Source: Octopus bimaculoides
Lineage: Eukaryota
DNA: 63,722 nt
Reading direction: 5' to 3'
Assembly: GCF_001194135.2 (NCBI RefSeq)
Contig: NC_068994.1
Span: 50,999,944-51,063,665 of the forward strand
Part shown: in pieces, positions 1-63,722 of the stretch
Layout of the letters: each line of letters opens with the position of its first letter
Position numbering within the stretch: position 1 is the first letter of the stretch
Translations under genes and position numbers: made by a program
Notes under the pieces: generated by a model
What the model saw: only the letters and a program-made list of their open reading frames with translations
The model's database searches: none
What the model was told of the DNA's origin: nothing

Positions 1-33
1 ATTGTGCAGCAGTAAATAACAACAGCAATAATA

Positions 34-81
<48 letters not shown>

Positions 82-1159
82 GCAACAACAACAAGTTCAA
101 CCAAGAAATTTGAAATTGTAAAGTCATTGAAAGATCATTGAAAGACAGAAATAGCTGTGAATTTTTATGGCATAGATTCAATAGTTCTCAAAATGAAACT
201 AATAATAATAATAATAATTATTATTATTATTGTTATTAAATAAAGAAAGAAACAAAACTAAATTCTTGCACTTGATCTTTTGTCTGTTATTTGGACAGCT
301 TTCATTTTTTTTTTTTCCCCTCCTTTACAAAGATGTCAGCAAAGTGCAAAATTATTAAATGGACGAGGCCCAGTGGGGGTAAAAAGTCTTTGAAAAATGT
401 CAGAATTTAGAAACAAAACAAAACAAAAAAAATATATATATATATAAAAGAAAAATTATTGTAAAGACATTTGATTGACAAAATATAATTTAGAAACGAA
501 AACAAAAAAAAAACAACACAAATTATATAAAATATTAGTTAACATTGCATGACACAGTTTACATTGGTTCATAAGGAGAAAAATTCTTTTGAAAAGTCCT
601 ATTCAACATCAACTCAACTCCTACTACTACCACCACCACCACCATGACTACTACTACTACTACTACTACTACTACAAAAGTATCATAAATGGGCACAAGG
701 ATGACTGCGTGGTCAAGAAGTTCACTTTACGGCCACGTGATTTTGGGTTGAGTCCCAATACACGACACTTTGGGCCAGGTTCTTCTTCAACAGACCTGGA
801 CAGATCCAACCTATTCCTTGTGATTCGATAGACAGAAACTGTGTTGAAGCCCATTTTATAAATGTGTGTGTCTCTTCTCAGTGCACTCTGCATGTTAGTG
901 GGAACATTACTGAGTCAAGTGAAAAAGTTTGAGGATCTTGGCAGCCACAAATTCACAAGTGATGGGAAACAGGAGGCTGAACTGGATGCTAGATTTGCAG
1001 GTCGAGCAACTACATGGTAGACGCCTCATCAGTGGAACTTGTGTTGTTTTGTCCAGAGCAGACAAATGATGACATAGTGATGACCACATGGAAGGGTGGG
1101 GGGGGAAGGGCAGCAGCCCAATGCTGTATGTACATCTCACAGCTAATGCTGTTCAAATA

Positions 1160-2654
1160 TCCTTTCTGTTATAGGCACAAGGCCTGAAATTTTTTGGGGG
1201 GGATAAGTTGATTATATTAACCCCAGTATTCAGCTAGTACTTAGTTTATCGACCCTGAAAGAATGGAAAGGCAAAGTTAACCTCAGAATGTAAACACAGA
1301 TGAAATGCCATGAAGCATTTTGCCTGATGAGCTAATGATTCTATCATCTCGCCACCTTTGATGGATTTCAAATATGGCTGTCATTTTTGATAACAGGTGC
1401 AATGCTTGCATGCATGGGTAAGAAGTTTGCATCGGGATCATGTGGTTGCGGGTTCAATCCAAGTATGTGGTACACTGGACAAATGTTCTTATGACCATAA
1501 ACTCGAGGTCGACCAATGCATTTAGAGTGAAATATGCTGAATGTTAAACTGGAGAGAAAACTACCATGTATGTGTGTGTGTATGTGTGTGTGGGTGTGCA
1601 TACACGGAGGATGGGCAAAGAAAACTACATAGTTCTTATCTACTCTAGGCACAAGGCCTGAAATTTGTGGGGAGGGGGTAAGTTGATCAAATCGACCCCC
1701 AATATTTGACTAGTACTTAATTTGTGGACTCCAGAAGGATGAAAGGCAAAGTCGGCCTTGGTGGAATTTGAACTCAGAACGTAAAAACAGATGAAGTACC
1801 GCTAAGCATTTCATCTGGCATGCTAATGTTTCTGCCAGCTCACCGCCTTACTACTTTATTGATAGAAAGAAAGAAAAATGCTTTACGGTTATTAAGTTGC
1901 AAATACATCCCTTTACTCAAACGTGGACTTAGCCATTTCAGTCAATAAAGAGATAAGTGCTAGACAAAGCAAAACTCACTGAAGGCTACTGATAATGAAA
2001 GAATATTAATAATAATAAAAAAAAGAAAGAAATGAAAAAAGAAAAATGAAAGGAAGAAAGCTTACACTTGTTCAATCTTTGGTTGAAACAGTTGTAAAGA
2101 TATGGTCTTCTTCTTAATTTTCTGCACCAGAGCAGAATGGCTGGCTTCCCCGGCAGCACTTATGTCTTGCATCAGTTTGGATATTTGTTCCTATTCAACA
2201 AGATAATAATGATTATTTCAAATTTTTGCCACAAGGGCAGCTTGGGGGAGGAGGTGGGAGGATAAGTCAATTACATGGACCCCATTGTTCAACTGGTACT
2301 TATTTTATCAACCCCAAAAGGATGACAGGCAAAGTCAACCTCGGCAGAATTTGAACTCAGAACATAAAGATGGACAAAATGCTGCTAACCATTTTGCCTA
2401 GCGTGCTAACGATTCTGCCAGCTCACCACTTTAATAATAATAATAATAATTCTTTCTACAATAGGCACAAGGCCTATAATTTGTGGGGAGGGGGTAAGTT
2501 GATCAAATCGACCTCCAATATTTGACTGGTACTTAATTTATTGACCCTGAAAGGATGAAAGGCAAAGTTGACCTCAGTGGAATTTGAACACAGAACATAA
2601 AGACAGACGAAATACCGTTAAGCGTTTCACCTGACATGCTAACAATTCACCACC

Positions 2655-2660
<6 letters not shown>
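1160..2660 (-). mobile_element. Cluster of four co-oriented family-B SINEs (other copies 12307-12920, 18480-18700, 22669-23100, 46790-47000, 48745-48935, 51010-51330, 63390-63722)
   Basis: Repeated AGGCACAAGGCCTGAAATT...GGCAAAGTCGACCTCGGCGGAATTTGAACTCAGAACG pattern. Confidence 0.85.
2066..2190 (-). CDS. NOP14: NOP14 coding exon 20 (EQISKLMQDISAAGEASHSALVQKIKKKTISLQLFQPKIEQ)
   Basis: gaatag acceptor, gtaagc donor; 125 nt; LQLFQPK resembles the Nop14 LKLFTPR motif. Confidence 0.85.
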
Positions 2661-2688
<28 letters not shown>

Positions 2689-3547
2689 GAATGACTTTAA
2701 TATCCACTTTTCCATGCTTGCATGGGTCAGAAGGAATTTGTTGAGGAAGATTTTCTGTGACCAGATGTCATTCCCTGTTGCCAGCATTCACCTGTTTCCA
2801 ATTAAGGTAATACTTCTGAATAACCAGAAAGTTTGAGAACAAAGTACACCATTGGCATGACAGTGACACTTGCAAACACACACGTGATGGGTTTTATTCA
2901 TTTTCCATCTACCAGGTCCACTTGCAAAGCTTTGGCTGGCCCAGGGCTATAGTAAAAGACACTTGTCCAAGGTGCCATGCACCGGAAACCATGTGGCTGG
3001 GAAACAATCTTCTTACCATACAACCATGTCTGCATTTATACACTGGATAATTCAACCCCAAGTCTTATACGTTAGGGAAAAGGACAGGATGGTCACAGTT
3101 GGAAGGCAGATAATCATAGCTGTTTGATGGTAGTCACTTGTAGTCCTGGTGGAATAGCTTTGATAATATATTTGATCAATTAAGGCTGACCTAGGGCTAA
3201 ACAATGATGATGACAACAGATATTAATCAATGAGGGAACTCCAACATGATTGCTCGACCTGTTAGAAACAGCAGTCAAACTGCCCTCAAATGATGTCCTA
3301 CCACCTTAAGTAGAAAGAACACTTTGGATTAAGATGGTTCTAGCTAAATGCAATGTATCCCTGTGTCTGAATAGAAAAACAAGATGGGGTGGCCATAATT
3401 GGAACAGTTTTGATCAGAGCTGAAATGTGGCCTCAACAACAACAACAACAATGATAATAATAAACAAAATACTAAAGCAGAAATATTAATACCAGTAATA
3501 GAATACATTAGTAACTTGGTTTAATTTCTTAGCTACATGTACGTGCA

Positions 3548-3588
<41 letters not shown>

Positions 3589-6500
3589 ATGTGCATGTGT
3601 AAGTCTGTGTAATTGCATGTGTTTGTGTGTGTATGTATATGTGTCTGTGTGTGGTTCACATTTGAAAATCAATATAAAGATGAGAGAGTTGAAAGAGGGA
3701 TCAGAGAAAGAGGGAGAGATCCCTAAAGGAGACAGCAATTTGGTAGTGCATGTGTGTGTGTGTGTGTGTGTCTGTTAGATGAGAGAGAGAAAGGGGAGAG
3801 GAGAGAAGAGGGAGGGAGGTTTTGTCTGCATAACTGTATAAGGATGATGCCAAATTAATCAAATGCAGATTCTAAAATCAGATCTTTTAGAAGTACATTA
3901 CCACCTCCCCCTGCATCTACTCAAACCAACACCACCGCCACCACAACAACAACACCACTGACTACCATCACTGCTGCCAACACTACCACATCCAACAATA
4001 TCTTCACCATCGCCACATACATCTGTAGCACCTTAACCACCATCAACGCCACCACCACCACCACCACCTTCCTAGGCATCCNNNNNNNNNNNNNNNNNNN
4101 NNNNNNNNNNNNNNNNNNNNNNNNNNNNNNNNNNNNNNNNNNNNNNNNNNNNNNNNNNNNNNNNNNNNNNNNNNNNNNNNNNNNNNNNNNNNNNNNNNNN
4201 NNNNNNNNNNNNNNNNNNNNNNNNNNNNNNNNNNNNNNNNNNNNNNNNNNNNNNNNNNNNNNNNNNNNNNNNNNNNNNNNNNNNNNNNNNNNNNNNNNNN
4301 NNNNNNNNNNNNNNNNNNNNNNNNNNNNNNNNNNNNNNNNNNNNNNNNNNNNNNNNNNNNNNNNNNNNNNNNNNNNNNNNNNNNNNNNNNNNNNNNNNNN
4401 NNNNNNNNNNNNNNNNNNNNNNNCCATGGTGGTGTTGATGTTAGTGCTGTAGTGGTTGTGATTTGATGGTAGTGGTGGGGGTGGATATGATAGTAGTGTG
4501 GTTGGTGTTTGTGTAAGTGCATTGTGAAAGTGAAAGTGCGATAGTTGTTGTTGCTGTTGTTTTGCCCCAGGTCAGTCAGCCCAGGTCAAGCAGATCTAAG
4601 ATTAAAAGACATTCCAGATGTGACCATGCCATCACACTATATCATCAAATGTGAAAGGTGGTAACAGGAGGGGGGGATTTGACTGGTGGCAGTGGCTGTA
4701 GTTGTTGTGGTAGTTTGGTAGTGGTAGTTGTGGTGGTTTGGTAGTGGCGGTTGTGGTGGTTTGGTAATTGTAGTGGTTTGGTGGTGGTGGTTGTGTTTGT
4801 GATAGTTTGGTAGTGGCAGTTGTGGTGGTTTGGTAGCAGTGATTTTAGTGGTGGTAGTTTGGTAGCGGTGGTTGTGGTTGCAGGTGTAATTTGGGTGGTT
4901 AGGGTCAGTTCTGATGCAGGAGATATCTGTGCCCAAAGATGTCCCAGCCATGACCACCACACCTTTTATCTAGGACTGACTTCTCCAGAGTATCCTTGCA
5001 TTTTTAAAGATAATAAAAGTGTATACATGAGGGAGATTTGGCTGTTCTTTTTAGTGAACATGGCTGGTGTTTGTTGCATCAGTGGCACAGTGCGATGAGT
5101 GTGGTGAGGAGGAGGAGGAGGTGGTGTAGTAGAGAGGAAATCAGGGGTGTGTGGGAATGGGGAAGAGTGGGTAGAAAGAGAAATGAAAAAGGAAGGGGTA
5201 AGAGATGGGAGAAGTAGAGAGAGAGAGAGAGAGAGAGACACACACACACACAGAGGGGGGATGGAGAAAGGAGACAAGGGGAGAGGAGGGAGAGAAGAGA
5301 CAGAGTGAAAAGAATAAGATAGAAAGAGAGGGAGAAAGAAAAGGATGAGAAGGATAGGAAGAGTANNNNNNNNNNNNNNNNNNNNNNNNNNNNNNNNNNN
5401 NNNNNNNNNNNNNNNNNNNNNNNNNNNNNNNNNNNNNNNNNNNNNNNNNNNNNNNNNNNNNNNNNNNNNNNNNNNNNNNNNNNNNNNNNNNNNNNNNNNN
5501 NNNNNNNNNNNNNNNNNNNNNNNNNNNNNNNNNNNNNNNNNNNNNNNNNNNNNNNNNNNNNNNNNNNNNNNNNNNNNNNNNNNNNNNNNNNNNNNNNNNN
5601 NNNNNNNNNNNNNNNNNNNNNNNNNNNNNNNNNNNNNNNNNNNNNNNNNNNNNNNNNNNNNNNNNNNNNNNNNNNNNNNNNNNNNNNNNNNNNNNNNNNN
5701 NNNNNNNNNNNNNNNNNNNNNNNNNNNNNNNNNNNNNNNNNNNNNNNNNNNNNNNNNNNNNNNNNNNNNNNNNNNNNNNNNNNNNNNNNNNNNNNNNNNN
5801 NNNNNNNNNNNNNNNNNNNNNNNNNNNNNNNNNNNNNNNNNNNNNNNNNNNACGATACCCTTAAAGCCAGGAACTTTTCACCACCCTCTCATTTATACAT
5901 ATATGTTTGTGTGGCACGTAAAAAACACCTTTTTGAGCGACGCCGTTGCCAGTAACCGTGTGACTGGCCCTCGTGCCAGTGGCACGTAAAAGCACCCACT
6001 ACACTCTCAGAGTGGTTGGCGTTAGGAAGGGCATCCAGCTGTAGAAACTCTGCCAGATCAGATTGGAGCCTGGTGCAGCCATCCGGTTCACCAGCCCTCA
6101 GTCAAATCGTCCAACCCATGCTAGCATGGAAAGCGGACGTTAAAGGATGATGATGATGAATACTCTTCCTATGTAAGGCACAAAAACCTAAACATCCACA
6201 CAGAAACATACATCTCCTCACACACACCATCTCTCTCTCTGATATACATACATGCATGCACACACACACACACACACATGCATACATACTCACAAACAAA
6301 TCTTTGTACAATTCCAGTCTTACCAAACTTACTCATGGCCATTCATCAGCCCAAGGTGCCACACAGTGGATGAGGTGGGGCGGGGTGAGCCACAGACTTG
6401 AGGAGCAAACTTCTTAATCATCTAACCAAGCCTGTTATATACGTGTGTGTGTCTTTGTTCCCTGCCACCGCTTGCCAGTGTCGGTGTGTTTATGGCCCCA

Positions 6501-8794
6501 TAATGTATCAGTTCAGCAAAAGGGATTGATAAAATAAGTACCAGGCCTCAAAAAAATTAGGACTGTGGGGGNNNNNNNNNNCAACTGAGAAAATTTTCAC
6601 GGCAGTGCCCCAGCATGGCCACAGTCTAATGACTGATAAAAGATACACCAGGTTGAGTTAAAAGCTTTTTTTAGGGGATTTTCAGATGATTTTGGGAAAT
6701 GTGAACCTCCATGTTGCATTCTCTTTACTCTTTTACTTGTTTCAGTCACTTGACTGTGGCCATGCTGGAGCACCGCCTTTAGTCGAGCAAACCGACCCCA
6801 GGACTTATTCTTTGTAAGCCTAGTACTTATTCTATCGGTCTCTTTTGCCGAACCGCTAAGTTACAGGAGACATAAACATACCATCATCGGTTGTCAAGCG
6901 ATGGTGGGGGGGACAAATACAGACACACACACGGGCTTCTTTCAGTTTCCGTCTACCAAATCCACTCACAAGGCTTTGGTCGGCCCGAGGCTATAGTAGA
7001 AGACACTTGCCCAAGGTGCCACGCAGTGGGACTGAACCCGGAACCATGTGGCTGGTAAGCAAGCTACTTACCACACAGCCACTCCTGCGTTCATTTATTT
7101 AAATTACAAAATGTTGTTCAATCATCACTGAATTGTTTATTCTTTATTTTACATCTTTTATAAATAAATGGCGAAAAAAAAATTGCAATTAGAGCCATTT
7201 TACGTACCTGTGGAAAAAAGGAGAGAGAGAGGGAGAAAAGAAATGAAGAAAGAAAGAAAGAAAGAAGAAGTTACCTGAATTACTGGTGGATATTTTTCTG
7301 TAGGAAGCTTATTGAGCTGAGTGGTAATTGGTTGGAAAATTGCTGCAAAACTTGGAAGACCAGAATACAATGTAGAGAACTCCTTGAGCAGACCCACTGC
7401 AACATGTATGGCACTCAACCTGTATAAAATGATACATACACATAAAAATACATGTGTGTGTGTGTGTGTGCTACTCTCTTTTTACTCTTTTACTTGTTTC
7501 AGTCATTTGACTGCGGCCATGCTGGAGCACCACCTTTAGTCGAGCAGGTTTGAACTCAATGAACTGGCTCCTGGAAAATTCAAATCCACTCCAAAGGCGG
7601 TGCTCCAGTATGGCCGCAGTCAAATGACCGAAACAAGTAAAAGAGAATACATACACACACATGCACACCTCACAATCACATGCATACATCTGCACACACA
7701 CTATATTATAAACATATATATATGTGCATACACACACACACAAGCTCTACACGCATATACATATATTATTTACCTCGACACACACTGCAATCATTATCAT
7801 CATCATCATCATTTAAATATCCATTTTTCCATGCTTGCATGAGTCAGAATGGAATTAGCTGAGGTAGATTTTGCTATGGCCAGGTGCCTTTCTTGTCACA
7901 AACCCTCACCTGTTTCGAAACCAGGTTAGGGTTAGGGTTGATCATGTTTCTACAGACCGGAAATGAACAACACTGAGTTTCGGATCAGGTCACTCATTTG
8001 TATTTATAGCAAAATGGCAAGACAAAGAGACACAAAGACACACAGTAATATAAACATCCTTTTCTTTTTACTCATTTCAGTCATTATACTGTGGCCATGC
8101 TGGGGCACTGCCTTGAAGAATTGACTCCAGTACTTATTTGTTTTAAAGCCTGATACTTATTCTATAAGTCTCTTTCGCTGAACTGCTAAGTTACAGGGAT
8201 ATAAACACACCAATATTGTCAAGTAGTGATTAGGGATAAACACAGACACACACACACAACAGGCTTCGTTCAATTTCTGTCCACTGACAAGGCTTTGGGT
8301 AGTCCAAGGCTATAATAGCCAATACACACCCAAGGTGCCACATAGCAATGGAGTAGGACTGAACCTGGAACCACATGGTTTAAAAGTAAGCTTTCTTAAC
8401 CACGCAGCCATGACACATATAACTCGTCTTGAAAGTGAATGATATCTGAGAACAGGCATCAAGCAATGATCCTCTTTTATAATCCTCCATGAAACAGATG
8501 AGGGTTGATGACGGGAAAGGCATCTAGCCATAGAAAATCTACCTTAATGAATTCTGCCTGACTCTTGCAAGCATGGAAAAAATAGAAGCTAAAAGAACAA
8601 TGCTGATACACACACACACACACATTTACATATACACACAAACATATGGAATTAAAAGCTCTTTCCACATACACACATATACATTTTCACACATAGATAT
8701 ACATGCACCATATGTTCACATACACTACACCCAACCTCTGTGTGTGTGTGCAAGAGACAGTGTATGTGTGTGCGTGCATGTGTATGTACCGTGC

Positions 8795-8826
<32 letters not shown>

Positions 8827-11800
8827 GTGTATATGTATATATGACAAATATATTGTGACAGGCTCACTCAAAATTAAGATGTCAGTCAAAGACACAGAAT
8901 CAGTCACCACCCCCTACCGCCACCACTGCCATCTCCCCACCCCTCCATTCCATCATCAACAACAAATTCTCCAGTTCCACTTTCCCCACCAGGACACACA
9001 CACACACACACACCAGCCGACCGACAGACTGACTGACAAGAGACAAAAGCCAGCAACCCAGTGTTATGATATCAGGAGAGAATACATTATAATACAGCTC
9101 GAGTGTTTTTAGACTCACTATTGATTTTTTAATTGGACTTATTCACAGTTCCTTCAGATAATAGTTGTTGCCATGGTAATTGGAAAATATAAAATAAAAA
9201 TGGGGGGGAGTGGGTAGGATAGGGTAGGGTGGAGTGTGTAGTTTGATGTTAGTACTGTTGTGTAGTATAGAACAGTGTGGCACTGGTGCAGTGCCGTGTG
9301 ACATAGAACGGTGTGTTATGGTACTGCACAACAAAACGTGGTATGGAGTGGTGTTTGCTGTGGTATGGTGTAGTGTATTTATTACTGTGTATTACTGGAG
9401 CTATACTGTTTGATGCCTGGAGTGGTGATATGCCGTACAGAACAGTGTGGTGTGGTGCATGTAGTAAATGTGGAATGGAGTGTTGTGGTCATCATCATCA
9501 TCGTTTAACGTCCACTTTCCATGCTAGCATGGGTTGGACGATTTGACTGAGGACTGGTGAACCAGATGGCTACACCAGGCTCCAATCTGATTTGGCAGAG
9601 TTTCTACAGCTGGATGCCCTTCCTAACGCCAACCACTCAGAGAGTGTACTGGGTGCTTTTATGTGCCACTGGCACGAAGGCCAGTCAGGAGGTACTGGCA
9701 ACAGCCACGCTCGAAATGGTGTATTTTACATGCCACCTGCACAAGGGCTAGCCCAGCGGTACTGGCAATGAACTCGCTCGAATGTCTTTTCACATGCCAC
9801 TGGCACAAGTGCCAGGAAGGCGACGTTGGTAATGGTCACGCTCAAATGGTGCTATTTACGTGCCACCGGCACAAAAGCCAGTGATTTACCAGTACTGGTG
9901 CCATCACGACTTCGCTTGCCCCAACAGGTCTTCGCAAGCCGAGTTTAGTGTTCAATGAAGACGTTGGCATGGGTGCCAGTCTACAAATTTAGTTCAATTT
10001 CGATTTCACTTGCCTCAACAGGTCTTCACAAGCAGAGTTTAGTGTCCAAAGAAGGAATGTTACGCATAAGTGGGCTTGATAAATAGGAGGGGGCTGAGGA
10101 CTGAACCTTGGTGGACCCCTACCTCTACCCGGAATTCTTCACTGTACTCATTGCCAACCCTCACCTTACTGACAGCGTCTCTGTACATGGCTTGCACAGC
10201 TCTCACTAACCATTCTTCTATCCCTAGTTTCCTCATTGACCACCAGATAAGGGATCGGGGGACCCTGTCAAAGGCTTTCTCCATGTCAACGAAAGCCAGG
10301 TACAGAGGTTTATCCTTGGCTAGGTATTTCTCCTGCAGCTGTCTTACCAGAAATATAACATCAGTGCTGATAGTAAGAAAAAAAAGTTGAAAGATTTTAC
10401 CTAAATTCGTTGCAGTCTAATGAAGTTGTGTCCTCCAGTTTGTTGATGAGGTCATCTTCATCTTTATCATCACTGTCATTGTTATCTTCACTCTTCTTGC
10501 TTTTGTTTCTCAAAGTCTTTGTCATCTGATTGCTGTCCCTGATCAACAGCCAGCTCAACTTCAATGGTTTCACGTTTTCACTAAAGAAGACACAGAAAGA
10601 AATTCAAACAACTATTTAATGATTTGAAACACAGCAAATACAATAAGACAGTGCATGAACCAATGAGGGAACCTCTATGTGGTTGCTCAACATGCTAGAA
10701 ATAACAATCATAGCTCCTTCAACTTACACCCACATCACATTCCTAAAAAATAAATACAGGCATGGCCCTGTAGTAAGAAGCTTGCTTCCCAATTATGTAG
10801 TTCTGGGTTCAGTCCAGCTGCCTGGCACCACGGGCAAGCATCTTCTGCTATAGCCTTGGGTCAACCAAAGCCTTGTGAGTGGATTTGGTAGACGGAAACT
10901 GAAAGAAACCAGTTGTATGTATATCTATATCTATGTATGTGTGTCTTTGTATCTGTTTGTCTTCCATCATTGCTTGACAACTGGTGTTGGTATGTTTACA
11001 TCTCTGTAACTTAGCAGTTTGGCAAAAGAGACCGATAGAATAATTCCTGGGGTCGATTTGTTCAACTAAAAAAAACCCAGCATGGCCAAAATCTAATAAC
11101 TGAAACAAGTAAAAGATATTTGTTATTAGACTTATGTGATGTATGCCACCATCATTTTATATTTAGTTTTCCATATTGGAACCAGCTGGATGAGTTGATT
11201 TCAAAATCAGCAATCCTCTACTTGTTGCAATCTTTAATCATCCCCTTTGTGATAAATACCAAGCATTACAAGAAAAAAAAGGTCCTGGGGTCAATTTTAA
11301 TGACTAAACCCTTCAAAGCTGTGCCCCAGCATGGCCATAGTCCAATGACTGAAACAAACAAAAGATAAAAGAAACTCAGAACTTGAAACTAGGGGTATAT
11401 TTACCTTTGTGCCTGTTCACTGATCCGTAAAAGACCCTGTGGACAGGTAGATATTTGGAAAGGTGGCAGGAACACCACAGACTCTGTAAAAAGAGAGAAA
11501 CAGACAGATAAGCATTAATGGTGCCATCAGTATCATCATCATCATCGTTTAACGTCCGCTTTCCATGCTAGCATGGGTTGGACGATTTGACTGAGGACTG
11601 GTGAAACCGGATGGCAACACCAGGCTCCAATCTAATTTGGCAGAGTTTCTACAGCTGGATGCCCTTCCTAACGCCAACCACTCAGAGAGTGTAGTGGGTG
11701 CTTTTACGTGTCACCCGCACGAAAACGGCCACGCTCGAAATGGTGTCTTTTATGTGCCNNNNNNNNNNNNNNNNNNNNNNNNNNNNNNNNNNNNNNNNNN

Positions 11801-13871
11801 NNNNNNNNNNNNNNNNNNNNNNNNNNNNNNNNNNNNNNNNNNNNNNNNNNNNNNNNNNNNNNNNNNNNNNNNNNNNNNNNNNNNNNNNNNNNNNNNNNNN
11901 NNNNNNNNNNNNNNNNNNNNNNNNNNNNNNNNNNNNNNNNNNNNNNNNNNNNNNNNNNNNNNNNNNNNNNNNNNNNNNNNNNNNNNNNNNNNNNNNNNNN
12001 NNNNNNNNNNNNNNNNNNNNNNNNNNNNNNNNNNNNNNNNNNNNNNNNNNNNNNNNNNNNNNNNNNNNNNNNNNNNNNNNNNNNNNNNNNNNNNNNNNNN
12101 NNNNNNNNNNNNNNNNNNNNNNNNNNNNNNNNNNNNNNNNNNNNNNNNNNNNNNNNNNNNNNNNNNNNNNNNNNNNNNNNNNNNNNNNNNNNNNNNNNNN
12201 NNNNNNNNNNNNNNNNNNNNNNNNNNNNNNNNNNNNNNNNNNNNNNNNNNNNNNNNNNNNNNNNNNNNNNNNNNNNNNNNNNNNNNNNNNNNNNNNNNNN
12301 NNNNNNATGCCAGGTGAAATACTTAGCGGTATTTCGTCTGCCATTACATTCTGAGTTCAAGTCCTGCTGAGGTCGACTTTGCTGTTCATCCTTTCGGAGT
12401 CAATAAATTAAGTACCAGTTGCATACTGGGGTCGATCTTATTGACTGGTTAAAAAAAAGAAGAAAAAAAAAGCCAAACCTAGCAGAATTGTTAGTGTGCC
12501 AGGGGACATGCTTAGCGGTATTTCACCTGTCGCTACTTTCTGAGTTCAAATTCTGCCGAGGTTGACTTTGCCTTTCATCCTTTCAGGATCAATAAATTAA
12601 GTACCAGTGATACACTGGAGTTGATGTAACCAACTAGTCCCCTCCCTTAAAAAAATTTCAAGCTTTGAGCCTATAATAGAAAGGATTATTATTATTATTA
12701 AAGCAGTGAGCTGATAGAATCGTCAACATGCTGTGCAAAATGCTTAGAGGCATTTCATCCATCATTATGTTTTGAGTTCAAATTCTGCTGAGGTCAATTT
12801 TGCTGTTCATTCTTTGTGGGGTTGATATACTAAGTACCAGTCAAACACTGGGGTTGTCAATGATATCAATTCACCCCTCGCCTAAAATTGTTGGCTTTGT
12901 GCAAAATGTTGAAAGCATTATTATTAGCATTATGTTGGCTGGCAGAAGTGGACTAGGATATGGCCTAGTTACTCATAGAGTTAAGTAGGTTCTCCAAGGA
13001 GGTGTCATACACAATGACTGGTAATAGCAGCATTATTGTCATCTGTGACAAAGGTTAAGACGAAAAGAGAAATAAAGACTTACTGGTATTTGAGGGTTCA
13101 ACAGTGGCTAAAGTAAGGACAGCATAGAGGAAGTTCATGACCTCTGGTATATATCTTTTAGACATGGAGACACACTGCAAGAACAGAGAGAACATAGACC
13201 AATCAGAAACGATGCTATAATCAGCAAATTGACATAAACAACCAGATCCTCTAATGAGATTTAATCTTTTAGCATTCAGATTACTGTGAAACACAATGTT
13301 TACTTATTCAGATTGCTTTTAATTAATCATGCATTATCTCATAGCTTTGAGATTTTGATAATGTGATAGTTTAATTTTTAAAATGACATTGTAAGGTAAG
13401 TATGAGAGGTTGAATCTGGCCAGTTTCAACATAAGACATGTAGAGTATTTTGGCCCGATACAGCCTGTTTAAATACTAAAAGATTGAACAACATATATAT
13501 TACTTGGCAGGCAACTGAGTTATTGATTACCCTTCAAATCAGATTCTATAATTTATGATATAAGATGATACAATTTGTAACAAAAATCTCTGCTTACCTG
13601 TAATAGTATAGTACTGATAAATAAACCAGCAGCTACATCTCTCTCACATGAAATCAGACACTGGAAATAAAGTATTTGAGATATTAGAAAAAATGTAAGC
13701 TGTGATCATAAAAATAACAATCCTTTCTACGATAGGCACTACAAGGCCAGAAATTTTGGAAGTGGTGGCTAGTTGATTACATCGAACCCTCTGCTAGACT
13801 AGTACTTATTTTATTGACCCAAAAATTTTGAACCCAACCCTGGGTTCTCATTCCTAAGGTATTTTTGCTGA

Positions 13872-13910
<39 letters not shown>

Positions 13911-16900
13911 GTGTAAGTATCTTGAGAGAAAAGCTGAACATTAGAAGCATCAGTTGTGGTGTGCAAGAGAGACGATTGCGCTGGTATGGACATGTGGTGA
14001 GAATGGATGAGGATAGCTGCGTGAAAAAGTGCCACACCCTAACAGTTGAGGGAACCCGTGGAAGAGGTAGGCCCAGGAAGACCTGGGCTGAGGTGGTGAG
14101 GCAAGACCTTCGTACATTGGGCCTCACCGAGGCGATGACTACTGACCGAGACCTTTGGAAATNNNNNNNNNNNNNNNNNNNNNNNNNNNNNNNNNNNNNN
14201 NNNNNNNNNNNNNNNNNNNNNNNNNNNNNNNNNNNNNNNNNNNNNNNNNNNNNNNNNNNNNNNNNNNNNNNNNNNNNNNNNNNNNNNNNNNNNNNNNNNN
14301 NNNNNNNNNNNNNNNNNNNNNNNNNNNNNNNNNNNNNNNNNNNNNNNNNNNNNNNNNNNNNNNNNNNNNNNNNNNNNNNNNNNNNNNNNNNNNNNNNNNN
14401 NNNNNNNNNNNNNNNNNNNNNNNNNNNNNNNNNNNNNNNNNNNNNNNNNNNNNNNNNNNNNNNNNNNNNNNNNNNNNNNNNNNNNNNNNNNNNNNNNNNN
14501 NNNNNNNNNNNNNNNNNNNNNNNNNNNNNNNNNNNNNNNNNNNNNNNNNNNNNNNNNNNNNNNNNNNNNNNNNATCGTCCAACCCATGCTAGCATGGAAA
14601 GCGGACGTTAAACGATGATGATGATGATTAATAGGAGAAAGGGCTCTATACCCCTTTCTTATTTTTTTCTGACCAGGCTCCCGTGGCTTTGTGGGTTTTT
14701 CCACGTGTAACCTTTCCTTTTTCGAAGCGCCTCCCCCTTCGGGGGCTTCTACTTATTTATTTATCTATTTATTCATTATATCTTTCTCCGTTTAGACGAA
14801 CTTTCCTTCCTTTTCGGACAAAACCTTTTGCAACCTTCATCTTGTCTTTGTCCTTATATGTTTTTGATTGATATTAGCCCTTGTGGCCAATAAAACGAAT
14901 TAATTATTATTATTATTACTACTATTTATTCCACTAGGACACCAGATGAAGGGTGGAGAGTAAATCAGCCGAAACGTTGTGGTAACAACAAAGAAGATGA
15001 GGACACGTATCCGTCCAATGGAAATAATGAACAGAATTCCTCATCTCTAAAATATGGAACAGTCAAAGCAACAAAGTCGGGAAGCAAGTTTCTTAAGCAC
15101 ACAATCACACCTGCACCAATTTAGAAGTAAAAAGTTTTGCAAAATGTTTTCCATCTAAGTAGATGTTGAATAACATATATAAAGTAAATGAATAAATAAA
15201 TGAAACACTCACCTGAGAAAGTATCTGTGACATGAAAATCATGGCTGGGGTGCAAACAAAATGTCGGAAATCAGAAGCTGGATATAGGATTGGAATCAAC
15301 TTCAACAGCAACAACTAGATCAAAATGAAAATAAGCACTGCATTCAAGGATGGCACAAAAAAAGGGGTGGCGGCGATGGTGGAAATAAACTCTGTTGTCT
15401 GTACATTTTACTGTTTCATAGTTTCAATCACCCGTCTGAATGACATATCACTGCTGTAGCTTAAACATAAGTCATTTCTACTCTTCTTCCATAAACATTC
15501 TACAGTGGGACATCGGTTTAGAAATTTAATTCATTCCTGAAGGCCATTTGTCACCCATAATGCTTGTAAATCAAAACTATTTTTTCCCATAGGATATTCA
15601 AGAGAAAGCAAGGCAAATTTGATCAAGGATGTATACTGAATAAAAGCTCAACAGTAACTAGTGCTGTGTTGCTGATATTCTCAGCTTGTCACCAAATGTT
15701 GTTGTTGCTGGTTTTTGCATATTTGTTACTTGAGACACCACTTCTCACCTGAGATGTTTTATGCTCATAAAATTATTTGTAAACTGATTTGTTCCTGATG
15801 TCAGGTGTTCATAAATGGCGGTTCAACTGCATTGTTTAAAATAAGAATCACATTAGCCACTATCGAGGAACTTCCATAAAGTCACTAAGCCTGCTTTAAG
15901 TATTAGTTAAATCCATCTCTACAAGCAGCAGCCATTCTCCTTAAAATGACCACCACTGCAAACTAGCAAGATAGATTCAACATAAGGCGCAGGCATGGCT
16001 GTGTAGTAAAAAGCTTGCTTCCCAACCTCATGGTTCTGGGTTCAGTTCCACTGTATGGCACCTTTGGCAAGTGTCTTCTACTATAGCCTCAGGTCAACTA
16101 AAGCCTTGTGAGTGGATTTGGTAGATGGAGACTGAAAAAAGCCCATTGTGTGTGTGTGTGTATTTATGTGTATCTTTTATTGTCCCCGGATGTTTGAAAG
16201 GCAAAACTGACCTCAGCAAGATTTGAACTAAGAATATAAAAAGTCAGAAGAAATACCAGGAGTCATTTTCCTCAAAGCTTCAATGATTTTGTAAGCCCAC
16301 GATACTTTTTATTTCTTTAAATTTCCTTTCAGAATAAACAACACCATCCAAAGCAGAGTTATGACCCTTGCAAACAATTGTAATGAAATTAACCAACTTT
16401 AGAATAGTTGCATGTAGTTCTCTGCTGTAGGAGATAAATGGTTGGCATGGGGAAGGGCACCACCTCTAAAGGAGAATCATGATGATTGAGGAGCTTGCAA
16501 GGTTACCCACCTGCCCTCTTAGCAGTTAGTAGTCCTGCTAGAAACAGCAGCAAAATATCAGTACTGTCTTAGAAAAAGGAAGGACACACTGAAGTGAGTG
16601 CTACTAAGATACTTTGAGGTTGAAACAAGAGAAGGTCTCATTTGGAATGTATTTCATCATATGTTACCTTAGGACAACAACAAAAACATTTTCTGAGAGC
16701 CAATGAGATAGATTCTACAGTCACGTGATCTATGTGTGCATATGTGTATATATAGGAGGATGAAATGATCACACTGGAAGCTGGAATAGCTCTGATCATA
16801 GATCAACTCAATCCAGATTAATCGAACGAGAAAGAAGAACAATTTTAAAATCTTACCGTATCAAGACCAGGGAAGGTCTTCCCAAGCGCTGACTGGTGGG

Positions 16901-17543
16901 CTTTGATTGCTGCCAACACAGCTGTAGCAGCAGGTTGTGAGGAGAACTGTGCTAACTGGAACAGTTTAACAACCAGTCGATCCACAAGCCATAGATTTAC
17001 TTCTTGGTGCTTACACACATCCATGTAGAAGGTCAGGACAAATGTGAACAGTTTCTGTAGAATCAAACACAAAGGGATTACATGTATGTATGCGCATGCA
17101 TGTGTGTGTGTTTCTTCGCTCTTTTTAAATTTATTTATTAGAATTCTTCGTAGAAGAAAGGAATTGGCTTCTAACAGAGAAACAAAAGCTCCATCACTGG
17201 AATTTGGATAATGACAATAATAGCACATGAAAAGTACCATCCAAACATGGCCAATGACACTACCGCTTTGACTGGCTTCTTCTGTGCCAGTTGCACGTAA
17301 AAAGCACCATCCGATCGTGGTCGATGCCAGCTCCTCTGGCCCCTGTGCTGGTGGCATGTAAAAAGCACCCACTACACTCTTGGAGCGGTTGGCGTTAGAA
17401 AAGGCATCCAGCTGTAGAAACCTTGCCAGATCAGATTGGTGCCTGGTGCAGCCTCCTGGCTTCCCAGACCTCAGCTGAACCGTCCAACCCATGCCAGCAT
17501 GGAAAATGGATGTTAAACGATGATGATGGTGATGATGCTATAT

Positions 17544-17575
<32 letters not shown>

Positions 17576-17805
17576 NNNNNNNNNNNNNNNNNNNNNNNNN
17601 NNNNNNNNNNNNNNNNNNNNNNNNNNNNNNNNNNNNNNNNNNNNNNNNNNNNNNNNNNNNNNNNNNNNNNNNNNNNNNNNNNNNNNNNNNNNNNNNNNNN
17701 NNNNNNNNNNNNNNNNNNNNNNNNNNNNNNNNNNNNNNNNNNNNNNNNNNNNNNNCGTTTAATGGAAAGCGGACGTTAAACGATGATGATGATGATGATG
17801 ATGAA

Positions 17806-17843
<38 letters not shown>

Positions 17844-20800
17844 AAAGAGAGAAAAACAAAAGGAGGATGCAACACAAGCAAAGTATTAATACGATGCTTG
17901 GAGAAGGAAAAGAGTAGTTGCTTTACGTTTCGAGCATAGCTCTTCTTCGGAAACAGGAAAACAGGAATGTCCAAAAGGAAAAGAAGGAAGAAAGAGGAAA
18001 GTAAAATCGCCAATAATCCATGCGCAGTTACACACACACAGACAAGTAAGTATGTATGTGTGTACATATGTATTTAGGTAGATAGATAGATGGATGGATA
18101 AGAGTGAAGAATATGTGTGTGAGTGTTTTTTTTTGTAACATACCTCGAGCTTTGTCTTGTTACCATCACCTAAACTGGGATGGTTGCACTTCACCATCCG
18201 CTCAATGATGGTAATTTGGTCATTTGCAGAACGACCATCTAGTTCTGTCTTGAGTGCTTCATATGATTTTGGTACTGAAATTGAGAACAACATATAGTCA
18301 AGCAAAGCAATTAATAAGATGCACCATGGAGGACCACACTTTATAAGTTCCTAACAGAAAGAACATCTCTCGTTAGTTAGACTAGAATTAGCTACACATT
18401 TCACACAAGCATACACCTACAGATTCATATGTACATATACACAAACACACACACTGAGCTTCCATACAGTTTCTTATTTCTTTACTGCCCACACGGGGGC
18501 TACACACAGAGGGGACAAACAAACGGATTAAAACGATTATATCGACCCTAATGTGTAACTGGTACTTGTTTAATCGACCCCAAAAGGATGAAAGGTAAAG
18601 TCGACCTTGGCAGAATTTGAACTTGTAATGTAGTGGCAGACGAAATACCGCTAAGCACTTCGCCCGGTGTGCTAACGTTTCTGCCAGCTCGCTGCCTTCT
18701 ATACAGAAGAAAAGGAAAATAAAAGAAAGACTGTAAAGAGGCTTAAAATTTGCTTCTCAACCACATGGCTCCAGGTTCAGCCCCACTGCATGGCACCTTT
18801 AGCAAGTGTCTTCTACTATAGCCTCAGGCCAACCAAAACCTTGTGAGTGGATTTGGTAGATGGAAACTGAAAGAAGCCTGTCATATATGTATATATGCCT
18901 ATGTGTGCATGTATTTGTGCCTGTGTTTGTCCTCCAACTACTGCTGGGGTTGATTCATTCAAAATTCTCCAAGGTGGTGCCCCAGCATAGCCACAATCTA
19001 ATAACTGAAATATAAAGGTTGATATCTTAGTAAATTTACCTTTGAATACAAATGGTAGTTCTTTCTTGGCCTTTTCTGATATTTCTGACATTTTCTGAAA
19101 ACGAATAAATCAGAAGATCAATAGTTATTGCAACAACAGGATAGAACATGGTATCTGAAAGGATGAAAGTCAATGTCGACCTTGGCAAAATTTGAACTCA
19201 GAACATGGAGACAGATGAAATGCCACTAAGCATCTTGCCTAGCATGCTACCAATTCTACCAGCTCGCCGCCTTAATAACAATAATAATAATAAATGCCCG
19301 GATGCAGTACCAAGCACTGGCTCTCGTGGTTTCTGATCTGAATTGATTGGAAGTGTTATCATGTACATTGTTTTGTCTTGGTATAAAAAGATGGGCTACA
19401 GCAAATATTCTGCTTAATACCACAGATTTACTTGTCAGTTGTTTGACCATAACCAGTTGAGCATGTCCCTTGGTGGCTGATGATATGTACATCTCTGATC
19501 ATGAGCAGAAGTAGTGGGGGAGCATCATAGCCATATTCTTTGGGGTTTGAATAATTCACCTCTGGAAACATGGGTGTTTCGTTCAACATCTTTAAACAAC
19601 TTTTATTCAAGGACCTTTTGAGCAGGATGGGCTACTCGACCTGAAGAAAATTCTAACTCGGTCCCACCTGCGAGGTCATGCGCTGTTTATCTTGATATGC
19701 GATCACCATGTTGTGCACATATGGTCGTGATGCATGTGCCTGGCGTACCCTTATCAGACGGGGAGTCACGGTGGTTATATTGGGCTTTGGATATTTGTAC
19801 CCAGGTGTCACTTTGATGGTAAGTGCTGCTCTTATTGAATAATAATAATAATGATGATGATAAATCAGTGAATTCTGTTAAGGTGCTACAAAAAAGGAAT
19901 GATCAAATCTACCAGTTTCACATCAGTTTTGTCAGTGCTAATTCTTACCTTGGCATCAGCTTCTTCATCATCTTCATCTTTTTTGTCAGTCATACGATCC
20001 TCATTTTTCTCACTGTTTCCAGCTACCTCCTTTGATTTGTCTGCTTTCGCATTATCGTCACCATCCTTCTTGTCGTCGTCGTCATCATCATCATCATCAT
20101 CTATAAATTTGAACAGAAAAATTAAACAAAATATTTATCATTAAATAAATTTATTTATTTGTATCTTACATGTTAATTAAAGTGGAGGCAAACGGCTTAG
20201 TGATTATGATCATGCACTCATGATCATAAGATTGTGGTTTCAATTCTTGGATCAGGCAGATGTTCTATGAAGTGTCCTTGAGCAAAACACTTCATTTTGT
20301 GTTGCTCCATTCTACTCGGCTGGTAAAAATGAGTAACCCTGCGATGGACCAGAGTCTCATCCAGGAGGAAAATACATACACCACAGAATCTGGAAAACAA
20401 GCCCTATGAGTTTGTATGACTCAGAAGAGAGTATTATATTACAAGAGGGAAGCTGTGGAAGTTCTAATCAAATACTAAGGTTGACGTCTTTGATTATATC
20501 CTGGCCTGAGGAACCCCAATTTTGTCAGAATCATACCAAACTACAGATTTCAAATCTTGCCCCAGCATGGCCACAGTTCAATGACTGAAAACTGGTACAA
20601 GAATAGAACAACGTGTAATAGAAAGTAAAAAAAAAAGTCTCATTAAAGTGAAACTTACCGGAATAGTGTTTAATACTATCCTTTTCATCATCATCTTCAT
20701 CATCACTCCCGTCGTCGTCATCATCATCCTCATCGTCATCTTCATCATCGTTATCTTCATCATCTTCCTTCTCTTCTTCATCATCTTTGAAATCAATGTC

Positions 20801-22191
20801 GTCACTAAATTTTACAGACTTTTTGTTGTTTCTGTCTTCTTTCTTTGATTTATCTTTCAGGACAGGTTGTAGAAACCTGGATCACGACGAAAAAAAAGGA
20901 AACCTGACAAGATTTGAACTCATCATCATTACCCTTATTGTTTTAATGCCTACACAATGGGACTAAACCTGGAACCAAGTGGTTGGAAAGCAAATTTCTT
21001 ATCTACACAGATGCACCTGTATGTGTGTGTGTATGCACACACACACACACTCACTTAGTTATCATTCAGCTAGTGTTAGGAATATAAATTGTGACTAAGG
21101 TTTGGTGGAAAATTTTAATTCAAAACTTATAGAAACAAGACATTTGTACTCAGAGCCAGAGCCGGTTTCAGCCAGGTTGGTTACTGCAGCTATTCCTCAA
21201 CATATAACATTATAAATTCTCATTTCCAACAGAAACATTAGATGATCTTAAGAGCAAATGAGAGCTGCTCAGCATTGCAAGCAAAACAACCAAAGAAAGA
21301 ATTTTCAAGAGAAAGATCAAGTAAATACAGAAAACCCATTTCTACTCACTGTTCATCTCCAAGAGCATCAGCTGATATAAATTGTCGTTTCTTTTGTTTT
21401 TCAATTTCCCATGGTGCTTTCATCCTCAGTAAACGGTCTTTCTGCAAATATTCATGGTATGAGAATGAAAAGGACTTGTTCAAAACACAAATTATTAATT
21501 TAAATGTTGTAAATAAGAACAGTTTTGTTTTCAAGGCTGGACCCTTTTCATAATATTTAAGTGTCAGTGACCAAATGACTGTATAGACAATATTAAACAT
21601 AGCTTAAAAAAAAATGGGAGGATCTTTGTATAAATTTAGTCAGGTACTGTATACACACATTTCTTCAAACAGGACACCTGATGACAACTGCAGATCATAG
21701 TCATCAAAATATAAATTAATATCAATTGCACATAAATATTTTTGAAAACATTATTCATCTTTAATGACGATGTTAATAATCAGGAAAATTATAACTATTC
21801 TTATAATTCTTAATTTACCAATTAACTGATTATTGGGGTTCTAGCCAAGTAGAAGGAACTTAAGGCATTTATTACTAGATTAATAGAGTTTAGTAGGAGG
21901 GACTTGAAATGGCATAGACTGTTGTCATACAAGCTTAGTGGGTGGGGCTTATAATGGCATAAATTGTTGTTTTACAAACTAAGTGGGTAGGGCTTATAAT
22001 GAGACAAATTATCAGTTTACTAGCTAAGTGAGTAACAATCATTATGGCACAAGCTATCAGTTAATTAAGTGGGTAGGACTAATATCATTATCATCATCAT
22101 CATCTTGCAGATGAAATGTAAACACACCAACATCGGCTGTCAAGCAATAGTGGGGGGACAAACAGACACACAAATAGATACATACACACAC

Positions 22192-22222
<31 letters not shown>

Positions 22223-22667
22223 TATATACACACACACACACACACATACACACACACACACACACACACATATATANNNNNNNNNNNNNNNNNNNNNNNN
22301 NNNNNNNNNNNNNNNNNNNNNNNNNNNNNNNNNNNNNNNNNNNNNNNNNNNNNNNNNNNNNNNNNNNNNNNNNNNNNNNNNNNNNNNNNNNNNNNATATA
22401 CGACAGGCTTCTTCCAGTTTCTGCCTACCAAATCCACTCACAAGGTTTTGGTCAGCCCAAGGCTATAGTAGAAGACATTTGCCTAAGGTGCTATGCTGTG
22501 GGACTGAACCTGGAACCATGTGGTTGGGGAAGCAAGTTTCTTACCACAGAGCCACATTGCCGAAAATACATTAACTTCACAAAGATGATAAACTTACCTC
22601 AAGTTTCGCAAGTCTTTCCATTTCTTCTTGGGCAAGTTCTTTCTCAGATTTCATTTTGTTACTTGCC

Positions 22668-22721
<54 letters not shown>

Positions 22722-25700
22722 CCTTTCTACTGTAGGCACAAGGCCTAAAATTTGAGGGGAGGAGGCAAGTCAATTAGATTGACTCCAATGAGCTCATTTT
22801 AAAAACCCTCTCTGGCTAATCATTGAGAGGATGTTGGTGTTACCTTGGCGGAGGTTTGTGCTCTCTGAGTGCTCTTGTTCAACAATCATTTCTACCTGAG
22901 GCATAAGGCCAGCAGTTTCAAGGGTAAGGACTTAGTCAACACCCGTGACCCCAGTAGTAGACTGGTACCTAATTTTATCAACCCCTGAGGGATGAAAGGC
23001 AAGGATAGCCTTAGTGAGATTTGAACTTAGAATGTAAAAGAAGTGGAACAAATACTACAAGGTATTTTGGCTAATGTTCTGATAATTCTGTTAAAACACC
23101 ACCATCCTCTCCTGGTTCCAATAATGGATATATTCTTCCTGAGGTTGTCTTTAGGAATGTCAGTTTACCAAGGACTATAGCAATAACCACATCAGGCCAT
23201 CATCATCGTTTAACATCTGCTTTCCATGCTGGCATGGGTTGGACAGTTTGACATGGAGCTGGGCTAGCAGAGCTGTCCAGATACCAACTGTCTGCTGTGG
23301 CATCATTTCCTGATGCCAACCACTTTACAGAGTGTGCTGGGTGCATTTTACGTGTCACCAGCATGGGTGTGATTGCACTATAGTAATTTTAGATTTCATA
23401 AATTAAATATAAAAAAAAAAAATACACACCATGAATAAAGAGTGACAGAGGTGATGTTGCAGAGGTTATACACTTACCATTGCTCGAGCTTCAAAGACCA
23501 AAGATCTTACATTCATATCGTAATCATCGACTTTTCGTTTCGGTTCATCAAAGGATCCCTAACAAAAAAAGTAAAAGAAAGTGTAAAAAAATCATAGGAC
23601 AAAAACAAAAGATATAGAAGTAAAAAGTTACGTATAAGATATAGAAGCAAGGAGGCCTAAACCCAGCCAACCCTCAAATTCTATTTTAACTAAGTGTATA
23701 CAATAATGAATAAGACTTTAACCTTTTAGGATTCAAACCAGCCAAATCTGGCCCAAATATTTAACCTGTTATATGTTCAAACAGGCCAGATCCAACCTCT
23801 CACACCTACCCTACAATGTCATGCTAAAAACAAAACTATTACACTATCAAAACCCTGAAGCTAATTCATTCAAAACAATATGACCAAATAAATATTACAT
23901 TTAACAGAGTAATCTGAAAGCTAAAGGGTCAAACTGCATCTTGTAGTGGGGCCTTAGTATGGGAGTATGGAACCACCTCTTAGACTAAGTCTACTCTGAC
24001 CTGGGGTAGTGGCACCTGTCAGGTTCCCAGCTATGGGTTAACTAGCATAGATACAACCCAAGTTATGTCTGCTCTGATAATCAACGAATCCTCTGCAATG
24101 GTTGACAATGTCAATATGAGCTGCTATGGATCATACTATCCCAAAATGTGTATGCATGTGATTGGGGACCACATGGGCACATGTGTTTCCACTGAATCTC
24201 CGAACACGAACTCTACACCTCAACAACGAACGGCGACTACAGTTATGGTATCCATGCTATCTGACATATTTGCTCTCCCAGTGGGGCATTTGCCAAATTT
24301 ACAAGCTAGAATTTCTCCCACGGGTGGAAGCATTACTTTGCTTGCTGGAACGTTAGGGCCAACCGCTGGATGTGGTCAGTTTTTGTAAGGGACATAGTGA
24401 CCTTGTTGCTCAACCCACCCTGAGTGGACGCCACTGCATATCCAAGTACAAGTAATAATAAAAAATCAAACCCACAAACCCAGTCTACTTATGCTACTCA
24501 GTTTAGCATCAATTGCTTGGTCCTATGCTGTTCCATTATTTTGTCTCTATCCTGTCCATTAGCCCACCTGACCCTCAAACAAGAATCTTGATCCACATTC
24601 AGTTTACCAAAACTTTATTTAAGATGAAGAGGCAACCTTACCTTACTGTTTGAGTCAGACATGAGAAAACGGAGTGTCTTCCATTCGGAGTTGATCTGTT
24701 CAGTCATTCTGATGGTTTCCTCTCGTACTTGCTGCTGTTCCATCTGTGGCAGAAAGGATAAACCATGGAGTTATAACACTGATATGCAAATGGTGAGATA
24801 AACACAATGATTGTACAAAAATGGGCAGATAAACCATGGAGTGATAGCATGGATATATAAATAGTGAGATAAACAATAGATTTACAATAATGAGTATGAA
24901 GATCTGAGAAATCAGAGTCTTAACATAGCCATGTAGATGGTGAGATAATCAACAAAATGGAGTGATAACAATTGAAGATAAAGCATAATGATAAAAAATA
25001 TATAGATGCAGAGATTACATGTGGAGTGATAATATGGGCATAAAGATGGTGAGGTAGAGTGATAACATAGATAGATGAATAGTGAGATAAACCATGGAGT
25101 GGTAACATGGATGTATAGATGGTGATATAAACCATGGTGTGATAACCCGGATGTATAAATGGTAGGATAAAACCTACCATAATTAAGACAAGGTAGTAGT
25201 GATGAGGTCAGGTCAAATTGCCCTAAAACTGACAGCAGAGAAGTTGTCCAAATTATTATTGTAATTACAATCCATTAATCAATTACTGACCATATCATTA
25301 GAGATAAAAATATCTCGTATTGTCATCAGATATCTTTTCCCGGGAGGTATATCACCATCATCTGACTATTTTATAAGATAGAAATTTTTTCTCCTCTCTT
25401 TCTATGTCCCTTCACCATACTGATACATTGTACATGATGACTGAAGGCCTATTTAAGAGTATGTACTTATTGGTGCCACTGGACTGGCTCCTGTGCAGGT
25501 GGCATGCAAAATACACCATTTCGAGCGTGGCCGTCGCCAGTACCGCCTGACTGGCCCGCGTACCAGTGGCATGTAAAACACCCACTACACTCTCGGAGTG
25601 GTTGGCGTTAGGAAGGGCATCCAGCAGTAGAAACTCTGCCAGATCATATTGGAGCCTGGTGCGGCCATCCGGTTCACCAGTCCTCAGTCAAATCGTCCAA

Positions 25701-28700
25701 CCCATGCTAGCATGGAAAGCGGACGTTAAACGATGATGATGATGCAATCAACACAATAAAAATCAAGTTGTCATGTGGAGTGGTTGCCTATTCAGTGACA
25801 GAATCTGATTCAGATCCTCCTACACCTCTCTCACAATACCTATAACTTTTGTATCTCCTCCAAGACCAACCATAAATAGAAATACCACACACACACATAA
25901 ACACACTTGTAATTATGAAGATAAACAGGCTGCTACAAAGATGTAGTAATTACCTTTTCTTTACGAGACTGGGTGATCAATTCTTCCATTCGCTCTTTCC
26001 AAGGTTTCTTCTTACTCTCATCATCAGTGCCTTTAGTCTGAGACAGGAAGCCACCACCAAAATGTTCTTCAGCAATCATTTTACCTTGAAAAGAGAAAGA
26101 AACCAAATGAAAGGTATGACATTCTTTCGTGTGAATCAAACAATGACGTAAGGCGTCATCTCATTTTAACTTTTTCCTACAGAGTTCAGGAAATAAGCAG
26201 AGAGATTTCCAGGACGAAGTTTTGGGAGGAGAGAGTTGGACCCAATAAGGGTAATGAAAAAAGAAACGAATGGGCTGGGAGTGCCTGGGCTGAAGTGGAA
26301 TGAGCCCAGCCAGCCCAAATGAGCAGAGGCCATTACAGTAATGGTAGAGAGAAGAGACAGCATGCTTCTAGACAGGAGCATGCTTGTCAGTGACTTTATA
26401 CAGATCAGTTAAGTGGCTCTTTTCTGAGAGACCATAAATCTACGTTCTGAAAGTTTATCTAGAAGGCACAGATCTGGGCAAATTAGATATATATAATTAT
26501 CCTACTTAACCATAGCAGCATCGAGAACCAGATGTTACCATTCATACGATAGATAACGCTAGATTTCTGATCCCAATAACCAAGGGAAGCAACTATAAAA
26601 AATAGAGGAGTTATCTACTCTTGCATGACGAGAAGTTACACTGGAACTGAACTTTTCAGTTGTACTTCAAAATAATCATTTTTCACACAAAGGCAAAAGC
26701 AGAGAAATACTGGGAAGGACATAATCTATATCGCCGACTGTCGTTCTTAGTTTACTGACTGAGTGAAGATGGATGGAAAGCAAAGTTAAACCCAGCATCA
26801 ATTTAATTCAGAATACACATAGCTAAATAAAGCGGCGAGCTAGCAGAAACGTTAGCACTCCGGGCGAAATGCTTAGCGGTATTTCGTCTGCCGCTACGTT
26901 CTGAGTTCAAATTCCGCCGAGGTCGACTTTGCCTTTTATCCTTTCGGGGTCGATTAAATAAGTACCAGTTACGAACTGGGGTCGATATAATCGACTTAAT
27001 CCGTTTGTCTGTCTTTGTTTGTCCCCTCTGTGTGTAGCCCCTTGTGGGTAGTAAAGAAATAACACATAGCTAAATACCAGAAGGCATTTAGTCTGATGCT
27101 CTACCAATTTTTCAAGTGAGAAGTTAAATGCTGAATAAAGAGTAATGTACTGACCAGTGATACGTCCATCATAATCTTCATCATCACTATTTAGGGGGTC
27201 TTCAAATGTGTCAATTTCGGAAAGGGATTGACCATAATGAGTGAGATCCTCTTCATCATTCAAACTGAAAATATTTCTTTTATCGAGATATTTCTAGAAA
27301 GAAAAAAAGTATGGCAGACATATAGATAGATGTACTTATGTATTCATGTATGTGTGTGTGTATCTGTGCATGTATGTATATATAATGTCCTATTGTTTGC
27401 ATTTGTATTTGTGTACCATTTCTCCTGTTTTTTTTCCCTCCTTGTTTTTGTATACATTTGCTGCTTTCTCCCAAGGAATCTAGTGCTCGTATTTAGGATT
27501 AAACGATGACGCTAATATCACAACACCAAATTACAAAATGCACTCACCTGTTTCTCAGCCACAAACCTCTTGGCCATCTTCTCTTCGTAGCTAAGGTTAG
27601 CATCATTCTCTCCAATACGTTTGTCAACAACCTGATTGTCTTTAAACCTCTGTAAATATTCTTGGAGTAATGTGTTCTTCCGCTGCAATACATAGAAAAT
27701 TGGAACATCAGTGATAAAGAATAGACGACAAACAAAAGCATAATTTATCTGGCAAGAAATACATAAATATGAAGGATGCACATTTGATAACAAATGATAT
27801 AAATGCTGGTTGATTTCTCTAGTCATGCTTTACATTGTAGGGACGAGAGTTAAAGAGAAATTCAGAGTTAAAAGGTACCAAATGAGTGCACATACTAGGC
27901 TTGGTGGTAGACAATGAGTAAAGGGGTGCTACACATGCACACACAAACAGAATGCAAAGAGACATCCGTTTTAGCATGGAAAACAGATGTTAAATGATGA
28001 TGGTAGTCAAGCATGATCTTTGAACATTGGGTCTCATGGAGGCGATAACAAGTGACCAAGACCTTTAGTGATATGCTGCGCTTGAGAAGACCCATCAAGC
28101 CAAGTGAAATTGTAGACATGGCCGCTGGCACATAAAAAATACTCCTTTCGGATAGTGTTTTCTACGTGCCACCGACACAGGAGCCAGTCCGGGGTTTGTG
28201 GGGTGCACCGGCATTGACTATGTTTGGATGATGCGTTTTACATGCCTCTGGCATAGGAGCCAGACAGGCGGACTCACACACACATATATATATAGTAAAA
28301 AGCAGCTGTGTTGGTACCACATAAAAAGGAACCTGTGCCAGTGCCATGTGTAAAGCACCCAGTACACTCTGTTAAGTGGTTGGCATTAGGAAGAGCATCC
28401 AGCTGAAGAAACTATGCCACAACAGATAAACAGATGGAGCAGCTCTCCTTCTTGTCAAACCGTCCAATGCATGCCGACATGGAAAACGGATGTTTGATGA
28501 TGATGATGTTGATAAGTGGATGCAGATGAGGCTAAGTAGTCAAGAAGTTTACTTCATAACCACGAGGTTCTGAATACGATACTACACACCAAAGCATCCT
28601 GGGTAAGTGCATTTTGCATTTACCATAGCTTTAAGCAAACCCAAGCCTCATGAGTGAATATGAGTAGCAGGAAGCTGCATAGGAGCCCATCTTATGGACA

Positions 28701-29172
28701 GTTCATGTAACCAAAGGTCTGGCCTTGTCAGTGTGTCGTGTTTGTTCAACTTGAGAATTACATGAAGGGTACATGCATCTAAGGAATACTCAACCACTTT
28801 GCATGCTATTTCAACAAATAGAGCAACTGACTGTACATATGTTAAAACTGCCATAAACTTCTGTCCAACCCATGTCAGCACAGAAAAACAGACAAACAAA
28901 TGATTGAAGAAATGTGTGTGTATGTATGTGCATAACGAAAGGCAAAACAAACATAAATAAATAAAACAAATTAAAAAACAGAAATAAAAGATTACCTTTT
29001 TGTTTGCTTTTGACCGTGACACTCCAGGGATTCCTGCCTCATGTTTTGGTAATTTACGTCCAAGAATGTGATGTTTCTGCTTGTTTACCTTAATCTCAAA
29101 TGGATTTAGTTTCTTAACTTCAGACTTCTTAACCTTCTTCTGAAACTTATCAAGTTTCTTTTTCTTGCCCAT
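2066..29172 (-). CDS. NOP14: Nucleolar protein 14 (SSU processome / 40S biogenesis); 20 coding exons in window, 3' end beyond window start
   Basis: N-terminus MGKKKK...LNPFEIKVNKQKHHILGRK...GVSRSKA..KRKNTLLQEY, plus LTHYGQSL, EEHFGGG, DYDMNV, NHPSL, YPASDFRH and SKRYIPEVMNFL, all match remembered Nop14-family motifs. All 19 introns are GT-AG with consistent phases and no in-frame stops. Confidence 0.95.
3040..3455 (+). repeat. Two tandem copies of an old interspersed repeat ending in (AAC)n (others about 4550-4630, 16520-16690, 50380-50540, 60330-60540)
   Basis: Shared GAAACAGCAG.CAAA..CCCTCAAAT ... GATGGTC...GGAA...TTTGATCA...GGGCT.AACAACAAC. Confidence 0.65.
3895..4900. repeat. Degenerate (ACC)n and (GGT)n tracts flanking an N gap
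   Basis: CAC-rich at 3895-4081; GTG-rich at 4424-4560 and 4655-4900. Confidence 0.85.
6720..7090 (-). mobile_element. tRNA-head CORE-like SINE, family A (more than 15 copies, e.g. 8060-8412, 10755-11120, 22115-22560, 31140-31500, 38215-38600, 43585-43925, 62970-63200)
   Basis: A/B-box-like head, CCTTGGGCAAGTGTCTTCTACTATAGCCTC core, internal (GT)n/(AT)n, tail GTCAAATGACTGAAACAAGTAAAAGAG. Confidence 0.85.
7275..7419 (-). CDS. NOP14: NOP14 coding exon 19 (LSAIHVAVGLLKEFSTLYSGLPSFAAIFQP...PPVIQ)
   Basis: atacag acceptor, gtaact donor; 145 nt; phase fits neighbouring exons. Confidence 0.9.
9491..10360 (-). mobile_element. Internally deleted RTE-like LINE: RT fragment fused to 3' UTR tandem modules and (GAT)n tail
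   Basis: 10061-10360 translates as QEKYLAKDKPLYLAFVDMEKAFDRVPR...GVHQGSVLSPLLF; the tail is shared with other copies in the window. Confidence 0.88.
10401..10580 (-). CDS. NOP14: NOP14 coding exon 18 (ENVKPLKLSWLLIRDSNQM...DCNEF)
   Basis: ctttag acceptor, gtaaaa donor; 180 nt open, phase 2/2. Confidence 0.85.
11405..11483 (-). CDS. NOP14: NOP14 coding exon 17 (SVVFLPPFQISTCPQGLLRISEQAQ)
   Basis: tttacag acceptor, gtaaat donor; 79 nt, phase 1/2. Confidence 0.85.
13084..13174 (-). CDS. NOP14: NOP14 coding exon 16 (CVSMSKRYIPEVMNFLYAVLTLATVEPSNT)
   Basis: ttgcag acceptor, gtaagt donor; S-K-R-Y-I-P-E motif. Confidence 0.92.
13598..13660 (-). CDS. NOP14: NOP14 coding exon 15 (CLISCERDVAAGLFISTILLQ)
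   Basis: ttccag acceptor, gtaagc donor; 63 nt; supplies the otherwise missing D-V-x-x-G-L-F segment. Confidence 0.88.
13915..14628 (+). mobile_element. RTE-like LINE 3' end (ORF2 C-terminus, N gap, then (GAT)n tail)
   Basis: RRLRWYGHVVRMDEDSCVKKC...GRGRPRKTWAEVVRQDL is the typical RTE C-terminus. Confidence 0.88.
14630..14920 (+). mobile_element. LINE 3' UTR (L1/Tx1-like) with AATAAA and (ATT)n tail
   Basis: Pyrimidine-rich UTR ending gcccttgtggccAATAAAacgaattaattattatt; clade assignment tentative. Confidence 0.45.
14937..15060 (+). ncRNA. Degenerate minimal hammerhead-like motif of a Penelope-like terminal repeat
   Basis: CAGATGA (core CTGATGA with one change), A, stem GGGTGG/TCAGCC, GAA, then palindromic ACGTT. 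Confidence 0.55.
15213..15314 (-). CDS. NOP14: NOP14 coding exon 14 (LLLLKLIPILYPASDFRHFVCTPAMIFMSQILSQ)
   Basis: gatctag acceptor, gtgagt donor; P-x-S-D-F-R-H motif. Confidence 0.93.
16857..17054 (-). CDS. NOP14: NOP14 coding exon 13 (KLFTFVLTFYMD...FPGLDT)
   Basis: ctacag acceptor, gtaaga donor; 198 nt open. Confidence 0.9.
18144..18274 (-). CDS. NOP14: NOP14 coding exon 12 (PKSYEAL...ERMVKCNHPSLGDGNKTKLE)
   Basis: tttcag acceptor, gtatgt donor; NHPSL..GNK.KL motif. Confidence 0.93.
19040..19094 (-). CDS. NOP14: NOP14 coding exon 11 (KMSEISEKAKKELPFVFK)
   Basis: tttcag acceptor, gtaaat donor; ELPF.F motif. Confidence 0.88.
19293..19850 (+). mobile_element. Unclassified element of about 520 bp flanked by (AAT)n on both sides; second copy 46203-46790
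   Basis: Two co-linear, highly similar copies with the same ends. Confidence 0.8.
19949..20100 (-). CDS. NOP14: NOP14 coding exon 10 (acidic linker)
   Basis: ttatag acceptor, aag|gtaaga donor; a second in-frame donor at 19913 is possible. Confidence 0.8.
20659..20876 (-). CDS. NOP14: NOP14 coding exon 9 (FLQPVLKDK...D/E-rich...KHYS)
   Basis: gatccag acceptor, gtaagt donor; 218 nt, phase 2/1. Confidence 0.85.
21350..21441 (-). CDS. NOP14: NOP14 coding exon 8 (KDRLLRMKAPWE...ISADALGDE)
   Basis: ttgcag acceptor, gtgagt donor; RL.RM and SAD.L.D motifs. Confidence 0.92.
22598..22666 (-). CDS. NOP14: NOP14 coding exon 7 (ASNKMKSEKELAQEEMERLAKLE)
   Basis: (tta)n-tag acceptor, gtaagt donor; K-S-E-x-E-L-A-x-E-E-x-E-R-L motif. 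Confidence 0.92.
23478..23558 (-). CDS. NOP14: NOP14 coding exon 6 (GSFDEPKRKVDDYDMNVRSLVFEARAM)
   Basis: ttgttag acceptor, gtaagt donor; D-Y-D-x-x-V-R-x-L-x-F-E motif. Confidence 0.92.
24642..24743 (-). CDS. NOP14: NOP14 coding exon 5 (MEQQQVREETIRMTEQINSEWKTLRFLMSDSNSK)
   Basis: ccacag acceptor, gtaagg donor; 102 nt, phase 0/0. Confidence 0.88.
24745..25180. repeat. Degenerate minisatellite, unit about 38-40 bp
   Basis: Repeats of GATAAACCATGGAGTGATAACATGGATGTATAGATGGTGA. Confidence 0.8.
25954..26084 (-). CDS. NOP14: NOP14 coding exon 4 (KMIAEEHFGGGFL...MEELITQSRKEK)
   Basis: ttcaag acceptor, gtaatt donor; HFGGG motif. Confidence 0.93.
26830..27061 (+). mobile_element. Young tRNA-head Nin/Deu-domain-like SINE, family B, with 15-bp TSD
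   Basis: GCCTTTTATCCTTTCGGGGTCGATTAAATAAGTACCAG domain; direct repeat ACACATAGCTAAATA at 26815-26829 and 27062-27076. Confidence 0.88.
27155..27293 (-). CDS. NOP14: NOP14 coding exon 3 (KYLDKRNIFSLNDEEDLTHYGQSLSEID...)
   Basis: ttctag acceptor, gtcagt donor; LTHYGQSL motif. Confidence 0.93.
27548..27682 (-). CDS. NOP14: NOP14 coding exon 2 (RKNTLLQEY...DKRIGE...EEKMAKRFVAEKQ)
   Basis: ttgcag acceptor, gtgagt donor; D-K-R-x-G-E motif. Confidence 0.93.
28996..29172 (-). CDS. NOP14: NOP14 first coding exon (59 codons from ATG)
   Basis: ATG at 29172 lies 12 nt after a ttttctttag acceptor (exon edge 29184), so an upstream non-coding exon must exist; aag|gtaatc donor. Confidence 0.93.
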
Positions 29173-30089
29173 CTCTGTGTATTTCTAAAGAAAATGATCA
29201 CAAAATTATATACATATANNNNNNNNNNNNNNNNNNNNNNNNNNNNNNNNNNNNNNNNNNNNNNNNNNNNNNNNNNNNNNNNNNNNNNNNNNNNNNNNNN
29301 NNNNNNNNNNNNNNNNNNNNNNNNNNNNNNNNNNNNNNNNNNNNNNNNNNNNNNNNNNNNNNNNNNNNNNNNNNNNNNNNNNNNNNNNNNNNNNNNNNNN
29401 NNNNNNNNNNNNNNNNNNNNNNNNNNNNNNNNNNNNNNNNNNNNNNNNNNNNNNNNNNNNNNNNNNNNNNNNNNNNNNNNNNNNNNNNNNNNNNNNNNNN
29501 NNNNNNNNNNNNNNNNNNNNNNNNNNNNNNNNNNNNNNNNNNNNNNNNNNNNNNNNNNNNNNNNNNNNNNNNNNNNNNNNNNNNNNNNNNNNNNNNNNNN
29601 NNNNNNNNNNNNNNNNNNNNNNNNNNNNNNNNNNNNNNNNNNNNNNNNNNNNNNNNNNNNNNNNNNNNNNNNNNNNNNNNNNNNNNNNNNNNNNNNNNNN
29701 NNNNNNNNNNNNNNNNNNNNNNNNNNNNNNNNNNNNNNNNNNNNNNNNNNNNNNNNNNNNNNNNNNNNNNNNNNNNNNNNNNNNNNNNNNNNNNNNNNNN
29801 NNNNNNNNNNNNNNNNNNNNNNNNNNNNNNNNNNNNNNNNNNNNNNNNNNNNNNNNNNNNNNNNNNNNNNNNNNNNNNNNNNNNNNNNNNNNNNNNNNNN
29901 NNNNNNNNNNNNNNNNNNNNNNNNNNNNNNNNNNNNNNNNNNNNNNNNNNNNNNNNNNNNNNNNNNNNNNNNNNNNNNNNNNNNNNNNNNNNNNNNNNNN
30001 NNNNNNNNNNNNNNNNNNNNNNNNNNNNNNNNNNNNNNNNNNNNNNNNNNNNNNNNNNNNNNNNNNNNNNNNNNNNNNNNNNNNATATA

Positions 30090-30515
30090 ATGGTTGGAAA
30101 AATAAGGATGCATGAGAATTGAGAGTTGTGTTAGGTTTGAGAAAAGGGTTAAAAGTTTGTGTTAAGCAGGAAGTGTGGTGTCAAAACAGGAAGTGTGTGT
30201 AAGGGGTGACAAATGTTTTTAGTTGGAGTTATGAACTCTTTTTCAACAGGAAGTTTATGTCTGTTCCTAGAGAAATAAGGCCACTGAGGGGTATGTGTGT
30301 TAAGAAATGGTTGGAATTTCTCTATGAAAAGATTATCCTTGTTGATTCTTTCTTGTGTGGAGATTCTGTCTTTACATTGATAGAAAGGGAATATAAGAAA
30401 TTTTGGGTTTTTGTTTCTGGCGCAAGAGTCTATATAGCCACTGAGTGGAATTTGGCGGTATTGAGGGAGATTTATTTGTTCTTTATGGGCTGCTACTTTT
30501 CTTATTCTTCATTTT
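30090..30515 (-). mobile_element. Penelope-like element, GIY-YIG endonuclease C-terminal fragment
   Basis: Translates as HKEQINLPQYRQIPLSGYIDSCARNKNPKFLIFPFYQCKDRISTQERINKDNLFIEKFQPFLN; the terminal FI....P.LN motif is typical of PLE endonucleases. Confidence 0.75.
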
Positions 30516-30519
30516 CTTC

Positions 30520-30640
30520 ATAAAGAAGAATGTTATGATTGAGGTGAATGACAATGACCATTTTGTGTGCACAGTTTGTGACAGACTATGCCTTACTTTT
30601 GCTGGGTTCAAATCTCATTTGCGAACCCATGGAAAACGAA
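30520..30640 (+). mobile_element. RTE-type LINE C-terminal single C2H2 finger fragment
   Basis: FVCTVCDRLCLTFAGFKSHLRTH; isolated, no splice support, wedged between repeats. Confidence 0.6.
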
Positions 30641-32055
30641 CGCACTGGGGTCAATATAATCGACTTAATCCGTTTGTCTGTCCTTGTTTATCCCCTCTGT
30701 GTGTAGCCCTTTGTAGTTAGTAAAAGAAATAAGAAACGTTAGCACGCAATGCGAAATGCTTAGCGGTAGTTCATCTGCTGTTACGTTCTGAGTTCAAATT
30801 CTGCCAAGGTCAACTTTGCCTTTGGCATGTATATCAGAGTCTCAGAGAGTGGGAGGAGAGTATTAAGGCGTTAACAAACTAATGTTGACGATCAACGTTT
30901 TCATAGTTCTTTAACCATCTCCATTACTGTCTTCCCATTTCGTTTATTTATCAGGAACCATCTCAACAATCCAGAAAAGATGGGTTAATCAGACACTAGG
31001 CATTCAGAACATGCAATCAAACACAGATGGTAACTGCCAAGTCTCAACTCTGCATAAAACTATACAATACATGGACCTTTCGTAATCTACATTTGCTGGT
31101 AACACTCCATAATGGTTACTACTATTTACTACATTCTTTTTTACTTTTACTTCTTTCAGACAATAGACTGCAGCCATGCTGGAGCACTGCCTTGAATAAT
31201 TTTAGTCGAACGACTCGATCCCAGAACATCTTTTTTTAAAGCCTGGTACCTATTCCATCGATCTTTTGCCGAACAATTAGTTTACGGGGATATAAACACA
31301 CCAACACCAGTTGTCAAGTGGTGATGAAGGAACAAACACAAGACATCTACATATACGACGGCTTCTTTCAGTTTCCGTCTACCAAATTCGCTCACAAGAC
31401 TTTATTTAGTCGGCCCGAAGCTTCAGTCGAAAGCACTTGCCCCATGGTGCCACGCATTGAGACTGAACCCGAGACCATATCGTTGGAATGCAAGCTTGCG
31501 CTTTTTCTTTCTTTTCTTTTTTTATTATTTATTTTATATTGAACAACTGGCTAAAAGCATCCAAGTCAACGGTTACTTGTTCACTTGAGTTAGGCAGTGA
31601 GAGGGGGGAAACTTTGTAGAACAAACTTTTTAATCGGAACTACGGTGGGATTTAGATGCAGTTCGGAAATAGACGTGACCGAATCCTGGAAAGTACTTTG
31701 TCCGATGCTGTATTGCGTATATTATATTTCATGTTCAAAATATTTGTTCAATGCAGTTAATATCACGAATACATGACAACACTGCCATGAACAACCACTG
31801 CAAACGAATTAAAAAGAATTTCCAAAGAAAGAAAGAATACTACCATCCCAGAGAATTAAATAACAACAAAAATGAAAATCTACGGAATAAATCTTAAAAA
31901 GAGAAAGAAAATCAAGTTTGTTTTTAGTGAGATATTTTGTCGAAGGCAGGTTCTAGTCTGTTTCTGTTTAAATTAAAGGTAACGTGAGGGGGGAAGCGCA
32001 GGTTAACAATTTTTAACCAGAGAATATATTCTAAATAAAATTCTAAAATTCTTAC

Positions 32056-32140
32056 CCGTTGAATTCATAGAAATGAAAGATCAATTAAGGAGAAAATCCA
32101 TTCACGAATTGCACGTGGATAAATGCAGGGAAAACCGGAA
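32056..32140 (-). other. Putative non-coding first exon of NOP14
   Basis: cgg|gtaaga donor at 32055 on the minus strand inside a CpG-enriched patch, next to ETS and E-box motifs; 5' end is a guess. Confidence 0.45.
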
Positions 32141-33323
32141 GTTTAGATTGTTAGCGGTGATAGGACGAAAATAATGCTTTTTTAAATATATGCCCGCTTT
32201 ACGAAAGTTTGTCGGCCATATTATCATTTACGTATATATAATTTGCAATTTTGGGAGATGTGGTGTATGTAAACATGTCAAAAATACACACGAATTAATT
32301 TCGATGGATATTGACAACTCAGAACCAACAATAAAAGTGTAATTTCGTAATCATCTTCACTCCATTAAAAATAGTGTCACCTTTTGTAAGACTTTAAATG
32401 TAATGTGATAGTGTCGCGTTATTTTGTTAAATTGTAGGTTATACTAAATAACATGAGAAATTAATATTCATTTATTTACTTAATATATATCAGTACAACG
32501 TTGTGGAATGGTCATCTGAATGACCCAACCCGGTGCCTTACAATTTAAGTGCCTTATATACCTGATTCTTAACACATACACACAACAAGCTTCTTTCAGT
32601 TTCCGTCTACGAAATCCACTTACAAGGCTTTGATCGGCTCGAGACTATAGCAGAAAACACTTCACCCAAGGTCCCACGCTGTGGGACTGAACCCGGAACC
32701 ATGTGGTTGGGAAGCAAACTTCTTACCACATAGCCACGCACTATCTTTACAAGTTTGTACTATTTTTACCATTCGTTATGTAGCAAAATTTTAAAAATTG
32801 AATCAAATGATATTATATCTCCTTATCCTGCGTTCCCTAATTGTTTGCTTTTCCTCAGTACTTTAACTTATCTCTACTGACTCAAGATATTCACCCAACC
32901 ACAAATTCCAGTGTTGTTCTAACTGGAATTTTGGTGGCACACCTTTTCGAGCATTCAGAACGCTTATCTATTAGTTTGAGTCATCCTGACGAAAACTTTT
33001 CATGTCCTCTATATATATTACTACAAAATCTAACGTGTCTTTTTTTTTTTTTTTTTTTTNNNNNNNNNNNNNNNNNNNNNNNNNNNNNNNNNNNNNNNNN
33101 NNNNNNNNNNNNNNNNNNNNNNNNNNNNNNNNNNNNNNNNNNNNNNNNNNNNNNNNNNNNNNNNNNNNNNNNNNNNNNNNNNNNNNNNNNNNNNNNNNNN
33201 NNNNNNNNNNNNNNNNNNNNNNNNNNNNNNNNNNNNNNNNNNNNNNNNNNNNNNNNNNNNNNNNNNNNNNNNNNNNNNNNNNNNNNNNNNNNNNNNNNNN
33301 NNNNNNNNNNNNNNNNNNNNNNN

Positions 33324-33595
33324 NGAGGCTCCGACAAGGGGATGGTGGAGAACTCTACTGTACTCTTCCACCACAACTTTCTCTCACTCTGACTTCCTGT
33401 TTCTGTTGTACCTGTAATTCAAAGGGTCAGCCTTGTCACACTGTGTCACGCTGCATATCCCCGAGAACTACGTTAAGGGTACACGTGCCTGTGGAGTGCT
33501 AAGCAACTTGCACGTTAATTTCACGAGCAGGCTGTTCCGTTGATTGGATCAACTGGAACCCTTGACGTCATAAGCGACGGAGTGCCAACAACAAA
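33324..33595 (+). mobile_element. SINE 3' part sharing its central segment with 47710-47780 but with a different tail
   Basis: GAGGCTCCG.CA.GGGGATGGTGG.GA.C.CT..TGTACTCTT...CAACTTTCTCT shared. Confidence 0.65.
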
Positions 33596-33599
33596 CGTA

Positions 33600-33673
33600 A
33601 CCGGATTATTTATAGACGGGTTACATCACTAACAATTACACCGCCAGGACGCGTCTTTACAAAGTCAAAACTG
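33600..33673 (+). other. Putative non-coding first exon of the plus-strand unit (PUS1 and/or ORF70)
   Basis: Strong ctg|gtgagt donor at 33674, CpG-rich, no ATG; start approximate. Confidence 0.45.
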
Positions 33674-34422
33674 GTGAGTTATCTCGAAAGTATTTCATTG
33701 GAAAAATTAATTAATTTACATCCGTTTGTTGAATTTGTCAGCATTTTATTTCGTCGTAATCAAAACTACAGAGAACTTTTGGTTCTTTACTTCACGTTCA
33801 TTCCAACTCGTGCTGCTCCAAAGAAAATTCTCATTTACCACGTGTTTAGGTACCTTCACGCTGTACAAATTTAAAAATTGAATATTTCACCTTCAAAATT
33901 ATTTTATCTTGTATATTCTTTGTTTTTTTTGTTTTGTTTAATTGGTACTAAACAATATTGTCTATGTTTTGTTAGTTCAAGCATTCATGTAGTTTTAAGT
34001 TTGGGTAATTTAAAAATATTTTTTGGTCTTTAATTTACAGGTTTTTTATTTGGTAAAAAAAAGAACAAAAGAAACGAAAATGAAATTTCATTTTCAAAAT
34101 TAGTTTTTTTAAATTTGATTAAGAAAACGTTTCCTAACCAGTCGTACGTGTACTTAGTTCTCTGCGTTTATTCATGAAAAGCGTTTAAACTGCCGACATT
34201 TACCGATATTTGGCTGTGCTGAGTTCTTGGGGGAAAACTAGCAATAACATATACCCAAAGGAAACAATTTTATACAACTTCAGTGTCAGTTTAAAAAAAA
34301 AATTTTTATTATACTGTTCAACTTATGGAATTGTTTTCAATATCTGTTTATCCGTATGTCTCCTTATACGACTTGTATTAGCCATCATGGAAAAACCGGT
34401 TATTAAAACGAGTGTGTGTGTG

Positions 34423-34522
<100 letters not shown>

Positions 34523-34616
34523 TATATGTATATATAAAAGGATGGCAGTGTTCTTGAATCTTTTTTTATATATATGCAGTTATTCAGATGATAAACTTTA
34601 TTCGATTTATTTTCAG

Positions 34617-34657
34617 GTGTTTAAAATTCAGAAGAATATTGAAGTTACCTCCTACAG
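34617..34657 (+). other. Putative 41-nt internal 5' UTR exon
   Basis: tttattttcag acceptor and cag|gtactg donor. Confidence 0.35.
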
Positions 34658-35319
34658 GTACTGTAAAAATACATGTCATTTTCCCCACTTTCCAACTTTT
34701 AACGCATGTGTGTGAATGCATTTCATAATTCCATAATTTAGGTAGAATATGTTGATAGTAAAATAGTAATAGACCAAATTGCTAAACACTGACTGCTTCG
34801 TTTTATTCATAGTCTTCATATGTTGTCGAAATATTGCTGGGTGGGTGTGGGGGTAAATTGTTTTTCTTCTCACAGTTCCTTAATTAACTTGTGTCAAGAA
34901 GAAAAAAAACAACAAACAAACAAAAAAAGTAATTACTGTGAAGTATGAATGTGGTTAATCTTCATAGTAATGCTACTCATGGTAGGGAGACCCATGGAGG
35001 TTGGAGTGAATTGCATTAGAAGCAGTAGCTGATATATCCTGAAAAGATGGTTTGTAATCAGTATTAACTGTGTACTGGAGAGATGGATATTGATCCTTTG
35101 TGAAAGACCAGCATCCGGACAAGATATAAATCTTCTGTTGAATAGGTTTGTCACATCTAGTATTTTCTTTGGGAATATTTGAACCCAGCAACTACAAGTT
35201 TAATGAATTTCTCTCAAATTAGACACTGCATTAATTATTACTGCCATTGCTGCAGTAACAAACCACACTATTAGCTATTTCCAACTAGGTGGACCCTCTT
35301 ATTACCATTGAGAGATCAA

Positions 35320-35700
35320 CATATTGGTTGAACTGGTGGTGTGATGTTGTCTCTTAATTTCTTGGTTGGATATGTAGTACCTCATTGATGTACCGAGTCT
35401 GAGTGCTTGCCGTTAGGTTCGGTTATCCATTTGCTTCACGAGGTATTGCTATTGTGATGGCACCCCAAAATATATAAAAGTTTTTCAACTTTCATCTCTG
35501 CATTGTTAGAAGCTTTCCTCATTTGAGTTACTTTTTTTTATTTTCTACTATGATGCTTCAAGCGAACTACAAAGCTCACCAGTTTAAAAGTTATTCTAAG
35601 CAAAGGACTGTAACACCTGTGGTTCCATTAGCTGAGATACACCATATCTAAATTCAACACCTGTAATGTTTTTGCATCACCATCCTCCTTCAGCCTATTA
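35320..35700 (-). mobile_element. Very degraded RTE-like RT remnant
   Basis: Faint, ordered resemblance to the G.KQG, ELLFADD, F.Y.G and DNR..KAS motifs. Confidence 0.35.
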
Positions 35701-36860
35701 AATTTAGGTATTGTTAAGTGTGTATGTAAGACACAGTTAGGGGTGTACCCCTTAGTTCTAATAGCTTTTATTTATATGCAGTCCTTTTTACTGTCAATGT
35801 AATCCTTTTGTGACATATACTAATGAGGCTGGTCACTAGAAATGCTACAAATAGTAGCTAAATGTCCCTTCCATCTTAACAAAGAAATATCTTTTAACCA
35901 GTGTAGTCTTGGATATACAGGAGAGGAGTTTCGTTACGATTGGAGTTTCTGTCATCAGAGTAGCTCTCTTCAATCAAAGCTGTTCTGGGGTTACAGTGGT
36001 AACTCATTTGCGACTATATTTCTATGAAGTAGTTAGAAATGTCTTAGTATTTGAGCGAAGATTTTAGAAGAGTTTAATAATTTCATCCATTGGCATGTTT
36101 GTGTTGTGGTTTACTAACTCAAAATGCATGCTGTTGTATATGTTATGAGATTTTGATCAATGTTTTGATTTGAATATGAATGCTGTATTATTGATTCCTT
36201 GAAAAAGTTAAACTAATGAAATACATCCTTTTTATATAAAACAGCAGCATATTCCACAGTATTTCAGTGCACATTAACCACCATCTCACAATTGCTTTGT
36301 TTCTTCCTTTTGCTTCTCCCTCTTAATGAAATTAATGACCCCTCAGCTAGCTAATTGCATCATACCTCCCATCTGGCTTGCTTTGTCTCTCCTCCTCCCA
36401 TTAGCTTTATTGTGCTTCGCATCCTAAGCGCTGCACTTAAAAGTTTCTTCTATTCAGTCCTTCCTAACCAAGAAATGGTATGTTCTGGAGTTTCTGTCTC
36501 AAGGTGACCGTAACCTATATGGCTCCAAGATGAAAAATCAATGCATTAATTTCGTTCTGTGACTGAACCTGCGTATGTAATGAGCACTGCTTCTCTACTT
36601 ATCACTAACATACAACTACACCACACACAAAAAAACTCCAACAACAACAACAAACCCAAGAATTGTGGTTTTCAACCATTTTATGCCTATGAACCCTTTT
36701 GATTCCTATTTTACCTTACTGGAACCCCATAACCATTTGAAGTTTTAAAAAGATCCCATTATATTTTTATAATGAAATAGTATTAGGAATAATATAGAAA
36801 CATTTTTTTTTTAATACTTTGTGTATTGTAAAAATATAACCAATTTGTGGAAATTCCTTG

Positions 36861-36975
36861 GACACCATTTTTGCTGAGTGAGAGTCAAAGTTGGTTTCTG
36901 AGTTCAATGTTGAGTATGGGGTGGCTGGTTTTCTTTTATTTATGGCTGAGTATGGAAATGTGTTGTTCATAAATA
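36861..36975 (+). pseudogene. NUMT: mitochondrial nad1 fragment
   Basis: Invertebrate mitochondrial translation FAE(W)ESKLVSEFNVEYGVAGFLLFMAEYGNVLFM matches the ND1 signature FAEGESELVSGFNVEYG..F...FMAEYG; small deletion in the RTPFD part. Confidence 0.85.
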
Positions 36976-37786
36976 GATTTCAACAACAAACTCTTACATG
37001 GACCCCAGTTGTGAACCCCTGCCCTAGGTTACATGTAATACACTGGGAGAGCTTGTGATTCAAAATATCTTAATTTGAGCACATTATTTTGCTTGTAAAC
37101 TACAATATGCATGCCTTGTCCCTTGGTATGTATTGTGTGTATTATGTAGTTTAGGCCCAATTGTCCTGTTACTTCAGTTGGTGTTGCTGTTATATCTGAA
37201 TACACTTTCTGTTTACAGACTGTGTGATGGCAATCTACAGTACATCCTCTTTACAAAAGCATCTCTCCATCACTGAGTTGAAATTTTATAGTCCATAAAT
37301 TATGGATTTTCATATGAAATCCCTTCCACGGTTACTTTGCTAATTGGTTATATTTTCACAGTCTGAATATTATTGAAAATTTTAAAGGTTTTTATTGTCA
37401 TCTACAATTTCACTCATTACTTGAGGTAAAGTTGAATGTTTTGGGGTTGTTTCCTGTTATAAATAACATCCAAAGAGCCCTGTTATAAGATATTGGTGGG
37501 GTAACTGATAGGATCTTTGATCATGCATACATAACAACAGGTAACCTTTTAAGAATATCCTGGAGTGTTCAGATTGATTGTTAAAATGTATTGGATTATT
37601 GATCACACAGTTAAGAATTCAAACCTTCAATATTGTAGCCATTTTTCTGCATCCTTGATAAACTCATCCAGTAGAAAAATTAGCTATAAAACTGATTATT
37701 TTTCTGACAAAATTATCTTTCAGCCATTCTAGCATGAGATTGGTTGTAAAATAGTGCTGAATAATTTAAAATATCTGGGTTTTTCC

Positions 37787-38011
37787 TTGACCCTTTAGCA
37801 TTCAGATTTCTTTGTCAAATGTAATGTTTATTTATTCACATTGTTTTAAATTAATCATGCATTGTCTTGTAGCTTCAAGATTTTGATGATCTGATAGTTT
37901 ATTTTTAGAATGACATTGTAGGGTAGGTGTGAGAGGCTGGACTTGGCCAGTTTGAACATAAATCAGAATATTTGAGCCAAATATGGATGGTTTAGATGCA
38001 AAGGGGTTTAA
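37787..38011. mobile_element. piggyBac-like MITE, about 225 bp (copies 13261-13490, 23718-23932, 45012-45160, 54040-54200; second family 53334-53500 and 21060-21185)
   Basis: Ends approximate TTAA-CCCTTTAGCATT ... AATGCTAAAGGG-TTAA. Confidence 0.7.
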
Positions 38012-38374
38012 AAAAATGACATAGTCTTTAAACATGGGTGAATGAGTGGTTTATCATTCAGTGATGAGGATTCACTTGTTTGATCGACTTATTTACCTGC
38101 TCATTTAAATTAATGCGTAGTGAGTGAGTATTTCTGAGACAAGTGGATTCATAAAGATGTAATTCTTAGTCAAAATGAATGTGGTACTTTGTAACATATA
38201 TACATATATCTCAAGGTGCAGGCATGGCTGTGTGGTAAAAAGCTTGCTTCCTAACCACATGTTTCTGGGTTCAGTCCCACCGTGTGGCACCTTGGGCAAG
38301 TGTCTTCTACTATAGCCTCAGGCTGACCAAAGCCTTGTAGTGGGTTTGGCAGATAGAAACTGAAAGAAGCCCGT

Positions 38375-38446
<72 letters not shown>

Positions 38447-39133
38447 ATGTGTGTGTGTGTGTCTGTCCCCCCACCATCTCTTGAGAACTGATGGTGTGTT
38501 TACGTCCTGAAACTTAGTGGTTCAGCAAAAGAGAACGATAGAAAAAGTACTAGGCTTACAAAGAATAAATTCTGGGGTCTTTTTCTTCAACTAAAAGAAT
38601 AAAAGAATCTGTTTATGTATGTTTGAATTACAAGTTCTGTCCCATCAGATGGCTGTCTATGGTTTTAATCCACCCAGTTTCTCTCACAATGTATGGGTCG
38701 ATCCAAAGCTAATGAAAATGATGCTTATGATGCTGGCACTTTGTAAAAGAAGCACACAATACCCACTGTAAAGTGGTTGGTGTCAGGAAGGACATCCAGC
38801 TGTAGAAATCGTGTCAAAATAGACGGAGCTTGGTGCAGTCCTCTGCTTTGCCATCTCCTGTCAAAGCTATACCAGAATGGAAAATGGGTGTTAAATGATT
38901 ATTTCCTGCACTGGGATTGAACCTAGGAGGCCCTCATGGTTGTGAAGTGAACTTAACCAATCTGCCATATTCTTACTTACATTTGGACATATATCTTTAT
39001 ATAAGCATGTTATTTATATATTCTAGAACTTTAGGTCCTTCTTCAAAACCGTTTTTTTTTTTTTTCTCTCTTCCTTTTCATTGGATTCATGGAATAACTG
39101 GCTGTCTTGTTTCTTAGCAGAACATAGCAGCAA

Positions 39134-39346
39134 ATGGACACGTCTGACTTTGAGAATTTGTCTGAAGAAGAAATCAGGGCCCTGGTCCTGAAAGCAACAC
39201 AGTCAGTTGAGAAATGTCCCAGTGTTAAACGGAAGCGTTCAACTAGGAAATGTAAAATTAATTTTGTCGAAGTAATCACTGAAATATCTCGAAGAGTAGA
39301 TGGAATTTGCCAGAAAGATATTCTTGTTGCTCCGAAAGCCTGTTAA
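39134..39346 (+). CDS. Unassigned 70-aa small ORF (MDTSDFENLSEEEIRALVLKA...KRKRSTRKCK...APKAC)
   Basis: Preceded by pyrimidine tract plus TAGCAG acceptor (39115-39120) and an in-frame upstream stop; non-repetitive, exon-like composition; very AT-rich sequence after the stop; no family recognised. Confidence 0.5.
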   Translation: MDTSDFENLSEEEIRALVLKATQSVEKCPSVKRKRSTRKCKINFVEVITEISRRVDGICQKDILVAPKAC

Positions 39347-42300
39347 TATTTTATTTATTTATTAATTTTTTTTACAATTTCTATTTTTTCATTTCTTTTC
39401 GTTTCTGTGTTAATTACTGGTTGGCACACTAGCAGAACTGGTAGAGCAACAGGTTAAATGTCTGGCTCTATTTATTTAAATGCAATCTTTTATGTTTGAG
39501 TTTTAATGCTGTTGAGGTTGAACTTTGCCTTTCAGTCTTTCACCAGTTGATAAAACAAGTACCAGTCATGTACTGGGGTCATGTATTGATTATCACCAGC
39601 CTAAGTTACAAATGCTTTTTCGTTATTATTTAAAATGTTCTCAAAACTGTTCTTGATTTTATGTAATATATATAAATATTTGAGAGGAATTAACCAAAAA
39701 CTGGTTGGAAAAAAATTCCTGGATTGAAATTTCTAAATTTCTGAGATTATTTATTTTGCTGTAAATAAGATTATTTTTCAAAATTAATTAACCACCTCTT
39801 TAAAGTGTATATTTTTTTGTATGTTTTTTTTAAGAAAAAAATCTTCATGTTTAGCAATATTTAATTTATTTAAAACAAAACAAAACATTTTAAATTTAAA
39901 CACAAGATAAAAACAAACCAACATGGTTGAGATTGTTAGAATCCCAACTCAATTGTTGTGTTCTTCATATCTGCCGTTGGCATTTGGTAGAACATCTAAT
40001 TAATTCTATGTTGCCTTAGTTCAGCTACTTGTGATGGTGTGGTATGAAGTGGTGGTGGTGGGGAGATAGATACCAGATTTTTTTTTTCTCTGGGTGTGTT
40101 TATCTGTGATAAATTTGTGACATGTCTACAAAGAGATATGTCCAGCCACCATTTGTTTTTTTTTAAACTTTTACATGTTATGTTGATGCTTTCCTGTCAG
40201 GACAAAGAAAGTAAGTCCTACACACAAATGAAAGTGACTTTTACTGTGATTTGGCTGGAATTCAGCTTGAATTGCCTCTGGGATCAGTGCTACAATTAGC
40301 TTAATGGAGTTTTGTAGCTTAACTCAGAATTTAATTTTATTCCAACGAGCCTTTCTTGAGGTGGGAGTGAGACATATTCACGTTAGCGCTTCTCTAGATT
40401 GCATGGCTCATTCGCAGTTATCTCCCTTCTCAAAGTATCAACTTACCCTAGAAACAATCCAGTTATGACGTGTTATCACAAAATAAACTTTTTAGCGCCC
40501 ATCGTTATTAAGCCCTTTACGGTTGCTTGTTTTGTCTTTCCCCTTACTTTTTCCTATTTTTTTTTTTGTCTACGTTTCTTTTATTTTTAAACTTCTTCTG
40601 TTTACTTCTGGGAGCCCAGACTCTCTTAGTGTGGGCCATGTGGAGGAAGCTGTGTCACTGATACGGACATCATCCATCATGTTTGTCATAGTCCATCCAG
40701 TTGTAAAGACAAAGAGAAAGATCTAATTTGTTCTTTGTCAGCCGGAGTCGGGTAAATGGCATTGATGACAGATNNNNNNNNNNNNNNNNNNNNNNNNNNN
40801 NNNNNNNNNNNNNNNNNNNNNNNNNNNNNNNNNNNNNNNNNNNNNNNNNNNNNNNNNNNNNNNNNNNNNNNNNNNNNNNNNNNNNNNNNNNNNNNNNNNN
40901 NNNNNNNNNNNNNNNNNNNNNNNNNNNNNNNNNNNNNNNNNNNNNNNNNNNNNNNNNNNNNNNNNNNNNNNNNNNNNNNNNNNNNNNNNNNNNNNNNNNN
41001 NNNNNNNNNNNNNNNNNNNNNNNNNNNNNNNNNNNNNNNNNNNNNNNNNNNNNNNNNNNNNNNNNNNNNNNNNNNNNNNNNNNNNNNNNNNNNNNNNNNN
41101 NNNNNNNNNNNNNNNNTTAGTCACTTCGCTCCTCTTCTTGAAACGTCTTGTATTTCTCTGCTTTGTGTGGCTAAAACCAGCTTCAACTTTGTCCAAACTA
41201 CGGAATGGGAAGTAAATCCAGCTCAACTGCTGCTGATGTAAACTTGTGCTTTTTTGATAGCATTTTCTTCAAATTTCTTTAAAATGTTTCAGCTTCAAAG
41301 CTGTGGTCATGCTGGGGCATGTTTACATTTATTCTAAAGCAGTGTCTTAGCAGCCTCATTAGTGTTGGACAAAATGCCATACTGTAATTTTTCCAGCTCT
41401 TTACATTCCCATTTCAAATCTCACCAAAGTCATTTTTGCTTTTTGTCTCCTAGGGGTTTTTTTTTTTAAAATAAAATAAAGTACCATTTGACTAATCTCT
41501 TTCCCCACCAAAATTGTTCTCCTTGTGCCTAACTCAGAGACTATTATTCATATTCTAATAGTCACTGGTAGTTTTACTAGCGAATATTAATTTAGCTTCA
41601 AGTTCCACATACGCAATAATGTGCCTATCTTCTAAGGTTCCGTCTCTGCAGGCTTTGTTTTCTAATCAAATGGTAACAATCTCATTAGGAATGTCCAGTT
41701 TTGCTCTAGATCCCCAGAACACATTTTAAAAGTCTTTCCTTGACTTTTCAGGGTATTTTAAATACATTTCCATGTCACAATGTTTCTAGCTTCTTTCAAT
41801 TACCTTAAGTTTGAAAAATATTTCATTCCTGTGTATTTCATCCCTTTAGTATTCATATCACTCTGTCAAATGTGGTGCTTATTTATTTACTCTTGTAGCT
41901 TTGAGGTTTTTGGAACGACGTAGTAGGGTAGGTGTGAGAGGCTGGATCTGGCTGGTTTGAACATGGAACAATATTTTGACTGGATATAGTCAGTTAGACT
42001 ATTTAAGGGTCAAATAAGCTGATTTTGACTTGATCTTCTTTTAGGCTGACTCTGGTTTCAATATCTGTAACGCTTTTACTTTACAGATGCTTTTGTATTT
42101 CATTAAATTTTGAAAATAGACCTGATAAATAGAATAGATGCCTCTTGCATTGTTTCTGTTGTTCACACAGTGATGCTTACATCAGCAATATACTTCAGAC
42201 TTGAGTCATAGAAGTCAACAAGTTTTTACAGGTGACATCCTTGACAACCACTTTATATCCATGTGCTGGAGTAACTGGTTAAAAGTTTTATAATTTTGTT

Positions 42301-45300
42301 TACATTAGTCTTGAATGTAGATGTGTTTTAATTTAGCGATTTATCACATAGATGTTTTAAAGGCCTCCTGTGATTCACCACTGAATTCTTTGGTACCAAA
42401 GAACAGTATACACATTGCAATGCTTTTTCTTGAGTCTGGTGGTGAATCCCTAGCTATGTTCAAGCATCATGGCTGTCTTATTAGTCACTGCTTTAATATT
42501 CCTGACAATAATCCGTGACTTATTTTTCACAACACATCAACTTTGAGGTACTAGGTAAGCAGATAACCACCATTAATCTACTTTAGGCTTGGTCTATCAC
42601 ACTTCCCAGAAGCCGTAAGAATATTTAAAATTCCAAAAGTTGGATTCATTGAGTTGACTGCTTTGTCAGCTTTCAGTTACAAAATTTCAGTTGATTCCTA
42701 AGAATTTAACTCCCTTGGGGGCCTTGGTGGACATAATCATCCCAGTTTTGATGTACCTCACTCTTACAAGATGAGTTGTCTGTGGTGCTACAATGAACCT
42801 GTGGCAGGAGTTAGGGATCGCATCTCTTGCTGTTACTCGTGTTTTTTATTGTTAAGGAAAAAGATAATTTTTTTTTTTTAAGGTAAGCATTTACTTCCAG
42901 GATTGGATGTAAAACAGACCCCTTTATCTTAAACTATCTTTTTTCATAAAGACAGATTGCTTGTGAACAATTTTTTTTAAAGCAAATTTTAGTTAAACAG
43001 TTCAACTAAATAATTTTATAAAAAAAAATTCAGCACTGTCATCTCATGAAGTATATTTTGTGATAAAACAAGAACAAACAAAAGGATATTTTTATTTATG
43101 CATGATATATAACTACTTGGGTGGCAGACATATATATATATACATATAAAGGCCTTTGTTAAATATTTTTTTAATGTTATATATTTCTTCCTTCATATTT
43201 GTTAATTATATTTTTGATAAAAAAAAACAAAGTGAAATAAATAATTCCATCACAACATTGGAGTTGTCTATAATTTTCGTTGTTTTTGCATTCTCTTAAT
43301 TTCTGAGGTAAAATGCTGACTTGGCTGTTTGTCTTTGCAATAAAATTCCAGGGTGTGATAAAATGAGTACCAGTAATATACTGGTTTGGGTTAATAGGCT
43401 ATCATTACCTTTACTTTAAATTTGTGGTTTGGTGCTGTGGTGGATTGGCTAAATCACAAGAGCAGTGGAGAAAATACATTGCAGTATTTTTTTTCCTGGC
43501 TCATTTTGTACATCTGAAAATGAAGTGAAAATAATTTCTTGCAGACACAAGGCTGCTGTTTACACATGCACACACATACATACATATATTTTATTTGTTT
43601 CGGTCATTTGACTGTGGCCATGCGGGACCACCGCCTTTAGTCGAACATTCAACCTCAGGACTTATTCTTTCTAAGCCTAGTACTTATTCTATCAGTCTCT
43701 TTTGCCGATCTACTAAGTTATGGTGATGTAAACACATCAACAGTTGTCAAGCGATGGTGGGGGGACAAACATATATATATACGATGGGCTTCTTTCAGTT
43801 TCCATTTGCCAAATTCACTTACATGGCTTTGGTCGCCCCGAGGCTATAATAGAAGACACTTGCCCAAAGTACCATACAGTGGGACTGAACCTGGAATGAT
43901 GTGGTTTGTAAGCAAGTAACTTAGCACACACATATACATATAATGTTACTATTATGTTAAACACTGCCTTGAAGGATTTTAGTCAAATTAACTCCGGGAC
44001 TTGTTTCTTTTTTAAACCTAGTACTTATTCTATCAGCCTCTTTTGCAAAACCGCAAAGTTATGGTGATATAAATACACCAACACTAGTTGTCAAGTGGTG
44101 ATAGGGATACACACACACACACAAGCTTTCAGTTTTCATGTTTATGAAACCTACTCACAAAGCTTTGGTTGGTCCAAGGGTATAATAGAAGGTGCCACAT
44201 AGTGAGACTGAATCTGGAACCCTATGGTTGGGAAGTGAGCTTCGTACCACATAGCCATTTTATATATAACACATGTGCAGACACAGTTTACTGTTCCATA
44301 AAGGTAAGATCAATAAAACAATAAAAAAAAAAAAGTACTCGATCCAATGACATATAGGATTTAATGTATACAGTATAAAGATGTAAGCTTCTAATAGTTT
44401 CTTGCACTGGTGATGTAGGTCTAGACAGATTTTTATAACATTCCTTGTGTCTCAGCAGTCTACGGGCTCTGAGCACATGGTCTATTCAATTAGCAAAACT
44501 GGATGCTGCTGGTACAAGAGAAATCACAAGAAAAAGATAAGGTAGATGTAATAAGTGGAAGAGTGAATAAAAACAGTGAAAGAAAGTTAGTGTTATGTTC
44601 ACTTTGACTGTAGAGCAATAATTAAGCTCGTTGAAGAATAATNNNNNNNNNNNNNNNNNNNNNNNNNNNNNNNNNNNNNNNNNNNNNNNNNNNNNNNNNN
44701 NNNNNNNNNNNNNNNNNNNNNNNNNNNNNNNNNNNNNNNNNNNNNNNNNNNNNNNNNNNNNNNNNNNNNNNNNNNNNNNNNNNNNNNNNNNNNNNNNNNN
44801 NNNNNNNNNNNNNNNNNNNNNNNNNNNNNNNNNNNNNNNNNNNNNNNNNNNNNNNNNNNNNNNNNNNNNNNNNNNNNNNNNNNNNNNNNNNNNNNNNNNN
44901 NNNNNNNNNNNNNNNNNNNNNNNNNNNNNNNNNNNNNNNNNNNNNNNNNNNNNNNNNNNNNNNNNNNNNNNNNNNNNNTATCTCTGTGGCATTTCTTCAG
45001 GCTTTTTGCGTTTAACCCTTTAGCATTTAATCCGGCCATATCTGGTTCAAATATTCTACCTGTTTTATGATAAAACAGACAATATCCAACTTCTCACGCC
45101 TACCTTACAATGTCATTTTTAAAATATACAAAACACACCATTGAAATATTGAAGTTACAAGGTAATCATCATCATCTAATGGATGCTTTGACCATGGCTG
45201 GTAAGCTGGAAGGCTGCACCAGACTCCAGTCTGATTTGGCATAGTTTCTATGGTTCGATCCCCTTCCTAATGCCAACCACTCTGAGAGTGTAATGGGTGC

Positions 45301-45499
45301 TTTTACTTGCCATTTGCATGACACCAGTATCTGCCCTGATAATGGTTTTGCTCAGCTTGATGCTGTCTTCTTAAGTACGGCGTAATGCCCAAGGTCTTGG
45401 TTATTCATCATTGCCTCTGTGAGGCCCAACACTCAAAAGCTGCTTTTCATGTGCCACCAGCATCAGCCACCTTGCCTCAGTAAGGCCCAACACTCAAAA

Positions 45500-45800
45500 G
45501 GTGCTTTTTATGTAACACCAGCATCGACTACAACCATGATTTAACTTGGCTTGATGGGTCTTCTCCAGCACAGCATATTGCCAAAGGTCTTGGTCACTAG
45601 TTATTGCCTCTGTTTGACCCAGTGTTCGAAGTTCATGCTTCATCACCACGTCCCTATGTCTTCCTGGATCTACCTCTACCACAGGTTCCTTCTTCAGTTA
45701 GAGATCAACACTTCTTTACACAGCTGTCTTTGTCCATATGCATCACATGACCATACCTGCGCAGTCGTTTCTTTTGCACACCACACCTGATGCCCAATAG
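45500..45800 (-). mobile_element. Older copy of the same RTE-like ORF2 3' end
   Basis: Reverse complement resembles 13950-14180. Confidence 0.75.
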
Positions 45801-45832
45801 TACATGATTAATTCAAATCTGCTATAATAATA

Positions 45833-46202
45833 ATAAGAGCACTCAGAGAGCACAGACCTCTGCCAAGGTAACACCAACGTCCTCTCAACGATTAGCCAAA
45901 GATGATTTTTAAAATGAGAATATCTGGAAAAAACTCGACTGCTCTCACAAACGAGACTACTAGAAATGAACCCGACTGCTCTCAAAAGTTAAGTAAAAAA
46001 AAAAACAGAAAAATAATCCAGAATCCTTGTCTGGTACTAGATCAATCCCAAAATCTAATCAGTTCATGCCAGGCACGACGCCAAACATCCCTGAAAGTTC
46101 CATTGGAATCCATCCAGCGGTTCTTGAGATAATCTTGTCCACGGACAAGCAAACACGACTGAAAACAATACCCCGACCTTTGCTAAGGTGGAGGTAATAA
46201 TG
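45833..46202 (-). mobile_element. Helentron-associated (HINE/DINE-1-like) non-autonomous element; partial copy 22797-22880
   Basis: Minus strand starts TTATTACCTCCACC...TTGTTTTCAGTCGTGTTTGCTTGTCC and ends CCTTGGCAGAGGTCTGTGCTCTCTGAGTGCTCTT, giving subterminal inverted repeats. Confidence 0.55.
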
Positions 46203-47291
46203 ATAAATACCCTGATGCAGTACTAGGCAGTGACTCTCATGGCTTCTGATCTTAACTGATTGGAAGTATTATCATGTACATTGTTTTGTCTTGGTATAAA
46301 AGATGGGCTACAGCAAATATTCTGCTTAATACCACAGATTTGCATGTCAGTTGTTTGACCTTAACCAGTTGAAAATGTCCCTCAGTGGCTGACGATATGT
46401 GCATCTCTGATCATGAGCAGAAGTAGTGGGGGAGCATCAAAGCCATGTGTTGAGAGGAATTCTTTGGGGTTTGAATAATTCACCTCTGGAAACATGAGTG
46501 TTTCGTTCAACATCCTTAAACAACCCTTATTCAAGGACCTTTTGAGCAGGATGGGTTATTCAGCCTGAAGAAAATTCTAACTGGGCCCCACCTGCAAGGT
46601 CATGCGCTGTTTATCTTGATATGAGATCACCATATTGCGCACATATGACTATGATGCATGTGCCTGGTCTACCCTTATCAGACGGGTAGTCATGATGGGT
46701 ATAATGGGCTTCGGATATTTTACCCCATGTCACTTTGATGGCATGCATTGCTCTCTTACTCAATAATAATGATAATAATAATAATAATAATAATGTTGGT
46801 TTCAAATTTTGGCACAAGGCCAGCAAGTTCAGGAGAGGAGTAAATTATATTAATCCAGTACTCAACTGGTACTTATTTTATCAACCTTGAAATGATAAAA
46901 AGTAAAGTTGACTTCAACAGAATTTGAACTCAGAACATAGCGGAAGACAAAATGCTTCTAAGCATTTTGCCCAGTGTGCCCATAATTCTGCCAGCTTAAC
47001 AATAATAATTCTTTCTACTGTAGACACAAGGGCTAGTTGATTACATTGACCTCGGAGCTTGACCGGTACTAGGTGGATAACAAATTGGCTGAGTCGAGAT
47101 CAAGATTTGCAGTATGTGTTGGGGTTTGCTGTAGTCATATTGCTGAGATCAACTTTGTTTACCAATTTGGGGAGGTCTGCAAATGTTACAAACACTGCTT
47201 TGTCTCGATACTAACAATGTCATTCAAATGCTAAATCTTTTTTTTTTTTTTTTTTTTTTTTTCAGGGACTCTCCTGTGAAGCATTTGATGT

Positions 47292-47369
47292 ATGCTGAAA
47301 AGAATTGTGTCCAAATTAGTGCTTACTTTGAAGCCAAGAAAAATGCTGGAAGTGCTAACAACCAGCGAG
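47292..47369 (+). CDS. PUS1: PUS1 coding exon 1 ([26 protein letters not shown]); exon starts at 47266
   Basis: Poly-T tract plus cag acceptor at 47265; in-frame TGA upstream (47277); gag|gtatac donor; presequence-like peptide. Confidence 0.75.
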
Positions 47370-48703
47370 GTATACAAAAATACAATGTATTATGTCATAG
47401 TATGTTGGCCCATCTTGACTGAGCCACATTACTTGTTTTAGTTTCCTATCTAACTAGTCACTATGTACATGATTGCTTGAGCTGCTAGCTAGAAACAACA
47501 GCCAAATCTACCTCAAATTACATAACTCAGGTTCTACCATCTAATAATAATAAGAAAATAAAGTTAGAATATTTTGGATACTAATGCCTGAATATGTGGA
47601 GGCGCAATGGCCCAGTGGTTAGGGCAGTGGACTCGTGGTCGGAGGATCTCGGTTTCGGTTCCCAGACCTGGCGTTTTGTGTGTTTATTGAGCACAAACAC
47701 CTAAAGCTCCACGAGGCTCCGGCAGGGGATGGTGGCGACCCCTGTTGTACTCTTTCGTCCCAACTTTCTCTTACTCTTTCTTCCTATTTCTTGAGTAACG
47801 CTGCGATGGACTGGCGTCCGGTCCAGCTGTGGGGAACACATACGCCATAGAAACCGGGAAACTGGGCCCATGAGCTTGGTTAGGCTTTGAAAGGGCGCAT
47901 AAATAAAAAAAAAATGTCTGAATGTAAGATGAGAGGATCACAAATGAGCTGTCCTTGATTATAAATCTGCTGGTATAGGATTGGTCTGGAGTTAAACAAC
48001 AACAAGAAAGAAGGACACAAGATAATGAAGTTTTATATACACTGTGTCTGAATAAATGAATGAAGGTACTTAATTCAAATCTTTCCTTGAGTGTTTATAA
48101 GAGAAGAATATACGAGGGGCTGCTGAAAAGTTCCTAGCTTTGGGTAAAAGAAAATACTGGAGGATCAGTTAATTATGATTTTATGCAACATATTCCCTTC
48201 TCAGATTAACACACTTATTGCAGTTTTTCTAAGCCTTGCAAAAGAACTCAGAAGGTTGGGCCTTAAACCGGGCCTTTTGCGATACCCTTAAAACCAGGAA
48301 CTTTTCAGAAGCCCCCTCCTCATGTATAAATTATCTCCAATTCCCTTTGATTTACTGGTTTACGGGAGTTAGCTCCAGAAACATGGCTCTTATGCATATT
48401 GGAANNNNNNNNNNNNNNNNNNNNNNNNNNNNNNNNNNNNNNNNNNNNNNNNNNNNNNNNNNNNNNNNNNNNNNNNNNNNNNNNNNNNNNNNNNNNNNNN
48501 NNNNNNNNNNNNNNNNNNNNNNNNNNNNNNNNNNNNNNNNATGATGACAATAATGATGACAGCAAAACTCCTTCGAAGCTTCTTAAAGTGAGTTTATTTC
48601 AAGATTATAATTTTTCAAACTATTAATCTTGTCTTTGAGAGAAGAAACCTTTCTTCTTCCTCTCTCTCTCTTTTTCACAATATTACAAGCATACTTGTCT
48701 GTG

Positions 48704-48737
<34 letters not shown>

Positions 48738-49112
48738 ATACACACACATGGTGGCGAGCTGGCAGAAACGTTAGCACACCGGGCGAAATGCTTAGCAGTA
48801 TTTCGTCTGTCTTTACGTTCTGAGTTCAAATTCCACCGAGGTCGACTTTGCCTTTCATCCTTTCAGAGTTGATAAATTAAGTACCAGTTGCATACTTCCT
48901 CAAAAATTTAGGGCCTTGTGCCTAGTGTAGAAAAGAATATTACAAGCATGGCTGTGGGGTTAAGAAGCTTACTTCCCAATAATGTGGTTTCAAGTTCAGT
49001 CCCATTGCAAGGCACCTTGGACAAGTGCCCTCTATTATAACCCCAGGTTGACCAAAGCCTTGTGAGTGGATTTGGTTGACAAAAAATGAAAGAGGACCAT
49101 CATGTCTGTGTT

Positions 49113-49151
<39 letters not shown>

Positions 49152-52100
49152 TCTTGTCTTGACATTGCACTACAGTTGTGAAACTTATAATTTATTATGC
49201 ATTGAAATTATTATTACATGAAAAAGGCTGTGAAATGGCTGTAATCCTAAGGATGACATGTGGTTAAATAAACATATTCACCTCTCATACATCCTGACTT
49301 TATATATATACACAGACTACACATATACATACACTCACACCTATGCACACATACGTGTGAATGTTTTATACGTTCATGTCCACATGTAAGAATAATGTGT
49401 TGTTATTTCTCTTTACAACCAGAAATCCGAAGCAAACATTCCTATCCGAACTGATCGGAAACGTAAAGTAGCATTGTTAATGGCATACTCTGGAGAGGGT
49501 TACTATGGCATCCAAGTGTGAGTAGACGAACAACTGTTTGTTTCATCTATCTCTGTTATGTTGTTGTTCACTCTCCCCTTATTGCATATATCACTCTCTT
49601 CCTCACACTTTCCTATCTGCCTCTCTATCTCTCTACTTCACTTCCTCTCTCTCTCTCTCTCTCTGTCTATCTTACTGACTACCTCTGTCTCTGCTTTCCT
49701 TTCTCTCTTACATTCTCTACCAACCTCATTCTCTGTTCCTATGTCTCTTTTCTCCCCCTCTACCAACTTTCTCTATTTCCATGCAGGTCACTCCTCCCCA
49801 TCACATGCACACTCTGAAAAAAAGCATTCTAAAATTTTCCTATATTTTCATTTTACACTTGATTTTACCTCCATTTTTATTTGTCTCTCTTTCATTAACG
49901 ATTTCTAGTAATTCCGCTTTCCCAACAATCGAGAGTGAACTGTTCAAAGCACTGGTTGCTGTCGGACTCGTGCCACAAGACCATGTAGACAACCCATATA
50001 AGGTAAGTGTGTGTGTGTGTTGTTAATCTACACCAGTGGTTCTCAGCTGGGGTCCATATGGCCCCTAAGGCTCATATGGCTTTGGTTGTTCTTAGGCTAT
50101 GGTAGACGACACTTGCTCATGGTGTCATGAAGTGGGACTGAACCTTGAACCATATGATTGGGAAGCAAACTTCTAACCACACAGCCACGCCTGCTCCTAC
50201 GATAGTATTTTAATGTAATTTCCCACCTCATTCCACCTCATTTTGTTTCACTGTTCCATCATCCGAACTACAAATATAATACATTACACAAATGATGTTG
50301 TGCCTTTGAGCAAGGGACATAACTCTCTATGTTCCAGTTTGACTGACTGAGGAAGAAACGAGAGATTACTCTGCCGCCTCGTGGTTAGGTGTCAATCAAA
50401 CCTGATCAAGCAGACTTATGTTTAAAGGCGTTCTAAATATGACCATCCAGTCTTTTTTCAAACACAGTGCATCTCTGACTATCTGGTATGTCTTTCCTTT
50501 TTAAAGACAGTAAGGTGTGGGTTGAAGGCAATTTGTCTACTGTCTCTAGTTTTGTGTTTTCCTACAGGTTTCTTTTTTGGTGGGTGGTTTAACTCCCAGA
50601 TCATCTCTGATCCTGTAGATATTTGAGCAACGACATTTTAGCCATGACCATGCTGTCTTCTTTTTATTTGTCATTATATCTAGGACCTTGTTATTTATCC
50701 TCTCAATAAGAAACCTCTACTCAGCCACTTGACCCAACAAGAACAGCACTCAATTCTCCCTCAAATCATATCTTGCTGTCTTAGAACGGGAGTATCCTTA
50801 AGCAAAGACCATGACTTTGTTTGCTTCATTTTGATAAACTTGACAAAGGGGCAACTCCCACAAGAAAACAAAAAAAATTAACCCCTTAGTTTCTACTGGT
50901 TCTTCACAGTTAGATGTTTAATGGTAGAAAGAAGCAGAAAACATCATGTCTTATGGAAAATGGGCAACATAGAGAAATAGATACAAATTGTGGAGAAGGA
51001 ATAGTCAAATCGCTCCAGTACTTGACTGGGAGTGTATTTTATTGACCCCAGAGGAATGAAAGGCAAAGTTGACTTTGGCACAATTTGAACTCAGAACATA
51101 AAGAGTTGACAGAAATATTGATATCAACTTTTGGCACAAGGCCAGCAAGCTCAAGGAGGGGAGTAAATTGATTACATCAACCCCAATGCTCAACTGGTAC
51201 TTATTTTATCAACACTGATAGGATGAAAGACAAAGTTGACCTTAGTGGAATTTGAACTAAGAACGTAAAGACAAACGAAAATGTCACTGAATATTTTATC
51301 CGGTGTGCTAACGGATTCTGCCACTTCATTAACTTCAGAACTGAAAGAAATATTGCAAGGCATTTAGTCAAATGCTCTAATGATTCCGGTACCCTAAGCT
51401 GAACTCAAACTTTAAAAAAAATTTTCATGATAGGTGATGTTAATAGTGATGTTCTATCTGTTTACTGCTAACCAACTGACCTTGTCCTAGTAAACATTGA
51501 AGTCATGCATTTTTTTCCTATTTTTTTCAGATGTCTTTCCAAAGAGCTGCTCGTACAGATAAAGGTGTGTCTGCTGTTGGACAAGTTGTTTCACTGAAGA
51601 TAAGTATCCGAACTGTATTATTGTGTTATTTAAATTTTATGCCTCATTACACTTCTAATTAGTCATGCCAGCTCCAGGTGAAAGATACCAATGTTGGCTG
51701 CGCATGAAAAGCCCCTGTGTTGCTGCTATGTGAAGACCATCTGTGCTTGTACCACAGAAAAAGCACTCATGTCAGTACCTTGTAAAAAGTACCCTTGCTG
51801 ATTTCATGTCATGAGTACCCATGTTGCTGTCACATATAAAGTACCTGTGATGGCACCATGTAAAAGCAACCAGTACACTCTGTAAAGTGGTTGGCATTAG
51901 GAAGGGTATCCAGCCATAGAAACCATTCCAAAACAGACAATTGGGGACAAATGCAGCTCTCCAGCTTGTCAGCCCCTGTTGAACCATCCGACCCCTGCCA
52001 TCCTGATACGGACACAACACAGGCTACACTTTTAGATTTTTTGGATGAAGTTTTCAGAAATAACCCAATAACTTTACCATTAATTCTGTGAAATATTCTC

Positions 52101-55100
52101 AGGTCCTGTTAGTACCTATTAATCTCAGTCACAAGGAATTTGACAGCCCATGGCTATCATAGACGTTTTCAGATATTTGTGTTTGTAGTAGAATTGCAGA
52201 ATACATTCAAATGGTGAGAGACATTTCCTTTTGGCTCACATTTGCTAACTTTGCTCAAGTCAAATATTCCTGTTAAGAAAATGGCAGTTTGTATGTTGGG
52301 GTACACATCATACTTAGAGGCTTTGCTTTATTGCTTAATGTCTTTTTATATTTCTTTTATTTACATGTTGATAAATGTGGATAATTTGATTGATCGACTC
52401 AATGAGACACTTCCAACACAGATCAGAATCTTGGGTAAGTCAGTCTTTTAAATGATTTTAAATCTCTTGTCTTGTGGTTTTCTCTTTCTCCTGTTTGTTT
52501 TATGGTTTTATTATTTATTGTTTGGTATGGATAAAAAAAAAAAAAAGAGCCTTCTGATGGGAAATGAATGAAATTTATTTATTCATCATCACCATCATCA
52601 TTTTTTAACATTTACTTTTCCATGCTTGCATGGGCCAGACAGTGGTGCATTGAGCAGAGTTTCTATGACCAGGTACCCTTCTTGTTACCAGTCCCTGCTT
52701 ATTTCCAAGCACGGTAATAATCTCTCAGTCTATGGAACAACAAACAGCCTGGACATGCTTGTATGGTAGACTGTCAGTAAACAACACCATCAGACCATCC
52801 AGAGGCCATTACTTACAAACCAGCAAACATACACAAGGGATATACAAACTTACAGACACACATGCACATACACACACACATACATACACATATGACAGGC
52901 TTCTTTCAATTTCCATCTTGCAAACCCACAGACAAATCTTTGTTAGGCTGGGAACTATAGTAGAAGATACTTGCCCAAAATGCCACGCATTGGGATTGAA
53001 ACCGTGTGGTTGGGAAGCAAACTTCCTTACTACACTGCCTTGCTTGCACCTATCTTGCTTTCTACAATTTGCTTTCTAAACAGAATTTCTAAATCAAAAT
53101 GGAAAGAGATAACATTTGAGCTGATAGCGAGTCAACTGGTTTATTGTATCAATTCTAATTTTCTCTTGTGTCTTTCATTTTTGTAGGCATGCTGCGTACG
53201 ACAAATTCTTTCAACAGTAAGAACCATTGTTCACATCGTACATACATTTATGTGATGCCAACGTTTGCACTGACTCCTGTAGAAGAGGTATGTATGTTGA
53301 AAATTGCATCTTTTCTTTTGCAATATTTGTTATTTAACCCTTTTGTTACCAACCTGGCTGAAACCAGCTCTGGTTCTGTAGTACAAATGTCTTATTTTCA
53401 TAAGTTTTGAATTAAAATTTTCCACCAAACCTTAGTCACAATTTATGTTCCTAACACTAGCCTAATGACAACTAAGTTATTTTACTAAATTCTTTGTTAT
53501 ATATATATATATATAGTTTACATTTTCTTTTTTATGTTTTATTTTATTGTTTAAATTCTAAATGTTTTTTTTTCTTTCTTTCATTCCAGAATGTTGTTTT
53601 AGATTACAGAATAGATGGTAAGCTACCTGAAAAATATTTCCTTTCTGTCATTGAACTTTGAATTATGAAGTGGGTTAGATGTCCTGTTGCTGTTAGGATT
53701 ATGTCCTAACACAACAAAACACGACCCTAATTCATAGTATATTCTCATAGTAAGATAAAGAATTGACAGTTCATATTCTGTAACTCGACTTCCTTCTCTC
53801 TCTCAATGGCCATTCCACCTCATTGTATGGGGCTGGCAGCACTATTAAGAAAAGTTCCACAAGTGCTTTTTGTTGGACTGCAATTTTTTAATTTAATGCC
53901 TTAAGTGAAGTTAACTTAGAGTAGACTGATGTGATGGCAGATTAAATCTTTTGATATCAACCTGTCTGAGACCATCCTTGGTCTTATAATACAAGCTTCC
54001 TGTTAAAAGCTTTCAGCATTCAAATTACTCAGTCAGATGTAAAGCTTATTCACATTGTTTTGAATTAATTATGCATCATCTCATAACTTTGAGATTTTGA
54101 AGATGTGATTGTTTATTTGTAGAACGACTTTGTAGGGAAGGTGTGAGAGGCCAGATCTGTTCAGTTTGAACATAAAACAGGTTGAATATTTGGGTATAGT
54201 TGTAACAATAGTGGTTGTATAATGATGATGATGATGATGATGGTGGTGGCGGTGATGGTACAGCAGTAATAATAGTGGTTGTATGATGATGATAGTGGTG
54301 GTAGTAGTGATGAATATAAAGATGGTGGTGGTGATGATGGTATAGTCGTAACAGTAGTGGTTGTATGATGATGATGATGATCATGGTGGTGGTGGTAACT
54401 GGAGTGATGATGGTTATGTTAAGCCTAAAACTCCTATTTCTCTATATTTCAGAAAGCAAATTGGATGAGCTGAACAGCGTTTTAAGTTTGTTTAAGGGAA
54501 CACATAATTTCCATAATTTCACCTCTGGACGGTAAGACATCCTCTCTTTTTTTCTTTCTTTCTTTCTTTCCTTTTGCTTATTCTCCTCCCCCTCATCCTC
54601 TCACTTTTTCCTCTTGTCTCTCTTTTTCTCTCATTCTTTCTGCCCACTTTCACTTCCTCTCTCATCTACCGTCTTCTTTCACACACATCCATTTTTTCTG
54701 TCTTCTCTCTCTCTCTCTCTATTCTTTTATTCTTTTACTTGTTTCAGTCATTTGACTGCAGCCATGCTGGAGCACTGCCTTTAGTTGAGCAAATCAACCC
54801 CAGGACTTATTCTTTGTAAGCCTAGTACTTACTCTATCGGTCTCTTTTGCTAAACCGCTAAGTTATAGGGACTTAAACACACCAGCATTGATTGTCAAGT
54901 GATGTTGGAAGGGACAAACACACAGACAAATACATACACACACATACATACATACATGTATCATCATCATCGTTTTATATCTGCTTTCCATGCTGGCATG
55001 GGTTTGACGGAGGACTGGTGAGCCGGAGGCTGCACCAGGCTCAATCTGATCTGGCAAAGTTTCTACAGCTGAATGCCCTTCCTAATGCCAATCACTCTGA

Positions 55101-58100
55101 GAGTGTAGTGGGTGCTTTTACGTGCCACCGGCACGAGAGCCAGTCAGGCAGTACTGGCAACGACCACGCTCAAAAGGTGTTATTAAGTGTTACCTGCACG
55201 GGAGCCAGTCCGGTGGCACTGGCAACGGCCATGCTCGAATGTTGTTTTTCACGTGCCACCAGCACATGCGCTGGTAAGGCGACGCTGGCAACAATCACGC
55301 TCGAATGGTGCTTTTCACGTGTCACCGGCACAGGAGCCAATCTGTGGCCCTGGCAACGATCACGCNNNNNNNNNNNNNNNNNNNNNNNNNNNNNNNNNNN
55401 NNNNNNNNNNNNNNNNNNNNNNNNNNNNNNNNNNNNNNNNNNNNNNNNNNNNNNNNNNNNNNNNNNNNNNNNNNNNNNNNNNNNNNNNNNNNNNNNNNNN
55501 NNNNNNNNNNNNNNNNNNNNNNNNNNNNNNNNNNNNNNNNNNNNNNNNNNNNNNNNNNNNNNNNNNNNNNNNNNNNNNNNNNNNNNNNNNNNNNNNNNNN
55601 NNNNNNNNNNNNNNNNNNNNNNNNNNNNNNNNNNNNNNNNNNNNNNNNNNNNNNNNNNNNNNNNNNNNNNNNNNNNNNNNNNNNNNNNNNNNNNNNNNNN
55701 NNNNNNNNNNNNNNNNNNNNNNNNNNNNNNNNNNNNNNNNNNNNNNNNNNNNNNNNNNNNNNNNNNNNNNNNNNNNNNNNNNNNNNNNNNNNNNNNNNNN
55801 NNNNNNNNNNNNNNNNNNNNNNNNNNNNNNNNNNNNNNNNNNNNNNNNNNNNNNNNNNNNNNNNNNNNNNNNNNNNNNNNNNNNNNNNNNNNNNNNNNNN
55901 NNNNNNNNNNNNNNNNNNNNNNNNNNNNNNNNNNNNNNNNNNNNNNNNNNNNNNNNNNNNNNNNNNNNNNNNNNNNNNNNNNNNNNNNNNNNNNNNNNNN
56001 NNNNNNNNNNNNNNNNNNNNNGTGCTGCCACTACCGTGCACCACCACCACCACTGCTGAGGTGCTGCCACTACCGTGCACCACCACCACCACTGCTGAGG
56101 TGCTGCCACTACCGTGCACCACCACCACCACCACTGCTGAGGTGCTGCCACTACCGTGCACCACCACCACCACCACCACCATCAGTATTACTTGTTGCTA
56201 TTGTTATTGTTGTGTAGCTGTACAATGTTGATAATGTTGCTCATTGATATTTATCTTTTCTCTCTCCCTCTCTCTCTCTCTCTCTCTTTCTCATCTTGTT
56301 TAGGAAATTCTCTGACCCAAGTGCCAACCGTTACATTATGGATTTTAAGGTAAGTTTTTCCCTAGTCTTTCAACATCTATTGTTTCTTCTACACACATCC
56401 ACATATATACATACACACACATACAGATGCATACAGACAATTTATCATGGGATATAATTTGTATTTAAAAAAAAAATTCAATCATAAAATAAGAGTGCTG
56501 ATTTAGCTGCTACTTCTAGCTGGTCAAGTAACTATTTAGAGTTCTTCCCTCTTTGGCTACATACCAGTAATATACAAGGGTTGATTGAATTGGTTCTACA
56601 TTCTCCCACTGCCTTCCATGTAGTGCTCAATCAAAAAGAAATCCATAATTTTATCGATTTGATGCTTTATTTCTCCTTCCTCTTCTTCATATTTTCAGGC
56701 AGGAAAACCAGTGGTCATCGATGGTCTAGAGCTGGTCACTATCAGGATTCAAGGCCAAAGTTTTATGCTGCATCACATTCGTAAAATGATCGGTATGCTA
56801 TTTACATATTTACATGTTTCCATTGTTGATATTCTCTTGTTGTTGTGTTGCTGTTTTTGTTGTTGTTGTTATGTTGGTGGCACTGTCTGATCTAGCAGAC
56901 CTATGGTCAAAAATGCATCATCCTTGACTCCCACATGTCTTATTTTTCTGGTATAAATATATCAAAGACAAAAGAGCAGTGATTCAGCAGTCATTAGGGT
57001 GTCAGATAGAATGCTTTACCAAGGGGTTGCTAAGCAGCCTTCTTAACCACACACCTGTACCCACACCTATATATTGATTTATTTTTGTCTTTTCCAGGTT
57101 TATCAATAGCCATTGTTCGAGGATTTTGTGGGAAGGATGTCATTGATCTTGCATGGAAGGCTGAGAAAGTAAGTCGAGCTTCTTCTACTTGCTTTTGTTG
57201 TTGTTTTTGCTGTTGCTACTGTTAAGGCTGCAAGTCATCTCAAGTGATAGTGGGGGATATTTTTTTGAGAGAATTTTGACAGTTATTTCTAGCAAGTCAG
57301 ACTACCATGTAATAATGTAATAAAGACGAGACTGAACTTAGATGTGGCTGTGTGGGAATATAAATGCAGATGTGTAAAAAGCACCATCCGAACGTGGCCG
57401 ATGTCAGTACGCCCTGAGTGGCACGAAAAAGCACCAACCGAATGTGGCTGATGCCACTACCCCCTGACTGGCTCTCGTGCTGGTGGCACGTAAAAAGCAC
57501 TATCCGAAGGTGATCGATGCCAGGCCCAACTGACTGGTTCCTGTGCCGGTGGCATGTAAAAAGCACCCACTACACACTCGGAGTGGTTGGCGTTAGGAAG
57601 GGCATCCAGCTGTAGAAACTCTGCCAGATCAGATTGGAGCCTGGTGTAGCCATCTGGTTCGCCAGTCCTCAGTCAAATCGTCCAACCCATGCTAGCATGG
57701 AAAGCGGACATTAAACGATAATGATGATGATGGTTCTTCTCAAGCACGGCATAATGCCAAATGGACTTGGTCATTGCCTTGTTGAGGCCCAACACTTGAA
57801 GCCCAGTGTAATTTAAAATGGTCTCGGCCCTTGCTCCCATGGGGCCCAACACTCAAAAGGTGCTTTTATATGCCACCGACACAGGTGCCATTTGCGTGAC
57901 AGTGGTATCTGCCATAACTGCAAGTTTACTTGGCTTGATGGGTCTTCTTCTCAAGCACAACATATGTATGTATTTATATCATTGGTTTATCTCTAGTGTT
58001 GTGTTTTGTCTTTGATCAAGTAATGGAGTATGGAACCATTGAATGATGACAAGATATTTTGAAAATGAAATTATGTGTTTGAACTGTTAAAACAACATGT

Positions 58101-59238
58101 TACTTATTTTCAAAATTTTTTCTTTACAGGTTGATGTTCCCAAAGCACCAGGATTGGGCCTTGTTCTAGAAAGGGTAAAGATTTTCTTTTTCTACCTATA
58201 TTTTCTTGCTATGGTCTGTGTATGTAGCACTTTAACCTTTTGTGATACATGGTGTTTTGGTATGTGTAGCCAAAAAGACCCAAATTTCTTTCTGTTGAGA
58301 TTGAAATTGATGGGTGCATATAGAAAACAATGGATAAAGTGCTTAAAACTATCAGCTCATTAAGAATGAAATGTCTGATTTTCTTATGCACCAAGTTTGA
58401 CAGTTGTCATCTCTAATGTTTTATCCTGACAGTTCTTTGTTTTACAACATTGAAGAGTTACATCATCATTTGAATTTGCTTCAGAAAGAGGACTATGTTT
58501 GTGATGGTTAGTTGGGGTGGGGGCACTAGGAATATGGCTTGGATGTCAAGTGGGTGGCAACCTGAAAAAGTCTGAGAACCAATGGTTTAAAGCATTAGTT
58601 ATGTACATTGTCCTTTCCATACATTTTCAATAATTTTAATAACATTATCACAATGGAAAGACCAAAATAGACTGCAAATCATGATGATTATGATGATTTA
58701 ATGTCATCTTCCATGTTGGCATAGGTTAGATGGTTTGATAGGATCTGACAAATTAGGGACTCCTTTTAGTCCTGTCTTTCTGAGAATTTACCAGATTCTC
58801 TGGGGCTGGTGTCACAAGAATAATTACCCAGTTGACTCCATATATTTACTAAATTCTTCATTGCTTTCACATTTAATTGAAATGAAGTTATTGTTTTCAT
58901 TGCATTTTTCATCAGAAATTTGGTAACAAAAAGGGGTTAACAAGCGTTTGAGTGGAATTAACTTCAGATTTGAGTGAAATATAAGTTGAGGAAGCTACTT
59001 GATAACAAAACATTAATTCATGTATGTTGTGTTAAAGTTTTATAACTGAATGTCATTGGTGTAAAATTGGTGTGATTTAATATTTGTCTTTTCTGGTTCT
59101 TCTATCTAGTTGCATTATAATGGTTACAATAAACGGTTTGGCAATGATGGCATCCATGAACCTTTAGTATGGGATAAATATGATGTAAGTACGACTTCAT
59201 GTTTTCACTATTATCATGACATAATCTCTCTCTCTCTT

Positions 59239-59298
<60 letters not shown>

Positions 59299-59420
59299 TT
59301 ATATGTGTGTGTTATCAACATTGATAATACAGTTTCATTATTTATGTCTTTCTAATATACTGTGATTAATGTACCTAAATGAATTAGTGATCATTCACAA
59401 TTTACAATGTGTACCTGTCA

Positions 59421-59459
<39 letters not shown>

Positions 59460-62400
59460 CATACACATGCACACACTTTATTTGTGGATTAAGGCTACCA
59501 TTGGTTTCATGTAAAAGAAGCCCTTAATGTTTATCGAGCCTGTCACATGGAACATTGGTTTTTGTCTTCACTTTGGATTAAAGCAAAAAAAAAAAAAATC
59601 ACGTGCACAATAAAAATAATGTGATTTTACGTGACTTTCAGATTAAAACACAAAAGACATAAAATTATAAAAATCACTTGGTGAGGTCAGTTTTGGCAAG
59701 GTTTTTTACAGCTGGATGCCCTTCCAAACACCAACCACTTTACAATGTGGACTGGGTGCTTTTAAGTGGCATCTGCATTGATAGGGTCACCAAGTACTTG
59801 TGAGACAACACACACACACACAATGGTTTTTCTGCACTCTTAGTCTACCAAATTCCGGCAAAAAGCCTCTGGCTACAGTAAAAAGCATTTAGTCAAGGTG
59901 CTGTGTTGTAGGATTGAACTTGAAACCATGTACTTAAGAAGCAAAATACTTAACAGTACAGCCACACCTCTGCCAGTTAACTTAGATATTTATAAATTTT
60001 TTTTTCTTAAACACAAAGGAAATAATCTGAAAAATTACGATCATATTAGGAATCCTTTTGTTTTTCTTCTTTCAAGAATCCTTATTCATGTTATTCTTCT
60101 TATTTTCTTTCTTAGGAGCAAATGGAGAACTTTAAAGAAGAATTTATCATGAAAAACATCGTTGAGAAGGAGAAAGAAGACAAATCGTATCCTTAAATTC
60201 TTTACTAACTTTGACCTCTATGACAACCAATACATGTGTGTTCTAGAAATTTTGTGACGTTGTTGTTGTTGATAATGTTGATGTTGTAAAGAGGGAGTTA
60301 ATGAAAAAAGAAAAAAGGCCCCTGCCTATTGTTGTTATTGTTGAACTCAAGTGGGCCCTTGTCAGAGCAGACTTATGATTTCAAGATGTTTCAGCCATCA
60401 CCTTCTTGTCTTCTTTTCAAATAGATTATTTCTAGGGGTTCATTATAGCGTTATTCTTTTTTCTTCAAGATGTTAGGATGTAATTTGAGAGAATTTTGGC
60501 TGCTATTTCTAACAAGTTGAATGATTGAACAGAGGACCCTTCATTAGCTCATTATGTTCAGCAGCATCAGCAGCTGTTGTTATTGTTTGGACCATGGTCA
60601 ATCCTGAATGGGCTGATCTGAATGGGCTGATCTTTAGGACGTTTATTGCTTAGTCATAATTGGGAATCTTCAAGTAAGGGACATAACTCTAGGCGTTTCA
60701 AGTTGAGTGAATCGTATAAAACCTTTCTCATTGGTTCATGTGTGTGTGTGTTGCACGTGTGTGATGTAGTGTGTAGTTAGTCTTCCTTTCGTGTTAGTGT
60801 AAAATCTTCCTTGACTCTTTATCCTCTCAGCCTCTTCAACTGGCTGCCTTGCCTCCATCATCACTACTACAAGGCTCATGTTGGCCCCATTGCTGGGAAG
60901 TCGTCACTCCACCATGCGATGCGGAAACTGTATAAGTTAGAGAAAGCAAAGTTAGACGTTGCACAACCAGCATGAAAGGAAACAGAGGTGGGGGACGGGG
61001 GTGGGGTGGGTAGGAGAGAAGACGAAGAAGAGAAAGAGAATAAGAATAGGATAACATCTCAAGAAATAACAAACAAACAAACAAACAGAAAAACACGTTT
61101 ATGTTTTAAATAATTGAGAGACAATACCAGCATGAGAGAAAAAATAAAATCAATAATTAGTGTTGATATACAGGGTTGGCCATAAGTCCCCCGACAGTAA
61201 ATCAAAATTCCATAAATACTTTCTGTAATTCTGTCTTGACTCGAATGGAAAAATGTGTCGCTCAAGAAGGACTTCAGTTTGAACAATTTTCATGATGTTT
61301 TATATTTAGATGCTTTTATTAAATTCAGTCAGTTGTTATATAGCTTCATATACGAGAAGGTGCTGGAAAGTTCCTGGCTTTGGGTAAAAGAAAATACAGG
61401 AGAATCAGTTAATTATGATTTTATCCGATATATTCCCCTCTCAGATTCACACACTTATTGCAGTGATCCTACAGTTTTTCTAAGCCTTGTAAAAGAACTT
61501 GGAAGGTTGGGTCTCCAACCATGCCTTCCATGATACCCTTGACGCCAGGAACTTTGTAGTATTCCCTCATATGATAATTATAAGGTGAAGACTACAAATT
61601 ATTTTGGTAAATAAATGGTTAATGTTATTTTATGTGTCTGACAAATTTCTTTGTTTTTGTTGTTACTTGATGAGTCAGTGAGGAGAAGTGCCTGTGGCTT
61701 TTGCAAGTTCTCCTACACGGGGAGATTGGTGTTAATATTCCCCTTTAGCTTTTGTGTGCAAATAAACTGTATTACATATCTGTAGCCAGAGGTTATAGAG
61801 ATGTGTTGTGTAATTGAATGTATGTGTGTGTATAGATATGTGTGTTTGTGTGCACATGTGTGTGTGTGTATTTAAGATATATTACACATGTCTATTATCA
61901 TCGGCCAGTATCTTTTTGAGCTTCTGTTTCTTTTTAAAATTTTGATTTTTTACCTAGCGTTCCTTAACAAGCTTCCAGAATGCTTAATTGGCTTGTCAGT
62001 TTACACAACCACACCTTCGGTTACGTGGACGACGAAGGTAAACGGTTAGCTACGGCTATATATGGGGCACAGCAGAACCTGAAAACAGCAGAAGCTAATT
62101 CTCTAAGCAGTGTAAGTTTGTCAGATATTTCAACTAGATTGAGGCTTACCGTGCAGTGGGACTGAACCTGAAGCTACATGGTTGTAAAGCAAGTTTTTTT
62201 TAACCACTCGGCCATGTCTGCACATGGAATAAAAAAAAAAAGAGAAAATCTTTTCCTTCGTTGCAACTAGGAAATTTTGGATTTGTCATTGTTGTCATCA
62301 TCACAATCATCATCATCATTACCCCCCCCTACTACTGCCCCCTCCCAGCAGCAAGCTTTGAACATTTTGACCATCTTTTTCTTTCCGTTCTTCTTCTTCT

Positions 62401-62460
62401 TCAGGGACCAGCAGATGCTAATGAAAATACTGGGACTAACACAACAAATGACAGAACAGA

Positions 62461-62497
<37 letters not shown>

Positions 62498-62547
62498 GCA
62501 GACACAGCTACTGAAGCGGCCCCTACTACTACTACAACTGCCACAGA

Positions 62548-62579
<32 letters not shown>

Positions 62580-62650
62580 TTACTACTGATACATTTGGTG
62601 ACGATGAAGTTGAGCAGAAAGTTACTGAGTCACTGAGAAAGCTTTCATAA
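47292..62650 (+). CDS. PUS1: tRNA pseudouridine synthase 1 (TruA family), 17 coding exons
   Basis: [19 protein letters not shown], catalytic motif [84 protein letters not shown] and SMLNWL..L..H appear in the family order with continuous phase. Confidence 0.95.
47596..47914 (+). mobile_element. tRNA-head SINE with V-domain-like segment and poly-A tail (related: 20180-20430)
   Basis: TGGCCCAGTGGTTAGGGCAG A box, GGTTTCGGTTCCC B-like box, GCTGCGATGGACTGGCGTCCGGTCCAG. Confidence 0.75.
48111..48320. mobile_element. Tc1/mariner-type MITE (second copy 61351-61571, fragment 5852-5890)
   Basis: TA-CGAGGGGCTGCTGAAAAGTTCCT ... AGGAACTTTTCAGAAGCCCCCTC terminal inverted repeats. Confidence 0.8.
48541..48587 (+). 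CDS. PUS1: PUS1 coding exon 2, 3' part ([15 protein letters not shown]); 5' part in or before the N gap 48405-48540
   Basis: aaa|gtgagt phase-0 donor matches the next exon. Confidence 0.7.
49423..49517 (+). CDS. PUS1: PUS1 exon ([31 protein letters not shown])
   Basis: AG/GT boundaries; TruA N-terminal motif. Confidence 0.93.
49909..50002 (+). CDS. PUS1: PUS1 exon ([31 protein letters not shown])
   Basis: ttctag acceptor, gtaagt donor; TIE.EL..AL motif. Confidence 0.93.
51531..51599 (+). CDS. PUS1: PUS1 catalytic exon ([23 protein letters not shown])
   Basis: ttttcag acceptor; RTDKGV with the catalytic Asp; 3' boundary inferred at aag|ATAAGT. Confidence 0.9.
51600..52364 (+). other. Non-canonical AT-AC intron with U2-like donor (inferred)
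   Basis: Begins ATAAGT and ends with a long U-rich tract plus TTTAC; phase 0 joins SLK|[17 protein letters not shown]; no AG within about 45 nt of the exon. Confidence 0.7.
52365..52434 (+). CDS. PUS1: PUS1 exon ([24 protein letters not shown])
   Basis: L-N-x-x-L-P-x-x-I-R-I-L-G motif; gtaagt donor; AC acceptor. Confidence 0.88.
53187..53287 (+). CDS. PUS1: PUS1 exon ([33 protein letters not shown])
   Basis: ttgtag acceptor, gtatgt donor. Confidence 0.93.
53590..53617 (+). CDS. PUS1: PUS1 28-nt exon (NVVLDYRID)
   Basis: ttccag acceptor, gtaagc donor; bridges phase 0 to phase 1; Y-R-I motif. Confidence 0.85.
54453..54531 (+). CDS. PUS1: PUS1 exon ([25 protein letters not shown])
   Basis: tttcag acceptor, gtaaga donor; GTHNFHNFT motif. 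Confidence 0.95.
56021..56180. repeat. 30-33-bp minisatellite emerging from an N gap
   Basis: GTGCTGCCACTACCGTGCA(CCA)nCTGCTGAG x4. Confidence 0.9.
56304..56349 (+). CDS. PUS1: PUS1 exon ([15 protein letters not shown])
   Basis: gtttag acceptor, gtaagt donor; DPSA.RYI motif. Confidence 0.92.
56699..56792 (+). CDS. PUS1: PUS1 exon ([31 protein letters not shown])
   Basis: tttcag acceptor, gtatgc donor; GQSFM.H.IRKM motif. Confidence 0.95.
57098..57168 (+). CDS. PUS1: PUS1 exon ([23 protein letters not shown])
   Basis: ttccag acceptor, gtaagt donor. Confidence 0.92.
57370..57732 (+). mobile_element. 5'-truncated RTE-like 3' UTR copy (others about 5920-6155, 11530-11758, 17220-17540, 23196-23370, 25470-25745, 27990-28510, 54958-55365)
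   Basis: Shared GGCGTTAGGAAGGGCATCCAGC...TCGTCCAACCCATGCTAGCATGGAAAGCGGACGTTAAAC(GAT)n. Confidence 0.85.
58130..58174 (+). CDS. PUS1: PUS1 exon ([15 protein letters not shown])
   Basis: ttacag acceptor, gtaaag donor; [10 protein letters not shown] motif. Confidence 0.95.
59110..59184 (+). CDS. PUS1: PUS1 exon ([25 protein letters not shown])
   Basis: atctag acceptor, gtaagt donor. Confidence 0.93.
60116..60186 (+). CDS. PUS1: PUS1 exon ([23 protein letters not shown])
   Basis: tcttag acceptor; donor GTATCCTT (U12 type). Confidence 0.9.
60187..61978 (+). other. U12-type (minor spliceosome) GT-AG intron
   Basis: 5' GTATCCTTAA; perfect branch site TTCCTTAAC at 61960-61968, 10 nt before the CAG end; phase 2 conserved (TC|A = Ser). 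Confidence 0.92.
61979..62111 (+). CDS. PUS1: PUS1 exon ([44 protein letters not shown])
   Basis: SM..WL..L..H motif; agt|gtaagt donor at 62112 (alternative donor at 62038). Confidence 0.85.
62405..62650 (+). CDS. PUS1: PUS1 last coding exon with (ACT)n-encoded Thr-rich tail (GPADANE...T-runs...[10 protein letters not shown])
   Basis: Long pyrimidine tract plus cag acceptor; 246 nt open to TAA. Confidence 0.75.
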
Positions 62651-63722
62651 TAATAATGATAATAATAATAACAACAACAGTAGTAGTAACAATCATAAGG
62701 ATAATCATATAATGATGGTGATGATGATTTGTAAAAAAGACTTACTGGAAAAAGGAAAAAAAAAACCTGAATCATTAAAAATTGTTTTTTAAAAAAATAT
62801 TTTCTTCATAAATTTTAAAGGACAAATTTTGTGTTGGGATTCATTTTAGTTTTTAAAAATCTTTATCGTTTTAGTTCAGTGGTTCTTAACCTGGGTTTTT
62901 ATGACCCTTGAGGGGGTCATATAAGATTTTGTTGTTAGAATTTATAAATTTTAGGTGCGGGTGTGGTTATAGGCGCAGGTCTGGCTGTGTTGTATGAAGT
63001 TTGCTTCCAAACCACGTGGTTGTGGGTTCAGACCCACTGTGTAGCATCTTGGACGAGTGTCTTCTATTATAACCCTCGGGCTGACCAAAGCCGTGAATGG
63101 ATTTCACAGATGAAAACTGAAAGAAATCCGTTGTATATCGAAGTGTGTGTCTGTGTTTGTCCCCTTCCAACACTTGACAACTGGTGTTGGTATGTTTATG
63201 TCCCTATAAAGAAGCCAGGCCCGTGCCATCAGTAATTACTCAGGGTAGGCAGTCGATGATGTTTATGTAGTAAAACCCACAAAAAAAATAAGTGAAACAC
63301 AGCCGCGAGAGTGAAACGGGTATAATAACGATATTGATTAACAGAGGAAAAAACAGTTGATACAATTAGCCAATGACAACAACAACGATAACAATAATAA
63401 TCCTTTCTATCGACTCCGAGAGGATGAAAAGCAAAGTCGACCTCGGCGGAATTTGAACTCAGAACGTAGCGGCAGACGAAATACCGGTGAGCCTTTCGCC
63501 CGGCGTGCTTTACGATTCTGCCAGCTCGCCGCCTGAATAATAATAATAATTTTTTCTGCTATAGGCACAAGGCCTGAAGTATTGGGGGAGGGGTTAAGTG
63601 GATTACAGCAGTCCCAATACTCAACTGGTATTTAATTTAACGACCCCGAAAGGATGAAAGGCAAAGTCGACATCAGCGACATTTGAACTCAGAACGTAGC
63701 GACGGGCGACATACTGCTAAGC

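Follow-up and report, generated by a model that had tools for sequence, protein, structure and literature searches.

An AT-AC intron with U2-type signals in the PUS1 gene of Octopus bimaculoides and its orthologues in molluscs and a leech

Introduction

When an intron has AT and AC as its termini, and its gene also carries a true U12-type intron, does it belong to the minor spliceosome, did it once belong there, or is it a U2-type intron in its own right? This question is raised by the PUS1 gene of Octopus bimaculoides, which lies in the 63,722-nt stretch of contig NC_068994.1 that we analysed as a whole (the window). A first-pass annotation of the window had proposed an AT-AC intron just after the exon with the catalytic motif and had read in it traces of a U12 past. 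AT-AC introns with U2-type signals (AT-AC II) form a known but rare class, of which SpliceRack catalogued 24 among ~610,000 introns of five model species; the class definition and the first/last-base rescue also come from that work (Sheth et al. 2006, PMC1557818). The AT-AC II introns of human SCN4A and SCN5A have been shown to need the major spliceosome (PMC1557818), and Lin et al. 2010 put forward both the notion of "trapped" AT-AC termini and the hypothesis of a U12 origin for the class (PMC2831892). In the literature that we searched, we found no link between PUS1 and AT-AC or U12 introns, and PUS1 is absent from the searched supplementary files of a human minor-intron catalogue.

Results

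We characterized the host gene by assembling its coding sequence from the window and comparing the product with known proteins. The coding region of PUS1 (pseudouridylate synthase 1 homolog) runs from 49480 to 60978 on the forward strand in 14 coding exons, as in the RefSeq protein XP_052828822.1; joined across the AT-AC intron and 12 other introns, it encodes this O. bimaculoides PUS1 homolog with 341 of 341 amino acids identical. The product matched Pfam PF01416 (PseudoU_synth_1; E = 1.8e-11), aligned with the human PUS1 structure 4IQM (E = 2.5e-104) with similarity over its full length, and contained the RTDKGVS motif of the catalytic Asp, which was invariant across an alignment of 14 sequences. 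By domain, motif and full-length similarity, the host gene is a PUS1/TruA pseudouridine synthase. The gene was also traced by a tblastn comparison of two PUS1 proteins with the window; exons of longer isoforms lie upstream, at ~47292–47372 and from 49423. An Rfam scan of the whole window returned no matches.

The catalytic motif lies in exon 3 (51531–51599, forward strand), which ends in CTGAAG, and exon 4 (52365–52434, forward strand) starts with ATGTTGATAAAT, ends in a split codon just before a GTAAGT donor. Between them lies a phase-0 intron of 765 nt (51600–52364, forward strand), which starts with ATAAGTATCC and ends with TTTCTTTTATTTAC, its terminal AC (52363–52364) standing in the context TAC|atg. 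These are the borders and the phase that the first-pass annotation had proposed, and the sequence together with the identity to RefSeq confirmed them. No other join gave the conserved SLK|M peptide, in which QVVSLK is followed directly by exon 4, together with the RefSeq protein. Also borne out was the statement that no AG lies within about 45 nt of exon 4: the nearest upstream AGs (52316–52317 and 52318–52319) are 46 nt before it, and the first AG beyond them falls within exon 4, at 52405. Since the intron and exon 4 both start with AT, a TA-CA and an AA-AT spelling of the borders would yield the same mRNA; of the three, AT-AC alone is a known intron class.

Homologues from molluscs, annelids, brachiopods and nemerteans read S[LF]K followed by M or L, all without an insertion, and the alignment with human PUS1 (4IQM) ran uninterrupted across the junction. 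A transcript contig from another cephalopod (L001) reads TTA AAG ATG CTC CTG AAT at this point; a protein search centred on the junction retrieved no transcript fragments from octopus. The RefSeq models for both O. bimaculoides and O. sinensis, like those deposited for Haliotis, Potamilus and Helobdella, use the AT-AC join, so the forecast that gene predictors would probably mis-annotate it did not hold. That the junction is used in O. bimaculoides is suggested by the RefSeq model, by homology and by the transcript of the other cephalopod.

We then compared the splice signals of the intron with those of the two spliceosomal types. The 5′ splice site, aag|ATAAGTATCC (51597–51609, forward strand), matches the full U1 complement CAG|GTAAGTAT at 9 of 11 positions, and aag|ATAAGT agrees with the U2-type consensus from −2 to +6 except at +1, a fit that was judged by consensus and U1-complementarity counts. 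When +1 is excluded, the U1 match is 9/10, the highest in the gene; the other 12 introns reach 3–8/10 (4–8/10 in the 11 U2-type GT-AG introns and 3/10 in the terminal U12 intron). Positions +5 to +9 (GTATC) complement U6 GAUAC, the only 5/5 U6 extension among the octopus PUS1 introns; the U1 and U6 snRNA sequences behind these counts are general ones, not octopus-specific, which we assume to apply. At the 3′ end, 17 of the 20 bases from −22 to −3 (52343–52362) are pyrimidines, and the corresponding tracts of the other octopus PUS1 introns have 15–19/20. The first-pass description of a U1-like donor, a pyrimidine tract and an AC end was therefore accurate. Upstream of the tract, TTGCTTAAT (52331–52339, forward strand) is a likely U2-type branch region, as its UUAAU fits yUnAy. 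The A at 52338, its candidate branch point, lies 26 nt before the end of the intron; for this predicted branch, the distance falls within the 18–40 nt of U2-type sites and exceeds what is usual for U12 introns.

The fit to U12-type signals was poor. The octopus donor ATAAGTATC agrees with the U12 AT-AC donor ATATCCTT at 4 of 9 positions. A U12 branch site would read TCCTTRAY, lie ~10–15 (at most ~20) nt before the 3′ end and have no pyrimidine tract after it, whereas TTGCTTAAT lacks the CC, is 26 nt away and is followed by such a tract.

The last intron of the gene served as an internal control. Situated 8 kb downstream of the AT-AC intron (60187–61978, forward strand), it is a textbook U12-type GT-AG intron (GTATCCTT...TTCCTTAAC, 10 nt, AG), in agreement with the first report that PUS1 carries one. 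Its donor, atc|GTATCCTTAA at 60187, can be joined to an acceptor at 60830, preceded by the branch motif TTCCTTGAC (60807–60815), or to an alternative acceptor at 61978, preceded by TTCCTTAAC (61960–61968), 10 nt and then AG. Exact TTCCTTAAC occurs twice in the window, and its sole plus-strand copy is the one in this intron. The U12 donor is kept in O. sinensis, Haliotis and Saccoglossus, and as GTATCTTT in Tubulanus.

Comparison of orthologous intron termini, a check proposed at the outset, recovered AT-AC ends in four further species: O. sinensis, from an independent assembly (aag|ATAAGTATCT...TTTAC|atg), Haliotis asinina (aag|ATATGTAGCT...TTTTCCAC|atg), the freshwater mussel Potamilus streckersoni (aag|ATAAGTTTCT...GTTACAC|atg) and the leech Helobdella robusta (aag|ATACGCATCT...CTACTTTAC|atg), the last three with the position and phase of the octopus intron. 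All five copies have U1-like donors (aag|ATAAGT, ATATGT or ATACGC; 7–9/11 matches to the U1 complement), 15–18/20 pyrimidines and the ending YAC|atg; the ATACGC of Helobdella is a weak U1 site. ATATCC occurs in none of the five, and the U12 consensus ATATCCTTT is matched at only 4–5 of 9 donor positions in all five species (4/9 in the octopus, without CC at +5/+6). Motifs similar to the octopus TTGCTTAAT are TTGTTTAAT in Potamilus, 24 nt from the 3′ end, and TTTTAAT in Helobdella, at ~18 nt (hand count). C at +9 is present in 5/5 orthologues versus 1/11 GT-AG donors of octopus PUS1, and T at +10 in 4/5. Pairing with U6 may be the reason for this; some other constraint, including a minor-spliceosome factor, may instead account for it.

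As the AT-AC termini, the position and the phase are common to cephalopods, a gastropod, a bivalve and a leech, the intron predates the mollusc–annelid split. Its sequence is no longer alignable among octopus, Haliotis, Potamilus and Helobdella. The intron is absent from Tubulanus, Saccoglossus and amphioxus, a sample of one nemertean, one hemichordate and one cephalochordate. A metagenome scan for host loci yielded 80 loci, 77 of them uninterrupted at the junction (cDNA or intron-poor organisms). Two eukaryotic contigs (L039 and L073) have a GT-AG intron 4 nt downstream and in phase 1, which is a different intron.

We next addressed the supposed traces of a U12 past, which had been seen in the ATCC at +7 to +10 and in TTGCTTAAT. 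The location given for TTGCTTAAT was correct, but its interpretation as a vestigial U12 branch site was not upheld: the window holds 58 sequences within one mismatch of TTCCTTRAY, where 72 ± 10 would be expected, and an ordinary GTGAGT intron of octopus PUS1 contains a U12-like TTCATTAAC (49891–49899) 9 nt before its AG. The ATCC, which is part of GTATCC (51604–51609, forward strand) together with the GT of a rival donor, reads ATCT in O. sinensis; judging from the donor counts, it is probably better explained as extended U1/U6 complementarity than as a U12 relic. The proposal that ATAAGTATCC is a U12 donor with four bases inserted amounts to untestable numerology, and the O. sinensis ATCT contradicts it. 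Two further solutions were rejected. Use of GTATCC (51604) as a U12 donor finds no in-frame AG or AC 10–15 nt past the branch-like motif, and an intron of the same length from 51604 would run to 52368 with GT-GT termini and change the conserved SLK-ML to SLK-IMI.

Discussion

Our analyses indicate that the PUS1 intron is very probably a genuine phase-0 AT-AC intron of the U2-type AT-AC II class that is older than the mollusc–annelid split and is not a recent U12-to-U2 convert, its U12 "traces" being chance likenesses or functional U2-type features. The assignment follows from the AT-AC ends, the U1-like donor and the pyrimidine tract, which constitute the sequence definition of the class. Classified in this way, the intron is a newly found, deeply conserved case of a known, rare class.

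The idea that a U12-type AT-AC intron was converted to U2 type with its termini kept, ATCC and TTGCTTAAT being the leftovers, draws on several facts. The gene has a true U12 intron, and U12 introns cluster in genes (PMC1557818); 10/15 human AT-AC II introns sit in sodium-channel genes that also have U12 introns (PMC1557818); Lin et al. 2010 suggest such a route for the whole class, via substitutions at +4 to +6 (PMC2831892); TTGCTTAAT is one mismatch off TTCCTTRAY; and C at +9 is kept in all five orthologues. However, the form in all five copies is U2-like and ATATCC is found in none, so any conversion must be older than the mollusc–annelid split, and in an intron that has since become unalignable neutral U12 relics would not persist. 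The leftovers themselves fare no better, as ATCC is ATCT in O. sinensis, matches to the branch motif are at or below chance, TTGCTTAAT is separated from the 3′ end by 26 nt, and the U12-like motif at 49891–49899, in a plain U2 intron of PUS1, is better placed. Moreover, the published route consists of point substitutions, not of a 4-base insertion, and the true U12 intron keeps its full motifs over the same taxa, which speaks against a general erosion of U12 signals there. We therefore regard a U12 past that is still legible in the intron as unlikely.

Removal by the minor spliceosome despite degenerate signals, or the status of a "hybrid" intron that needs minor-spliceosome factors, appears distinctly improbable. 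While AT-AC termini are mostly U12-type, molluscs have comparatively many minor introns (PMC10639083), minor-spliceosome inhibition affects a small proportion of "hybrid" introns (PMC11347168) and the branch-like motif is a single mismatch from TTCCTTRAY, the donor matches ATATCCTTT at 4/9 positions with the CC at +5/+6 missing, the pyrimidine tract is strong, the branch motif is 25–26 nt from the 3′ end, and non-U12 signals recur in four other lineages; 8 kb further on, the control intron displays the real U12 signals of this genome. A canonical splice from GT (51604) to AG (52317), with the AT-AC join a homology-driven modelling artefact, has very little to recommend it. Its frame is indeed open in O. 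bimaculoides and would add 17 residues, as the first-pass annotation had noted, and GTATCC resembles a U12 GT-AG donor; yet an open frame across 16 T-rich codons is not unusual, and in O. sinensis a 1-nt deletion leaves 46 nt instead of 47, shifting the frame into a stop, with GTATCT as the donor. In addition, an insertion at this point is absent from the homologues of every phylum, taa|GTATCC matches U1 poorly, the AG at 52317 is not preceded by a U12 branch motif, and the AT-AC solution recurs in Helobdella, which has no GT near the donor. Finally, for an assembly or sequencing error at A 51600 or C 52364 in an ordinary GT-AG intron, we see no argument beyond the rarity of the class, and such an error is hardly credible, given that an independent assembly, that of O. 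sinensis, has both bases, as do the orthologous introns of three other phyla or classes.

For the preferred AT-AC II reading, splicing might proceed as follows. U1 snRNP would recognise aag|AUAAGUAU, where 9 of the 11 base pairs can form even though +1 is A, and U6 would then pair with +5 to +9 (GUAUC). With U2AF65 on the U-rich tract and U2 paired at UUGCUUAAU, ~26 nt upstream, no AG would be needed for use of the 3′ site. In the second catalytic step, a compatible A-C pair would take the place of the usual non-Watson-Crick contact between the first and the last G of the intron; reversion at a single end would be impossible, leaving the AT-AC pair evolutionarily trapped.

The intron can be compared with several known systems. 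With the AT-AC II introns of the SCN genes and SpliceRack it shares AT-AC ends, an ATAAGT donor with G at +5, the U2-type consensus except at +1 and the pyrimidine tract; like the SCN genes, PUS1 also has a U12 intron, and the borders are kept between distant species. It differs in gene (PUS1) and clade (Lophotrochozoa), class membership being read here from the sequence. The AT-AC II intron of TAF2 likewise keeps its odd termini between human and Drosophila (PMC1557818), a precedent of >500 million years; it spans the deuterostome–protostome split, whereas among the loci examined the PUS1 intron turned up in molluscs and an annelid and was missing from the one nemertean and the two deuterostomes. 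By contrast, U12-type AT-AC introns (ATATCCTT...TCCTTAAC, 10–15 nt, AC) have only the terminal dinucleotides in common with the PUS1 intron, which departs from them in donor, branch sequence, branch distance and pyrimidine tract. There is also a likeness to U2-type GC-AG introns, in which an off-consensus terminal base is offset by an above-average remainder of the 5′ splice site (PMC1557818), and the AT-AC donor, with the best U1 complementarity in the gene, parallels this compensation. Unlike the PUS1 intron, GC-AG introns have their mismatch at +2, keep the 3′ AG and need no paired change at two ends.

A more speculative proposal, which we consider doubtful, is that the intron is the frozen product of the "rare pathway" of Lin et al. 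2010 from U12 AT-AC to U2 AT-AC, finished before the mollusc–annelid divergence and held since because both ends must change at once. If this is true, and if an outgroup has the U12 form at the exact position, the locus would provide a datable, polarised example of the pathway beside an unconverted U12 intron. An origin by a 4-nt slide from the phase-1 GT-AG intron of L039 and L073 is less likely.

Current annotation pipelines already cope with this intron, and the locus cautions that short "U12-like" motifs by splice sites should not be taken for relics unless comparison supports it. AT-AC II introns are natural evidence for pairing between the first and last bases of an intron, and the PUS1 intron would be a handy test substrate, open to mutation of one or both termini and to probing of U1/U6 compensation at +7 to +9. 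It resides in a housekeeping gene, has been conserved since before the mollusc–annelid split and lies beside an equally old intron with U12 signals. The PUS1 case offers clean comparative support for the idea of trapped AT-AC termini in U2-type introns.

Results

A tblastn probe and frame reading placed the gene for a PUS1-type pseudouridine synthase at ~47.3-62.6 kb of the plus strand. A homologue search retrieved Octopus sinensis PUS1 (95% identity), and the O. bimaculoides RefSeq protein XP_052828822.1 (P0122) is a member of the same 90% cluster. We put together the coding sequence by eye from 14 plus-strand exons, at 49480-49517, 49909-50002, 51531-51599, 52365-52434, 53187-53287, 53590-53617, 54453-54531, 56304-56349, 56699-56792, 57098-57168, 58130-58174, 59110-59184, 60116-60186 and 60831-60978. 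Their translation equals P0122 at 341/341 residues; thus, the AT-AC join at 51600-52364 proposed by the first-pass annotation, whose sequence statements on this intron all proved correct, is already part of the RefSeq model. GT-AG introns with GTAAGT-like donors make up 11 of the 13; the other two are the AT-AC intron and, in last position, a U12-type intron. The protein contains the Pfam PseudoU_synth_1 domain, and its alignment with human PUS1 (PDB 4IQM; E = 2.5e-104) runs uninterrupted through the AT-AC junction, where the human segment reads QVVSLKVWL-IDDILEKIN. Assembly gaps (N runs) lie at about 22.2-22.4, 29.2-30.1, 33.0-33.3, 40.8-41.1, 44.6-45.0 and 48.4-48.55 kb and touch neither the PUS1 exons nor the AT-AC intron.

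The independent O. sinensis assembly agrees on the borders of this phase-0 intron (aag/ATAAGTATCT ... TTTTTTTTTTAC/atg), its length being 1298 nt versus 765 nt in O. bimaculoides. A transcript contig from another cephalopod species (Logan SRR8281691; protein 77% identical) reads TTA AAG ATG CTC CTG AAT GTG GAC across the junction, and the deposited protein models of all species carrying the orthologous intron use the AT-AC join. The sole in-frame canonical alternative, GT(51604)-AG(52317), would add 17 residues. The O. sinensis sequence contradicts it: with 46 nt in place of 47 in the corresponding stretch, the frame breaks and reads into a stop. No homologue of any phylum compared has a residue insertion at this junction. 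Within the intron, ~51850-52000 (+) is a dispersed repeat: at 76-88% identity it matches several other places, in either orientation, of the PUS1 locus of O. sinensis.

The first-pass annotation had suggested examining the orthologous termini, and these turned out to be AT-AC well beyond the octopuses. An intron after S[LF]K, in phase 0 and with both odd termini jointly conserved, is common to octopus, the gastropod Haliotis asinina (ttgaag/ATATGTAGCT ... TCTTTTCCAC/atg; 2070 nt), the unionid bivalve Potamilus streckersoni (ctcaag/ATAAGTTTCT ... CTTGTTACAC/atg; 2126 nt) and the leech Helobdella robusta (ttcaag/ATACGCATCT ... CCTACTTTAC/atg; 162 nt). Its sequence is otherwise no longer alignable between octopus, abalone, mussel and leech. 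Because position, phase and termini are the same in molluscs and the leech, this comparison dates the intron, termini included, to before the mollusc-annelid divergence, and hence to some 540 million years ago or earlier. Three further loci were compared, those of one nemertean (Tubulanus polymorphus), one hemichordate (Saccoglossus kowalevskii) and amphioxus, and they have no intron at this position. Two eukaryotic metagenome contigs encode PUS1 with a phase-1 GT-AG intron 4 nt downstream of the AT-AC position: L039 (467-1795; JAAUYM010113612.1), with borders CTT AAA ATG A/GTGAGT ... TTTTCAG/AT TTG, and L073 (around 2060; JAAUYK010118716.1).

The signals flanking the termini are U2-like. Counted against U1 and U6 snRNA sequences that are established knowledge and not octopus data, the octopus AT-AC donor matches the full U1 5'-end complement (CAG/GTAAGTAT) at 9/11 positions, and the donors of the other species at 7-8/11. 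Outside +1, its U1 complementarity (9/10) is the best in the octopus gene, the other 12 introns scoring 3-8/10, and no other octopus PUS1 donor is fully complementary to U6 GAUAC at +5 to +9, which read GTATC here. All five AT-AC orthologues have YAC/atg at the 3' border and 15-18 pyrimidines in the last 20 informative positions, in line with the 15-19 of ordinary PUS1 introns. Their donors match the U12 consensus ATATCCTTT at just 4-5/9 positions, and none of the five has CC at +5/+6. G+5 and C+9 are invariant in all five and T+10 is present in four; C+9 occurs in one of the 11 GT-AG donors of octopus PUS1. The C+9/T+10 pattern, at 51607-51609 in the octopus donor, looks like constraint rather than a relic. 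By these sequence features, the intron fits the operational definition of U2-type AT-AC (AT-AC II) introns (Sheth et al. 2006, PMC1557818).

The terminal intron of PUS1 serves as an internal control. It is a textbook U12-type GT-AG intron with the donor atc/GTATCCTTAA at 60187 (+) and two U12-type acceptors, one ending the intron at 60830 (60187-60830; branch motif TTCCTTGAC at 60807-60815) and the other at 61978 (60187-61978; TTCCTTAAC at 61960-61968, 10 nt, then AG). These yield two C-terminal isoforms after ...KS, the XP_052828822.1 form and the O. sinensis X1 form. The donor motif persists in O. sinensis, Haliotis (GTATCCTTT) and Saccoglossus (GTATCCTTCC); Tubulanus has it in a weaker form (GTATCTTT). 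Within one gene and across one span of time, the U12 intron has retained its U12 signals, whereas the AT-AC intron shows none. Unlike Haliotis, Saccoglossus, Tubulanus and both octopuses, which have U12-type donors here, Potamilus (L004, its PUS1 locus, ~38435-53538) has a U2-type intron of the same phase (aaaag/GTAAGTGG ... TGTATTCAG/c), an apparent lineage-specific U12-to-U2 conversion.

Elsewhere in the window, 43089-42838 (-) could be a U12-type AT-AC intron, about 250 nt long, with the donor aaaa/ATATCCTTTT at 43089 and an exact TTCCTTAAC at 42859-42851, followed by 10 nt and AC/gag. The flanking frames are open over the join (...VCHPSSYISCINK R VTARDAIPNSCHRFIVAPQTTHL), and a GTAAGA donor follows at about 42767. 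Long open stretches at ~20500-29200 (-), such as ...NPFEIKVNKQKHHILGRK..., ...RFKDNQVVDKRIGENDANLSYEEKMAKRF... and ...NDEEDLTHYGQSLSEIDTFEDPLNSDDEDYDGRI..., may be exons of a gene encoding a nucleolar protein of NOP14 type.

Discussion

U2-type AT-AC introns have been known since 1997. In our preferred reading, the constraint downstream of +6 would reflect extended pairing of the PUS1 donor with U1 (+7, +8) and U6 (+7 to +9) that compensates for A+1, analogous to the donor compensation described for GC-AG introns by Sheth et al. (PMC1557818). U1 and U6 would recognise the donor through this pairing, the pyrimidine tract would carry an AG-independent 3' site, and in the second step the intron's first A would contact its last C, in place of the usual G-G contact. 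In yeast and human U2-type introns, a G1-to-A change is rescued by changing the last G to C, according to work cited in Sheth et al. (PMC1557818). The long persistence of AT-AC termini could be explained by the need for both ends to change simultaneously (Lin et al., PMC2831892).

The first-pass annotation had also read this U2-type intron as a U12-to-U2 conversion with surviving traces. These traces do not hold up. The ATCC in the donor is ATCT in O. sinensis. The supposed branch relic TTGCTTAAT (52331-52339) is two mismatches from TTCCTTAAC and one from TTCCTTRAY, and such matches are at chance level in the window (204 versus 229 +/- 16 expected, and 58 versus 72 +/- 10 expected, respectively). 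Its distance to the 3' end, 26 nt here and 25 nt in O. sinensis, is typical of U2 branch sites and too long for a U12 one. PUS1 intron 1, with its plain GTGAGT donor, contains a better look-alike: TTCATTAAC at 49891-49899 (+), one mismatch away from the consensus U12 branch site and ending 9 nt ahead of that intron's AG. It illustrates that chance produces U12-like branch motifs in U2 introns. Octopus, abalone, mussel and leech all have the U2-like form, so any U12 ancestor would precede their common ancestor, and neutral remnants could not have lasted so long in an intron that is otherwise unalignable between these taxa.

A more distant U12 ancestor seems unlikely to us. Lin et al. (2010, PMC2831892) proposed a U12 origin for all AT-AC II introns, through substitutions at +4 to +6 and subsequent 'trapping' of the termini, and the sole evidence for it in the window is the co-residence with a U12 intron in PUS1, a pair that echoes the AT-AC II and U12 introns of sodium-channel genes (PMC1557818). 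As to other origins, the metagenome contigs hint at no more than a conceivable 4-nt slide between the AT-AC and GT-AG forms, since AAG/ATGAGT would itself be a U1-like site.

The AT-AC II intron of TAF2, shared by human and fly (PMC1557818), is a precedent for such deep conservation, and no link of PUS1 to AT-AC or minor introns was found in the literature searched. The PUS1 intron is already implicit in RefSeq, and what we add is a small result: an AT-AC II intron that is lophotrochozoan-wide and shares its gene with a conserved U12 intron.
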